From Dendrobates tinctorius (taxonomy: Eukaryota): DNA of 64,000 nucleotides. A model generated the notes under the pieces. That model saw only the letters and a program-made list of their open reading frames with translations. It had not been told where the DNA came from and did no database searches. Where the stretch lies: positions 7,316,001 through 7,380,000 of the forward strand of contig NW_027361804.1 in NCBI RefSeq assembly GCF_039654945.1. Reading direction: 5' to 3'. Made by a program: the position numbers and the translations under genes. Below, in pieces: positions 1 through 64,000 of this stretch (its first letter is position 1; every line of letters begins with the position of its first letter).

Positions 1-1075
1 AGAACACAGGTACAGTTCTTGTTAAGCCCAGAAGTGGCAGGCCAAGAAAAATATCAGAAAGGCAGAGAAGAAGAATGGTGAGAACAGTCAAGGACAATCC
101 ACAGACCACCTCCAAAGACCTGCAGCATCATCTTGCTGCAGATGGGTCACTGTGCATCGGTCAACAATACAGCGCACTTTACACAAGGAGACGCTGTATG
201 GGAGAGTGATGCGAAAGAAGCCGTTTCTGCAAGCACGCCACAAACAGAGTCGCCTGAGGTATGCAAAAGCACATTTGGACAAGCCAGTTACATTTTGGAA
301 GAAGGTCCTGTGGACTGATGAAACAAAGATTGAGTTGTTTGGTCTTACAAAAAGGCGTTATGCATGCGCTGTATTGTTGACCGATGCACAGTGACACCAT
401 CTGCAGCAAGATGATGCTGCAGGTCTTTGGAGGTGGTCTGTGGATTGTCCTTGACTGTTCTCACCATTCTTCTCTGCCTTTCTGATATTTTTCTTGGCCT
501 GCCACTTCTGGGCTTAACAAGAACTGTACCTGTGTTCTTCCATCTCCTTACTATGTTCCTCACAGTGGAAACTAACAGGTTAAATCTCTGAGACAACTTT
601 TTGTATCCTTCCCCTGAAAAGCTATGCTGAATAATTTTTGTTTTCAGATCATTTGAGAGTTGTTTTGAGGAGCCCATGATGCCACTCTTCATAGGAGAAT
701 CAAATAGGAGAACTACTTGCAAGTGGCCACCTTAAATACCTTTTCTCATGATTTGATACACCTGGCTATGAAGTTCAAAGCTCAATGAGGTTACAAAACC
801 AATTTAGTGCTTCAGGAAGTCAGTAAAAAGTAGTTAGGAGTGTTCAAATCAAGAAAATGATAAGGGTGCCCATACTTTTGCACCGGTCAAATTTTGTTTA
901 AATGCAGATTGCACATTTTCTGTTAGTACAATAAACCTCATTTGAATCCAGAAATATAACTGAGTCCATCAGTTATTAGATATATGAAACTGAAATAGCT
1001 GTTGCAAAAACCAAAATTGTTATAAAGAAAAAAGGTTAACATTAATAGGGGTGCCCAAACTTTTACATATGACTG
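1..1075. mobile_element. Tc1/mariner (DD34E IR/DR family) fold-back derivative: + strand transposase fragment (1-~366) joined to an inverted copy of the element's 5' half (~367-1075)
   Basis: 1-366 is near-identical to 62582-62948. ORF 345..722(-) equals the N-terminus of the 62397 transposase. Ends with TIR ...GGGGTGCCCAAACTTTTACATATGACTG followed by TA (1076-77). Confidence 0.9.
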
Positions 1076-1637
1076 TATTTCTTATCATGATTGTACCTTT
1101 TCATAGATAGGAAACATGGCATTTATAATGTTAACCCTCTGTTCAATCTTAATTCGGGGCTGATAGGCAGGTCACACAGTGATGCAAGTGATTGCATTAT
1201 GTTAGCCATGACGCCAAAAATATGTCTCTCATAATTACAGGACCTATGCCTGCCCCTTGAATATACGAATCCAAGACTTGGTGGCTGCACCCTACCATGT
1301 TCACGGCAGGATGTCTTAGTTCAATAGAGATTGGAATGAAGTGCGAGCTCTTCATCACTTCCCCAGTTATGATTAATTCAATATGTTCAATATGAGGGTG
1401 ACAAGTCTCCTCTTAAGAGATGGCTTTATGGAATTCATCTATGACATATAATAAAATAAAAGCACAGAGGAAAATGAGAAGAAGCAAAACTTTTTAATTA
1501 CGTAAAATATATGAAAATGCAATTTTACTTTACAGGATATGTTTGCATGAAGTTCCGGGCCCCAAGGCTGAGGCTGCACTACTGAGAAATGATGATGACG
1601 AGACAGAAATGTGTTCAGTCCATCGGCACAACAATAA

Positions 1638-2410
1638 GGCTGTGTGCACACGTTGCATTTTTGCGGCATTTTCCCGCTGCGGAATCGCCGCGAAAACGCC
1701 AAAAAAACCATCCCATGCAATCCTATGGGATTCCGCAATGCTATGCTAATGCTGTGGATTTTTCCACTGTGGAATCGCATAGCGGAAAAATACGCAGCAT
1801 GCTCATTCATTTTGCGGAATCGCGGCGATTCCGCACCCATAGGAATGCATTGATCCGCTTACTTTCCGCATGTGGCTGTGCACACCATGCGGGAAGTGAG
1901 CGCTTCATGTGTGGATGGTACCCAGGGCCTGGAGGAGGGGAGACTGTCCCCCGGGCCCTAGGTACCATAATCCTGTAAAATATAGAATAAAAATAAAAAA
2001 TTGTTATTCTCACCTTCCGACAGCCCGCGGAGTCCTTCCCGCCTCTCACCACGCTCCCGGTATCTTCCGGTCCCAGTAATACTTTGCGCGAATGACCGTG
2101 ATGACGTCGCGCTCTCGCGAGAGTGACGTCATCTCAGGTCCTTCATGCAAAGCATAACTGGGATCGGATGATGCTGGGAGCGCCGCAGAGCAGATCGGGG
2201 GCTGTCGGAATGTGAGAATAACATTATTTTTCATTTTTTTAATTATTTTAACATCCTACCTATCACATTCCAAGCGATGCATTCCGCAAGCGAAAAAGGC
2301 TTGAAAAACGTTTGTTTTCCGTGGGAAAAACGCATGCGTTTTACCCGCGGCCGGAGTGCGGAAGTGTTGCGGAAATTTCTGCAGCATTTCTGCAACGTGG
2401 GTACATAGCC
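1638..2410. mobile_element. PIF/Harbinger-type non-autonomous MITE
   Basis: TIRs GGCTGTGTGCACACGTTGCA / TGCAACGTGGGTACATAGCC; TAA on both sides (1635-37, 2411-13); internal palindromes (e.g. TGACGTC...GACGTCA around 2102-2131). Confidence 0.75.
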
Positions 2411-4230
2411 TAACCGGTTTCTGACAGGGCAGCATTGTTTTCTCTTGTATGTGCCTGATACATGTGACCTTATATTATATTGATATAGTCTAATGAACCT
2501 TGTGATCTAGGAAAATGACACTTAAAGTGGATCTGTAACCAGTTACATTATGTCATACCTTAGACCTGATGAGGCTGGTGTACATTTGTAATGTTTCCTG
2601 AAGCTCCATTACGGCCCTGACATTTATCATTGCTTTTGCCCCTTTTTTTCTGGAGTGAAACTAATCGTGACCTTTTCTTTACTTGCACCTTCATTCAGTT
2701 AACTTTACTTGTTTTTTTATGTGGTTTTTTATTTCTTAGAATTCTGGACGTAGTTTTGATTATCCAAATTTTCAAGCCAAATTCATCATTTACAACTTTT
2801 CCAAACGTCACAGATTAGTTTCGCAGTTCTGCTCCAGCACCTTAGTACAAAACCTTTTATTTTTTTTTTTATGTAGTTGAAGATTAATGTGCAGAATTTT
2901 TAAAAGAAGGTGTGACTTGTTACTTTAAAAAGTAAAAAAAAAAAAAAAAAAATTGAGTATTTTCGATTTTACACAAAAATTCATCAACCCACGTACAACG
3001 GATGAAGAATGTGATGCGAGAAATGGCAATAAATTCTAAAAGAAAACAAAAAAAAAGATTTTTGGATGAAGAGAAATGTTTGCCCCTTCATCCAGGAGAA
3101 CAATTGCGAGATCAGACCCTGATGCTGGTGAGAGGTGCGGGATCACAATCTCCGCTCTGGCTCATCCCCAAGGTGTTGGAAGGGGTTGAAGTCGGGCTCT
3201 CATCTCAACCTCCTCCCGTTGTAGTTGAGTGGACCCGTTACTCATTGGAGGCCATTCCTCAATCCTTGCGCCATTGGGAGGAGGAATCTGATTCCTTCTA
3301 CTTTTACTTTGCCCACGTTTTTATAAATATTCCCTTTACATCACTTGATAATTGGCTTACTTTACCCAATATTTTAGAGACCACTTATAATTTTTTGCTT
3401 AACAAAATTTATCTAAAACTTAAATATCGGCTAGCCAGGCTGATGTTTAGGAAGAGAAAGCAAAATTGTTGAGTATTTAGAATTTTTAGTTCTTTCCTAT
3501 TTTTCATGTGGAGCAAAATTCTGAAGTGATTAGAATCTGGTGTAAATATAATAATGAACGTCCATCAATGAGGGTCACACCCGAGCGGGTCCTAAAACAA
3601 ATAGAAAATAGTTGTTGTTCCGCAAACACTTTGCTTTTGTGATCAGGACAATGAAATTTTGAAATTTTGTCTGTTTTCGAGAAAATTCACAATTCGTATT
3701 CAATACTTAGTAGTCTTCTAGAATATTGTTGAACTACTAGAATGGTGCAGAAGTTTCTACAGTGTGTACCGGAGAGGTCACCCTGCGGACGGCGCTCAGT
3801 AATTCTGCTACATAGAGCATCACCTCTATGTAGCAGAGGCGATCGAGCTCTCACAGCTTCTAGCCTCCCATGGAGACTATTGAAGCATGCCAAAAGTAAA
3901 AAAAAATGTTTTTAAAAAATATGAACAAACAAACACATAAGTTCAAATCCCCCCTTTCGCCCCATTCAAAATAAAACAATAAAAATAATCAAACATACAC
4001 ATATTAGGTATCGCCGCGTTCAGAATCGCCTGATCTATCAATAAAAAAGAGGATTAACCTGATCGCTAAACAGCGTAGCAACAAAAAAGTCAAAATTTCC
4101 TATTTTTGACACAATAAATGCAAAATTTTTCTGGCCTGTGGCCATAAAATCAAAGTTTGTGCTGAATGTAGTCATTTTTCCATAGTGTTCAACCATAAGA
4201 GGTTGAAATATTACACTTCGAAGCAAGGAA

Positions 4231-5976
4231 CTAAAACTGTGCTAAGCTAAGAGACCCCCCTTCATACTTTGGCGATTGTGTTCCTCTTCTGCTGCTCCCT
4301 GATATTTCTACAGAACCATCACATACATATAACGCAGCATGTAGAGGCTCGGAGAAGGCGGCAGTGAAGGTGTGTAAGTGTCTGATGGGGTCACACAGCT
4401 CATAAAAGGACAGCTGCCCGGCCTCATAATCCAGACAGATCCTGACCCCATCACTGGAGATCTGGTGAGGTAACGGGATCACTTTACTGTCATGTATCAC
4501 TGAATACTCAGTATTATACCCGAACCCTCTATATAAACACCAGGACTTGTGACTATTTCCAATGTATGACTGGCGCCCCCTCCTGTCTATACTGGGGTAA
4601 CACATCCCCACACTCCACAGTCCTGACCTCCTGCCCTCCACATTCCAGTAATGTCGTCCTGAGGTAAATCTCCTCCCGCTCATCACCTGATAATCCCAGA
4701 ATCTCTCTGCTGTTTCTGGACGATTCTGTGTTATTCTTGTCCAGGTCGCAGTTTTCAGGTCGTCTGATATAAGGAGATTATTAGCAGCCGTGTTTACATC
4801 CAGTAATATGTCTGCAGGATCCTGAACATGGAAGATCACATTTATACCTCTTATCATAGCAGATAATGTGTGTGATATGTGTGAGATCAGCTCCGCACCC
4901 CGATCACCTCCATCATGTCCTCCTGTGGCCTCATCACCTCCATCATGTCCTCCTGTGTCCTCATCACCTCCATCATGTCCTCCTGTGTCCTCATCACCTC
5001 CATCATGTCCTCCTGTGTCCTCATCACCTCCATCATGTCCTCCTGTGTCCTCATCACCTCCCTCTTCCTCAGGATCACACAGGTCACCAATGTCTGGATC
5101 CTGTAGGACAGTCAGTGGATCCGTCATGTTACACAGCTCCTCAATGTGTCTCATCTTCCTGGACAGCTCGTCCTTCTTTATTTCCAGCTTCTGGATCACA
5201 TGTGACAGTGACACCTGCTTTTCCCACCTGGAGATCTCACTCAGGACCTTCTTCTCCAGGTCGTCCACCCGTCTCCTGATGTCTATAAACAGGGCAGTGA
5301 CTCTCTCGGCTTCTCTAGATGCTTGTTGTTGAGCTTTTCTCCTCTGCTCCTTCAGATTCTGTACTATTCTCTCAATTTTCTCTCTGTTTGTGATCAGTTT
5401 CTGCAGAACATCTCTAAATTTCTCCTTTTTCACAAAGGTCTCATCCAGAGACTCCAGTTTATGGCCACTGTGCTCTCCAGTCAGACAGCAGGACGCACAT
5501 ATACAAGCAGCATCCTCAGTGCAGTAATATTCCAGGATCTTCTTATGGACAGAACATTTCCTGGTCTCCAGAGAAGTGCTGGGATCAGTGAGGACGTGTT
5601 CTGCTCCTTTACTGTGAATTCTCAGGTGATTATCACACAGAGAAGCCTCGCAGTGTAGACAGGATCTAACAGCAGGTACAGGAGAGTCCACACAGTAAGT
5701 GCAGCGGATCCCGGTGATCTCCTCCTGAGGTGGATGAGTAGACCGGACATTCTCCACCACATTACACAACGTTATGTTCTTCTTCAGTGTCGGCCGCTCC
5801 TGAAACCCTTCTCTACATTCAGGACAGGAATAAACTCCAGACACATCCTGAGTATTCAGGACCTGATCAATACAGTCCCGGCAGAAGTTGTGTCCACATC
5901 TCAGGGTTACAGGATCTGTATACGGGGTCAGACAGGTGGAACATTCCAGCTCCTTTTCAAGACCTGCAGACGCCAT
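4231..5976 (-). CDS. Intronless TRIM E3 ligase (TRIM25/finTRIM-like: RING, B-box1, B-box2, coiled coil, PRY/SPRY), 581 aa
   Basis: C3HC4 RING CSTC...CGHNFCRDC...CPEC; B-box1 CTYC...CLHCEASLCDNHLRIH; B-box2 CSVH...C...C..C...H..H; PRY LLDVNTAANNLLISDDLK; SPRY SGRHYW, LDYEAGQLSFY. Confidence 0.93.
   Translation of the reverse strand: MASAGLEKELECSTCLTPYTDPVTLRCGHNFCRDCIDQVLNTQDVSGVYSCPECREGFQERPTLKKNITLCNVVENVRSTHPPQEEITGIRCTYCVDSPVPAVRSCLHCEASLCDNHLRIHSKGAEHVLTDPSTSLETRKCSVHKKILEYYCTEDAACICASCCLTGEHSGHKLESLDETFVKKEKFRDVLQKLITNREKIERIVQNLKEQRRKAQQQASREAERVTALFIDIRRRVDDLEKKVLSEISRWEKQVSLSHVIQKLEIKKDELSRKMRHIEELCNMTDPLTVLQDPDIGDLCDPEEEGGDEDTGGHDGGDEDTGGHDGGDEDTGGHDGGDEDTGGHDGGDEATGGHDGGDRGAELISHISHTLSAMIRGINVIFHVQDPADILLDVNTAANNLLISDDLKTATWTRITQNRPETAERFWDYQVMSGRRFTSGRHYWNVEGRRSGLWSVGMCYPSIDRRGRQSYIGNSHKSWCLYRGFGYNTEYSVIHDSKVIPLPHQISSDGVRICLDYEAGQLSFYELCDPIRHLHTFTAAFSEPLHAALYVCDGSVEISGSSRRGTQSPKYEGGSLSLAQF
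4903..5061 (-). repeat. Coding 30-bp minisatellite (GGDEDTGGHD x ~5) in TRIM linker
   Basis: TCCTCCTGTGTCCTCATCACCTCCATCATG tandem units. Confidence 0.9.
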
Positions 5977-6439
5977 CGCTGACAGCAGATGAGGGAACCG
6001 AAAGTAAGAGTTTGTAATTGTCAGAGAACAATGGGTGTGATTTCAGTTTATGACCTAAGAGGAGGTTGAGCTTAAAAGGTGTTTCCTATAAGCCTCCATG
6101 TACAAAACAGACTGATCGTCGTCAGTGACCTGGATCAGATTGTCATCAATGTTTAGTCGGTGTTTGGCATTACCAGCAGCGATTTTCTCATTACATTGTT
6201 TAATAAAAGAAAACATACAGTAGTGTTCAATATTCCATCCGTCCAATATGACGAACCATATTAATCCTGGTTTTTGGTATAAATTAGATCACCACATATC
6301 AAACAATTTACCAGTCGGTGCAGTAGATTGTAAGAAAACCACCAGACTCCGCATTCATGATCTGCAGGTTTCTGAGTCTGTGTTTTAGAATAATTAATTG
6401 TAAGTCGGTGTGCTCAAACTAATAGTAGTGTGGAGATCA

Positions 6440-7130
6440 ATTAGTGAGGTCCACCATTCTGTGAAGACACAGGTGTGAATCCGGTGGTGAAGCCAGGACA
6501 TGTTGGACATGCATTTCTCCTTGAAAGCCTGAGAAATATGGGTCGTTCAAGACATTGTTCACAAGAACAGCGGACTTTGATTAAAAAGTTGAGTAGAGAG
6601 GGTAAAACTCTTAAAGAAGTGCAGACAATGATCTGCTGTTCTGCTAAAATGATCTCCAATGCTTTACAATGGGAAGCCAAACCGGAGGGACGTGGACGAA
6701 AACAGAAGACGACCATTCAAATGGATGGAAGAAAAGCCAGAATGGCAGAGGCTCAGCCAATGATCGGCTCCAAGATGATCACAGACAGTCCCAAGTTATC
6801 TGTGAGGACTGTGACAGTGAGAAGACGCCTGTGTGACGCTAATCTCTGAACAAGAAGTCCCCGCAAAGTCCCACTGTTCAAAAAAAGGCATATACTGAAG
6901 CAGATACACTTTGCCAAAGAACACATCAACTGACCTAAAGAGAAACGGAGAAGCATTTTGTGGACTGATGAAAGCAAAATTGTTCTTTTTGAGTTCAAGA
7001 CAGTCTGTCAGACGACCCCCAAACTCTGCATTCAAGCCGCAGGACACTCTGAAGACAGTGAAGCATGGTGGAGAAGCATCATGGTATGGGCATGTTTCTC
7101 TTACTGAGGTGTCGGACCTATTTACCGCAT
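6440..7130 (+). mobile_element. Degenerate, truncated Tc1-like transposase
   Basis: MGRSRHCS...TLIKKL HTH, GRKQKTT, WTDESK, KTVKHGG motifs spread across frames with stops and frameshifts. Confidence 0.8.
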
Positions 7131-7197
7131 ACCCGCATTGTTATTATCGTGTTTCATACAGTATTGTGATATAATGTACTAGGGATAGTGTAATTAA

Positions 7198-9011
7198 TGT
7201 TACGGCCACTAGATGCGACATAGTTTGTTACATTTTTAGATGGAGATATAAGGGTTAATAATAGAAGGGGTTAGCTGTATAGGAATAGAGGGGGACTTCC
7301 TAGATAGAGTTAGTTAAGGTAGGGGTGTTCGAACCCTGTAGACGGGCTTAATTGCCCGGGGGTGTAAAAACCCTCTTTTTGACTTGACCTTTAGTGTTCA
7401 AGACTTAGGACTCAACACAAACTCCAGCAACGTTAAATCATAGAATCATAGAATCATAGAATCGTAGAGTTGGAAGGGACCTCCTGGGCCATCTGGTCCA
7501 ACCCCCTGCTCAAAGCAGGATTCGCTAAATCATCCCAGTCAGATGTCTGTCCAGCCTCTGTTTGAAGACTTCCATTGAAGGAGAACTCACCACTTCTTGT
7601 GGCAGCCTGTTCCACTCATTGATCACTCTAACTGTCAAAAAGTTTTTTCTAATATCTAATCTGTGTCTCCTCCCATTCAGTTTCATCCCATTGCTTCTAG
7701 TCTTTCCTTGTGCAAATGAGAATAAAGTTGATCCTTCTACAATGTGACAGCCCTTTAGATATTTGTAGACAGCTATTAAGTCTCCTCTCAGTCTTCTCTT
7801 TTGCAAACTAAACATTCCCAAATCCTGCAACCTTTCCTCATAAGACAGGGTTTGCAGACCGGTCACCATTCTGGTCGCTCTTTTCTGAACTTGCTCCAGT
7901 TTGTTGATGTCTTTTTTAAAATGTGGTGCCCAAAACTGGACACAATATTCCAGATGAGGTCTGACCAAAGAGGAGTAGAGGGAAATAATGACTTCACGTG
8001 ATCTAGACTGTATGCTTCTGTTAATACATCCTAGAATTGCATTTGCCTTTTTTGCTGCTGCATCACACTGTTGACTCATATTCAGTCTGTGATCTATTAG
8101 TATACCCAAGTCTTTTTCACATGTGCTGTCACTTAGCCCTATTCCTCCCATTCTATATATGCTTTTTTCATTTTTATTGCCCAGATGTAGTACTTTGCAT
8201 TTCTCCCTGTTAAAAACCATTCTGTTAGTTGCTGCCCACTTCTCCAGTTTATTTAAATCTTTTTGAATCCTCTCTCTCTCTTCTCTAGTATTAGCTATCC
8301 CTCCTAGCTTTGTGTCATCAGCAAATTTAATCAGTTTACCCTCAATTCCTTCATCTAAATCGTTGATAAAGATGTTGAACAATACAGGGCCCAGGACAGA
8401 GCCCTGTGGTACCCCACATGAGACATTCTTCCAATGTTAAGGCATAGTGCCCAGCTATCCAGTCAAGAAGGACAAGTGTAGCAGGAAAGTCAGGGGGGAT
8501 AGAGTTCCCCATTGAAGAATTGAAAGAAGCAAAAGGCAGCCAGACGGGCAAGTGTTCATCATGTGGCGACTTGCAGCCTGGGGGCATTCTCTAGGAGTCG
8601 GGGCGAAACGGCAAAGGGAAGCACCAGTGATAGTGAGTACGGACAGGAGGGATACCGGTAATTCGTACAAGTGGGTACGACCTGACCTCGAGCTGCATAG
8701 GGAGGAGAGTGAAGAAGGGAAGGCTGTTTTGGAATATAGCAAAGATTTTAATGTCCATCACATTTGTAATCTGGATGACCTGCGAAAAGACGCTAGTAAA
8801 GTTCTGCATTGTGAGTTAAACTTGGACTCTGTCTTTATTTGTATGTAAGTGACCGAAGACAGTCCTGGAAAGCAGAGGGAGGACTCTGCCAGTACCGTGA
8901 GTACAAGTCGTGCTATGCGGAAAGTGTTGTATCTTTATCTTGTGAGGGGAGGCCAGGGCACAACAGTACCGGAGTGTTCGGCCATGACTGCGGCCCGGTG
9001 CCTACCTTACA
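7198..9011. mobile_element. Possible solo LTR-like element interrupted by the CR1 insertion
   Basis: TGT...ACA ends with TTAA/CTAA flanks; non-coding; boundaries uncertain. Confidence 0.3.
7437..8435 (-). mobile_element. 5'-truncated CR1 LINE (RT C-terminus, 285-aa open frame, CATAGAAT tail)
   Basis: ORF 7525..8382 has FNIFINDLD, KFADDTKL, RPHLEYCVQFW, LRGDLI. (ATCATAGA)n 3' tail at 7437-7463. GTTAA at 7432-36 and 8436-40 is a possible TSD. Confidence 0.92.
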
Positions 9012-10480
9012 CTAATCTGGATGTAGGTAATACAGCTGATGTCATTAATCTGTCATTTATCTGGACTTTCCAAAGGCTTTTGACACTGTACCACATAACA
9101 GCTTTATACTGACGCTCCCGAAGCCGGGACTGAGGGAAACTATATGCAGATGAGTAAAGAATTGGCTAAATGACAGGAAACAAAGAGTTGTCATAAATGG
9201 TACATTCTCGAAATGGGATATAGTCAGCAATGGTGATCACTGGTATCTGTACTGGGAGCAGTGGGCACTGCAGAGATCTGTACTGGGAGCAGTGGGCACC
9301 GCAGAGATCTGTACTTGGAGCGGTGGGCACTGCAGAGATCAGTACTTGGAGCAGTGGGCACTGCAGAGATCTGTACTTGGAGCGGTGGGCACTGCAGAGA
9401 TCAGTACTTGGAGCAGTGGGCACCGCAGAGATCAGTACTTGGAGCTGTGGGCACCGCAGAGATCAGTACTTGGAGCAGTGGGCACCGCAGAGATCTGTAC
9501 TTGGAGCAGTGGGCACCGCAGAGATCAGTACTTGGAGCAACGGGCACCGCAGAGATCTGTACTGGGAGCAGTGAGCACAGCAGGGATCTGTACTTGGAGC
9601 GGTGGGCACTGCAGAGATCTGTACTTGGAGCAGTGGGCACTGCAGAGATCAGTACTTGGAGCAGTGGGCACTGCAGAGATCAGTACTTGGAGCAGTGGGC
9701 ACTGCAGAGATCAGTACTTGGAGCAGTGGGCACCGCAGAGATCTGTACTGGGAGCAGTGAGCACCGCAGAGATCTGTACTTGGAGCAGTGGGCACAGCAG
9801 GGATCTGTACTTGGAGCGGTGGGCACTGCAGAGATCTGTACTTGGAGCAGTGGGCACTGCAGAGATCAGTACTTGGAGCAGTGGGCACCGCAGAGATCTG
9901 TACTTGGAGCAGTGGGCAGAGCAGGGATCTGTACTTGGAGCGGTGGGCACTGCAGAGATCTGTACTTGGAGCGGTGGGCACTGCAGAGATCTGTACTTGG
10001 AGCAGTGGGCACCGCAGAGATCTGTACTTGGAGCAGTGGGCACCGCAGAGATCTGTACTTGGAGCAGTGGGCACTGCAGAGATCTGTACTTGGAGCAGTG
10101 GGCACTGCAGAGATCTGTACTTGGAGCAGTGGGCACAGCAGGGATCTGTACTTGGAGCAGTGGGCACTGCAGAGATCTGTGCTAGGGCCGATTCTTTTTC
10201 ACCTCTTGTATGGGATTTAGAGTAAAGTGTCAGTCTGTGCTGACGATATCAAACTATGCAGGATACTAAGATCTGACCTTGACATTACAGCATTATAGAA
10301 CGATCTGGAAAAGACATCTGATGGGCAAACACTTGGCAAATGAGATTTACAATTAAGCTGAGCAGCAGCACTAAATGTCAAGCAGCAGCCGCAAAAGTAA
10401 GCAAGATTTTACGGTGTATAAAAAGAGAGAGAAAATCCCGCGATCCCAATGTACCCTTCTATAAATCACTTGTGAGGCCA
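9012..10480 (+). mobile_element. Decayed CR1 LINE RT fragment split by a 31-bp minisatellite
   Basis: Left side reads LDVGN..D....LDF.KAFDTVPH...NWLNDRKQRVVING; right side reads SVLGPILF...ADD.KL...W.NTWQMRF...KSLVRP. Confidence 0.8.
9245..10185 (+). repeat. 31-bp minisatellite (~30 copies) AGCAGTGGGCAC(C/T)GCAGAGATCTGTACTTGG
   Basis: Direct tandem periodicity. Confidence 0.95.
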
Positions 10481-10519
10481 GATATGAAAAAAAGTCACAA
10501 GTCCTTCAAGTTCTCCCTT

Positions 10520-10975
10520 TCTCTACCACTTATACATTTTCTATCGCTAGATTAATAATAACCTACAATGCCATTTGTTGTGAAAAAAGCATCCGGCCCT
10601 TTTATAAATTCTGACATAGTGTCTGTCATTACTACCTCATGTGGTCGGCATTCCACAGTGTGACTGCTCTAACTGTAAAGAACCCTTTTCTATTAAGCTG
10701 CTGGAATCACCTTTATTCCACCCATAGTGAATGTCTCCTAGTCCTTTTAATTGACCACACATGTATTTATATATGTATATGAGATCTCCTCTGAGACGTC
10801 TTTATTCTAAGCCCAACTTTTTCTACTTCTCAACATTCGAGAGCCCTCATCCCAGGTCTAGTTTAGTTGCCACCTCTGAACTAACCATTCAATAATGTGG
10901 AGCCCAAAACTTGGTCCCATGTTCCAGGTGTGGCCTTATGATTGATTTATAGAGGAATAATAATACACTGGGATC
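10520..10975 (-). mobile_element. Decayed CR1 LINE 3' fragment
   Basis: LYKSIIRPHLE...FWAPHY motif plus downstream CR1-like sequence. Confidence 0.65.
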
Positions 10976-12315
10976 ACAGGTGTTCTGCCTTCTTCCACGT
11001 ATGACACTCTGTGGATTCCAGCATACGGCTAAACCCTTCATCCACTCCCAGTAAAAGACTGTATGGGTGCTTAAGTCTATATTTATTGAGATGATGATGA
11101 ACTTAGTAACGGAGAACAACAAAGGTAGATGATAACAGATGATATCGGATGATATAGTGGATGAGATCGGGTAAAAATTACAAAGAAACAGACAGTACAG
11201 TATATCAGTACTGGCAGATAAAACAGCAGCAGTAATACAGGGTGCTATTACATCAGTAACAGCAGTATTACAGAGGTTGCACAATACAACACATAATGCA
11301 ATTAAGAGGGATAAGCAAACATAGGCTGCTGCATTGCACTACCCTAAACAGAGATGCATCTAGCTAATATGCAGTGCAAAGAGCATTACAACTAGCTGGA
11401 AAATACATTAGACCATATACCTCTCTCACAAGATACTGCATGGTGCCTGCATGATAGCTAGCCAGCACAGATACATTGCACAAACACATAACTGTATTAA
11501 ACCCTCACCGGAATCAGCTTGACAGAAGCAGTCATTTGCAGGGAGCAGGAATACGTGTGTGTGTGTGTAACTCAGAGATCCGGGGAGAAAATGGCTACAA
11601 GTTTTCTGGCCCTGGGGAAACTGAAGGGGCAGTTCTAAATAGAACAAGCTATTAAATGGAGAGGTTCCTAAATCCAGGAACAGAAAAAGGGAACAACTAT
11701 GACATCTAATGTTCATAGCTGTGGTACAGTACTTATGAAAATACTTGCTTCACATAAATGGGCAGAAAAACAGGATTTTCTCTCTTTTTATACATGTTTG
11801 GATTTGACTGTGCCTTGTTCGCAATGTTTTTCATGAGGAGACTCTTAAGAGAAGTGATATGCACTTTCTTTTCTACCACCAAACTTTGAGAAGAAGAAAA
11901 TCCTTCAAAAGATTGAACATATAGACAGCATGTTGTTTTACAATGGAAATGAAACGGAAGATTCTTTCAAGCATTTATGAATAATTTTTCAGGCATCTCT
12001 GAGATCGATCTCACTCCAGAAGACTCCTGAAAAATTCCACCGATTGTGAACGAGACCTTTACTACTACTCGGTAAATGCAAATCTACAACTCTGTTATGA
12101 TTCTCTAGGCCTTGTGAGCCACGAGTATGAAGATTAATCGTTGTATGAGGAACATTCTGCAGCTTTCTACTAGGTTCTGAGTTCTATTAAAGATCACAGA
12201 AAACGAGAAGTCCATCAAAAAAATAGAAAATGAGCTCAACCTGCCTAATGGCTGAATTACTTCACCAGTCACGCTGTGCTCCCTATGAAGTCACCGGTCT
12301 CTGAGCAGATTTATT

Positions 12316-14070
12316 TCATAATAATGGTTCCTCGTAAGTTCCATTCCCAAATAACTTAATATAACCTCCCCACATACATAACGCAGCATGTAGGGGCTCG
12401 GAGAAGGCGGCAGTGAAGGTGTGTAAGTGTCTGATGGGGTCACACAGCTCATAGAAGGACAACTGCCCGGCCTCATAATCCAGATAGATCCGGAATCTTT
12501 CATTGGAGATCTGGTGAGGTAATCTGATCTCTTCACTGTTATGTATCACTAAACATCGATTATTATAAACCTGCCCGCCATATAAACCCCAGGACTTATT
12601 ATACCCAATGTATGACTGAGGTCCCCTCCTGTCTATACTGGGGTAACACATCCCCACCCTCCACCTCGGTGATCCACTGATCTCCACATCCCAGTAATGT
12701 CGTCCTGAGGTAAATCTCCTCCTGCTCATCACCTGAGGATGTTCCTGGAATCTCTCTGATATTTCTGGACGATTCTGTGTTATTTCTGTCCAGGTCGCAG
12801 TTTTCAGGTCGTCTGATATAAGGAGATTATTAGCAGCCGTGTTTACGGCCAGTAATATGTCTGCAGGATCCTGAACATAGAAGGTCACATTTATATCTCT
12901 TATCATAGCAGATAATGTGTGCGATAGGTATGAGATTTGCTCCACAATTTTATCATCACCATCTATTGTGTCCTCATCACCTCCATCATGTCCCCATCTG
13001 TCCTCATCACCTCCATCACCCCCATCATGTTCTCCTGTGTTCTCATCACCTCCATCATGTCCTTCTGTGTCCTCATCACCTCCATCATGTCCTCCTGTAT
13101 CCTCATCACCTCCATCATGTCCCCATCTGTTCTCATCACCTCCATCACGTTCTCCTGTGTCCTCATCACCTCCATCTTGTCCCCCTGTGTTCTCATCACC
13201 CCCATCATGTTCTCCTGTGTTCTCATCACCTCCATCATGTCCTCCTGTGTCCTCATCACCTCCATCATGTCCTCCTGTGTCCTCATCACCTCCATCATGT
13301 CCTCCTGTGTCCTCATCACCTCCATCATGTCCTCCTGTGTCCTCATCACCTCCATCATGTCCCCATCTGTCCTCATCCCCTCCATCATGTCCTCCTGTGT
13401 CCTCATCACCTCCCTCCTCCTCCTCAGGATCACACAAGTCACCGGTGTCTGGTTCCTGTAAGACAGTCAGTGGATCTATCACGTTACACAGCTCCTCAAT
13501 GTGCCTCATCTTCCGGCACAACTCGTCCTTCTTTATTTCCAGCTTTTGGATCATATGTGACAATAACACTTCATCTTTCTGCCAGGAAATATCACTCAGG
13601 ATCCTCTTCTCCAGGTTGTCCACCCGTCTCCTGATGTCTGGGAACAGGGCAGTGACTCTCTCAACTTTTCCAGATGCTTTTTCTTGAGCTTTTCTCCTGC
13701 TCTCCTCTAGTCTCCAGACTCTTTCCTCAGTCTCTTCCTTCTTTGTCTTCAACTTCTTGAAAAAATGTCTCAATTTTTCCTTCTTCTTCTTAGAGGACTC
13801 ATCTAGAGACTCCAACTTATGTCCTCGGTGTTTTCCAATCAGATAGCAGGACACACAGATACAAGCAGCGTCCTCAGTGCAGTAATATTCCAGGATCTTC
13901 TTATGGACAGAACATTTCCTGGTCTCCAGAGAAGTGATGGGATCAGTGAGGACGTGTTCTGGTCCTTTGCTGTGAACTCTCAGGTGATTATCACACAGAG
14001 AAGCCTCACACAGGAGACAAGATTTAACGGCAGACACAGGAGCGTGAATACAGTAAGTGCAGCGAATCAT
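12316..14070 (-). CDS. RING-less TRIM25/finTRIM-like paralog (B-box1, B-box2, CC, expanded acidic repeat, PRY/SPRY), 584 aa; functional status uncertain
   Basis: Open frame highly similar to the 4231-5976 gene from B-box1 onward; ATG in AAGATGA context. Confidence 0.7.
   Translation of the reverse strand: MIRCTYCIHAPVSAVKSCLLCEASLCDNHLRVHSKGPEHVLTDPITSLETRKCSVHKKILEYYCTEDAACICVSCYLIGKHRGHKLESLDESSKKKKEKLRHFFKKLKTKKEETEERVWRLEESRRKAQEKASGKVERVTALFPDIRRRVDNLEKRILSDISWQKDEVLLSHMIQKLEIKKDELCRKMRHIEELCNVIDPLTVLQEPDTGDLCDPEEEEGGDEDTGGHDGGDEDRWGHDGGDEDTGGHDGGDEDTGGHDGGDEDTGGHDGGDEDTGGHDGGDENTGEHDGGDENTGGQDGGDEDTGERDGGDENRWGHDGGDEDTGGHDGGDEDTEGHDGGDENTGEHDGGDGGDEDRWGHDGGDEDTIDGDDKIVEQISYLSHTLSAMIRDINVTFYVQDPADILLAVNTAANNLLISDDLKTATWTEITQNRPEISERFQEHPQVMSRRRFTSGRHYWDVEISGSPRWRVGMCYPSIDRRGPQSYIGYNKSWGLYGGQVYNNRCLVIHNSEEIRLPHQISNERFRIYLDYEAGQLSFYELCDPIRHLHTFTAAFSEPLHAALCMWGGYIKLFGNGTYEEPLL
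12953..13413 (-). repeat. Coding 30-bp minisatellite (GGDEDTGGHD-type x ~14-15)
   Basis: Same unit as in the first TRIM, with variants. Confidence 0.9.
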
Positions 14071-14316
14071 CTTGACCTCCTCGTGATGTAGTGGAGGATT
14101 TCCTGTCTACTCAACAACGTTAGTCCATGCAGGTTGTTCCAGAAACTTTGCTCAACATTTAGAACAGGAAGAAACTACAGAATAATCCTGCGTATTCAGG
14201 ACCTGATCAATACAGACCCGTCAGAAGTTGTGTCCACCTCTCAGGGTTACAGGATCTGTATCTGGGGTCAGACAGATAGAACATTTGAGCTCCTCTCCTG
14301 GACCAGCAGACGCCTT
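14071..14316 (-). pseudogene. Dead RING-domain remnant of the second TRIM
   Basis: In frame reads KASAGPGEELKCSICLTPDTDPVTLRGGHNF*RVC...CSKC*...VE*: ATG>AAG, Cys>Gly and three stops. Confidence 0.85.
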
Positions 14317-14524
14317 CAATGACGGCAGAAGGAAGAAAGAAACGAAAGTAGAAGTTGAAAGTCTAAACTTGTCACTGACAAATACAATAGACTAAGCAAA
14401 AAATCAACTTTCTCGACAAATATGAGGCAGAAAATTACAGCGATATCATGAGAGACTTCGCTCTCCCAGTTGTAAGATGAGAAGCAAACACCTATGAATC
14501 TTAACAAGAAAACAGGTTTTTGAC

Positions 14525-15345
14525 AATATTATTTATAATTGCGCCATATATTCCATGGCGCTTTACATGTGAAAAGGCGTAAGCATAATAAAAAAACAAG
14601 TACAATAATCATGGACAGCACAAGTCAGCAACTGGTACAGGAGGACAGAGGACCCTGCCCGCGACAGTTCATAATTTACAAGGGATGGGTGAGGATACAG
14701 AAGGTGAGGGTAGAGCTGGTCGTGCAACGGTTTGGTGTTACTGCAGGTTGTAGGCTTGTCGGAAGAGGTCGGTCTTCAGGATCCTTTTGAAGGTTTCAAT
14801 GATAGATGAGAGTCTGATATGTTGTGGTAGAGAGTTCCAGAGTAGGGGGGATGCGCGGGAGAAATCTTGTATACGATTGTGGAAAAAGGAGATAAGAGGG
14901 GAGTAGAGAAGGAGATCTTGTGAGGATCTATGGTTACATGCAGGTAAGTACCAGGAAACGAGGTCACAAATGTATGGAGGACTCAGGTTGTGGATGGCTT
15001 TGTAGGCCATGGATAGGATTTTTAACTGGAGTCTCTGGGTAGTCGCCAGTGCAGAGATTGACAGAGGGGAGAGGCCGGGGAATAGCGGGGGGACAGGTGG
15101 ATTAGTCAGACTGCAGAGTTCAGGATAGATTGGAGGGGTGTTAGAGTGTTAAAGGGGAGGCCACATAGTAGGAGATTGCAGTAGTCAAGGCGGGAGATGA
15201 TGAGGGTTGCACTAGTGCTATTGCAGATTCTTTATTAAGAAATGTACGGATCTGGGAAATATTTTTGAGTTGGAGTTGACAGGAAGTGGAAAGGGCTTGG
15301 ATACGTGGTTTGAAGGAGAGATCAGAGTCCAGGGTTACACCGAGA
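14525..15345 (-). mobile_element. L2-clade LINE 3' fragment
   Basis: AYKAIHNLSPPYI...FSRASPLLWNSLP...FKR.LKT.LF; typical L2 3' end ending in an AAT-rich tail. Confidence 0.8.
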
Positions 15346-15919
15346 CAAGATGGCTTGATACAATTCAGATAACGGCAGAGAAGACCCTGGAGGACCTATC
15401 TAGGTTTGCACAAGATCGATCTTCCCACAGACCGTTCATCCATCAAATTGCCATGGCTCGAGATTGAGCCGAAGACCGTTATTTTTATTATAATTATTAT
15501 TAATAGCTATTCCTATAAGATTGGAATTACACATCTTTAAATACGGTCTACTCGTGTATTTGCCTTGTAGGTCACTTGGTGAAATTGCTAATAAGGTGGC
15601 ATCTCTCCTTCATTAAAACTAATTAAGCTTTTCCTAATTATTGGAAGCAATGATGGAAAGAATATGGCAATGAAGGTACAGGAATACAGAATTGGTGAAA
15701 TTCCTCAATCTGCTTTGTCTTTGGCTTTCAGTTTCTCATCTTATTTCACAAGTGACATGTTTCACTCCTTTCCCAGAACTGTCGAATATCCGAGCTGAAA
15801 TATCATGCTGAAAGACAAAACGCCCTTAATAATTTTTGAGCAACACGATTATATAAAATTCAAATGTAATGCAAACTCAATTTTGCATGTTATTAGGGCT
15901 TTGAACCATCATATATTAT

Positions 15920-16157
15920 GTGATAAATGTAAGGTCATACACATGGGAAGAAGGAATCAATATCACCATTACAGACTGAACGGGAAACCTCTGGGTAAAT
16001 CTGACCTGGAGAAGGACTTGGGGATCCTAGTTAATGATAAGCTTACCTTGAGCAGCCAGTGCCAGGTAGCGGCTGCCAAGGCAAACAGGATCATGGGGGT
16101 GCATTAAAAGAGGTCTGGATACACATGATGAGAGCATTATACTGCCTCTGTACAAAG
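15920..16157 (+). mobile_element. CR1 LINE RT fragment
   Basis: DKCKVIHMG...EKDLGILV...QC..AAAKANRIMG. Confidence 0.75.
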
Positions 16158-16374
16158 TGAGTACATTGGTGGAGGAGTGGGCTGCCGGTGCCTTCTTCCA
16201 CTAATCAACAAGTGTAACATTAGACTCAATGAAATTACCTAATTGTGTCTGCTGTTTCATACACTGATTGCGAAGAGTCGGTGTAGCGGAGACCTGACCA
16301 GAGCGCCAGGGGAATGGGAACGGGATGAGTATGTGTTTTTCTTTTCATATGTATATGACATCTTTGGATGTATA

Positions 16375-16697
16375 TAGCAGGCTATGTGGGGGTTCATACT
16401 GTGCGTGGGGGGCTATGTGGTGGCTCACACTGTATAGAGCAGGCTATGTGGGGGCTTATGCTGTATATATGGAGACTACGTGGGGTCTCACACTGTATAT
16501 AGGGGCTATGAGGGGGCTCACTGTATAAAAGGGGGCTGCAACTTCTCAATATTAAGTGATACAATATTAATATAAAATAGGTATAATAAATATGTTAATA
16601 TTAATATTGAGCAGAATTATTTTCAGCCTATTGGTTCAGCCTCCACAACAGTCATTATCTCATGAGGCCCCTCAGCAAAACTAATTGCCCACCCCTG
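16375..16697. mobile_element. Fragment of hAT-like MITE with short ~32-bp internal repeats
   Basis: GGCTATGTGGGGGCTCACACTGTA-like units; ends ...AATTGCCCACCCCTG (TIR-like). Confidence 0.4.
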
Positions 16698-17064
16698 CCA
16701 TAATGCATTTAGTAGACTGATGGGTAATAGAAGCTAGGAACATACACCGTAGGTGTCGGGGCAAAAAAAAGTTAAATATTTTTTGTATCCTGCTGCATTG
16801 TCCCACATTATATAGTAGAGTTTGTATCGTCTTTATGTCACTTTTTGCAGGGTTGATTCCACCTGCACCATGTTTGTCAGGCTCACAGTCCAGGAGGGCG
16901 CTGCGGCCCTTCACAGTCTCATCATCTGATGCTCCTTGGTCACCATGTTTAATCAGAGATTTTACCAGTAGATTAATCACTAAATGAAACCACCCCGCGG
17001 CTAAGAGTCGTTTTACCACATCGGTATAAAAAACAAACTGCATGACCGAGACATTAAAGTTCTG

Positions 17065-17070
17065 TTTATT
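17065..17070 (-). terminator. Probable polyadenylation signal AATAAA of ovch1
   Basis: TTTATT on the + strand ~16 nt past the stop codon. Confidence 0.55.
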
Positions 17071-17085
17071 GCATCATGTTTTCCA

Positions 17086-17241
17086 TCATCTGATGTGTTT
17101 CTCTATCCAGGCTCTGTACTTAGATACTGAGGAATATACAGCGGGAGCGTTGGGGTCACAAGTGTCGCTTCCCCAGCTGACTACTCCAACCAGCTTGTAC
17201 TTGTTTTCTGACCGGCAGATCAGTGGACCCCCGGAATCCCC
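17086..17241 (-). CDS. ovch1: ovch1 last exon
   Basis: [51 protein letters not shown]. Confidence 0.9.
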   Translation of the reverse strand, partial: GDSGGPLICRSENKYKLVGVVSWGSDTCDPNAPAVYSSVSKYRAWIEKHIR

Positions 17242-20200
17242 CTGCAAAAAGAAGAAGTGTCAGTCCCAGCCCAACTGCTGCAAAGAAGCAAATTAATCTG
17301 TGCAAGTCTAAGGTACACATGGGGGCGCTCCTATCTCGGACCTTCATAGCATATCCACCGAATAGGCCATAAATATCCTAAAGATCCGAGTCCCACTCTT
17401 GTGATCTGCATTTGTCTCAAGAATAAAGCCCTGTCACATGCCGCCAGGAATGGGAAACCGGATGGACATGCCCGTCTTGTTCCATTCTCTTGTGTAGGAA
17501 TTTCACTTTTCATAACTTCGATAAAAATGTAGGGAGAGAGCTGCAGGATGGGGGACATTATACAAGGAAAAGGCCATGGATGGGGACATTATACAAGGAA
17601 AAGGTCATGGATGGGGGACATTATACAAGGAAAAGGCCAAGGATGGGGGACATTATACAAGGAAAAGGCCAAGGATGGGGGACATTATACAAGGAAAAGG
17701 CCAAGGATGGGGGACATTATACAAGGAAAAGGCCATGGATGGGGGACATTATACAAGGAAAAGGCCATGGATGGGGGACATTATACAAGGAAAAGGCCAT
17801 GGATGGGGGACATTATACAAGGAAAAGGCCATGGATGGGGGACATTATACAAGGAAAAGGCCATGGATGGGGACATTATACAAGGAAAAGGCCATGGATG
17901 GGGGACATTATACAAGGAAAAGGCCATGGATGGGGGACATTATACAAGGAAAAGGCCAAGGATGGGAGACATTATACAAGGAAAAGGTCATGGATGGGGG
18001 ACATTATACAAGGAAAAGGCCAAGGATGGGGGACATTATACAAGGAAAAGGTCATGGATGGGGGACATTATACAAGGAAAAGGCCAAGGATGGGGGACAT
18101 TATACAAGGAAAAGGCCATGGATGGGGGACATTATACAAGGAAAAGGCCATGGATGGGGGACATTATACAAGGAAAAGGCCATGGATGGGGGACATTATA
18201 CAAGGAAAAGGCCATGGATGGGGGACATTATACAAGGAAAAGGTCATGGATGGGGGACATTATACAAGGAAAAGGTCATGGATGGGGGACATTATACAAG
18301 GAAAAGGTCATGGATGGGGGACATTATACAAGGAAAAGGTCATGGATGGGAGACATTATACAAGGAAAAAGCCATGGATGGGGACATTATACAAGGAAAA
18401 GGCCATGGATGGGGGACATTATACAAGGAAAAGGCCATGGATGGGAGACATTATACAAGGAAAAGGCCATGGATGGGAGACATTATACAAGGAAAAGGCC
18501 ATGGATGGGGGACATTATACAAGGAAAAGGCCATGGATGGGGGACATTATACAAGGAAAAGGCCAAGGATGGGAGACATTATACAAGGAAAAGGCCATGG
18601 ATGGGGGGGACATTATGCAAGGAAAAGGCCAAGGATGGGGGACATTATACAAGGAAAAGGCCAAGGATGGGGGACATTATACAAGGAAAAGGCCAAGGAT
18701 GGGGGACATTATACAAGGAAAAGGCCATGGATGGGGGACATGGATGGGGGGGACATTATGCAAGGAAAAGGCCATGGATGGGGGACATTATACAAGGAAA
18801 AGGCCAAGGATGGGGGACATTATACAAGGAAAAGGCCATGGATGGGGGACATTATACAAGGAAAAGGCCATGGATGGGGGACATTATACAAGGAAAAGGC
18901 CATGGATGGGGGACATGGATGGGAGGGACATTATGCAAGGAAAAGGCCATGGATGGGGGACATTATACAAGGAAAAGGCCAAGGATGGGGGACATTATAC
19001 AAGGAAAAGGCCATGGATGGGGGACATGGATGGGGGGGACATTATGCAAGGAAAAGGCCATGGATGGGGGACATTATACAAGGAAAAGGCCAAGGATGGG
19101 GGACATTATACAAGGAAAAGGCCATGGATGGGGGACATGGATGGGGGGGACATTATGCAAGGAAAAGGCCATGGATGGGGGACATTATACAAGGAAAAGG
19201 CCAAGGATGGGGGACATTATACAAGGAAAAGGCCATGGATGGGGGACATTATACAAGGAAAAGGCCATGGATGGGGGACATTATACAAGGAAAAGGCCAT
19301 GGATGGGGGACATGGATGGGGGGGACATTATGCAAGGAAAAGGCCATGGATGGGGGACATTATACAAGGAAAAGGCCAAGGATGGGGGACATTATACAAG
19401 GAAAAGGCCATGGATGGGGGACATGGATGGGGGGGACATTATGCAAGGAAAAGGCCATGGATGGGGGACATTATACAAGGAAAAGGCCAAGGATGGGGGA
19501 CATTATACAAGGAAAAGGCCATGGATGGGGGACATGGATGGGGGGGACATTATGCAAGGAAAAGGCCATGGATGGGGGACATTATACAAGGAAAAGGCCA
19601 AGGATGGGGGACATTATACAAGGAAAAGGCCATGGATGGGGGACATTATACAAGGAAAAGGCCATGGATGGGGGACATTATACAAGGAAAAGGCCATGGA
19701 TGGGGGACATTATACAAGGAAAAGGTCATGGATGGGGGACATTATACAAGGAAAAGGTCATGGATGGGGGACATTATACAAGGAAAAGGTCATGGATGGG
19801 GGACATTATACAAGGAAAAGGTCATGGATGGGGGACATTATACAAGGAAAAGGTCATGGATGGGGGACATTATACAAGGAAAAGGTCATGGATGGGAGAC
19901 ATTATACAAGGAAAAAGCCATGGATGGGGACATTATACAAGGAAAAGGCCATGGATGGGGGACATTATACAAGGAAAAGGCCATGGATGGGAGACATTAT
20001 ACAAGGAAAAGGCCATGGATGGGGGACATTATACAAGGAAAAGGCCATGGATGGGGGACATTATACAAGGAAAAGGCCATGGATGGGGGACATTATACAA
20101 GGAAAAGGCCAAGGATGGGAGACATTATACAAGGAAAAGGCCATGGATGGGAGACATTATACAAGGAAAAGGCCATGGATGGGAGACATTATACAAGGAA

Positions 20201-23200
20201 AAGGTCATGGATGGGAGACATTATACAAGGAAAAAGCCATGGATGGGGACATTATACAAGGAAAAGGCCATGGATGGGGGACATGGATGGGGGGGACATT
20301 ATGCAAGGAAAAGGCCATGGATGGGGGACATTATACAAGGAAAAGGCCATGGATGGGGGACATTATACAAGGAAAAGGCCATGGATGGGGGACATTATAC
20401 AAGGAAAAGGTCATGGATGGGGGACATTATACAAGGAAAAGGCCATGGATGGGGGACATTATACAAGGAAAAGGCCATGGATGGGGGACATTATACAAGG
20501 AAAAGGCCATGGATGGGGGACATTATACAAGGAAAAGGCCAAGGATGGGGGACATTATACAAGGAAAAGGCCATGGATGGGAGACATTATACAAGGAAAA
20601 GGTCATGGATGGGAGACATTATACAAGGAAAAGGTCATGGATGGGAGACATTATACAAGGAAAAAGCCATGGATGGGGACATTATACAAGGAAAAGGCCA
20701 TGGATGGGGGACATGGATGGGGGGGACATTATGCAAGGAAAAGGCCATGGATGGGGGACATTATACAAGGAAAAGGCCAAGGATGGGGGACATTATACAA
20801 GGAAAAGGCCATGGATGGGGGACATTATACAAGGAAAAGGTCATGGATGGGGGACATTATACAAGGAAAAGGTCATGGATGGGGGACATTATACAAGGAA
20901 AAGGCCAAGGATGGGGGACATTATACAAGGAAAAAGGCCATGGATGGGGGACATTATACAAGGAAAAGGCCATGGATGGGGGACATTATACAAGGAAAAG
21001 GTCATGGATGGGGACATTATACAAGGAAAAGGTCATGGATGGGGGACATTATACAAGGAAAAGGCCATGGATGGGGGACATTATACAAGGAAAAGGCCAA
21101 GGATGGGAGACATTATACAAGGAAAAGGCCAAGGATGGGAGACATTATACAAGGAAAAGGCCATGGATGGGGGACATTATACAAGGAAAAGGCCAAGGAT
21201 GGGAGACATTATACAAGGAAAAGGCCAAGGATAGGAGACATTATACAAGGAAAAGGCCATGGATGGGGGACATTATACAAGGAAAAGGCCATGGATGGGG
21301 GACATTATACAAGGAAAAGGCCATGGATGGGGGACATTATACAAGGAAAAAGCCATGGATGGGGGACATTATACAAGGAAAAGGCCATGGATGGGGGACA
21401 TTATACAAGGAAAAGGTCATGGATGGGAGACATTATACAAGGAAAAGGTCATGGATGGGAGACATTATACAAGGAAAAGGTCATGGATGGGAGACATTAT
21501 ACAAGGAAAAAGCCATGGATGGGGACATTATACAAGGAAAAGGCCATGGATGGGGGGGACATTATACAAGGAAAAGGCCATGGATGGGGGACATTACACA
21601 AGGAAAAGGCCAAGGATGGGAGACATTATACAAGGAAAAGGCCATGGATGGGGGACATTATACAAGGAAAAGGTCATGGATGGGAGACATTATACAAGGA
21701 AAAAGCCATGGATGGGGACATTATACAAGGAAAAGGCCATGGATGGGGGGGACATTATGCAAGGAAAAGGCCATGGATGGGGGACATGGATGGGGGGGAC
21801 ATTATACAAGGAAAAGGCCATGGATGGGGGACATGGATGGGGGGGACATTATACAAGGAAAAGGCCATGGATGGGGGACATGGATGGGGGGGACATTATA
21901 CAAGGAAAAGGCCATGGATGGGGGACATGGATGGGGGGGACATTATACAAGGAAAAGGCCATGGATGGGGGACATGGATGGGGGGACATTATACAAGGAA
22001 AAGGCCATGGATGGGGGACATGGATGGGGGACATTATACAAGGAAAAGGCCATGGATGGGGGACATGGATGGGGGACATTATACAAGGAAAAGGCCATGG
22101 ATGGGGGACATTACACAAGGAAAAGGCCAAGGATGGGAGACATTATACAAGGAAAAGGCCATGGATGGGGACATTATACAAGGAAAAGGCCATGGATGGG
22201 GGACATTAATGGGGGGGACATTATACAAGGAAAAGGCCATGGATGGGGGACATTATACAAGGAAAAGGCCATGGATGGGGGACATTATACAAGGAAAAGG
22301 CCATGGATGGGGGACATTATACAAGGAAAAGGCCATGGATGGGGGACATTATACAAGAAAAAGGCCAAGGACATTATTACAGGAAGGTGCCGGATCAGGG
22401 ACATTATTACAGGATGGGGGACATTGTGACATGAAAAGGGCAAGCACTTCTGTCTTCACAGGATCTGGAAAGCTACAAGGGTCCATACATCTGACGAAGA
22501 TGTAAATGGGGGTCCAGGTCCAAATTTTGTACCGGGCCCATTGGACTCTAGTCATGCCACTGGAGAGCTGCATATATGGGGCCACATATCCATTCCTGAG
22601 AGTATGTGTCCGGGCTCCCAGGGAAATATAGAACATAAAAAATGTTAATATACAGCAATATAATAAATAGCAGCCAAATGCATGGCAAGATCGTATCCAG
22701 GAATATTGCACAGCATTCTGGACTACCACAATTAAGATTATTGTCTATATCCCTGGTGGTCCAGGTCAGCTGAGGGGATTATATCTCTATATATGGTGGT
22801 CAAGGGTAGTGATTTAATTAGTGCCAGCATCCCTGGTGGGTGATGAAGGTGCAACCGTCCAACCCTGACTATCGAATGTTCACCTAAGGGCGGCATATTT
22901 GGGAGTCAGCAAGTAATTGAAAGCTCACCCACCAGACACGCCGAAGCCCCCGATGCCCCCGCACACAGGTTTCTTTCCGTTACATCTGGGCCCCAGTAGC
23001 TCTTACAGTCTTCTGTGGACATGACCTTGATATTTGCTTGTCGAAGTAATTTAGGATAAAAGATACCTAAAAAGAGAAGAAGAGTTTTTCATATCTCAAT
23101 GCATTGTCCTCAGAGTTCATAATATTCTAGTGACACTTTGATTTACACACGGAGGTGTGATCCTGAAGAAGTTTCCACTTATGGAGGAAATTAGGATCAG

Positions 23201-26200
23201 ATATGTTGAATCAGAAGTGTCTGATAGAGGCTATTAAAAGATATGTGCACGCTCAGCTCAGTCGAGCATGCCTATAAGATTGTGGTCTGAAGTTTGGACT
23301 CAATTCCCAACAACCCATCTTTGCTGCCGCAAACTGACAAGACCACCAGCTAATATGAACAGCTCTCAGTGTTATCACATGGTAAGACACAAGCCTTGCT
23401 AGGTGATAAACAATATAATCAATATACAATATGTTATATTACTTATCTGCCCGCATTCTCCACCACTTGTGGAATATCCAGCAAAGATTCAGTCTTTACA
23501 TGTGATTTGAATTTAAAAATTTACTTAAAAAATAAATTTATTTGAATTTTGTTACATTAAATTCACCTGTGAAGACCGGATTTTTGCTGGATTTTCCATA
23601 TCATAGGTCAACTTGTGAGGTAGGCCTCTTAACTCTGGGCCTCCAAAAGTAACGTGGACATCAAGCACTGCAGCTTATATGCAGACTTGGCATTTCTCAC
23701 TACCATCATGCCAGCAGGCTTTTTCCCACAAATACTGACAAGTTGAAGCTTACACTACAACAGGAACCACATGCGGGGTAAACTATGTATACTCAATCTC
23801 ACCAAGAACACAACCTCATATCCACTTCCCAAATCTTCCTCTTGTTGGTATGAAGGGGAGTACCAGCATCACAAAAAGTGCATATCTATTGGCAATCCCA
23901 CGCGTTTTGGGACTTCATGTCCACAACAGTCTCATCCAACTAAGTGACGAACACCCCTCTTTTCCAGTAAATGTAATGAAGTATGGAGGTGGAATGCAGG
24001 ATTGAACTACAACATAATGTAGGGCCACTACTTTATGTATGGCTCGGCACTGGGGAAACAATAAAGGGGACACAGCTCGCACTGTACTGTTGGAGTCTCT
24101 GAATTCAGCTGATCGGTATCAAGCCGGAGTCAGAACTTTCATTGCTTCTCGAATAAAAGTGTCACAAAGTGACTTGTCCTGTGTGACGCGACCCGCAGGA
24201 CGGTGCTAAAACGACAGGACAAACAAGGGGAACACCGGGGAAACTGTTACACGGTGGGCCCTGCAATAGGGAACGGGGACGTGGAGACCTCCTGCACTCC
24301 CCTGAGGCAGTGTCCCTAAACACTCCTAACGTTCCCTATACAGGCTCTTCACCTGTCGCCGAGCAGGATACCTCCAATCCCTAGCTCGCCCTGCACCTAT
24401 CCCTTTCTAGGGAGCTGGTAGGTGCAGACACTAGTCCCACCGCTGTACTAATACACACAAGGGAAATACTACAAAACAGGGAAAACACACAACTTAGCTT
24501 TGCTCTGCTGCAATTGCTCCAAGCAACAGAGTACGGCACCCGGATATAGTTTCCACCTGAATAGCTGCTAATCCAAAGCTCTGGCTGAGCTGCAAGGCAC
24601 TGCTCTCAATAGCTTCTCTCTCCACCAAGGTTGGTTGGGGAATGAACAATATCACCAACAGTGATTCAGAACACCTAACACACCTTTATAGGTAGGAGCC
24701 AGAGTAATCACACCTGCTGGGTAATTTACGTGTAATAACCCCAGCAGCCACCGGGGGGGGGGCAAAACCAGCACTATAGCCACTACAGTTGTAGTAACCC
24801 CAGCGGCCACCGGGGGCAAAACCCACACTAAAGCGACTACAGTGTAGTAACCCCAGCGGCCACCGGGGGCAAAACTAACCTTAAGCCAAAGGCTTGAAGG
24901 AAAAAAAAAAAAAAGGTTATATGTGCTAGATGTGCCACAATCCAACATGGATTGTGACTGATAGGAACTGAAGGAGTTAAATTGAGTTCTGTCTATGTTG
25001 CATTCTCTTGTTTAAAACCTTATCTGTTCTTCGAGGAGATGTCTCAGACATCTCCCTTGTGAACCAAGGTCAAATACCTCTGCTTTTTCGCCTAAATGAC
25101 TTTCTTTGTCGAAAACAAGTTGTAAAATCATTTGTACTGCGCATGTCTGTAAAATGTTTACATTCTTTACTATAAAAGACGGAAGCCTAACTGATAAGCC
25201 AGAGGCGTCTTGGAGGCATCCTGAGTTGTACCATACAGCTGGTGTCTGTGTAGTTCTTCTCCACGGAGCTGATTTAATTAGAGACATATGATGCTTCACA
25301 CCCAAGAACATCGGTCCTTCAGATGAAAGAGTAATCTGAGGGATCCCGACAGTTTCCTGGCGCCCGAAACAGGGACCTGATATAGGCACCTCTCCAAGAC
25401 TACCCGATCTACAGACCACTCCAGTTACTGATGAAATTGTGAACAGCAGACCTAAACACCTGGCCAGGTAAGAGATCAATTTTTCTCTTCTCTGCTCTTC
25501 ATAATCTATCATTATAACTAAGGTCCGTATAAAGGGGAATCTAGTAGAGGAGGGGGCCGTAAAATCAGGTCCATATAAGAACTCTGAGGAAATCGGGTGT
25601 GACACGCATATGTAATTTCTGCTCGAATGAGAGGTTACTGTAGGTTCTGTGTGTGCACAGCTATTTTTAGAAAAAGAGCTGATGCAAATCAAAATGGGAG
25701 AGGTCTGACATTATGGAATATAAGGCTGGGTGAACAGTTCATACTGCGCAGCCCGGACGGACAAGTTTTTCACAATAGACGGTTCCGCACTAGGAATAGA
25801 GGAGGTTGTTGAATGGCTACTTTGATTTGAAGGACTGTGAAAAGTAGACAAATAAGCTGCACAGTAGGTATTCGTTCAAAGAGTGGTGATATTGCCTAAC
25901 TGGGTCATGTGACAGCGTCCTTTCGGGGAGGTCACCGCCTAAGCTTAAATCAACACCCTTTACGAATAAACCTTGTGACAGATAAGAGTGTGACCGAATG
26001 AGCACAGGACCGTGAAATGAGCCTGTGACAGGATATGACTGAAGAACCCCGACAGATGGACACTTTATTTACAATCCTGTGTGTTGTGGGAGTATTTCTG
26101 TTCGGATGCTACATAGCATATAAGTACACGAAACACGTAGTACACCGAGGAACAGACACTCCATTTAGCCTGTTAGCACCTTAGGAAGAAGGTAACGAGG

Positions 26201-29200
26201 TATAGTAGAGCCTAGTCTTGAGCTTACCCAATACACCACCTAAGGCAGGGGACTAACAGGAAGACAACAAGAGAGACAGGATAAGAATAAAAGATAAGAT
26301 GGGGAACAGTCAGGGAAAGATACCTGAAGAAGGAAATCGGTTATGTGATATAATTGAGGATAGATATGGAAGTAGTGCAGCAAAGAACCTGGAAAAAGTA
26401 TTAATCAAATCCAAAGTGCAAGATAGGCAGGCTGTGTGAATCCTTGTATATATGTCTATGAGAACCTCTGAATAAGATGAAAGATGAGTAATTGAGTAAA
26501 AAAAAAAAAATCAGTGAATGAGCACGTATGAATGAATCATCACACATCATTTTTGTGTCAAGAGATTTGTGACCTTTCTAGTTGTGGTGGAATCCCGGAC
26601 AGATGCGTTATAGATATTTCAAATCTACATCTGAGACTGAATGAATTGAGTAATGATATAGTTCGTGTTATATGTGGCATTACATTGTAAAGTTTCCTGA
26701 ATGCATGTGGCCAGAAAAAGGGCAAGGCATGGTTAATCTCATTATACAGTTATCTGCCCTTACAGTGAAATCCCGTGATTTTGAGTTTCTTTGTAGAAAT
26801 TGATTTTGATAAGTCTAAAGAACTACAGAATTCTGTGAAGGACGACGCTGCATTCTGATGGGAGGGGGGAATGATACCGCTGCGTAGTTTTTCTTCTCCC
26901 TTCGCTCTTATCTCTGCTGAGTGTGAGCTGTGCTCAAAATTCTCTGTAATTCTATCCGTAAGGAACGCGCTGAAAGATTTGTGCATTTTAAAGCAACAGT
27001 ACTTAATTGAAGATTGGAAGTTAAAAGTAAGATATGGTGCCTAATTTAGAAGGGAATTGTAAGTGATTGTTTGGTCATTGTAAGTGATTGCTTGGTCATT
27101 AATGTGTTTGAACCTGCTTCTAGTTGTGTGATTGATTTGTATAGCAAATTGTGTCAAATTACAAGAGACAGAGAAGGAAGGAAGCAGTAAAACAAGTGGG
27201 ACAAATATTGAAAAAGGCAAAAATACCAGAGTGTGAAAGTTTGGATGTACAAAAAGGCACAGACAAGGGAAGAAAATAGCAAGTGAATAAATGATGCTTG
27301 AGAATGTGCAGCAGTGTGGAAGGTGTATTATGAATGTTTGATTGACAAAGTGTAACCAGAGACCCAGACAAAACAGATGGACTTGTAAACACTGTGGTCA
27401 GACTCAGACAAACCCAGACTGAATAGCTACTTGTGTGACCTGTGCTACTGACCTAAGAGAATTGCACTAAATCCTATCCAGACAAGATCATAAGAAGCTG
27501 ACATAATAGTGTGGATAGTGGGTAGTGGGACATTGGCCCTTGAGGAGTAAGCTGACAGTAGACATCAGACGGCCAACCCCATCAGGACCTAGAAGTGTGA
27601 CTAGAATAAGAAAGATACAGGTGTATTATCCCTGGAGCCCCTCTGACCAGCTAGCTTTGCTGAAGCAGCTGCCTGCCCCTGAAGACCAACCATTCCCGTT
27701 TTACAGACACATAAAGGAAGTACAGCAGACATATAAGTGTACCTGGGCAGACCTAGAGAGGTTGATGAGTTTAAAGGCAGGTGACGCACTAGATCATATA
27801 ATTAAGACACACAGATGTGACAAAGAATCAGGCTTGGGGCATGGATGATAAATCTGCACGATCTGGGGAGACGTACTGTGAGTCACTAAGACAATGGGCT
27901 GCAGTGGAACAATCAGAGCAGTCTGTACTCCTGACTAATGTGACACAGCAAAGAGGAGAGAGAGTAGAGATATACCTTGGACGGTTACAGCTGAAATGGG
28001 CAGACATGGGGTACATTTGCATAAACCCACTTGATGTTAGAATACTGGTGGATGCATTCATTGACGGTATGAACAAAGACTTACGAGACGCAGTACAGAC
28101 AGCCAGACCTGAATGGAGACATGTAGATCCGAAAGACCTCCTTAAGGTAGCTAAAGAAATTGAGCAAACAAGGACAATAAAACGACCTGTCATGTATGCT
28201 GGAGCACAAGGAAAAAAGTGGAGACGTAATAGGGAAGGCATGTGAGATGACACTGACGTTTCTTTTGACAATCTATTCCCCACATGACATCCATGCCATA
28301 CTCCTACAAGTTCAACCAAAACATCTGTCTATGGCCAGACAGCTCAGACTTGAGTGTGCTCGACTAATTCCTGAGTATGTCACTCCTCAAAAGATGTAAC
28401 GTTCTGAATCCAGCCACCCTCCTGCCTGTGGATTCAGAAAAGGGGGAATTGGTGACCGTATTGGCAAGTGAGGAAGGATACTTTGACATGACGCATGAAC
28501 ATGTCTGCATAGAACTGATGAGTCAGGAGACAGTTGGGTTTGCACACATTCATGAAAAACCTGTTCCTAATGCAGACTTTGAGTTTCTTTTTTGTAGATG
28601 GCCCCAGATACCACCAGGATGGACGATTCTACACTGGATATGCAGTAGTATCCTCACATGAGGTAATCCGAGCGGAACCACTCTCTCCTCACATGTCGGC
28701 GCAGGAGGCAGAGTTGAAGGCACTCACTGAGGCGTGTAGAGCCGCTGCAGGTAAAGTCGCTAATATTTTCACAGATTCGAAGCCCATTAAAAATGCAGAG
28801 CTGTTGAAACAATTGATGGAGGCATTGATGTTACCAGTCCAGGTTGGCATTGTCAAGGTAAAAGCACACACAAAGGTGACTCCGTGGAGGTAGAGGGCAA
28901 TAGAAGGGCGAACGAGGCTGCTAAAATAGCACAAGGCGGCCTAGAGAGAGCAGTGGACGGTGGCGGGGAGTCAGCGTATTCCAGCCACATTGGGTCTAGA
29001 TGTCCTGAAATCCCTCCAGCAAAAGGCTGCCCAAACAGAGAAGGTACACCGAGGGAGACTGGGAGCTGAGCTGAACTCAAATGGAGTATGGGAGAATAAG
29101 GATAAAATGTGCCCACCAAAGTCCCTGTTCCCAATCATGGCGCAAGCAGCACATGGCCCCAATCACACCTCAAAAAGTCACATGTGTGCCATGGTAGATG

Positions 29201-32200
29201 CCTTCTGGATCGCTCCTGGCTTCAGTTGCGCAGCCGCGAAACTTGTACAATCATGCCTCATCTGTGCACAGCACAACCCAGGTAAAACAGTAAAAGTCCC
29301 TAAGAAAGCGACACCTAGGCCTCTCTACCCGTTTCAGAGACGGCAGATTGACGACATACAGCTACCAAGGTAGGAGTGTATGCAAATATCCTAGTATGTG
29401 TAGATCTCTTCTCTGGATGGCCAGAGGCCTACCCGGTGAAAACGGCTACAGCTCGAGCCACTGCAAAGAAACTGGTGATGGAACTAATACCACGATTCGG
29501 TGTCCCTGAAACAATTGAATCAGACAGAGGTACACACTTTACTGCTGAGGTAATGCAAAATGTAATGCAAATGATAGGTGTAGAACAAGCATTTCATACA
29601 CCCTACCACCCACAGAGTTCAGGGAAGGTAGAAAGAATGAACGGGACACTGAAATTGAAAATACAGAAAACCATGGAGCAGACCCATAGACCATGGCCAG
29701 AGTGTCTCCCATTAGCATTATTCTCAGTAAGGTACACACCCACGGGGAAAACTAAACTGTCACCCTTCGAGATACTGTTTGGAAGACCACCGAACACAGG
29801 GTTGTACTACCCACAGGTCTTAACACTCAATGTGGATAATTTGACAAGTTATGTAATCCAGTTGCAAAAGCATTTAACTCAAATGCATTCTCTAGTTTTC
29901 TCTTCCATTCCAGATCCAGATAGTGTGGAAGGAACTCACTGTCTACAACCTGGTGATTACGTATATGTCAAGAAACACTCCAGAAAGACCCTTGAACCCC
30001 GATATCAAGGACCTTACCAAGTACTCCTAACAACGCCTACTTCTGTTAAGTTGGAAGGACGACCAACCTGGATCCACGCATCGCATTGCAAACTAGCCAC
30101 AGGAGTTAACAAAGCATAAGAGTGCATAATGTTTTGGTTTGGTTTTGTTGCATTATCTGTAATAATGGTAGCTGCGTGGGACAATCTAAATTCTCCAATG
30201 TCCTTGAATAATAAGTTTATACAACATCATGAAAAATTACTGAATGATTGGTCAAATCATTTGCTGGATCTGCACACATTCAGCAGTATCAGCCACTAGT
30301 ATTCCGTTCCTTGTTATTCCTATGCCACCCGAGGAATTATTTGCCTGGACCAGTTGTTCTGATACACTTGCTAATAATGCCACAAATAATGTGAAGTTAT
30401 GGAACACAACTGTTGGTATACCTATTGTGGGATGGGTAGGATACCCTTGGTGGCAGGGTAATCTTTCAGGAAGTAATACATACCTTCAATATCTGGCATA
30501 TAAAGGGGGGGCTTGGGTACCCAGGAATAGAACTCGATTAACCTACCTGGGGCAAATTCCAATGTATGGCCTACAAGTTAGTTTTAATGTAACTTCCCAC
30601 TCTACTGATGCCTTCAAACCAATACTGCTAGAAAGAAGGTTGCATAACACGTCCTGGGAGTATTCCAATTTATTTCCCCAGGGCAATAATGAAACTTGTT
30701 TTAATATTTCAGGTAATATACCTTGCAACGAGTCATCTGGATATGAGAAAGGAACTCCCACCTGTGGAAATCCCGATGTAGGGTATTGTAGCCCTTTAGG
30801 ACAACTTCCAAATTGGTGTATGCTTCAGAATGTATCTGCGTTCATAGATTTAGTTCATAGACTGGTATTACAACATTCAGCCCTATGGGACCTACCTAGT
30901 GACATGTTCTGGGTATGTGGAGACAATGCATATAAATGGTTGCCAGTAGGGGTAAAAGGTGCTTGTACTCTGGGTCGTTTGACTCCAGCTACCTTTGTTA
31001 TTCCGAATGACCAGTTGAATACTCAGAGCATACCTAAACACACGTTGTACAAAAGAGCTGCTGACAATACACCTCGCCTCTCTGGGAGACCACATATAGT
31101 GCAGATGAGTGTGGCCAATAAAATTGTCAGCTCTATTTTTATTTATCCTATGATTACTCAAATGTGGGATAAATTAGTCAGGGCTACAGATTACTTAGAT
31201 GACCAAATATGGGATATATTGGATATATTGAACACCACCGTTGCTGTCCAAAATCAGCTCATCATAGCCACTAATCAGCATACCATAGTATTAGATTATT
31301 TAACTGCAGCGCAAGGAGGTATGTGTCAGGTCATCGGACCAGCTTGCTGTCATTATATAGATCCCAACAGCATTATAAAGTTAAAATTAAAAATAGAGGA
31401 TGTTCAAAAACTTAGAGATCAGTACGATAAAGACAATGATCGTACTAAGGATAGTTGGTGGTCAGATACATTCTCCTTTCTTAATCCAGCTAATTGGTTT
31501 AAGGGTATTGGAGGCTGGATAGCTGGGATTATACTAAGTCTATTACGTATTGTTGTTTGTATCTTCGTAATATATGTGCTATTGAAACTTGTTTTTTGGT
31601 GTATCTCTGTATGCAAGAAAAGATGTAGAAATAGATAAGGAAGTTTGACTGTAAACAACAAGAATTTAACTATTATTCCTTTGAGTCCTAGATTGACATC
31701 TCATTTCTGGCATGAAGGAGCGTACTCTTGCAATGATGGACGTGGCTTCAGTATCTGGGGGATGGAGAAGGTAGAAGACCTGTCTCCCTTGGGCAACCCG
31801 TCGGCCTGGGATAGTACCTGGTGAACGAGCCACTATCCGCTGTTGTTGCAGGATCCAGTGTTCCAGATTGTGGAAAATGAAGATGTCAAAGGGGGGAATG
31901 ATAGGAACTGAAGGAGTTAAATTGAGTTCTGTCTATGTTGCATTCTCTTGTTTAAAACCTTATCTGTTCTTCGAGGAGATGTCTCAGACATCTCCCTTGT
32001 GAACCAAGGTCAAATACCTCTGCTTTTTCGCCTAAATGACTTTCTTTGTCGAAAACAAGTTGTAAAATCATTTGTACTGCGCATGTCTGTAAAATGTTTA
32101 CATTCTTTACTATAAAAGACGGAAGCCTAACTGATAAGCCAGAGGCGTCTTGGAGGCATCCTGAGTTGTACCATACAGCTGGTGTCTGTGTAGTTCTTCT

Positions 32201-35200
32201 CCACGGAGCTGATTTAATTAGAGACATATGATGCTTCACACCCAAGAACATCGGTCCTTCAGATGAAAGAGTAATCTGAGGGATCCCGACATGACAAAAA
32301 GCAGTTATGTTACAGTTGGGTTTACTTTCGCTGGCATTGTTAGACATCTTACTTCTTCCTTTGGTAGCCCCCCATCCTGCAGTCAGACAGCTGTCAGGTC
32401 CAAACTTTTCAGCTTCTTGCGGCAAACATATTACAGTCACGGAATCACCTTAAATAAGGGAGAGAGAAGTCTACAGAATGTCAAGCCTCATATAGGCAAT
32501 GTAATAAAACGTTGTCTGCAGTTATATGGATAATGTTCCCCCAGCTTGAATGGTGAAACGGCTTACTAATGCACCGACGCATTTCAAGCTCCCTGTGAAG
32601 GATGTGAGACAACTCTACTGAATTTATGATGGTAGCCATATTGGTTGTCAGTATAAAGCTATCCATTAAGGGTTTAGTGTATGAGGCAGACTCCCGACAT
32701 CCCTACCATTCAGGTACTTGGTAACTGTCCCGATTTAGCCCATAAAAATGTACCAAATTTGGCATTTAAAGTAATGGAACCAATATGTCTCAGTTCCATT
32801 TACTTGAATTGGACTAAACTGCTGTAAGATGCAGTACCAGGCAAAGCCACAATTCGACATGTCACTGTACCTGGGTGTAGGGAATGTGGTGCCAACTTAC
32901 ACCGTGGACCATTTATTCAGTTAATTTAGGGAGAGTGATTGGAGTCTAACCAACTCCGTTCAGGTATTGCTGGTCTACCATAAGGATAAGCCATCGATAT
33001 GATCGTCCTAGAAAAATCGCTTCTTACCCAAGAGAAGAGGAAACTCAAGCTCTAGTAGGCAGAGGTCGTAATCTGGAGGAACCAGGTCATTGTCGTACAG
33101 TTCGTGAATGTAGGATTTTCTTACTACGGCTTCTGTCCTGTTAGCAGAAGACCGGTCTACGTGTCCTAGGATCACTCTGTCTGACCCAACACTGCGAAAA
33201 GGAGGACAGCATTCATCATAACATGTATAGGACTTCACATGGACCCTTCAAAATGTACTGTTTAGTCAAATTTGCCCCAAAAACAACATAGAGGCAGTTT
33301 CCTTGCACAAGTGGCCATGGTTTTGGGTGGTCTTGAGAGTACCCATCACCCATGGTCGTTCCACTAAGATTGGGTCACCCCCACCCAGTTTCTCCTCCCT
33401 CACAAAACTTTTCAATCAGAACCATTTTTCTATTGAATGATGTAGAGAGAGGGGGGCTTCATAGATAATTTCCCCCCAAAAATTCCACTTTTGGGAAAGT
33501 TATTGACCCTATGGCACAGTCATAGGATATTTTTAATTCCTTTTAAAATTATCTTTACGTTGAGTTATAACGAGAACATTTACACAAAGTTGCAGTGCGC
33601 CGCAGTCAGCAACCATTTCTCATGGATGATTGTCGCCCCACAGAAAGAATCTCCCCATTGGTCCTCAAGGTTGGCAATCCAAGGCCAGGACCTGGGCAGA
33701 GCGTTCTGACCTCCCACAACTCGAGGAGTCCCTTTTTCATCTGTAACAACTTCAGTCATTGAAGCAGACTTGGTTTTTGGCATGGGATCTACAGAAGAGA
33801 CCCCACAGAGGTCTACAAAAAGAAATCAAAAACACGGTTGTTTTAAGGTCATGACTCACTGACTTTGGTGCCAAGCACTCATTAATATATTTGTGAAATA
33901 TAGGACATTATATGGTAGACTGAATTACCATAATCAACCGCAACCTCCACAGATCTCCATGTCTCCATGACGGAAGACCTATTTCTCTCACCGTAACGAA
34001 TATGGAAACCGCGACTACTCACAGAGTTGTCGGTGTGGAAGTGAAGAATTAGGAAGCCGCTTCTGGAGATGAAGACACGATTGGACTTATTTCCGCAAAG
34101 TGATACTAGGAGAAGAAAAGTAAACTAGATGGCATCCCCACAAGAGACAATGATATATTCGTTATCATTTACCAAAATATTTTATTTTTATATTAAGTAG
34201 ATTCAAAATTGCTCCCAGGATTATTTCCTAGAATAAAGATATAGACAAAATTACTCCATTTTTCTGACACCACGTACAAATTCCTTATAGAATTCTGTCT
34301 ACCTGCAGCCTCCACTAGGGGGAGCTAAATGCATACTGATAATCAATAGAACTCAATAGTAACCCAGTATGCAGTAAGCTCTTGAGCTCGCCTAGTGGTA
34401 GAACTTTATAATTTAGCAGAAGATTTGAAGCTTCATATCATGAGAAAGGAAAAATAATCTCTTCCCCTCTCACAACACTTTCAAAAACAATAAAGCTTAC
34501 CCAACAAGGTGGTATCATTACCGTCTCCATCATAAATACTTAAAAAATCCCATGTGCAGTTTGGAGAGTCCTCCAGTCCTAGGTCTACAATGTATAACGC
34601 AAGCTCATGCCCAGATTCAGAAGAAATGATCCAACGACAATCAAGTCCACTAAGGTAAGTCACCGGATACCCGGGTGATTTTAACTTGGATGTTCCAGCT
34701 CTTAAAACTTTCAGAACGGGGCAACCTGAAAAGGTAAAAATGATCAAAGAAGAAGAAAATATTTTAAAAAAAATCATATCGAAACACATGACAAGTAGTC
34801 AATATCTAAAATGCCTGACCAAGGTACTCAGATCTTGGAGAGGAGTGCACCAAAAATTGTGAAGTGGTATATTAAGACACCTAGCATGAAGGATTGAGTG
34901 AACTCTGAAATTCGAAAATTTAAATTTTTTCATTGAGAAAATTACTTACTGAGATTAGACAAATCCTCGCTGTGATTTATAGAATCTAAAAAAAGCAAAA
35001 ACATTATATATATTACTGGTTAACAAAGTTCCATCTCTGTTGACCTTCTACCCTCTTTGGGGGTCTTCTTTATAGATCTGTTAACTTTTTTTATATTGTG
35101 TAGGGTACGGCCACACGGTAACGGCTTTATATTGTGTAGCGTACGGCCACACGGTAACGGCTTTATATTGTGTAGCGTACGGCCACACGGTAACGGCTTT

Positions 35201-38200
35201 ATATTGTGTAGGGTACGGTAACGGCTTTATATTGTGTAGGGTACGGCCACACGGTAACGGCTTTATATTGTGTAGGGCACGGCCACACGGTAACGGCTTT
35301 ATATTGTGTAGGGTACGGTAACGGCTTTATATTGTGTAGGGCACGGCCACACGGTAACGGCTTTATATTGTGTAGGGTACGGCCACACGGTAACGGCTTT
35401 ATATTGTGTAGCGTACGGCCACACGGTAACGGCTTTATATTGTGTAGGGTACGGTAACGGCTTTATATTGTGTAGGGTACGGCCACACGGTAACGGCTTT
35501 ATATTGTGTAGGGTACGGCCACACGGTAACGGCTTTATATTGTGTAGGGCACGGCCACACGGTAACGGCTTTATATTGTGTAGGGCACGGCCACACGGTA
35601 ACGGCTTTATATTGTGTAGGGTACGGCCACACGGTAACGGCTTTATATTGTGTAGGGTACGGCCACACGGTAACGGCTTTATATTGTGTAGGGCACGGCC
35701 ACACGGTAACGGCTTTATATTGTGTAGGGCACGGCCACACGGTAACGGCTTTATATTGTGTAGGGTACGGCCACACGGTAACGGCTTTATATTGTGTAGG
35801 GTACGGCCACACGGTAACGGCTTTATATTGTGTAGGGCACGGCCACACGGTAACGGCTTTATATTGTGTAGGGCACGGCCACACGGTAACGGCTTTATAT
35901 TGTGTAGGGTACGGCCACACGGTAACGGCTTTATATTGTGTAGGGTACGGCCACACGGTAACGGCTTTATATTGTGTAGGGTACGGCCACACGGTAACGG
36001 CTTTATATTGTGTAGGGTACGGCCACACGGTAACGGCTTTATATTGTGTAGGGTACGGCCACACGGTAACGGCTTTATATTGTGTAGGGTACGGCCACAC
36101 GGTAACGGCTTTATATTGTGTAGGGTACGGCCACACGGTAACGGCTTTATATTGTGTAGGGTACGGCCACACGGTAACGGCTTTATATTGTGTAGGGTAC
36201 GGCCACACGGTAACGGCTTTATATTGTGTAGGGTACGGCCACACGGTAACGGCTTTATATTGTGTAGGGTACGGCCACACGGTAACGGCTTTATATTGTG
36301 TAGGGTACGGCCACACGGTAACGGCTTTATATTGTGTAGGGTACGGCCACACGGTAACGGCTTTATATTGTGTAGGGTACGGCCACACGGTAACGGCTTT
36401 ATATTGTGTAGGGTACGGTAACGGCTTTATATTGTGTAGGGTACGGCCACACGGTAACGGCTTTATATTGTGTAGGGTACGGCCACACGGTAACGGCTTT
36501 ATATTGTGTAGGGTACGGTAACGGCTTTATATTGTGTAGGGTACGGCCACACGGTAACGGCTTTATATTGTGTAGGGTACGGCCACACGGTAACGGCTTT
36601 ATATTGTGTAGGGTACGGCCACACGGTAACGGCTTTATATTGTGTAGGGTACGGCCACACGGTAACGGCTTTATATTGTGTAGGGTACGGCCACACGGTA
36701 ACGGCTTTATATTGTGTAGGGTACGGCCACACGGTAACGGCTTTATATTGTGTAGGGTACGGCCACATGGCAACGGCCTTCAAGCAGGTTAGTCAATTAC
36801 GGATCTTTTTTTCTATTCTGATTTCTGCTAGAGTGAATTCCCAGGTCTATGAACTATGAGCAACCAACCCTAAAGGTAATAGATACTACATGTTTTTAAT
36901 ATATTGGAATAATTGACCAGTGGAACAGCCTTCATACCGGTTTGCAGCTTCCAAAAGGAATATCTGGAAATAAACCCGTTCATGGACACCTTGGAGTCTG
37001 AAGTAAACACCAAGGTCATCTCTGGACTACTAGTCTTCATGGAATAGTCAGACATGTTCCCACAAAAATATCCTGAGAAGAAAAAAAATATATATGGTAA
37101 ATCTTAACTATGGGAATCAAATCTGTCCAACGAAAAGAAACTTTCATTTCTGGATGTGGTCCATCACTGGACTCCTTCATGTTCATAGAAGTCTGTGAGA
37201 CACCTCAATGGCCAGTCATAACCCAAATCACTTACTCCATCCTCACCATTGGGTATAGACAATGTGTTTTGTCAAAGTTTCACCTTCTTAATTTCTCACC
37301 TCGAAGAAATTTTTGTTCACCAAGCCCTTGATAAACGCGGAGGACATCCCGGCAGCCGGTCTCGTCTTCTTCTGTAATTAACGAGTCGATGTCTAGACGG
37401 ATGATGCTTCCAAGTGGTGCAATAATCCTCCATTCACATCTAGAATTAAAAGCTGAACTTTGAGTTGAACCTTTGCGTGTGCAGTGAAAATACAATAAGT
37501 ATGTGCCCCCCCTCCAGTCACACACACAGTTTTTACATTGACCCTTGGTATAACTTCAAGTCAGAAATAGGGTTACGCCTATGAAACAGCTCTCCAGGTG
37601 CGGTACTTGAAATTCAGACTGGAGGGGGATGTGCTCCAGTAGTGGGCCACCAACTATCTTGGCCTCATAGAATAGCTGTCCACGTCCTCAGATTGGGCAA
37701 GCTATTGCTTACTGGATAGATTAGGTCACTGGCACCACGAACTTTTAAGGAATGTGTTGTTCTAGACTCGTTTGATCAACAATAGGATCATTAGGAGTTA
37801 TGAGGTCACAAATTTTAGGAATCGCTCTCTATAGACCATTATGACCAACTATTATTCCAAAATCCAAGGAAACATTCAGAACTATTACCTTAGATCACTG
37901 GGATATTCATTGGTCGGATATCCCGGAGATGTGATCACCCCGTTCTCTGAAGTTTCAATGACATCCTTACAATTTTCCCGAGTTCTAGACTTCTTCCAGC
38001 TTGTCTCCATAAATTCCCTCACTGCGGAGAACTGTAAATTAGTTCAAAATATTTTCGCCCCCAAGAAGAACAGGTGGTCATATGGTGGGATCTCATGGCG
38101 ATATCTAATATTACCTCGTCCTCCATAAATCTTGTACTGGAGACTAAAGCCTTTCCTGCTATATGTGCCTTGACTAGCAGAGCTGAAGACCACTCTGATG

Positions 38201-41200
38201 ATGGGCCCGCCACTTTTATAGGTGATAGGAGTGGAGTGGAAGCCACAAACCTTATCTGAAGAGACAATACCGTTACGAATAAATTGTCTCGTCAAACCTT
38301 AGCCCTATGGCCAAGAAAGAGGTTTTATAGCCTTGCTCTTGTAACTCTTGGGTGGATCTCCCCCATCAATCACTTGATCACTTCGATTAGCGTGAATATA
38401 CCTGCAATTTTCCTTCTCTGCATCTGGTCTGTGAGAGTCCAAAAGCGTCACCCACGTTTTTCTTACCTATCAATTGACTGACATTGTTCTTCTCCTGGTA
38501 GATGGACAGAGATTCTGTCATACAGTTTACATATTCCCCTATAGACACTTGTTCCACAACAATTTTTATTAAGCCGCGAGAGGATGAGGTGGAGATGATC
38601 CAAGAGCAGATCAGGCCCCCGGTATATCCATATGGAAATCCTGGTGAAGCAATCGAGCCAACCGTATCCTCCAAAAGAAGGTCATTGGGACAAGCTACAA
38701 GACACAAGACATTTTTGTTAGAAGGTAATTATCTGCAGGTATTTTAGGTCTTACACCTATGAGTTCTCAGAGAGCCAAGTGCAGTTTTTGCTCTTTGTCT
38801 CTAAATCTCAGAGATACATTTGAGACTCACATAGAGATAGTATACCTTATTGTTTTTGTCCAGCTTACCAGTAGGTAGAGATCTTTGGCCCTCAGGAGAC
38901 ATTGGTTTCTTTATGGGATTATGTGGATGATGTAGAGTTTTGTTTACTTCTGTATAAACAGAAAAGTTAACATTCAGCGTAGGTCTTCTTCTGGACAGAG
39001 GCCATTGTCCACTCTACCTAGTTACCTTTTTGGGTATTTTCAATCCAGCTTAGGAAAGAACGGACTCTTGTATATACACCAGGCCGTTTTCGTCGTGCAC
39101 AGCCCACGCCCCAGCTGACTATGCCGTAAAGTACATAGGTTTTATTTGATCTGGGACAGACCAAGGGCCCCCCAGAATCCCCCTGTATAAAATAACCATA
39201 CGTGATGTGTGGTTGTATAACCTCTCGCTTTAGAGATCGGAGACTTCAGACATATTTGTTACAGACCTGGCAGGCATCTTTTCCTTCACCTCCAGGAAAC
39301 CCGGCGCAGAACATATTATCTGAGATGGCTCCGGGGTAATAGGTGCTGTTGCAGATGTTGTTGTTCAGAATGGGGACTGGCAATTGCTGCAAGCGATTGG
39401 AGTATTGCCCATCTGAAGTACAGAAAAAATAAGCTCATTTTATTTTACCAGATAAATGGGACAAGTACTGGATCATTAAAAGAAAAACCTGAAACCATGT
39501 CGTCGTCTCTGTCACCTGCTTTGTGGCCAGACCGTGCATGAAGCAGCTCCCTCTTACCCTCTCCTAGCAGAAAGTGCCAACTCAAATCGAATCATCAACC
39601 ACCAGTTGTAATCAGGGTCTGATTGGCTCTTTACATCAAGGATGAGACCACAGGCGGCGGCTGGCAACATGTAGAAACTCTGCACACCACCATGGCCAAT
39701 TGCTGCACCATGTCGTTTCATAATCACTCATCAATTGGCCAACCAAGGGTGGAAAGTGCTTTGACCGTGTAGCCAGCCACAACGTGTGGACACACCCGAA
39801 CACCATAGCCTACTTGCCAACTTTTGAGGCCTCTAGGAAAATTCAACATAACACTGTGACAAAGGCACTACTCATGGACAAGCCGTCAGCCAGGGTAGTC
39901 AAATGTTCCGGGGTCAGATACCAAGAGAGCATGTCGTAAACAAAGGGGGAAAGACAAAGGCATAGTCAGTTCACGGTCCGAGGTCAGAATACCAGGAAGA
40001 TATTGGATCAAAGTAAAGGGGCTAGGCAAATGGATGGTCAGAGTAATGTCCAAGGTCAGGAGCAATAGCTCAACAAGCAGAGCACTGAAATACAAGGCAA
40101 ACATGCCCCATCAGGCAAATGCTGTGACTACAAGTGATCTGGGACTGACAGCTTAGCTAAGTAGTTGGGTAATCACTTAGAACAGGGAAGCCCTGAAGGA
40201 AACTCAAAACCTCACTGTCACAGATTGGACAGCTGAGCTGTCAATCAAAATGCCGACTGCTCAGCACGACCCCTATTCTATAGGGCTGGAAAAGTGTCAC
40301 TCGCTGCTTCCAAGGAACTCTGAGCGGAAAAGTTGTGACAAATACTAAATGTTTTACGTATACCTGTCCTTCTTATACAAGGCACCACCCAAATGTACGG
40401 CATTGAATCACAAGGTGTGCATATGGCTCCATTCATTGCACCCCAAATAAACAAGTTGAGACCCAAGGCCATCCCAATAAAGACCCCCTTTAAATCCAGA
40501 CCACAGATCAAACCAGACCCCACCCCCAACAAATAAATATAGACCAACTACAATAATCAAGACCCGCAACCCTAAAGAAATACAAATCCCAAACTCCATA
40601 ATAAAATATAGACCCCCAACTCCAAAAACAAATTCAGCGATGGGTAGCGAGTTCCCATTGTAGAATTTATGCCAAGAACCGTCACCTTCTCTTGTACTGC
40701 CCCAGCCCGTGACCACACACAGGGACGATGGCTCCAGGGGCTCCTCCATACTGGGCAGGCAGACGGGACGTACAAAGTCGTTAAAGGTCAGTTCCTTTGC
40801 CAAGCGGATCAGCGCAAGGTCGTAGTCTCTGGTGATGGGATTGTACGCTTCATGAGCGGCAAAGAAGTGAACCATACGAACCTGGAAGTCACAAAACGAA
40901 CAGCTCGTCTCAAATATACAGACGATCCCTTATTACAGGTGGCCAGATATGTCCGTCCGGCGCACTGACCTGCCTGCTGGATTCATTCATGGAGCGGTCA
41001 TGGATCCCAGCGATGAGACGGTATTGGGAGACATCGGAGGATCTGTAACCACAAAGTCAAAGCATGGTGACACACATCTCCACCCTACACACCCCCCACA
41101 GAGCCCCCGATCTGCTCCATTACTATGTATAGTGATCAACATGGCCACCCTACACCCCCCACAGGGGAGCCCCCCGATCTGCTCCATTACTATGTATAGT

Positions 41201-44200
41201 GATCAACATGGCCACCCTACACCCCCCAGAGGGGAGCCCCCCGATCTGCTCCATTACTATGTGTAATAACAAACATGGCCGCCCAACACCGCCCACAGGG
41301 GAGCCCACCTGCAATTTTTCGGGACCTACACTTTGCAGTGAGCAGCCGTCAGGGCCCATTGAGGCGATACGATGACTCCTCCGCACAGGAACGTGTCCTC
41401 GTACATCATGGCTACCTGCCACGGCCAACAGTTCGGGCAAGATTCCTCCCCTCCAACTATACGACTTAGAAGCCACTGGGGGGGCAGGGGCGCCACTCCG
41501 CAGACCCCTAAACACCAGCCGGACACAAGGGGGGACAAATCATGGCATTATATTAGAAACATTATGACCCCATCAGGGGACAAGAACAGCAAAACAATGG
41601 GGGGTGGGGATGGGAAATGGACCTGGACCAAGAAGCAATGGGGTCAATTTCTCGCCTATGTGAAGACCCTCTGACTCCTGATTTAGTGCCGGAGGCGTCT
41701 GAATGGATTTTTCATCTGTCTGTCCGTCTGCAAAATGTAACCGATCTGGAGGGAAATCCAAAACGAAAAAAAAAAAATCATGATTCTCATGTTCCCCCCA
41801 AGGTTGGTACAAAGCAAAATGATTTTCTTGGGTTACAAAAATAATTAGGGATTTCTTCCTCAAACAGCGCCACCCCATCGGAAGGTTGTGTCTGGCACTG
41901 CAGATTGGCTCAGCTAAAGTGAACGGGTCTCCTGCAGTAACCGACAACCTCTGGAAAAGAGTGGTGCTGTGTTCTGGAAAGAAGCAGGAAAGTTTCATAA
42001 CTACAAGATCTGACTACACACAGGGATTGTTTGTAGTCTGCTACCATGGAGACACATAGGATTGAGAGTTCATAAAACAGATTATTTATAAAATTAAAGA
42101 AATTAGCACAATTAGTTTTATTTTAGATGGAGGAGAAAAGAACTTAGCAAAAGTCTACACATCATGCACACCACATACCTGGATATACAAAGCTGAATCT
42201 CGCCTTAAAACCGGCATAATTTCCCTCGTGATCGCTTTGGAATTTAACGACCATAATGTTACTAGGACTGAAGACGTCACGATCCACCAGAAACCCACAT
42301 AAAGTAACTGGAAGGAGGGAGAAGAGTCAGAAAGACTAAAACCAGCAGCAGGAGGAGTGATGGCAGGAGGACCTCACTTCTGTCTGCAGGGAGCTCCCCC
42401 TAGTGGTGGCTGCAGAAAGGATCTTATCATGTATCTCTGTATACAGGGAGCTCCCCCTAGTGGTGGCTGCAGACAGGATCTTATCATGTATCTCTGTATA
42501 TAGGGAGCTCCCTCTAGTGGTTGCTGCATGCAGGATCTTATCATGTATCTCTGGGTACAGGGAGCTCCCCCTAGTGGTGGCTGCAGACAGGATCTTATCA
42601 TGTATCTCTGTATACAGGGAGCTTCCCCTAGTGGTGGCTGCAGACAGGATCTTATCATGTATCTCTGTATACAGGGAGCTTCCCCTAGTTGTGGCTGCAG
42701 ACAGGATCTTATCATGTATCTCTATACAGGGAGCTCCCCCTAGTGGTGGCTGCAGACAGGATCTTATGTATCTCTATATACAGGGAGTTCCCCCTAGTGG
42801 TGGCTGCAGACAGGATCTTATGTATCTCTATATACAGGGAGCTCCCTCTAGTGGTGGCTGCAGACAGGATCTTATCATGTATCTCTGTATACAGGGAGCT
42901 TCCCCTAGTGGTGGCTGCAGACAGGATCTTATGTATCTCTGTATACAGGGAGCTCCCCCTAGTGGTGGCTGCAGACAGGATCTTATGTATCTATATACAG
43001 GGAGTTCCCCCTAGTGGTGGCTGCAGACAGGATCTTATGTATCTCTATATACAGGGAGCTCCCTCTAGTGGTGGCTGCAGACAGGATCTTATCATGTATC
43101 TCTGTATACAGGGAGCTTCCCCTAGTGGTGGCTGCAGACAGGATCTTATGTATCTCTGTATACAGGGAGCTCCCCCTAGTGGTGGCTGCAGACAGGATCT
43201 TATGTATCTATATACAGGGAGTTCCCCCTAGTGGTGGCTGCAGACAGGATCTTATGTATCTCTATATACAGGGAGCTCCCCCTAGTGGTGGCTGCAGACA
43301 GGATCTTATCATGTATCTCTGTATACAGGGAGCTACCCCTAGTGGTGGCTGCAGACTGGATCTTCTGTATCTCTGTATACAGGGAGCTCCCCCTAGTGGT
43401 GGCTGCAGACAGGATCTTATCATGTATCTCTATATACAGGGAGTTCCCCCTAGTGGTGGCTGCAGACAGGATGTTATGTATCTGCTAATACCGATTAGGC
43501 GAGATTCCTCTCTGTCACTGTAAATTGAGACATGATCGTATTCACATCGTTTCTGATACTCCAGAGAAAAGTCTTCAAACACAATCTACAAAGGCAACAC
43601 AACAAGGTTATTACATCAGAGTCTGGTCTACAGATGTGGATACTGGGGTTAAGCTGCATTACCAGACACAGCCAGATAGACCTAAGTGGCGCTGTTTCTT
43701 GAAAATAAGATCACTGAACCCTAAATAACTCCTCTTATTGAATCCTTGATATTGGACCCAAAAGGGCTAATAGACATTAATACTATTAAATCTCTATAAG
43801 AGGTTGTTTACAATCGCTGTGGACCCAAGAAGCCATTTACCTGTATCATGCTCCCTTCTGGCGCTTCTATGACCCAGCGACAGGAAGTGTTACTTGGGTA
43901 CAACCCGGGATAATTAAGGGTGAAGATTTTGCCTTCCTCTCGTAGCTCTGCAGCGCTGCCGCACCCGGAGCCTGTACAACGACACAGAAGATCTCACGAC
44001 CCCGCGCCGGAGACGACACAGAATGGCCGTCCAATCACATCAGCACCCACCTTTCTTCGACGTAGGACATAACGTAGAAAACTCGAACTCAAAACCACGA
44101 CCACTGACGGAGCCGTCCGAGATGAAAGACACCGTGACATTACCGGAGCGGATTATCAGAGGCGATGGCAGGACGGATCCACACAACTTTCCTGAGAAAG

Positions 44201-47200
44201 GGCAGGAAATGTTTCACCCCCATCATTTCCATTGATTGTACTGTATATCAGAAAAGATTGTCGTATTCGACCATTCTATACATTCTCTATGTAAATCCAT
44301 TACAGTCACTACCTGCATCCAGCACAAGGGGGAGCTCACGGCACATAGTGAATCCTGTCTTCAGTGAGCTCCCCCTAGTGGTGACTACAAGCATCCAGAT
44401 ATTTATCATGTATCCAGATGGCTATGCAGGGGATTTGGAGCTCTGTATCAGAAAATGGAGCTGTAACCACTATATGAAGATGTGGGCTGTAACTCTGGGC
44501 AATTCATTTATAAATGGGATTTCTATTATAAAAAGTAACAAAATAATTTTCATGCATAAATATACTCACGGACTTCCTTCTGTTTGACAGTAAAAGTCAG
44601 CGAGTCGTGAGCGCAGGTCACATGATCCTCCAGGTCCAGTTTAATAAATCGGATCTTGATATTCGCAGATGAAATTATTGTCCATCGACATTGACTGCAA
44701 TGATGACAGATTTAAAGGGGCGGTGCACAGTGTTGATATGCATATAGTTTATACATGCTCTTTAAGGGTAGACAGAGATCAAGATAAAGCAGGGAACCAT
44801 TTACAGATAATCATCTATGACATAAGCAACATGTTGACTGTTTCCATGGAAGACATAATTCTACCACTAGGAGGCGGAGAGTTTGTAGAATGACAACACC
44901 AAAACCAATGTTACCTGTTGTTGGAATAATTGCTGTTAGCATCTAGAGGGTACTTGATGTAACCATTTTTGGCGACAATAGTCAGTGGTCTAGAACTGCA
45001 AATGCCTGTAAAACGCAAAATAGATAAGATTTTATCTAAGAAGAGAAGAATACACACAAATAATGGACAAAATAAGAAGCAGTACTGGTTATAACCACAG
45101 GTAGGGGCTATTCTACGTGCAAATCACTGCAAGAACATGGAGGGGGAGCTCCCTATATACAGAGATACATGATGAGAGCCTGTCTGCAGTCACCACTAGG
45201 GGGAGCTCCCTGTATACAGAGATACATGATGAGAGCCTGTCTGCAGCCACCACTAGGGGGAGCTCCCTGTATACAGAGATACATGATAAGATCCTTTCTG
45301 CAGCCACCACTAGGGGGAGCTCCCTGTACACAGAGATACATGATAAGATCCAGTCTGCAGCCACCACTAGGGGGAGCTCCCTGTATACACAGATACATGA
45401 TAAGATCCTGTCTGCATCCACCACTAGGGGGAGCTCCCTATATACAGAGATACATGATAAGATCCTGTCTGCAGCCACCACTAGGGGGAGCTCCCTGTAT
45501 ACAGAGATACATGATAAGATCCTGTCTGCAGCCACCACTAGGGGGAGCTCCCTGTATACAGAGACACATGATAAGATCCTGTCTGCAGCCACCACTAGGG
45601 GGAGCTCCCTATATACAGAGATACCTGATAAGATTCTGTCTTCAGCCACCACTAGGGGGAGCTCCCTGTATACACAGATACATGATAAGATCCTGTCTGC
45701 ATCCACCACTAGGGGGAGCTCCCTATATACAGAGATACATGATAAGATCCTGTCTGCAGCCACCACTAGGGGGAGCTCCCTGTATACAGAGATACATGAT
45801 AAGATCCTGTCTGCAGCCACCACTAGGGGGAGCTCCCTGTATACAGAGACACATGATAAGATCCTGTCTGCAGCCACCACTAGGGGGAGCTCCCTATATA
45901 CAGAGATACCTGATAAGATTCTGTCTTCAGCCACCACTAGGGGGAGCTCCCTGTATACAGAGATACATGATAAGATCCTGTCTTCAGCCACCACTAGGGG
46001 GAGCTCTGCATCAGGAAATGCTCCAACTTTTATAAAGCTATTACAGCAGTAATCAGCATAGAGTTTTGGGAATATTCAGACCGATACGATCATGTCAGAT
46101 GAGATGATGTCACTGCTTCCCTCCCCTTACCGATACACATTTCAGTCCCGCGTAGTCCTGGCTTATTTTTGGGCGACTTACTATCAGATGAGGAATTTCT
46201 GATGAAGTCCATAAGTGCAGACGTTCTGGAGTAAACGGCCGGAGACCCGAGAGCGGCTCCGTTAGTTATGAACGCTCCCCAAGCTCTTCCACAACCAGCG
46301 CCCCAGGACGTACTGCCGACCAAGACCCACGTACCGGACCGCCGCCTGCAAACTAGGGGTCCTCCAGAGTCACCCTGAGATAAATCACATGGCCAATTTA
46401 TAGCACAAGCCAATGTGTAAGAAGGACTGTTCATTTTTCTCCATTTCTGACACAAGGATTTCCCCTTTTTTTTTTTTTTTTACTTGGTTTCCCCCATGTG
46501 ACTTCCTGTTAATGTCCCCTTACTTCCTCTTTATGCGTGGGAGGGGCTTAAAACAAGTCTGTGCAGCATGGAGAGGCAGTGTATTGTATAACATATGAAC
46601 TAGAAGAAGAGAAATGAACAGAGGTGTGTCATACTAGAGCTCACACCCACGCAGTGCCATCTAGATAGCCCACCTGACAAGCGTCTCTGCTCCCATCTGG
46701 GAAGCCGGCACACAGCATTGACTCGTGGAGGGCTGGGAGCCCCATGGTGACGAGCGCAGACCTGCAAGTTTCGTCATCCAGTATGGGCAGGCTCACCTCC
46801 TGCAGGATGTTAGCGGGCTCCCCACCTGAAAATACGTCCAAGGCAAAGACATCTGTAACAGATTTGGGAGGGGCATAGTGATGTCCTTAAAGGGATTGTC
46901 CATCCACTTTAACAGAGCCAAGCTCTAATACCAAGCACCTCCATGGACAAGTGTGGCGTCATTTTATACCGAAATCAGCCATGTTTTTCTGATCCTGGAC
47001 AGCCCCTTAAGCTACAGGAAACCAACATGGCAGCCATATTGGTTGTGGCCAAACTATATATGTAAACTGGTAAACTTACTCTCGCTAACCCTTCCCCATC
47101 CGCTGGTCACACACAAGGTCCCCGGCTCAGTCTTCTCCCCCACTTGTGGTAAGCACACTGGCTGGACCCGAGACCCTGAGACAAGGAGCAGAAGGAATTT

Positions 47201-49805
47201 AAAGGTACAGTGCACTTTTGGGCCTCAGCTGAGAGTGATGCTATTTGCTATAAAGCTGACAACTCACAACCCTTTGCCTACGTTTTGACTGTTATTACCA
47301 AAGGCTGAGAAGTGGAGCAGCACCCAGGAGATCTACAATAGGAGCCTCCACGACACTCACCCAGGATGACCGGCCGCCGCAGATAGACCAGTGCGATGTC
47401 GTAACTCCTACTTCCATCGTGCTTGTACTCTGGATGCAGCTTCACCTCAGACACGGGGATTTCTTGCTGCTCAGGGTCCACGTTGCTCTGGTCGTACTCT
47501 CCAGCGACCACCAACAAGTGTTGGACTTTGTTACTGGAAATAAGAAATGATGGGAGTTGAATGTGGACATGATCTACAGGGCGACGGCACAGCCCGGCTA
47601 TGCTATCATTCTATAATGGAGGCATTGGGGCCGAGGAGGACGACCGCGTGTGGGCACTGGTAATGATGAGGGTGACTAAGGTGCTGATGGCCACCTAAAG
47701 GGACTATGAAAGTCGCATATAGGGACTAGGGTCTGGAGGATTATCATCCTATAGGAACTGGGGTAGATGACAATGATGGCCGCCTATAGAGGTAAAAGTT
47801 AATTGTGATGATGACCTCCTACATTTCCTGATGCAAATGATGGTCCTTTATGGGCCCAGAAGACCTCGACGGTCCCCTTTCGGGCCCAGAAGACCTCGAC
47901 GGTCCCCTTTCGGGCCCAGAAGACCTCGACGGTCCCCTTTCGGGCCCAGAAGACCTCGACGGTCCCCTTTCGGGCCCAGAAGACCTCGACGGTCCCCTTT
48001 CGGGCCCAGAAGACCTCGACGGTCCCCTTTCGGGCCCAGAAGACCTCGACGGTCCCCTTTCGGGCCCAGAAGACCTCGACGGTCCCCTTTCGGGCCCAGA
48101 AGTCTGTGGAGTCACCTTTGATCTCGACGTTTGCCTGATACTCACTTATCTGCAGGATACACACAGTGAGCGGCGGTCACCACCAGGTTTCTCTCTACAA
48201 TAGCTCCCCCGCAGATGTGTCTTTCATAAAACTTTATTGACACCTGGATAAGAAAACAACACAATATCTGATTTTCCACAGTTTCCTTTTTGTAGCTGAA
48301 ATGTTTATTGCATATTTCTTTAAAATTAGTTTTGATGCAGATTTGGCTGTGACTGGAGTGTAATGTGCTCATTTCCTACATATCATGGGAACACCCTTGT
48401 GTTTACTCTTACAGTCCAAGGCTGTCCACCAATCGGGGCGTCCGCTCCCCCGACGATACGCGAGCTCGCTTGTATCAGGTTTACCATTTTCCTCAAGGGT
48501 GGAATGCCGCACTTCATCCCTGGGAAGAATAAGTAGTAAAAAAAAAAAAGCACTTAAGGGTGTGAGTACTTATGCAACATTATAATTGCTCCAAAGTGAG
48601 TAAAATCTTTAAAAAAAAAAAAAAAAAAATTTGCAAACAGCCATAATAAGATATTCCCTAATGTTTTCTGCATGTAGCTCCTGTACAGACCAATGTTTCC
48701 ATCAGTCTCCACAACGCGCAGGGATTGTTTTCTGTCCCCAGACAACTATAATCTGCACAGGAGCTGCATACACAAAACGGTCCAATCTATGAAATTATAC
48801 AGCTAGTTCACCTGCAGGGTAAATGTAACAAGAAAGGCACGGGGGAAAAAAAAAAAGGGAGCCTCAAATTATTATTTTTTTTTTTTGGTCCTCTAGCGTT
48901 TCCCAAAAGATTGAATAAAAAGTGATATAAACAACGTAGGTAGACNNNNNNNNNNNNNNNNNNNNNNNNNNNNNNNNNNNNNNNNNNNNNNNNNNNNNNN
49001 NNNNNNNNNNNNNNNNNNNNNNNNNNNNNNNNNNNNNNNNNNNNNNNNNNNNNNNNNNNNNNNNNNNNNNNNNNNNNNNNNNTTTCGCCGCCTCCTGCTT
49101 CTGCAGGGACCACGGAGCGTCCTGCACCGGATCCAGGTAGGTGAATATAATTGAGTTAATTACTTTTATCATATCTCTGGGAAAAGATTTATTATACCCC
49201 AAAAATCTCTTTAAGGGGTTAACGGTGTCGGCAATATCATTAGTCCTAAACAAAGAGGCAGTCCCTGCATGTGTTGTGGCTGTTGACCATTTTTTTCGAG
49301 CACGCCGAAAATACTCGTTTAAGACATGAGCGACCTAATCGAAGCACGCTCGCTCATCGCTAGCGGTAATTCATACCTTCCTCCATCAGGGGGCACCACT
49401 TGAAAATACAGCAGAATTTACCATTGCCCCTTAGATGGGCACCGGCCCGTTGCCCCTTACCCAACTAGTATACAAAAATTAGAAACCATCTGACCTGCGG
49501 TTCTTGGCGATCCGGACCATCTCTTTGCTATGACCGGAGAGGACGGGGATACATCTGTGATACCTGCACATAACACCAGGATATATATATATATATATAT
49601 ACACACACACTATACCGTACACACAGACCCGATCGCCACCCATTGAGGAGGCCTGAGGGTCCCACCACAAGGTGAAGAAGGGTTAACTCAAAGTGTAAAC
49701 TTCTAACCTACAAACTAGGAATCCTGGAAGATAAATACAGAAAGACCCCTAGGTCTCACCCGAGGACAGACGTAGGACCAGTAATAACCAGACACACAGA
49801 GCCAT
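17086..49805 (-). CDS. ovch1: Ovochymase polyprotease (signal peptide, protease1, CUB1-2, protease2, CUB3-5, protease3), ~32 exons
   Basis: Exons with AG/GT and consistent phase: 49760-49805, 49100-(gap), 48146-48243, 47361-47533, 47080-47175, 46674-46825, 46182-46374, 44915-45005, 44570-44694, 44051-44191, 43841-43971, 43492-43585, 42179-42307, 41330-41507, 40970-41042, 40686-40881, 39267-39412, 39026-39182, 38869-38949, 38467-38694, 38115-38255, 37889-38021, 37300-37439, 36938-37072, 34950-34985, 34501-34725, 33992-34105, 33584-33812, 33028-33191, 32353-32448, 22933-23066, 17086-17241. Three TAAHC/DxDxxL/GDSGGP triads; architecture matches Xenopus pro-ovochymase. Confidence 0.9.
17546..22425 (+). 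repeat. 32-bp minisatellite (~150 copies) GGATGGGGGACATTATACAAGGAAAAGGCCAT in the last ovch1 intron
   Basis: Direct periodicity; variant units with an extra GGATGGGGGACAT; followed by a hAT-like end ...CTAGTCATGCCACTG at ~22562. Confidence 0.97.
22933..23066 (-). CDS. ovch1: ovch1 penultimate exon
   Basis: [44 protein letters not shown] with AG/GT boundaries. Confidence 0.88.
24160..24958. mobile_element. Solo LTR (Gypsy/BEL-like, ~800 bp); its final base lies at 32296, after the ERV
   Basis: TGTCACAA...TTGTGAC[ERV]TGACA; 5-bp TSD AAAAG at 24155-59 and 32297-301; three internal ~50-bp repeats at 24735-24875. Confidence 0.75.
24959..25351 (+). repeat. ERV 5' LTR (393 bp)
   Basis: TGATAGG...CCCGACA; TATAAAA at 25171; no difference seen versus the 3' LTR. 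Confidence 0.95.
25358..25376 (+). promoter_or_regulatory. Primer-binding site, tRNA-Lys(UUU)-type
   Basis: TGGCGCCCGAAACAGGGAC versus canonical TGGCGCCCGAACAGGGAC (one extra A). Confidence 0.85.
26035..26184 (+). CDS. Small pre-gag ORF, 49 aa, single predicted TM helix
   Basis: [49 protein letters not shown]. Confidence 0.4.
   Translation: MTEEPRQMDTLFTILCVVGVFLFGCYIAYKYTKHVVHRGTDTPFSLLAP
26299..28245 (+). pseudogene. gag: ERV gag, disrupted
   Basis: MGNSQG myristoylation-type start at 26299; capsid-like segments [32 protein letters not shown]; stops and frameshifts. Confidence 0.75.
28246..30119 (+). pseudogene. pol: ERV pol remnant: RT tether, RNase H and integrase; PR and RT polymerase deleted
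   Basis: LNPATLLP; [19 protein letters not shown]; HHCC (H.PNH...CLIC); QID / ESDRGTHF / SGKVERMNG; GPY; several frameshifts. Confidence 0.9.
30129..31638 (+). CDS. env: ERV env (gamma-type), one frameshift after the signal peptide; 464-aa open body
   Basis: Signal [16 protein letters not shown] at 30129 is in a different frame; CWIC; LYKR cleavage-like site; [15 protein letters not shown]; CX6CC; TM helix. Confidence 0.85.
31888..31898 (+). promoter_or_regulatory. Polypurine tract
   Basis: AAAGGGGGGAA directly before the 3' LTR. Confidence 0.85.
31899..32291 (+). repeat. ERV 3' LTR (393 bp)
   Basis: Copy of the 5' LTR, followed by TSD TGAC. Confidence 0.95.
32353..33812 (-). CDS. ovch1: ovch1 protease domain 3, N-terminal exons
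   Basis: PRVVGG...SWPW...TAAHC; DYDLCLL; ICLP...AGWG. Confidence 0.9.
33992..38949 (-). CDS. ovch1: ovch1 linker and CUB3-CUB5 exons
   Basis: SPGFPYGY...CSWII; SPGYP.NEYP..; CEWRIIAP; SPGYPVTY...CRWII...CTWDFL. Confidence 0.85.
34295..34402. mobile_element. Palindromic MITE remnant carrying CCACTAGGGGGAGCT motifs
   Basis: CCACTAGGGGGAGCT ... AGCTCGCCTAGTGG inverted pair; similar copy at 44310-44395. Confidence 0.55.
35090..36780 (+). repeat. 36-bp minisatellite (~47 copies; 26-bp variant) TATATTGTGTAGGGTACGGCCACACGGTAACGGCTT
   Basis: Direct periodicity, very homogeneous. Confidence 0.97.
39026..41507 (-). CDS. ovch1: ovch1 protease domain 2 exons (trypsin-like)
   Basis: SRIVGG...WPWQ...TAAHC; DYDLAL; KDACQ|GDSGGPLVC; GVYTRV. 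Confidence 0.9.
39855..40340. mobile_element. Probable solo LTR
   Basis: TGTGACA...TGTGACA ends; flanks AACAC/AATAC (4/5 TSD). Confidence 0.45.
41080..41310 (+). repeat. ~65-bp tandem repeat x3
   Basis: CCCCCGATCTGCTCCATTACTATGTATAGTGATCAACATGGCCACCCTACACC units. Confidence 0.8.
42179..45005 (-). CDS. ovch1: ovch1 CUB1 and CUB2 exons
   Basis: YSNNS|QCRWTI; K.CGS...[11 protein letters not shown]; [11 protein letters not shown]; CEYDHV; F.SD..GN..GF. Confidence 0.85.
42385..43480 (-). repeat. 57-bp minisatellite (~19 copies) with CTCF-like motif, reverse orientation
   Basis: CAGGGAGCTCCCCCTAGTGGTGGCTGCAGACAGGATCTTATCATGTATCTCTGTATA; 54-bp and 52-bp variants. Confidence 0.95.
45140..46008 (+). 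repeat. 57-bp minisatellite (~15 copies) with CTCF-like motif, forward orientation
   Basis: Reverse complement of the 42385-43480 unit: CTGCAGCCACCACTAGGGGGAGCTCCCTGTATACAGAGATACATGATAAGATCCTGT. Confidence 0.95.
46182..48243 (-). CDS. ovch1: ovch1 protease domain 1 exons (trypsin-like, S1 Asp)
   Basis: HICGG...TAAHC; SYDIALV; DACQ|GDSGGPLVC. Confidence 0.9.
47852..48102 (+). repeat. 30-bp perfect tandem repeat x8 GGGCCCAGAAGACCTCGACGGTCCCCTTTC
   Basis: Direct periodicity. Confidence 0.95.
48946..49082. other. N-gap (137 nt) covering most of ovch1 exon 2
   Basis: Run of n; exon 2 begins at 49100 (EAGGGE...) and runs into it. Confidence 0.95.
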
Positions 49806-49967
49806 GGACTCCACAGCCAGAAGTCCTCCAGGAACCAGCGGAGCCTCCAGGATAATCAGCCGCTCGGTCCATGGAGATTGCAGACAGGTGGAGAAGTCCA
49901 AACCAAGGAGCGGAACCCAGGGATGAAGCAAGGTCCAGTCCGGAAAATGTGTCATACTCAACGTCTG

Positions 49968-49998
49968 CCAGTAGGGGGCGTCGTGGAGAGCGATATAT
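49968..49998. promoter_or_regulatory. Putative ovch1 promoter elements: CTCF-like CCAGTAGGGGGCG and TATA-like TATATA
   Basis: ~165-190 nt upstream of the signal-peptide ATG (49805). Confidence 0.35.
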
Positions 49999-50678
49999 AC
50001 AGGATATAGATGTGTAATAAGGGGGGGGTCACTAATGTATAATAACTATAGAAATGTAGGAAAGTAACGTAACAGTAATGAGCGAGCGCTAAAATGGTAC
50101 TCGAATTCGAGAGGGTCGGACGGGCGCAACTCGAGTGCCGAGCATAATGGAAGTCAATGAGAACCTCGAACTCTAAGAAAATGGCTGAAATGGATGGAAA
50201 CGGGGGCGACCCCAGGACGCATCTCTGACTCTGAGGTCTCTGCTGGGGACAGTGTCAGAGGATTGCGCCACTTTTACGGACTGACGATAAAACATAAAAA
50301 AGAAGATAAAATAGATTTTACAGGAAAAAAATGTCATTAAACGTTCTGTATAATGACTAGTATAGAAGGCAAACTAAAGAGAAAAAACCCCTTCCTCCTC
50401 CTTCACCCCTCACTAGCCGGCCGCCTCTCCCCGTACTTCCCCCATGACCACAGTAGATGACATAGTAGAGGGGGACCTACCAGTGCACCCCCCGGCAGCC
50501 ATCGGTAGATGTAATTTTACCATATTACTCCCTTATCTGGGCTGTGGTGTGTGTGACATGGTCAGACACTCCCTGTGTAATGTATGGAGGGCGGACTCTG
50601 AGACTGACGAAGCCTACGGGGACAATGTGAGAACTGCCAAATATTAGAAGGAGGAGGGTCCCGAAGCACCCCGTATTA

Positions 50679-50740
50679 GGCCACGGTCACACGGTCATTA
50701 TGAGACGTGGTGAACAAATACTGACCGTGTGAACGTGGCC
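50679..50740. mobile_element. 62-bp Harbinger-type micro-MITE
   Basis: GGCCACGGTCACACGGTCA / TGACCGTGTGAACGTGGCC (18/19 inverted match); TTA/CTA flanks. Confidence 0.6.
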
Positions 50741-52549
50741 CTAGACATGATGGAGGCCTCATACACATCCTGATACAACTGTTAGATAGTGGGACTCCTA
50801 GACTGGTAAAGCCTACGCACTAAGTGCAAGGGTCGAAAACATTTACCCCTGGTGGAGTATACATATATACAGTATCTGTAAGAGAATTGTTAAGGTAGGC
50901 CTCATACACACCCTGGAAAATAAGTGAGGGTCGAGTGTTTACCTTCTAAAAATTTTGAGCGAGGGCCTAAGGGCGGAGTCAGATTAAACGTATGCAAAAT
51001 CGGTCTGAGCCTGGGAAATCTGATGCAATTTCCAGTCAGCAGGAAAATGTGTGCATGTTTGTTGCAAGCTATGGGCCATGGGGTGCATTATACTGTATAG
51101 GCCATGGGGTGCATTATACTGTATGGACTATGGGGTGCATTATACTGTATGGGCCATGGGGTTCATTATACTGTATGGGCCATGGGGTGCATTATACTGT
51201 ATGGACTATGGGGCGCATTATACTGTATGGGCCATGGGGTGCATTATACTGTATGGGCCATGGGGTGCATTATACTGTATGGACTATGGGGTGCATTATA
51301 CTGTATGGGCCATGGGGTGCATTATACTGTATGGACTATGGGGTGCATTATACTGTATGGACTATGGGGTACATTATACTGTATGGGCCATGGGGTGCAT
51401 TATACTGTATGGGCCATGGGGTGCATTATACTGTATGGACTATGGGGCGCATTATACTGTATGGGCCATGGGGTGCATTATACTGTATGGGCCATGGGGT
51501 GCATCATACTGTATGGGCCATGGGGTGCATCATACTGTATGGGCCATGGGGTGCATTATACTGTATGGGTCATGGGGTGCATTATACTGTATGGACTATG
51601 GGGTGCATTATACTGTATGGGCCATGGGGTGCATTATACTGTATGGGCCATGGGGTGCATTATACTATATGGACTATGGGGTGCATTATACTGTATGGGC
51701 CATGGGGTGCATTATACTGTATGGGCCATAGGGTGCATTATACTGTATGGGCCATGGGGTGCATTATACTGTATGGACTATGGGGTGCATTATACTGTAT
51801 GGGCCATGGGGTGCATTATACTGTATGGGCCATGGGGTGCATTATACTGTATGGACTATGGGGTGCATTATACTGTATGGTCCATGGGGTGCATTATACT
51901 GTATGGGTCATGGGGTGCATTATACTGTATGGGTCATGGGGTGCATTATACTGTATGGGTCATGGGGTGCATTATACTGTATGGACTATGGGGTGCATTA
52001 TACTGTATGGGCCATGGGGTGCATTATACTGTATGGGCCATGGGGTGCATTATACTGTACGGGTCATGGGGTGCATTATACTGTATGCGCCATGGGGTGC
52101 ATTATACTGTATGGGCCATGGGGTGCATTATACTGTATGGACTATGGGGTGCATTATACTGTATGGGCCATGGGGTGCATTATACTGTATGGGTCATGGG
52201 GTGCATTCTAAAGTATGGTCCATGGGGTGCATTATACTGTATAGACTATGGGGTGCATTATACTGTATGGGCTATGGGGTGCATTATAATGTACGGGCCA
52301 TGGGGTGCATTATACTGTATGGACTATGGGGTGTATTATATTGTATGGACTATGGGGTGCATTATACTGTATGGGCCATGGGGTGCATTATACTGTATGG
52401 GCTATGGGGTGCATTATACTGTATGGACTATGGGGTGCATTATACTGTATGGTCTATGAGGTGCATTATACTTTATGGAGGACTGTGGGGTGCACTATAC
52501 TGCATCGGTTATGGGGTGCATTATACTGCATGGGATATGGGGTGCATTA

Positions 52550-53770
52550 CACTCACTGGCCACTTTATTAGGTACACCTGTCCAACTGTGTGTTAAGACT
52601 TAATTTCTAATCAGCCAATCACATGGCGGCAACTCAGTGCATTTAGGCATGTAGACATGGTCAAGACAATCTCCTGCAGTTCAAACCGAGCATCAGTATG
52701 GGGAAGAAAGGTGATTTGAGTGCCTTTGAACGTGGCATGATTGTTGGTGCCAGAAGGGCTGGTCTGAGAATTTCAGAAACTGCTGATCTACTGGGATTTT
52801 CACGCACAACCATCTCTAGGGTTTACAGAGAATGGTCCGAAAAAGAAAAAAAATCCAGTGAGCGGCAGTTCTGTGGCCGGAAATGCCATGTTGATGCCAG
52901 AGGTCAGAGGAGAATGGGCAGACTGGTTCGAGCTGATAGAAAGGCAACAGTGACTCAAATTGCCACCCGTTACAACCAAGGTAGGCAGAAGAGCATCTCT
53001 GAACGCACAGTGCGTCGAACTTTGAGGCAGATGGGCTACAGCAGCAGAAGACCACACTGGGTACCACTCCTCTCAGCTAAGAACAGGAAACTGAGGCTAC
53101 AATTTGCACAAGCTCATCGAAATTGGACAGTAGAAGATTGGAAAAACGTTGCCTGGTCTGATGAGTCTCGATTTCTGCTGCGACATTCGGATGGTAGGGT
53201 CAGAATTTGGCGTAAACAACATGAAAGCATGGATCCATCCTGCCTTGTATCAACGGTTCAGGCTGGTGGTGGTGGTGTCATGGTGTGGGGAATTTTTTCT
53301 GGGCACTCTTTCGGCCCCTTGGTACCAATTGAGCATCGTTGCAACGCCACAGCCTACCTGAGTATTGTTGCTGACCATGTCCATCCCTTTATGACCACAA
53401 TGTACCCAACATCTGATGGCTACTTTCAGCAGGATAATGCGCCATGTCATAAAGCTCGAATCATCTCAGATTGGTTTCTTGAACATGACAATGAGTTTAC
53501 TGTACTCAAATGGCCTCCTCAGTCACCAGATCTCAATCCAATAGAGCATCTTTGGGATGTGGTGGAACGGGAGATTCGCATCAGGGATGTGCAGCCAACA
53601 AATCTGCGCCAACTGTGTGATGCCATCATGTCAATATGGTCCAAAATCTCTGAGGAATGCTTCCAGCACCTTGTTGAATCTCTGCCACGAAGAATTGAGG
53701 CAGTTCTGAAGGCAAAAGGGGGTCCAACCCCTTACTAGCATGGTGTACCTAATAAAGTGGCCAGTGAGTG
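52550..53770 (+). mobile_element. Full-length Tc1/mariner DD36E (Incomer-type) transposon, 1221 bp
   Basis: Perfect 29-bp TIRs CACTCACTGGCCACTTTATTAGGTACACC; TA TSD at 52548-49 and 53771-72. Confidence 0.95.
52698..53738 (+). CDS. Intact DD36E transposase, 346 aa
   Basis: HTH N-terminus; [19 protein letters not shown]; 36 residues between the second D and E. Confidence 0.93.
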
Positions 53771-55841
53771 TATACTGTATGGACAATGAGGTGGATTATA
53801 CTGCATGGGCTATGCGGTGCATTGTATTATATGGGTTATGTGGTGCATTATACTGTATGGAAAAAGGGGTGCATTATACTGTATGGGCCATGGGGTGCAT
53901 TATAAAGTATGGCCCATGGGGTGCATTTTACTGTATAGACTATGGGGTGCATTAGACTGTATGGGCCATGGGGTGCATTATACTGTATGGGCCATGGGGT
54001 GCATTATACTGTATGGACTATGGGGTGCATTATACTGTATGGGCCATCGGGTGCATTATACTGTATGGGCCATGTGGTGCATTATACTGTATGGGCCATG
54101 GGGCGCATTATACTGTATAGGCTATGGGGTGCATTATACTGTATAGACTATGGGGTGCATTATACTGTATGGGCCATGGGGTGCATTATACTCTATGGGC
54201 CATGGGGTGCATTATACTGTATGGGCCATGGGGTGCATTATACTATATAGACTATGGGGTGCATTATATTGTATGGACTATGGGGTGCATTATACTGTAT
54301 GGGCCATGGGGTGCATTATACTGTATGGGCTATGGGGTGCATTATACTGTATGGACTATGGGGTGCATTATACTGTATGGACAATGAGGTGGATTATACT
54401 GCATGGGCTATGCGGTGCATTGTATTATATGGGTTATGTGGTGCATTATACTGTATGGAAAAAGGGGTGCATTATACTGTATGGGCCATGGGGTGCATTA
54501 TAAAGTATGGCCCATGGGGTGCATTTTACTGTATAGACTATGGGGTGCATTAGACTGTATGGGCCATGGGGTGCATTATACTGTATGGGCCATGGGGTGC
54601 ATTATACTGTATGGACTATGGGGTGCATTATACTGTATGGGCCATCGGGTGCATTATACTGTATGGGCCATGGGGTGCATTATACTGTATGGGCCATGGG
54701 GCGCATTATACTGTATAGGCTATGGGGTGCATTATACTGTATAGACTATGGGGTGCATTATACTGTATGGGCCATGGGGTGCATTATACTCTATGGGCCA
54801 TGGGGTGCATTATACTGTATGGGCCATGGGGTGCATTATACTATATAGACTATGGGGTGCATTATATTGTATGGACTATGGGGTGCATTATACTGTATGG
54901 GCCATGGGGTGCATTATACTGTATGGGCTATGGGGTGCATTATACTGTATGGACTATGGGGTGCATTATACTGTATGGTCTATGAGGTGCATTATACTTT
55001 ATGGAGGACTGTGGGGTGCATTATACTGCATCGGTTATGGGGTGCATTATACTGCATGGGCTATGGGGTGCATTATACTGTATGGACAATGAGGTGGATT
55101 ATACTGCATGGGCTATGGGGTGCATTATACTGTATGGACAATGAGGTGGATTATACTGCATGGGCTATGGGGTGCATTGTATTATATGGGTTATGTGGTG
55201 CATTATACTGTATGGGCTATGGGATGCATTATACAATATGGGTTATGTGGTGCATTATACTTTATGGACTATGGGGTGCATTATACTGTATGGACTATGG
55301 GATGCATTATACTTTATGGATTATGGGATGCATTATACTGTAAAAACTAAGTGGTGAATTATACTGTATGGATTATGGAGTGCATTATACTATATGGACT
55401 GTGGGGTGCATTATGCTGTATGTAGGACTATGTGGGGGTTATTATAATATTTGGAGGGCTGTTTGGGAGCCTTTAAACTGTATGTAAGCAATTGTACAGT
55501 GTGAAGGTTTGTGTGGGGTCCATTATACTGTGTGGAAGGCTGTGAAGGGGATACTATACAGTGTAGGACCATTATATTGTGTTTAGGCCCATTATACTGC
55601 ATGGAGGGCTGTGTAGCGGTCACAGTTGGGGGATCATACTGTGTTGGAGTCATCATACTTTTTTGGGGCAGTTTACGGTGGGGTACCGTAGGGTCATCAT
55701 ACTGAGCGTGTAGAGGAATTCACTGTGGATGTATCTTAGTGTTTGTGGGGCACTTTTATTGACATCATACTTTGAGTGCAATGAAAGGAAAATCTAGGGC
55801 TCCAGTAGGAGGAATATTAGACAGCACACAGTACCACACAG

Positions 55842-56312
55842 CAGGTGCAGTAATAGGGACACATACAGCAGCAGCGTCTCAGCATTGGGGTATCAGGTGC
55901 AGTAATAGGGACACATACGGCAGCAGCGTCTCAGCATTGAGGTATCAGGTGCAGTAAAAGGGACACATACGGCAGCAGCAGCTCAGTATTGGGGTATCGG
56001 GTGCAGTTATAGGGACACATACAGCAGCAGTGTCTCAGCATTGAGGTATCAGGTGCAGTAAAAGGGACACATACAGCAGCAGCGTCTCAGCATTGGGGTA
56101 TCAGGTGCAGTAATAGGGACACATACGGCAGCAGCTTCTCAGCATTGAGGTATCAGGTGCAGTAAAAGGGACACATACGGCAGCAGCGGCTCAGTATTGG
56201 GGTATCGGGTGCAGTTATAGGGACACATACGGCAGCAGCGGCTCAGTATTGGGGTATCAGGTGCAGTAATAGGGGCACATACGGCAGCAGCGGCTCAGCA
56301 TTGGGGTATCAG
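55842..56312 (+). repeat. 52-bp tandem repeat x~9
   Basis: GCAGCAGCGTCTCAGCATTGGGGTATCAGGTGCAGTAATAGGGACACATACG units. Confidence 0.9.
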
Positions 56313-56874
56313 CAGGATTAGGAGTTTGTGCAGGTTGGGGATAGATGAAGACGGGACTGGAAATGTGATAAGTCAGATGCATGGGCGGACATACCACCTG
56401 TGCAGCTGCACCAGGGCCCAGAGGCTCCAAGGGGCCACTGTAGGGCGGCTAATAAAGAGGGCAATCTGGCCGGTTTCTCCGGGTCCGAGGCTCCGGGGGG
56501 TCCCTGGCCAGATTGCCCTGATGTGCAGTGGGCAGGGAGCGATCCCAGCAGTTCTACTGCCGCTGCCTACAGGAGAAAATAGCAGCAGAGCGGAGCTGCA
56601 AGGATCTGTCCTGCTTCCTGCCCGGCGCCCGCGCCTCCTGTCTTTGACACAGACAGCAGCGCCACTGGATGACGTCATCATTCAGCGGCTGGCTGTGCCA
56701 GAGAGAGGAAGCAGCCGGAGGCGGTGATGCTGTGGCTGCGGGAGAGCGTGTGGACAGGTGAGAGGTGCTGTGTGTTTTTTTGTATGTACGTGTGTTGTGT
56801 GTGTGTGCATGTGTAGCGCTGCGGGGGAATGTGCAGAGAGGTGAATGGTACTGTGTGTGTGTGTGTGTGTAGGT

Positions 56875-57690
56875 GGAGAAAAGGGCAATGACGGGGGTGA
56901 TGGGGAGAAGGAAATGATGGGGGTGATGGGGAGAAGGTAATGATGGGGAGAAGGCAATGATGGGGGTGATGGGAAAAAGGCAATGATGGGGGTGATGGAG
57001 AAGGCAATGATGGGGGTGATGGAGAAGGCAATGATGGGGGTGATGGGGAGAAGGCAATTATGAGGATGGTTGTGGAGGAGGAAATGATGGAAGTGGTGGA
57101 ATGGGCAAGAATGGGAATGTGAGGGAGGAGGAAATCATGGAGGTGGTGGAAAGGGCAATGATGAGGGTGGGTGAGAAGGCAATGATGGAGATAGGGGAGA
57201 AAGGAATGATGGTGATAGTGGAAAAGACAAATGATGGGAGTGGTGGGGAAGGAGGCAATGATGGGGGTGGTGGAGAAGGCAGTGATGGAGGTGGTGGAAA
57301 GGGCAATGATGGGGTGATGGAGGGCAATGATGGGGTGGTAGGGGAGAAGGCAATGATGGAGGTGGTGGAAGGGCAATGATGGGGGTGAGGAGAGGCCAAT
57401 GATGGGGTGCAGGGGGAGAAGGCAATGATGGAGGTGGTGGAATGGGCAATGATGGCTTGGTAGGGGAAAAAACGATGATGGTGGTGGAAAGGGCAATAAT
57501 GGGGGTGGTGAGGAGGAGGAAATGGTGGAGGTGGTGGAATGAGCAATGATGAGGTGGCAGTGGAGAAAGCAATGATGGAGGTGGTGAAGAGGGCAATGAT
57601 GGGGTGGGAGAGAGGACAATAATGGGATGTGGGGGGAGGAAGACAATGAGTGGTGTGGGGGATCGGGATGGGAGGAAGGGGGACTTATAA
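56875..57690 (+). repeat. Degenerate G/A-rich repeat (GGCAATGATGGAGGTGGTGGAA-like)
   Basis: Low-complexity purine-rich tandem units. Confidence 0.8.
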
Positions 57691-58253
57691 TGGACTTAGG
57701 AACAGGGGGAGTTGACATTATTATCGCTTATAATGTCTAACACAGTCCCTTAGTATATAGTGTACTCACTAATTCTGTTTAACACCATCCTTAGTTACAT
57801 GGTTTCCTCTTTTATTATGTATAACACTGTCCCTTATTACGTTCCATCCTCTCTAGTTATATATGGTGCCGTCCCTTATTATATAGTTTCCACTGCTGTT
57901 ATGTATTTTGTTGTCTCTTACATAGTGTATTCTTGTTATCTTTGTTATTCACAGCGCCCTCTTTTATTACATAGTCCCCTCTCTTTTTAGATATAAAATG
58001 ACTGCTGATGGAAGAGTCGGTGACCAGACATCCAGTCCATCCGCTCCTCCATTAGAAAGGAAGCTTTCCCATGCTCCATCAGCCATCAACGCATTATACA
58101 GCTAACAAGACAGGATGGTATGTAATAAAAAAACAGGGCTCTATATAATCCAAAATGTAGGGGACGGTACTGTACATAACAAGAGAGGGCACCGTATAAG
58201 GCAATATACATAAAAGGAGACTATGCAATATATATACAAGTATGTTTGTGTGG

Positions 58254-58254
<1 letters not shown>

Positions 58255-58292
<38 letters not shown>
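58255..58292. repeat. (TA)n microsatellite
   Basis: Visible run. Confidence 0.9.
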
Positions 58293-58293
<1 letters not shown>

Positions 58294-59649
58294 CTTTGTC
58301 ACCATAAATGGAAGGGGGCCCAGACATATTCCTTGCACAGGGGCCCCAAGCGGTCAGTGTCCACCCCTGGCCAGATGTGTCTGTGTTGTAATATCTGAGT
58401 TCTGGCTGGAGAAGTTGACATGTCAGTCTGGGCCAGATGGGAAAAGTGAATGATGCCACCATGAAGAACATCAGCTGTAAGTCACCATCAATAACTGTAA
58501 TCTCCAATATGATCTGCAGCACTGGTATCTACTATTATCTCCTATTATATGGTCACCAGCAGTAATATCAGTCTTGGTCTTTGTATAGAGACTTTTTTAG
58601 TAACAGCACAGACATCCGCTGAGGTTCACCTACAGCCACTATGAGGATGTGCCACCATAGTTGAAATCACGGTTACCTGGTTAGGACCCCACTCAGAAGT
58701 GTCGTCCCCCTCTCAACCAAACCCCTAGCTACGCCTCTGGTGTGGGCCGCATGATGACTCTCTAAAAATTATGAGCGGGGGGGCTGCAAGATCACCCTGT
58801 TGATATGATGGAGGAGGAGGACAAGAAAAAAACAATATGAACCATGTACTTTTTTGGGGGTGGGAAAGGGTGCATGGCAATACATCAGAACAAACAAAAG
58901 TAACATTTGATTTAGTTTTATGTTCTGCTGTTCTCATCCAGTCATCTGGTTGGGCTGAGAAGTCTGGGACCTCGGCCTCTGCGTGCACCATCAGCAGCAC
59001 GTCCACTTGCCTGTCCCTTACCACATGCCTTGCATATTTTAAATTAGGTATATAATATATGCCTGTAAACTTTCTGGTATTAATAGAGAAAAGAAAATAT
59101 GTCGCCCTGAAAAGGACTTTTGTTTTTATACTACAGGACAAGTTTACCTATAGAAGGACTGTAAACCCTGCCTATATACCCCTAATCCAAACTATCCCTC
59201 CTCCACCAGCTATCCCTACAATGAATGCAGGTAACCACTTTTACTACAAAAAGGGCAGTATGTCGCCCTGAAAAGAACCATTATTTTAATGGTGCAGCAG
59301 CGGTGTACAAGTAATAACAATAGCAATTAAACCCTGCCTATATGCCTCCTCAAATCTAAGCTCTTTCTCCTAAATCAACTGTCCCTGTACTGCTTCCAGA
59401 GTGACAGTGTGCCAAACATTGCATCACCCAGTGGTATATAAGACCTGACTACGCGATGCGGATGGCTAATCACAGTAATGCCAGTACCCAACATGGCCAC
59501 GGCATTACCAAGAACATCAGGCAATCACCGTCTGTTTATTGCCTATCTAATAACTGTGAAACATGCGAGGCGGGGACTCGAGCACGCTTACTCATCACTA
59601 GTAACAATGTAAACTTCTCCTGACAGGATGATACCACAGTGTATACTAT

Positions 59650-62600
59650 AGGGGGCAGTATTATAGTAGTTATATTCTTGTACATAGGGGCAGTATTATA
59701 GTAGCTATATTCTTGTACAAAAGGAGCAGCATTATAGTAGTTATATTCTTGCACATAGGGGCAGTATTATAGTAGTTATATTCCTGTACATAGGGGCAGT
59801 ATTATAGTAGTTATATTCTTGTACATAGGGGACAGTATTATAGTAGTTATATTCTTGCACATAGGGGCAGTATTATAGTAGTTATATTCTTGTACATAGG
59901 AGCAGTATTATAGTAGTTATATTCTTGCACATAGGAGCAGTATAGTAGTTATATTCTTGTACATAGGGGGCAGTATTATAGTAGTTATATACTTGCACAT
60001 AGGGGCAGTATTATAGTAGTTATATTCCTGTACATAAGGGCAGTTTTATAGTAGTTATATTCTTGTACATAGGAGCAGTATTATAGTAGCTATATTCTTG
60101 TACATAGGAGCAGTATTATAGTAGCTATATTCTTGTACAAAAGAAGCAGTATTATAGTAGTTATATTCTTGCACATAGGGGCAGTATTATAGTAGTTATA
60201 TTCTTGTACATAGGAGCAGTATTATAGTAGTTATATTCCTGTACATAAGGGCAGTTTTATAGTAGTTATATTCTTGTACATAGAGGCAGAATTATAGTAG
60301 TTATATTCTTGTACAAAGGGAGCAGTATTATAGTAGTTATATTCCTGTACATAAGGGCAGTTTTATAGTAGTTATATTCTTGTACATAGGAGCAGTATTA
60401 TAGTAGTTATATTCTTGTACATAGGGGGCAGTATTATAGTAGTTATATTCTTGTACATGGGGGCAGTATTATAGTAGTTATATTCTTGTACATAGGGGCC
60501 GTATTATAGTAGTTATATTCTTGTACATAGGGGCAGTATTATAGTAGTTATATTCTTGTACATAGGGGCAGTATTATAGTAGTTATATTCTTGTACATAG
60601 GGGCAGTATTATAGTAGTTATATTCTTGTGCATAGGGGCAGTATTATAGTAGTTATATTCTTGCGCATAGGGGCAGTATTATAGTAGTTATATTCTTGTA
60701 CAGAGGAGGCAGTATTATAGTAGCTATATTCTTGTACATAGGAGCAGTAATATAGTAGTTATATTCTTGTACATAGGGGCAGTATTATAGTAGTTATATT
60801 CTTGTATATAGGAGCAGTATTATAGTAGTTATATTCTTGCACATAGGAGCAGTATTATAGTAGTTATATTCTTGTACATAGAGGCAGTACTATAGTAGTT
60901 ATATTCTTGTACATAGAGGCAGTATTATAGTAGTTATATTCTTGTACATAGGGGCAGTATTATAGTAGTTATATTCTTGTACAAAGGGAGCAGTATTATA
61001 GTAGTTATATTCTTGTACATAGGGGCAGTATTATAGTAGCTATATTCTTGTATATAGGGGCAGTATTATAGTAGTTATATTCTTGTACAGAGGAGCAGTA
61101 TTATTGTAGTTATATTCTTGTACATAAGGACAGTATTATAGTAGTTATATTCTTGTACAGAGGAGCAGTATTATAGTAGTTATATTCTTGCACATAGGAG
61201 CAGTATTATAGTAGTTATATTCTTGTACATAGGGGCAGTATTATAGTAGTTATATTCTTGTACATAGGGAGCCGTATTATAGTAGTTATATTCTTGTACA
61301 TAGCAGCAGTATTATAGTATATATTCTTGTACATAGGAGCAGTATTATAATAGTTATATTCTTGTATATAGGGGCAGTTTTATAGTAGTTATATTCTTGT
61401 ACATAGGGGGCAGTATTATAGTAGTTATATTCTTGTACATAGGGACAGTATTATAGTAGTTATATTCTTGTACATAGGAACAGTATTATAGTAGTTATAT
61501 TCCTGTACATAGGGAGCAGTATTATAGTAGTTATATTCTTGTACATAGGAGCAGTATTATAGTAGTTATATTGTTGTACATAGGAGTAGTTATATTCTTG
61601 TACATAGGGGGCAGTATTATAGTAGTTATATTCTTGTACATAGGGGGCAGTATTATAGTAGTTATATTCCTGTACATAGGGAGCAGTATTATAGTAGTTA
61701 TATTCTTGTACATAGGGAACAGTATTATAGTAGTTATTGTTGTACATAGGAGTAGTTATATTCTTGTACATAGGGAGCAGTATTATAGTAGTTATATTCT
61801 TGTATATAGCGGCAGTATTATAGTAGCTATATTTTTGCACATAGGAGCAGTATTATAGTAGTTATATTCTTGTACATAGGGGGCAGTATTATAGTAGTTT
61901 AATACTGCTCCCTATGTACAAGAATTGAACTACTATAATACTGCTCCCTATGTACAAGAATATAACTACTATAATTCTGCCCCCTCTGTACAAGAATATA
62001 ACTACTATAATTCTGCCCCCTATGTACAAGAATATAACTACTACAGTCATATGTTAAAGTTTGGGCACCCCTATTAATGTTAACCTTTTTTCTTTATAAC
62101 AATTTTGGTTTTTGTAACAGCTATTTCAGTTTCATATATCTAATAACTGATGGACTCAGTTATATTTCTGGATTCAAATGAGGTTTATTGTACTAACAGA
62201 AAATGTGCAATCTGCATTTAAACAAAATTTGACCGGTGCAAAAGTATGGGCACCCTTATCATTTTCTTGATTTGAACACTCCTAACTACTTTTTACTGAC
62301 TTCCTGAAGCACTAAATTGGTTTTGTAACCTCATTGAGCTTTGAACTTCATAGCCAGGTGTATCAAATCATGAGAAAAGGAATTTAAGGTGGCCACTTGC
62401 AAGTAGTTCTCCTATTTGATTCTCCTATGAAGAGTGGCATCATGGGCTCCTCAAAACAACTCTCAAATGATCTGAAAACAAAGATTATTCAACATAGCTT
62501 TTCAGGGGAAGGATACAAAAAGTTGTCTCAGAGATTTAACCTGTCAGTTTCCACTGTGGGGAACATAGTAAGGAAATGGAAGAACACAGGTACAGTTCTT

Positions 62601-64000
62601 GTTAAGCCCAGAAGTGGCAGGCCAAGAAAAATATCAGAAAGGCAGAGAAGAAGAATGGTGAGAACAGTCAAGGACAATCCACAGACCACCTCCAAAGACC
62701 TGCAGCATCATCTTGCTGCAGATGGTGTCACTGTGCATCGGTCAACAATACAGCGCACTTTGCACAAGGAGCAGCTGTATGGGAGAGTGATGCGAAAGAA
62801 GCCGTTTCTGCAAGCACGCCACAAACAGAGTCGCCTGAGGTATGCAAAAGCACATTTGGACAAGCCAGTTACATTTTGGAAGAAGGTCCTGTGGACTGAT
62901 GAAACAAAGATTGAGTTGTTTGGTCATACAAAAAGGCGTTATGCATGGAGGCTAAAAAACACAGCATTCCAAGAAAAACACTTGCTACCCACAGTAAAAT
63001 TTGGTGGAGGTTCCATCATGCTTTGGGGCTGTGTGGCCAATGCCGACACCAGGAATCTTGTTAAAGTTGAGGGTCGCATGGATTCAACTCAGTATCAGCA
63101 GATTCTTGACAATAATGTGCAAGAATCAGTGACGAAGTTGAAGTTACGCAGGGATGGATATTTCAGCAAGACAGTGATCCTAAACACCGCTCCAAATCTA
63201 TTCAGGCATTCATGCAGAGGAACAATTACAATGTTCTGGAATGGCCATCCCAGTCCCCAGACCTGAATATCATTGAACATCTGTGGGATGATTTGAAGCG
63301 GGCTGTCCATGCTCGGCGACCATCAAACTTAACTGAACTGGAATTGTTTTGTAAACAGGAATGGTCACAAATACCTTCATCCAGGATCCAGGAACTCATT
63401 AATAGCTACAGGAAGCGACTAGAGGCTGTTATTTTTGCAAAAGGAGGATCTACGAAATATTAATGTCACTTTTATGTTGAGGTGCCCATACTTTTGCACC
63501 GGTCAAATTTTGTTAAAATGCAGATTGCACATTTTCTGTTAGTACAATAAACCTCATTTGAATCCAGAAATATAACTGAGTCCATCAGTTAGTAGATATA
63601 TGAAACTGAAATAGCTGTTGCAAAAAACAAAATTGTTATAAAGAAAAAAGGTTAATATTAATAGGGGTGCCCAAACTTTAACATATGACTGTATAATACT
63701 GCCCCTATGTACAAGAATATAACTACTATAATACTGCTCCTATGTGCAAAAATATAACTACTATAATACTGCTCCCTCTGTACAAGAATTGTAGTAGTTA
63801 TATTCTTGTACATAGGAGACAGTATTATAGTAGTTATATTCTTGTACATAGGGGCAGTATTATAGTAGTTATATTCTTGTACATAGGAGCAGTATTATAG
63901 TAGTTATATTCTTGTACATAGGGGCAGTATTATAGTAGTTATATTCTTGTACATAGTGGGCAGTATTATAGTAGTTATATTCTTGTACATAGGGGGCAGT
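59650..64000. repeat. 35/36-bp satellite GGGGCAGTATTATAGTAGTTATATTCTTGTACATA with internal inversion and Tc1 insertion
   Basis: Forward 59650-61899, inverted 61900-63790, forward again to the window end. Confidence 0.96.
62044..63691 (+). mobile_element. Full-length Tc1 DD34E transposon with long (~210 bp) IR/DR TIRs; transposase has one frameshift
   Basis: CAGTCATATGTTAAAGTTTGGGCACCCC ends; TA TSD; ORFs 62397..63266 and 63212..63463; frameshift near 63150 (CGCAGGGATGG); WTDET, QQD, SPDLNIIE with 34 spacing. Confidence 0.95.

Follow-up and report, generated by a model that had tools for sequence, protein, structure and literature searches.

The closest known system to the element described here is recKoRV of the koala, a set of KoRV x PhER recombinants. 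In the accessible part of that account, the ends of a young, intact retrovirus surround an older, defective endogenous middle, with target-site duplications and short shared sequences at the breakpoints, and co-packaging has been proposed; recKoRV1 was inferred to have arisen repeatedly, in one step (PMC6112702). In the mouse, according to the available text, the non-coding ETn elements are mobilised by the coding MusD family, the helper from which they derive; trans-mobilisation has been demonstrated, and ~240 ETn stand against ~100 MusD, about 2:1 (PMC6466679). The non-autonomous beta and epsilon groups of wheat RLC_Angela, as far as the excerpt describes them, changed helper, with discordance between LTR and internal trees, all within a single family of plant copia retrotransposons (PMC9744471). 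ERV-Epsilon-Dti, which carries a 495-bp LTR and intact genes in the portion of its description at hand, comes from what is likely the host species studied here (PMC12690878).

The element in our window (the whole stretch analysed, 64,000 nucleotides) is one copy of a large chimeric endogenous retrovirus (ERV) family in which neither gag nor pol works. By sequence comparison, this family is a chimera and not a deleted helper, with a middle (~26395-29403) from a defective branch, D', of an older family D, and ends from another family, C. Unlike the recKoRV elements, it shows a single origin for its first switch, hundreds of descendants and a later, further switch to family B, and its 3' arm retains the integrase (IN) core and the whole of env. 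The numbers of this parasite and of family C (404 versus 192 exact matches) resemble the ETn/MusD ratio; unlike ETn, the parasite takes its middle from another family and is known from its sequence alone. Unlike RLC_Angela, the frog case involves three vertebrate ERV families, all with env, whose Pol proteins are 43-53% identical. The window element, with 393-bp C-type LTRs and broken genes, also has neither the LTR length nor the intact genes of ERV-Epsilon-Dti; the LTR length of family B (495 bp) is a lead towards equating that family with it. A literature search that took in few subscription journals turned up no account of this family or of a vertebrate ERV chain through three families, and the accessible part of the host genome paper mentions ERV once and non-autonomous elements not at all.

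The ERV lies antisense between exons for the third protease domain of a multi-domain serine protease, a gene on the minus strand recognised by motif scan; the sequence flanking the ERV on its 3' side has a single match in the assembly. Exons with three trypsin-like domains and CUB-like motifs span ~17241-48460 on the minus strand, and we take this gene to be ovochymase-like. The two LTRs, when aligned, differ at 0 of 393 bases and TGAC flanks both sides, as an earlier note on this DNA had described. Among 11 frames scanned with Pfam, RNase_H, rve, MLVIN_C and TLV_coat were matched and neither RT nor protease was; the MLV-type integrase C-terminus (MLVIN_C) and gamma-type envelope (TLV_coat) are class I (gamma/epsilon-like) features. 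The layout is given in Table 1. The primer is presumably Lys3-like or at least of Lys type, and the GTTTCC spacer with the start of the primer-binding site recurs in 3/4 family-C copies checked. In both the parasite and C, six bases (25352-25357 in the window) separate the terminal CA of the LTR from the primer site; gammaretroviruses usually have two. The family-C leader likely holds the packaging signal. A 21-bp tandem duplication at 27056-27100 is absent from all 13 nearest siblings and is therefore confined to this copy or its immediate parent. Elsewhere in the window, two long single frames on the minus strand (4231-6042 and 12316-14106) belong to TRIM-type genes, with RING in the first, B-box and PRY-SPRY; their coding sequence includes an acidic tandem repeat of 30 bp. 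Two Tc1-type transposase-like frames and one CR1-like RT fragment were recognised by eye from translations (52647-53738, 62388-63266 and 7525-8436).

Table 1. Parts of the window ERV, and sibling copies with imperfect target duplications
Feature	Position or copies	Strand	Basis
Target-site duplication TGAC, left copy	24955..24958	.	Sequence
5' LTR, family-C type	24959..25351	+	Equals 3' LTR
Spacer GTTTCC (6 bases) and primer-binding site, presumably tRNA-Lys3-like	25352..25376	+	
Leader and first gag codons (ATG 26299), family-C derived	25377..26372	+	
5' switch zone, C to D'	26373..26404	+	Fine map; spanned in 38/40 sampled copies
Degenerate gag from defective D' branch	26395..28228	+	Identity to D'
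Capsid remnant within D'-derived gag	27802-28228	+	
NC-PR-RT deletion junction, 1,793 bases	28226..28228	+	Comparison with L102; junction 28-mer
RT tether, RNase H, N-terminal integrase; D-derived, frameshifted	28229..29403	+	Pfam, D comparison
3' switch, D' to C, in short stretch common to both parents	29404..29415	+	40/40 sampled copies
Integrase core and C-terminus, family-C derived, severed from own N-terminus	29416..30119	+	rve, MLVIN_C
env, family-C derived, broken at 30256-30259	30129..31638	+	TLV_coat; family-C comparison
Polypurine tract	31888..31898	+	Sequence
3' LTR	31899..32291	+	Equals 5' LTR
Target-site duplication TGAC, right copy	32292..32295	.	Sequence
Imperfect duplications ending AA (other loci)	Parasite L001, L002, L005, L008, L145, L148, L153; family C L166, L167, L171		

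Measured against an undeleted relative (L102), the window ERV has lost the NC-PR-RT segment and, at 28779, 72 bases of RNase H; its frames for the tether, RNase H and IN are also broken by indels (28383, 28583, 28871-28947 and 29366). Its gag is ~558 bases short at 27154 relative to D', and env is broken relative to one family-C copy. The earlier note was thus right about the broken gag, the RNase H deletion and the frameshifts in IN and env, and its NC-PR-RT deletion, placed there at ~28245, is confirmed slightly upstream.

These lesions belong to a family. An exact 28-mer spanning the capsid/tether join has 404 matches genome-wide (0 for the reversed control), exact counts being floors as regards sequence variation, yet open to inflation by duplicated haplotypes. 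Searches with the LTR, the junction and the integrase each gave 40/40 scored matches at ≥99%, among the matches listed. A sample of 40 copies was taken in list order from 100 listed junction places, skipping those already sampled or clustered; all 40 span both deletions (gag and RNase H) as well as the 3' switch, and 38 span the 5' switch. Each pol lesion is common to 52-58 of 58 siblings, and among 59 parasite copies a full frame is found in none for gag, none for pol and two for env. Because hundreds of copies bear the same lesions, the damage is older than the window insertion, as had been argued from the identical LTRs, and amplification came after it. One sub-lineage of 5.4-5.8 kb (L123, L138, L139, L140, L142, L146, L149, L150 and L153) lacks about 29687-31409, the ends of this deletion being approximate, and has a shorter LTR type common to some C copies.

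Long open pol frames occur in three families found with an RT query and a related protein: A (1224 aa), B (1278 aa) and C (1192 aa). Family C matches the window at the LTR, leader and gag start, then from mid-integrase to the 3' end, and not between. A fourth, more decayed family, D, traced via a Ranitomeya protein, matches the middle. In 150-base bins, identity to the nearest C copy is 92-100% through 24959-26308 and 95-99% through 29459-30958; between these C-like stretches, identity to D' copies is 84-98%. One C copy is 96.9% identical over 24959-26372, where D copies give no match, and the integrase core and C-terminus agree with complete C copies at 95-97% of amino acids. The gag at 26395..28228, in turn, is 91-95% identical to D' copies and, along most of its length, 76-87% identical to the majority of full D copies; the middle shows only 23-66% protein identity to C. 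A pattern search for an undeleted RNase H adjoining the window's own bases found none. In the four D' loci examined, gag is already remodelled, pol is partly lost and the LTRs are D-type. For the tether and RNase H region, a tree with the window copy and every second sibling places 30/30 parasite rows in one clade (100/99), sister to D' (95/93) and inside D; since D and D' bear their own LTRs, the direction of the switch is indicated.

With one pair of C breakpoints and one middle clade, the family does not show repeated independent origins of one recombinant, several 5' breakpoints being seen only in the B branch. The 5' switch zone has, at 26373-26394, no clean match to either sampled parent; C and D are ~68% alike near the 3' switch, and short shared sequence lies at this switch and at two of the B junctions examined. 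Pol identity is 53% between C and D, and 43-47% between B and either of these. In a tree that holds automatically named proteins only, the Pol of families A-D groups with frog sequences (100/100). The host is most likely the poison frog Dendrobates tinctorius: the closest public protein with an almost identical integrase core is filed under that species and agrees with this genome at 100%. Gag and pol share one frame with a single stop between, TGA in C and TAG in D, which is also a class I feature. Families A and B, which have no LTR or leader in common with the window ERV, were considered as sources of its ends or middle and rejected.

Family C qualifies as a coding partner: its LTR and primer site are those of the parasite, and the two were active over the same period. 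A C-specific RT 28-mer has 192 exact genome matches. Among 30 C loci, gag is full in 24, pol in 24, env in 13 and all three in 10, a proportion that overstates intactness, since copies were chosen for open frames or for likeness to the closest copy. The genome-wide comparison that the earlier note proposed has found both siblings with the same lesions and an intact family. In the nearest C subtype, most copies differ from the window LTR at 3-6 bases, and 15 C LTR pairs hold 6 mismatches in total. When 57 parasite LTRs and 30 from C are placed on one tree, the two interleave with 7 label changes, the pattern expected from repeated recombination between co-packaged RNAs; at least 4 changes are forced by strong branches, and a single change is allowed in 0/200 bootstrap trees. 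Shared C-only variants give dN/dS of 0.13 in RT, 0.07 in IN and 0.26 in env, and family C is thus under purifying selection. Parasite-only shared IN variants give 1.46 (3 synonymous, 11 not), with no purifying signal. Parasite-only shared env variants look purified (0.32), which counts against the reading preferred here and is not fully explained; they fit only if they entered from unsampled C alleles. Since at least three ERV families (A, B and C) comprise many near-identical copies whose pol frames are long and open, this genome seems to have had several recently active retroviral lineages.

Some copies have exchanged their ends again. Family-B ends were first found in 2/40 sampled copies, and the 3' C/B junction has 85 exact matches genome-wide, a count that overlaps the 404 capsid/tether matches; by these matches, at least 85 copies carry such ends. 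With 20 further copies taken across the 85-match list, 22 were examined, and all 22 have B ends at 94-100%, the D-derived middle and the integrase and env part from C. Their 3' breakpoint is single (31041) and their main 5' breakpoints are three (26298, 26592 and 26671). Among 18 callable LTR pairs there are 11 base differences.

Several observations point to passage through RNA. All 13 nearest siblings have identical LTR pairs, each variant being present in both LTRs, though choosing these siblings by LTR likeness biases towards identical pairs; their insides differ from the window ERV by 0.6-1.5%. Exact GT..AG segments are missing, 29530-29913 in four copies and 30122-30712 in two. The latter loss takes away the env start, and the same join occurs at high depth in contigs of run X3; the kind of run being uncertain, and none being on record as RNA, this is no proof of expression. 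Two env deletions occur singly, jointly or not at all among parasite copies, which fits recombination among siblings. Contigs from two runs of a second organism, which can show presence and not absence, contain close matches to the D-derived middle that end near the 3' switch; env matches there are diverged.

Target sites carry a further pattern. Imperfect duplications whose left copy ends in AA occur at 7/48 parasite and 3/15 C copies (Table 1) and at 0/18 B-ended copies; AA are the two bases that precede the LTR in viral DNA. At three more copies the right flank begins with GTTT, like the spacer after the LTR. In sequence these flanks look like unremoved viral overhangs, a pattern for which the literature search found nothing.

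Ages were estimated with a rate of 1.03e-9 per site per year, taken from the available text of a frog study (PMC12690878). Mean LTR-pair ages are ~1.9 My for 35 junction-picked loci (those callable among 45), ~0.5 My for 15 C copies and ~0.6 My for 18 B-ended copies; the 13 nearest siblings, pooled, give under ~0.3 My, with a selection bias toward youth. The window ERV was previously called very young, which should be moderated: its 0/393 LTR differences bound the age only below ~3.7 My (95%).

We infer mobilisation in trans: the C-D-C family was likely packaged, reverse-transcribed and integrated by the proteins of intact family-C proviruses. The satellite lineage with a helper that had been suggested for this locus is supported in part, by the hundreds of copies and by a co-active, intact family with near-identical LTRs; the broken gag-pol, however, did not prove to be the helper's own. 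A simple internal deletion derivative of the helper would account for the LTR, leader, IN core and env, which are 96-97% identical to a C copy, but scarcely for a middle so distant from C in protein and nested in family D; none of the loci compared (30 of C, 15 of D or D') is an intact C-D-C mosaic, and this origin has next to no probability. Gene conversion or ectopic recombination between proviruses, in place of template switching, would have had ample opportunity among hundreds of homologous copies, and meiotic recombination is named as a possible recKoRV route in the accessible text (PMC6112702). Such DNA-level exchange is nonetheless quite improbable as the source of the chimeras and shared LTRs, given 4-bp duplications at 36/48 C-ended and 16/18 B-ended copies, the low likeness of C and D near the 3' switch, and B junctions that sit on microhomologies of 5-9 bases.

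Whether C is the exclusive helper is a separate matter. Intact A or B proviruses might also cross-package RNA whose ends came from C: the B-ended branch requires at least one encounter of parasite RNA with B RNA, and both families retain long open pol frames together with LTR pairs that are almost identical. This is unlikely, though less so than the other alternatives, as neither family has its LTR or leader in common with the window ERV, integrases and primers are specific to particular ends, and the parasite has the odd target-site pattern of C. As for the window ERV itself, its single LTR pair would be compatible with an old locus made to look young by gene conversion or an assembly artefact. 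That is very improbable: a variant at LTR position 203 stands in both window LTRs and in 0/13 siblings, the window LTR is among the youngest C and parasite LTRs on the tree, and the flank is unique.

Under mobilisation by family C, an already defective D' would once have gained the LTRs, primer site, leader and 3' half of C, probably by template switching between co-packaged RNAs. The chimera would then have spread, roughly over the last 2 My, with continued LTR exchange with C, and a later branch would have acquired family-B ends in the same way and spread anew. The ends would carry the cis signals that decide the helper used, and the middle would be the cargo. More tentatively, a non-coding lineage may outlive its helpers by serial capture of the ends of active ERVs (D, then C, then B) and still be spreading under two of them; its middle would then be a cis element kept by selection because it helps with export, packaging or evasion of silencing. 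We regard this extension as possible and somewhat doubtful.

One genome, with parents and intermediates still present, would thus record cross-packaging and recombination between families that are about half identical in Pol. To the one-step picture drawn from recKoRV it would add a succession of helper switches by a parasite more numerous than its helper. Classification or dating of such elements by the LTR alone conflicts with that by pol alone. The family bears on what sets helper specificity, and on whether such parasites may dampen active ERVs.

What the first reader, a model, noticed from the sequence alone, without database searches (positions are those of the whole stretch)
42385..46008. 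Two divergently oriented tandem arrays of CTCF-like sites (~34 motifs) inside ovch1: candidate MITE-derived insulator cluster
Seen: every 57-bp unit contains CCACCACTAGGGGGAGCTC. The left array (~19 units) has it on the minus strand and the right array (~15 units) on the plus strand, so they point away from each other. Single palindromic copies at 34295-34402 and 44310-44395 look like the source MITE. Further CTCF-like sites occur at ~44863 (CCACTAGGAGGCGG) and 49968 (CCAGTAGGGGGCG). Established: the CTCF core is CCAC(C/T)AG(G/A)GGGCGC, and divergent CTCF clusters mark loop/TAD boundaries. Inference: transposon-seeded minisatellites may build copy-number-tunable insulators in this frog genome.
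Basis: partly seen in the sequence, partly recalled or inferred. Interest (0 to 1): 0.72.

Follow-up and report, generated by a model that had tools for sequence, protein, structure and literature searches.

The report
Transposon-derived intron minisatellites with CTCF-like motifs
Two mirror-image tandem repeats that almost fill two introns of a frog protease gene are recent expansions of one arm of a very abundant small transposon. Each copy looks like a strong docking site for the genome-folding protein CTCF, but nothing yet shows that CTCF binds there or that the locus insulates anything.

Summary
The left array (42379-43491) has 20 units with the motif on the minus strand. The right array (45141-46006) has 15 units with it on the plus strand. 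Both share one 57-bp consensus and point away from each other.

It also matches 14 of 16 bases of a published canonical site. Both arrays contain no CpG.

MITE origin is supported. The unit equals one terminal inverted repeat plus the loop-side sequence of a fold-back element.

The context is ordinary:
- The unit family is extremely abundant, roughly 1e5 unit copies in three related species.
- The 64-kb window holds over a dozen other minisatellite families, some also in inverted pairs.
- Each array almost fills one intron of a minus-strand ovochymase-type gene.
- 100%-identical 217-bp and 285-bp higher-order duplications show recent unequal crossing-over.
- Motif conservation is weak; 11 of 20 left units carry a motif substitution.

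RNA contigs splice the five bracketed exons linearly. CTCF occupancy and insulation could not be tested. The scan has noted at least five other "CTCF arrays" in this genome, on other DNA.

Verdict: a real, neutral-looking transposon-derived minisatellite pair with predicted but unproven CTCF competence.

The parts
42379..43491 (-). Left 57-bp minisatellite: 20 units of 57, 54 or 52 bp with a 217-bp higher-order repeat. The CTCF-like motif is on the minus strand (reverse orientation). It fills 94% of the 1184-nt intron 42308-43491. It has no CpG.
45141..46006 (+). Right 57-bp minisatellite: 15 units, all 57 bp, with a 285-bp (5-unit) higher-order repeat duplicated at 100% identity. The CTCF-like motif is on the plus strand (forward orientation). 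It fills 77% of the 1125-nt intron 45006-46130. It has no CpG.
44305..44460 (.). Old fold-back copy of the source MITE family. The motif arms lie at 44319(+) and 44366(-). The right side continues as a diverged version of about 1.3 array units. It sits in the intron between two CUB exons.
   Evidence: (depth 400-900 against 6-10 for unique DNA)
34290..34405 (.). Second old fold-back copy of the same MITE family. Its left-arm motif scores 19.96 bits and its right arm is degenerate. It lies next to a CUB exon.
44861..44879 (+). Single CTCF-like site outside the repeat family, 18.0 bits, in an intron.
49965..49983 (+). Single CTCF-like site outside the repeat family, 20.3 bits. A further one lies at 49380-49398(+), 17.2 bits.
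44915..45005 (-). Exon A of the bracketed block (start of CUB domain 1), 91 nt.
   Evidence: spliced RNA contigs
44569..44694 (-). Exon B (middle of CUB 1), 126 nt.
44050..44190 (-). Exon C (end of CUB 1), 141 nt.
43841..43970 (-). Exon D (start of CUB 2), 130 nt.
43492..43585 (-). Exon E (middle of CUB 2), 94 nt. Its splice donor GT (43491-43490) and the next dozen or so intron bases are array-unit-derived sequence.
42165..42307 (-). Exon F (end of CUB 2). Its acceptor lies 71 nt beyond the outer edge of the left array. The low end of this range is the limit of the open frame, not a mapped donor.
   Evidence: boundary read from the sequence

Best explanation
These are two independently expanded minisatellites, each born from a separate insertion of a very abundant fold-back MITE-like element. 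The insertions sit in two introns of a minus-strand ovochymase-type protease gene.

The 57-bp unit is one terminal inverted repeat of the element, which contains the CTCF-like 19-mer, plus the adjacent loop-side sequence. Duplication most likely began by slippage or unequal exchange between the short GAGCTC repeats that bracket this segment. It continued by unequal crossing-over of multi-unit blocks. That growth is still recent, because the 217-bp and 285-bp blocks are duplicated at 100% identity.

The CTCF-like motif is inherited from the transposon end, not built at this locus. The opposite orientation of the two arrays reflects two insertions in opposite orientation. That outcome has a one-in-four chance for the divergent arrangement.

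Shown here: anatomy, origin, abundance, recency, and linear splicing of the bracketed exons.

Inferred: the arrays are selectively neutral intron filler. The units would probably bind CTCF in vitro, since the core match is strong, CpG-free and has one tolerated mismatch. A dedicated insulator role at this locus is unlikely.
For: - Both arrays have the same 57-bp consensus.
- The unit aligns to one arm of the fold-back copies at 34290-34405 and 44305-44460, and both copies fold as hairpins.
- Contigs from other loci show the form 'motif(+), 29-38 nt loop, motif(-)' (table 5c).
- The outer end of the left array keeps a remnant of the opposite terminus.
- Summed contig depth over the array edges is 5e5 to 1.1e6, against 6-10 for flanking unique DNA, in two related species. 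Thousands of contigs run on into different flanks.
- 285/285 and 217/217 identical higher-order copies exist.
- The window holds more than a dozen other minisatellite families, including other inverted pairs at 59652-62043 and 63692-64000.
- Bredeson et al. (10.1101/2021.10.18.464293) describe transposon-fragment minisatellites expanded by unequal crossing-over as a general feature of frog genomes.
- 11 of 20 left-array units carry a motif substitution. Variable columns in motif versus rest are 5/19 against 14/38 on the left (p=0.56).
- RNA contigs from the same species and a related one include all five exons in linear order.
Against: - The PWM score is high (p about 1e-7), and 33 of 35 units stay below p=2e-6.
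- The arrays have zero CpG, so methylation cannot block binding.
- In the right array the motif is invariant while 12 of 38 other columns vary (p=0.04; pooled p=0.047). This could reflect constraint, although higher-order duplication makes the columns non-independent.
- At least one unit sits at the same intron position in species about 2% and 5-8% diverged.
- The non-repeat CTCF-like sites to the right of the left array (44861, 49380, 49965) are all forward, which is compatible with a boundary.
- In zebrafish, non-autonomous DNA transposons are enriched at real CTCF sites (PMC7182764).
Confidence: 0.6

Rival explanations
1. The arrays are bound by CTCF along their length and, being divergent, stall cohesin arriving from either side. 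That would form a strong boundary inside the gene whose strength scales with copy number.
For: - The motif match is strong and agrees at 14 of 16 bases with a canonical site.
- The motif has no CpG.
- The orientation is divergent.
- Frog domain borders use oriented CTCF motifs (PMC8270788).
- Non-autonomous DNA transposons carry CTCF sites in zebrafish.
- Tandem arrays that bind CTCF are known, namely DXZ4 and ICCE.
- The motif is invariant in the right array.
Against: - There are no occupancy or contact data.
- The family has roughly 1e5 units genome-wide, so most copies cannot each be a boundary.
- The left-array motif decays as fast as the rest of the unit.
- A 57-bp spacing leaves almost no room between footprints.
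- Orientation alone has a one-in-four chance.
- The scan has flagged at least five other 'CTCF arrays' in this genome, which suggests a look-elsewhere effect.
Confidence: 0.12
2. CTCF binds a sizeable fraction of units of this family genome-wide, so the MITE has spread CTCF sites as SINE B2 did in rodents. This particular locus would still have no special architectural role.
For: The motif evidence is the same as above. The family is very abundant and shared by at least three related species. There are precedents in mammals and zebrafish.
Against: Untested. Dense tandem repeats are often packed in silent chromatin. The C-to-A change at core position 12 lowers the score by about 3 bits.
Confidence: 0.2
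3. The effect is at the RNA level. In the pre-mRNA the two arrays are about 93% complementary over hundreds of nucleotides and bracket five exons totalling 582 nt, which is in frame. Their pairing could promote back-splicing into a circular RNA, skipping of the block, or ADAR editing.
For: - The inverted arms are 348 nt at 94% complementarity.
- The arrays fill the two flanking introns, and the exon lengths 91+126+141+130+94 sum to 582.
Against: RNA contigs of two species show only the linear joins 45005..43492 with all five exons. No back-splice or block-skipping joint appears among the joints listed, although contigs drop rare forms and 73 joints were not shown.
Confidence: 0.08

Closest known systems
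Transposon-fragment minisatellites of frog genomes (Bredeson et al., X. tropicalis v10; 10.1101/2021.10.18.464293 / PMC10794172)
   Same: Both are tandem arrays of tens of base pairs derived from part of a transposable element and expanded by unequal crossing-over. Both occur in a genome where tandem arrays are a large fraction of the sequence.
   Different: The host is a poison-frog-type genome. The source is a fold-back MITE arm, not a SINE/tRNA-V, CR1 or Kolobok fragment. This 57-mer was not found in that paper's supplementary text. The chromosomal position of the window is unknown.
Transposon-borne CTCF sites (SINE B2 and others in mammals; non-autonomous DNA transposons in zebrafish, PMC7182764)
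   Same: A mobile element carries a strong CTCF core motif and spreads it to very many loci.
   Different: Binding is demonstrated by ChIP in those cases and is only predicted here. Here the motif sits in the terminal inverted repeat and is further multiplied in tandem.
CTCF-binding tandem repeats DXZ4, ICCE and FIRRE on the mammalian X (PMC3218863, PMC3491370, PMC6125249)
   Same: These are head-to-tail arrays with one co-oriented CTCF motif per unit, variable in copy number.
   Different: Those units are kilobases long, single-locus, bound in an allele-specific way and shown to anchor superloops. Here the units are 57 bp, the family is dispersed in roughly 1e5 copies, and binding is untested.
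Inverted intronic repeats that drive exon circularisation (e.g. inverted Alu pairs; own knowledge)
   Same: Long reverse-complementary sequences lie in the two introns flanking an exon block.
   Different: No back-splice product was seen here. The arms are minisatellite arrays, not single SINEs.

Membership tests
Vertebrate CTCF binding site | Match to the core motif | tested here: met
It is identical at 14 of 16 bases, including the first 11, to the canonical site quoted in PMC5694663.
Vertebrate CTCF binding site | Occupancy by CTCF in vivo or binding in vitro | not testable with these tools
   No ChIP or CUT&Tag run could be identified. The single run search returned only coded DNA and RNA runs.
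Vertebrate CTCF binding site | Purifying selection on motif positions relative to the flanks | tested here: inconclusive
   Variable columns, motif versus rest: left array 5/19 against 14/38 (p=0.56); right array 1/19 against 12/38 (p=0.04); pooled p=0.047. Columns are not independent because of higher-order duplication.
Insulator or domain boundary built of divergent CTCF clusters | Reverse motifs upstream and forward motifs downstream | tested here: met
   20 reverse motifs at 42391-43459 and 15 forward motifs at 45190-46006. The chance of this arrangement is one in four.
Insulator or domain boundary built of divergent CTCF clusters | Cohesin stalling and a contact-insulation minimum at the site | not testable with these tools
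   No Hi-C or Rad21 data were accessible.
MITE (non-autonomous DNA transposon) | Terminal inverted repeats, small size, no coding capacity | tested here: met
   Both single copies are fold-backs. Hairpin forms with 29-38 nt loops occur at other loci (table 5c). See also alignment A1.
MITE (non-autonomous DNA transposon) | Many dispersed copies with unrelated flanks | tested here: met
   The copy at 44315-44497 has summed depth 400-900 against 6-10 for unique DNA, with loose ends diverging into AT-rich flanks.
MITE (non-autonomous DNA transposon) | Target-site duplication and a related autonomous element (superfamily assignment) | tested here: inconclusive
   The termini could be placed only approximately from the loose-end consensus. 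No clean target-site duplication is visible in the two old copies. No repeat library was available.
Transposon-derived minisatellite | Head-to-tail units homologous to part of a transposable element, with signs of unequal crossing-over | tested here: met
   The 217-bp and 285-bp blocks are duplicated at 100% identity.
circRNA-forming inverted intronic repeats | Back-splice junction in RNA | tested here: inconclusive
   Only linear joins are listed for the two RNA contig sets. Contigs drop rare forms.

The most novel reading that the evidence does not exclude
A fold-back MITE specific to the poison-frog lineage has scattered roughly 1e5 strong, CpG-free (and so methylation-proof) CTCF motifs, many in 57-bp-period arrays, and a substantial share are bound. 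That would be a transposon-driven CTCF wave outside mammals. It would offer natural allelic series of site number and orientation, with this divergent pair acting as a measurable boundary inside the ovochymase-type gene.
Probability: 0.12. Interest if true: 0.7.

Novelty: new member of a known kind. Interest (0 to 1): 0.35.

Why it matters
If bound, this repeat family alone would supply about as many CTCF motifs as a typical vertebrate genome uses. Its arrays would be natural experiments on how site number, spacing and orientation set boundary strength. As it stands, the locus is a clear worked example of how a transposon end turns into a minisatellite, and of why a strong motif match in a repeat-rich genome is not evidence of function. 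It also shows that introns almost wholly made of such arrays, with one array reaching the splice donor, are still spliced normally.

Tried and rejected
- Searched the supplementary text of Bredeson et al. for the monomer. No hit.
- Searched the paper library for the motif strings. One string returned only papers using canonical CTCF sites. The string with the A variant returned nothing relevant.
- Found no paper on dendrobatid satellites or on this 57-mer.
- Searched the scan's findings by sequence. The result was blank.
- Considered that the two arrays are one inverted duplication. Rejected, because the flanks beyond the arrays are unrelated and conserved exons lie between them.
- Considered one palindromic MITE with both arms expanded. 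Rejected for the same reason, and because that would give convergent orientation, not divergent.
- Considered strong specific transcription of the family. Rejected. In the same-species RNA run the ratio of array depth to intron depth (about 3.5e4) is below the DNA ratio of array to unique depth (7e4 to 1.2e5), so background or nascent coverage explains it.
Only about 80 nt of each inner edge was included.
- The exons were searched one by one by reference.
- Orthology to ovch1 versus ovch2 was not tested, because the exon-sized queries cannot reach full-length proteins under the length filter.
Full report
**Observation**

Tandem Repeats Finder reports a 57-bp array at 42379-43477 (19.9 copies, 92% matches; a 217-bp period extends it to 43491). 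It reports a second at 45141-46006 (15.2 copies, 94%).

It also occurs at 34309(+), 44319(+) and 44366(-). That is 38 hits against 0.01 expected from shuffles. The two arrays are reverse complements of each other, with 348-nt arms at 94%.

Split into units, both arrays give exactly the same 57-bp consensus. The right array has only 57-bp units. The left array mixes 57-, 54- and 52-bp units, and 11 of its 20 units carry a substitution inside the motif.

**Is the motif CTCF-like?**

I scanned the window with the JASPAR MA0139.1 count matrix.

- The consensus unit scores 20.2 of a possible 27.8 bits, p about 1e-7.
- 33 of 35 units stay below p=2e-6.
- The window has 57 hits at p<1e-4 against 12.8 expected, almost all of the excess coming from this family.
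- None of the dozen or more other minisatellite families in the window gives array-wide hits at p<1e-4. One array-edge hit of 10.65 bits lies at 59642.

Independently, Zuo et al. quote a 16-base canonical site (PMC5694663). The unit agrees with it at 14 of 16 positions, including the first 11.

Both arrays contain no CpG at all (0 in 1113 and 0 in 866 bases, against 48 in the 1649 bases between them). Cytosine methylation therefore could not block binding.

The extra sites at 44861 (18.0 bits) and 49965 (20.3 bits) are real. Further sites lie at 49380(+) and 4571(-).

Reverse motifs upstream and forward motifs downstream is the divergent arrangement expected at a boundary under the convergent-loop rule. 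Niu et al. found that rule to hold in a frog (PMC8270788).

**Gene context**

Open frames on the minus strand hit Pfam in this order:

| Domain | Coordinates |
|---|---|
| Trypsin | 48375-46093 |
| CUB | 45005-44050 |
| CUB | 43970-42165 |
| Trypsin | 41547-39021 |
| CUB | from 34798 |
| Trypsin | 33825 onward and 17259-17089 |

This is an ovochymase-type polyprotease. I did not test orthology to ovch1 against ovch2.

RNA contigs define five exons between the arrays: 44915-45005, 44569-44694, 44050-44190, 43841-43970 and 43492-43585. They come from a run of the same species (X6, no differences from the window) and from a related species (X17, one 3980-nt contig). They carry CT..AC ends, meaning GT..AG on the minus strand, and are joined in linear order. 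Their lengths sum to 582 nt.

Read from the sequence, the upstream exon ends at 46131 and the downstream exon starts at 42307. The right array therefore occupies 77% of a 1125-nt intron, and the left array 94% of a 1184-nt intron. The last, degenerate unit of the left array runs right up to exon E and supplies the intronic part of its splice donor (43478-43491).

**What the unit is**

The single copies at 34290-34405 and 44305-44395 fold as hairpins (z -3.4 and -4.7). In alignment A1 the array unit aligns with one arm of these copies, from one GAGCTC to the next. That segment covers the terminal inverted repeat, which holds the motif, plus the loop-side sequence.

Contigs laid on the array edges include many of the form 'forward motif, 29-38 other letters, reverse motif'. 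This is the hairpin element at other loci (table 5c). Loose-end consensus sequences show the family continuing for about 18 bases beyond the motif and then diverging into AT-rich flanks, which marks the element's terminus (table 7).

The outer end of the left array still carries a remnant of the opposite terminus. I could not define a target-site duplication or a superfamily.

**Abundance and species range**

The run search found the stretch in the probable source sample, in another sample of the same species, and in four other coded organisms. I laid only 43400-45220, leaving the long arrays out as the tool requires.

| Measure | X5 (B, DNA) | X6 (A, RNA) | X10 (D, DNA) | X17 (D, RNA) |
|---|---|---|---|---|
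| Summed contig depth, array-edge bins | about 5e5 | 3.5e5 | 1.1e6 | 3e4 |
| Unique sequence depth | 6-10 | n/a | 6-10 | n/a |

Thousands of contigs were laid. The tool warns that this is not a copy number. As an order of magnitude it points to about 1e5 unit copies per genome.

The fold-back copy at 44315-44497 has depth 400-900. In the RNA run of the same species, the array-to-intron depth ratio is lower than the array-to-unique ratio in DNA, so there is no sign of special expression.

Orthologous unique sequence differs by about 2% in organism B and 5-8% in organism D. A contig of B runs from exon E into the left array (43446-43883). A contig of D runs from the intron into the right array (44426-45220). 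At least one unit therefore sits at these positions in related species.

**Dynamics**

A 285-bp block of five units is duplicated at 285/285 identity in the right array. A 217-bp block of four units is duplicated at 217/217 in the left array, with exact runs of 317 and 291 bases. This is recent unequal crossing-over.

The window contains more than a dozen other minisatellite families, and one of them also forms inverted array pairs (59652-61899 against 61900-62043; 63692-63789 against 63788-64000). Bredeson et al. report that 10.67% of the X. tropicalis chromosomes lies in tandem arrays. They also report that many arrays derive from pieces of transposable elements expanded by unequal crossing-over.

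**Selection on the motif**

Variable columns inside the 19-mer against the other 38 columns are 5/19 against 14/38 in the left array (p=0.56) and 1/19 against 12/38 in the right array (p=0.04). Pooled, p=0.047. Because higher-order blocks were copied wholesale, the columns are not independent. I read this as weak at best.

**Interpretation**

The best-supported account has three steps:
1. Two separate insertions of an abundant fold-back MITE landed in opposite orientation in two introns.
2. Each then expanded by slippage between the GAGCTC microrepeats.
3. Each later grew by unequal crossing-over.

The CTCF-like motif came with the transposon end. The units would probably bind CTCF in vitro. 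Whether they do in chromatin is unknown.

With roughly 1e5 such motifs in the genome, a one-in-four chance of the divergent arrangement, and at least five other 'CTCF arrays' already flagged by the scan in this genome on other DNA, the case for a selected insulator at this locus is weak. My probabilities are:

| Reading | Probability |
|---|---|
| Neutral filler | 0.6 |
| Family-wide CTCF binding without a special local role | 0.2 |
| Locus-specific boundary | 0.12 |

On the RNA-level reading, I confirmed the exon arithmetic but saw only linear splicing.

**Comparison with known systems**

- Transposon-borne CTCF sites are well documented in mammals. In zebrafish they involve non-autonomous DNA transposons (PMC7182764).
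- Tandem arrays that bind CTCF are known from DXZ4 and ICCE.
- Transposon-fragment minisatellites are a described feature of frog genomes.

This locus combines the three. It adds no demonstrated new mechanism, so I rate it as a new member of a known kind.

**Limits**

- The PWM was recalled from memory.
- Organism names were coded. The poison-frog identity comes only from other notes of the scan.
- Array lengths in other species cannot be read from short-read contigs.
- No occupancy or contact data could be examined.

Noticed in passing
window 43478-43492: The splice donor of exon E (GT at 43491-43490) and the following dozen or so intron bases align in register with the array unit, with about 3 mismatches in 14. 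Transposon-derived repeat sequence therefore supplies the intronic half of a used 5' splice site. RNA contigs of two species splice there normally.
   Followed up: partly
window 42379-43491 and 45141-46006: Both arrays contain no CpG dinucleotide at all, in 1113 and 866 bases at about 50% G+C. The 1649 bases between them hold 48.
   Followed up: yes
window 59652-62043 and 63692-64000: A different 35-bp minisatellite family also occurs as directly abutting inverted array pairs. Mirror-image arrays are therefore a recurrent structural pattern in this region, not a peculiarity of the 57-mer.
   Followed up: no
window 51070-52553 and 53771-55422: Two large arrays (57 and 63 copies) of the same 26-bp unit lie in direct orientation, about 1.2 kb apart.
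   Followed up: no
window 47852-48102: A 30-bp unit is repeated 8.4 times at 100% identity, only about 45 nt from the open frame that holds the TAAHC active-site exon of the first trypsin domain. This looks like a very young expansion.
   Followed up: no
window 4903-5081 and 12967-13413: The same 30-bp unit (reading as a Ser/Pro/His-rich peptide repeat in some frames) forms arrays at two places 8 kb apart. The second lies inside the stretch another note calls a TRIM paralog.
   Followed up: no
window 17546-22371: A 32-bp minisatellite of about 4.8 kb (well over 100 copies, with 79- and 96-bp higher-order periods) is the largest array in the window. It lies within the span of the third trypsin domain's exons.
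   Followed up: no
window 48946-49082: A run of 137 N (assembly gap or mask) lies inside the gene. It was left untouched.
   Followed up: no
window 4571-4589, 44861-44879, 49380-49398, 49965-49983: Four strong CTCF-like sites lie outside the repeat family (17-20 bits), against about 0.1 expected at p<1e-6. The one to the left of the arrays is reverse and the three to the right of the left array are forward. That is too few to test, but compatible with an orientation switch near the arrays.
   Followed up: partly
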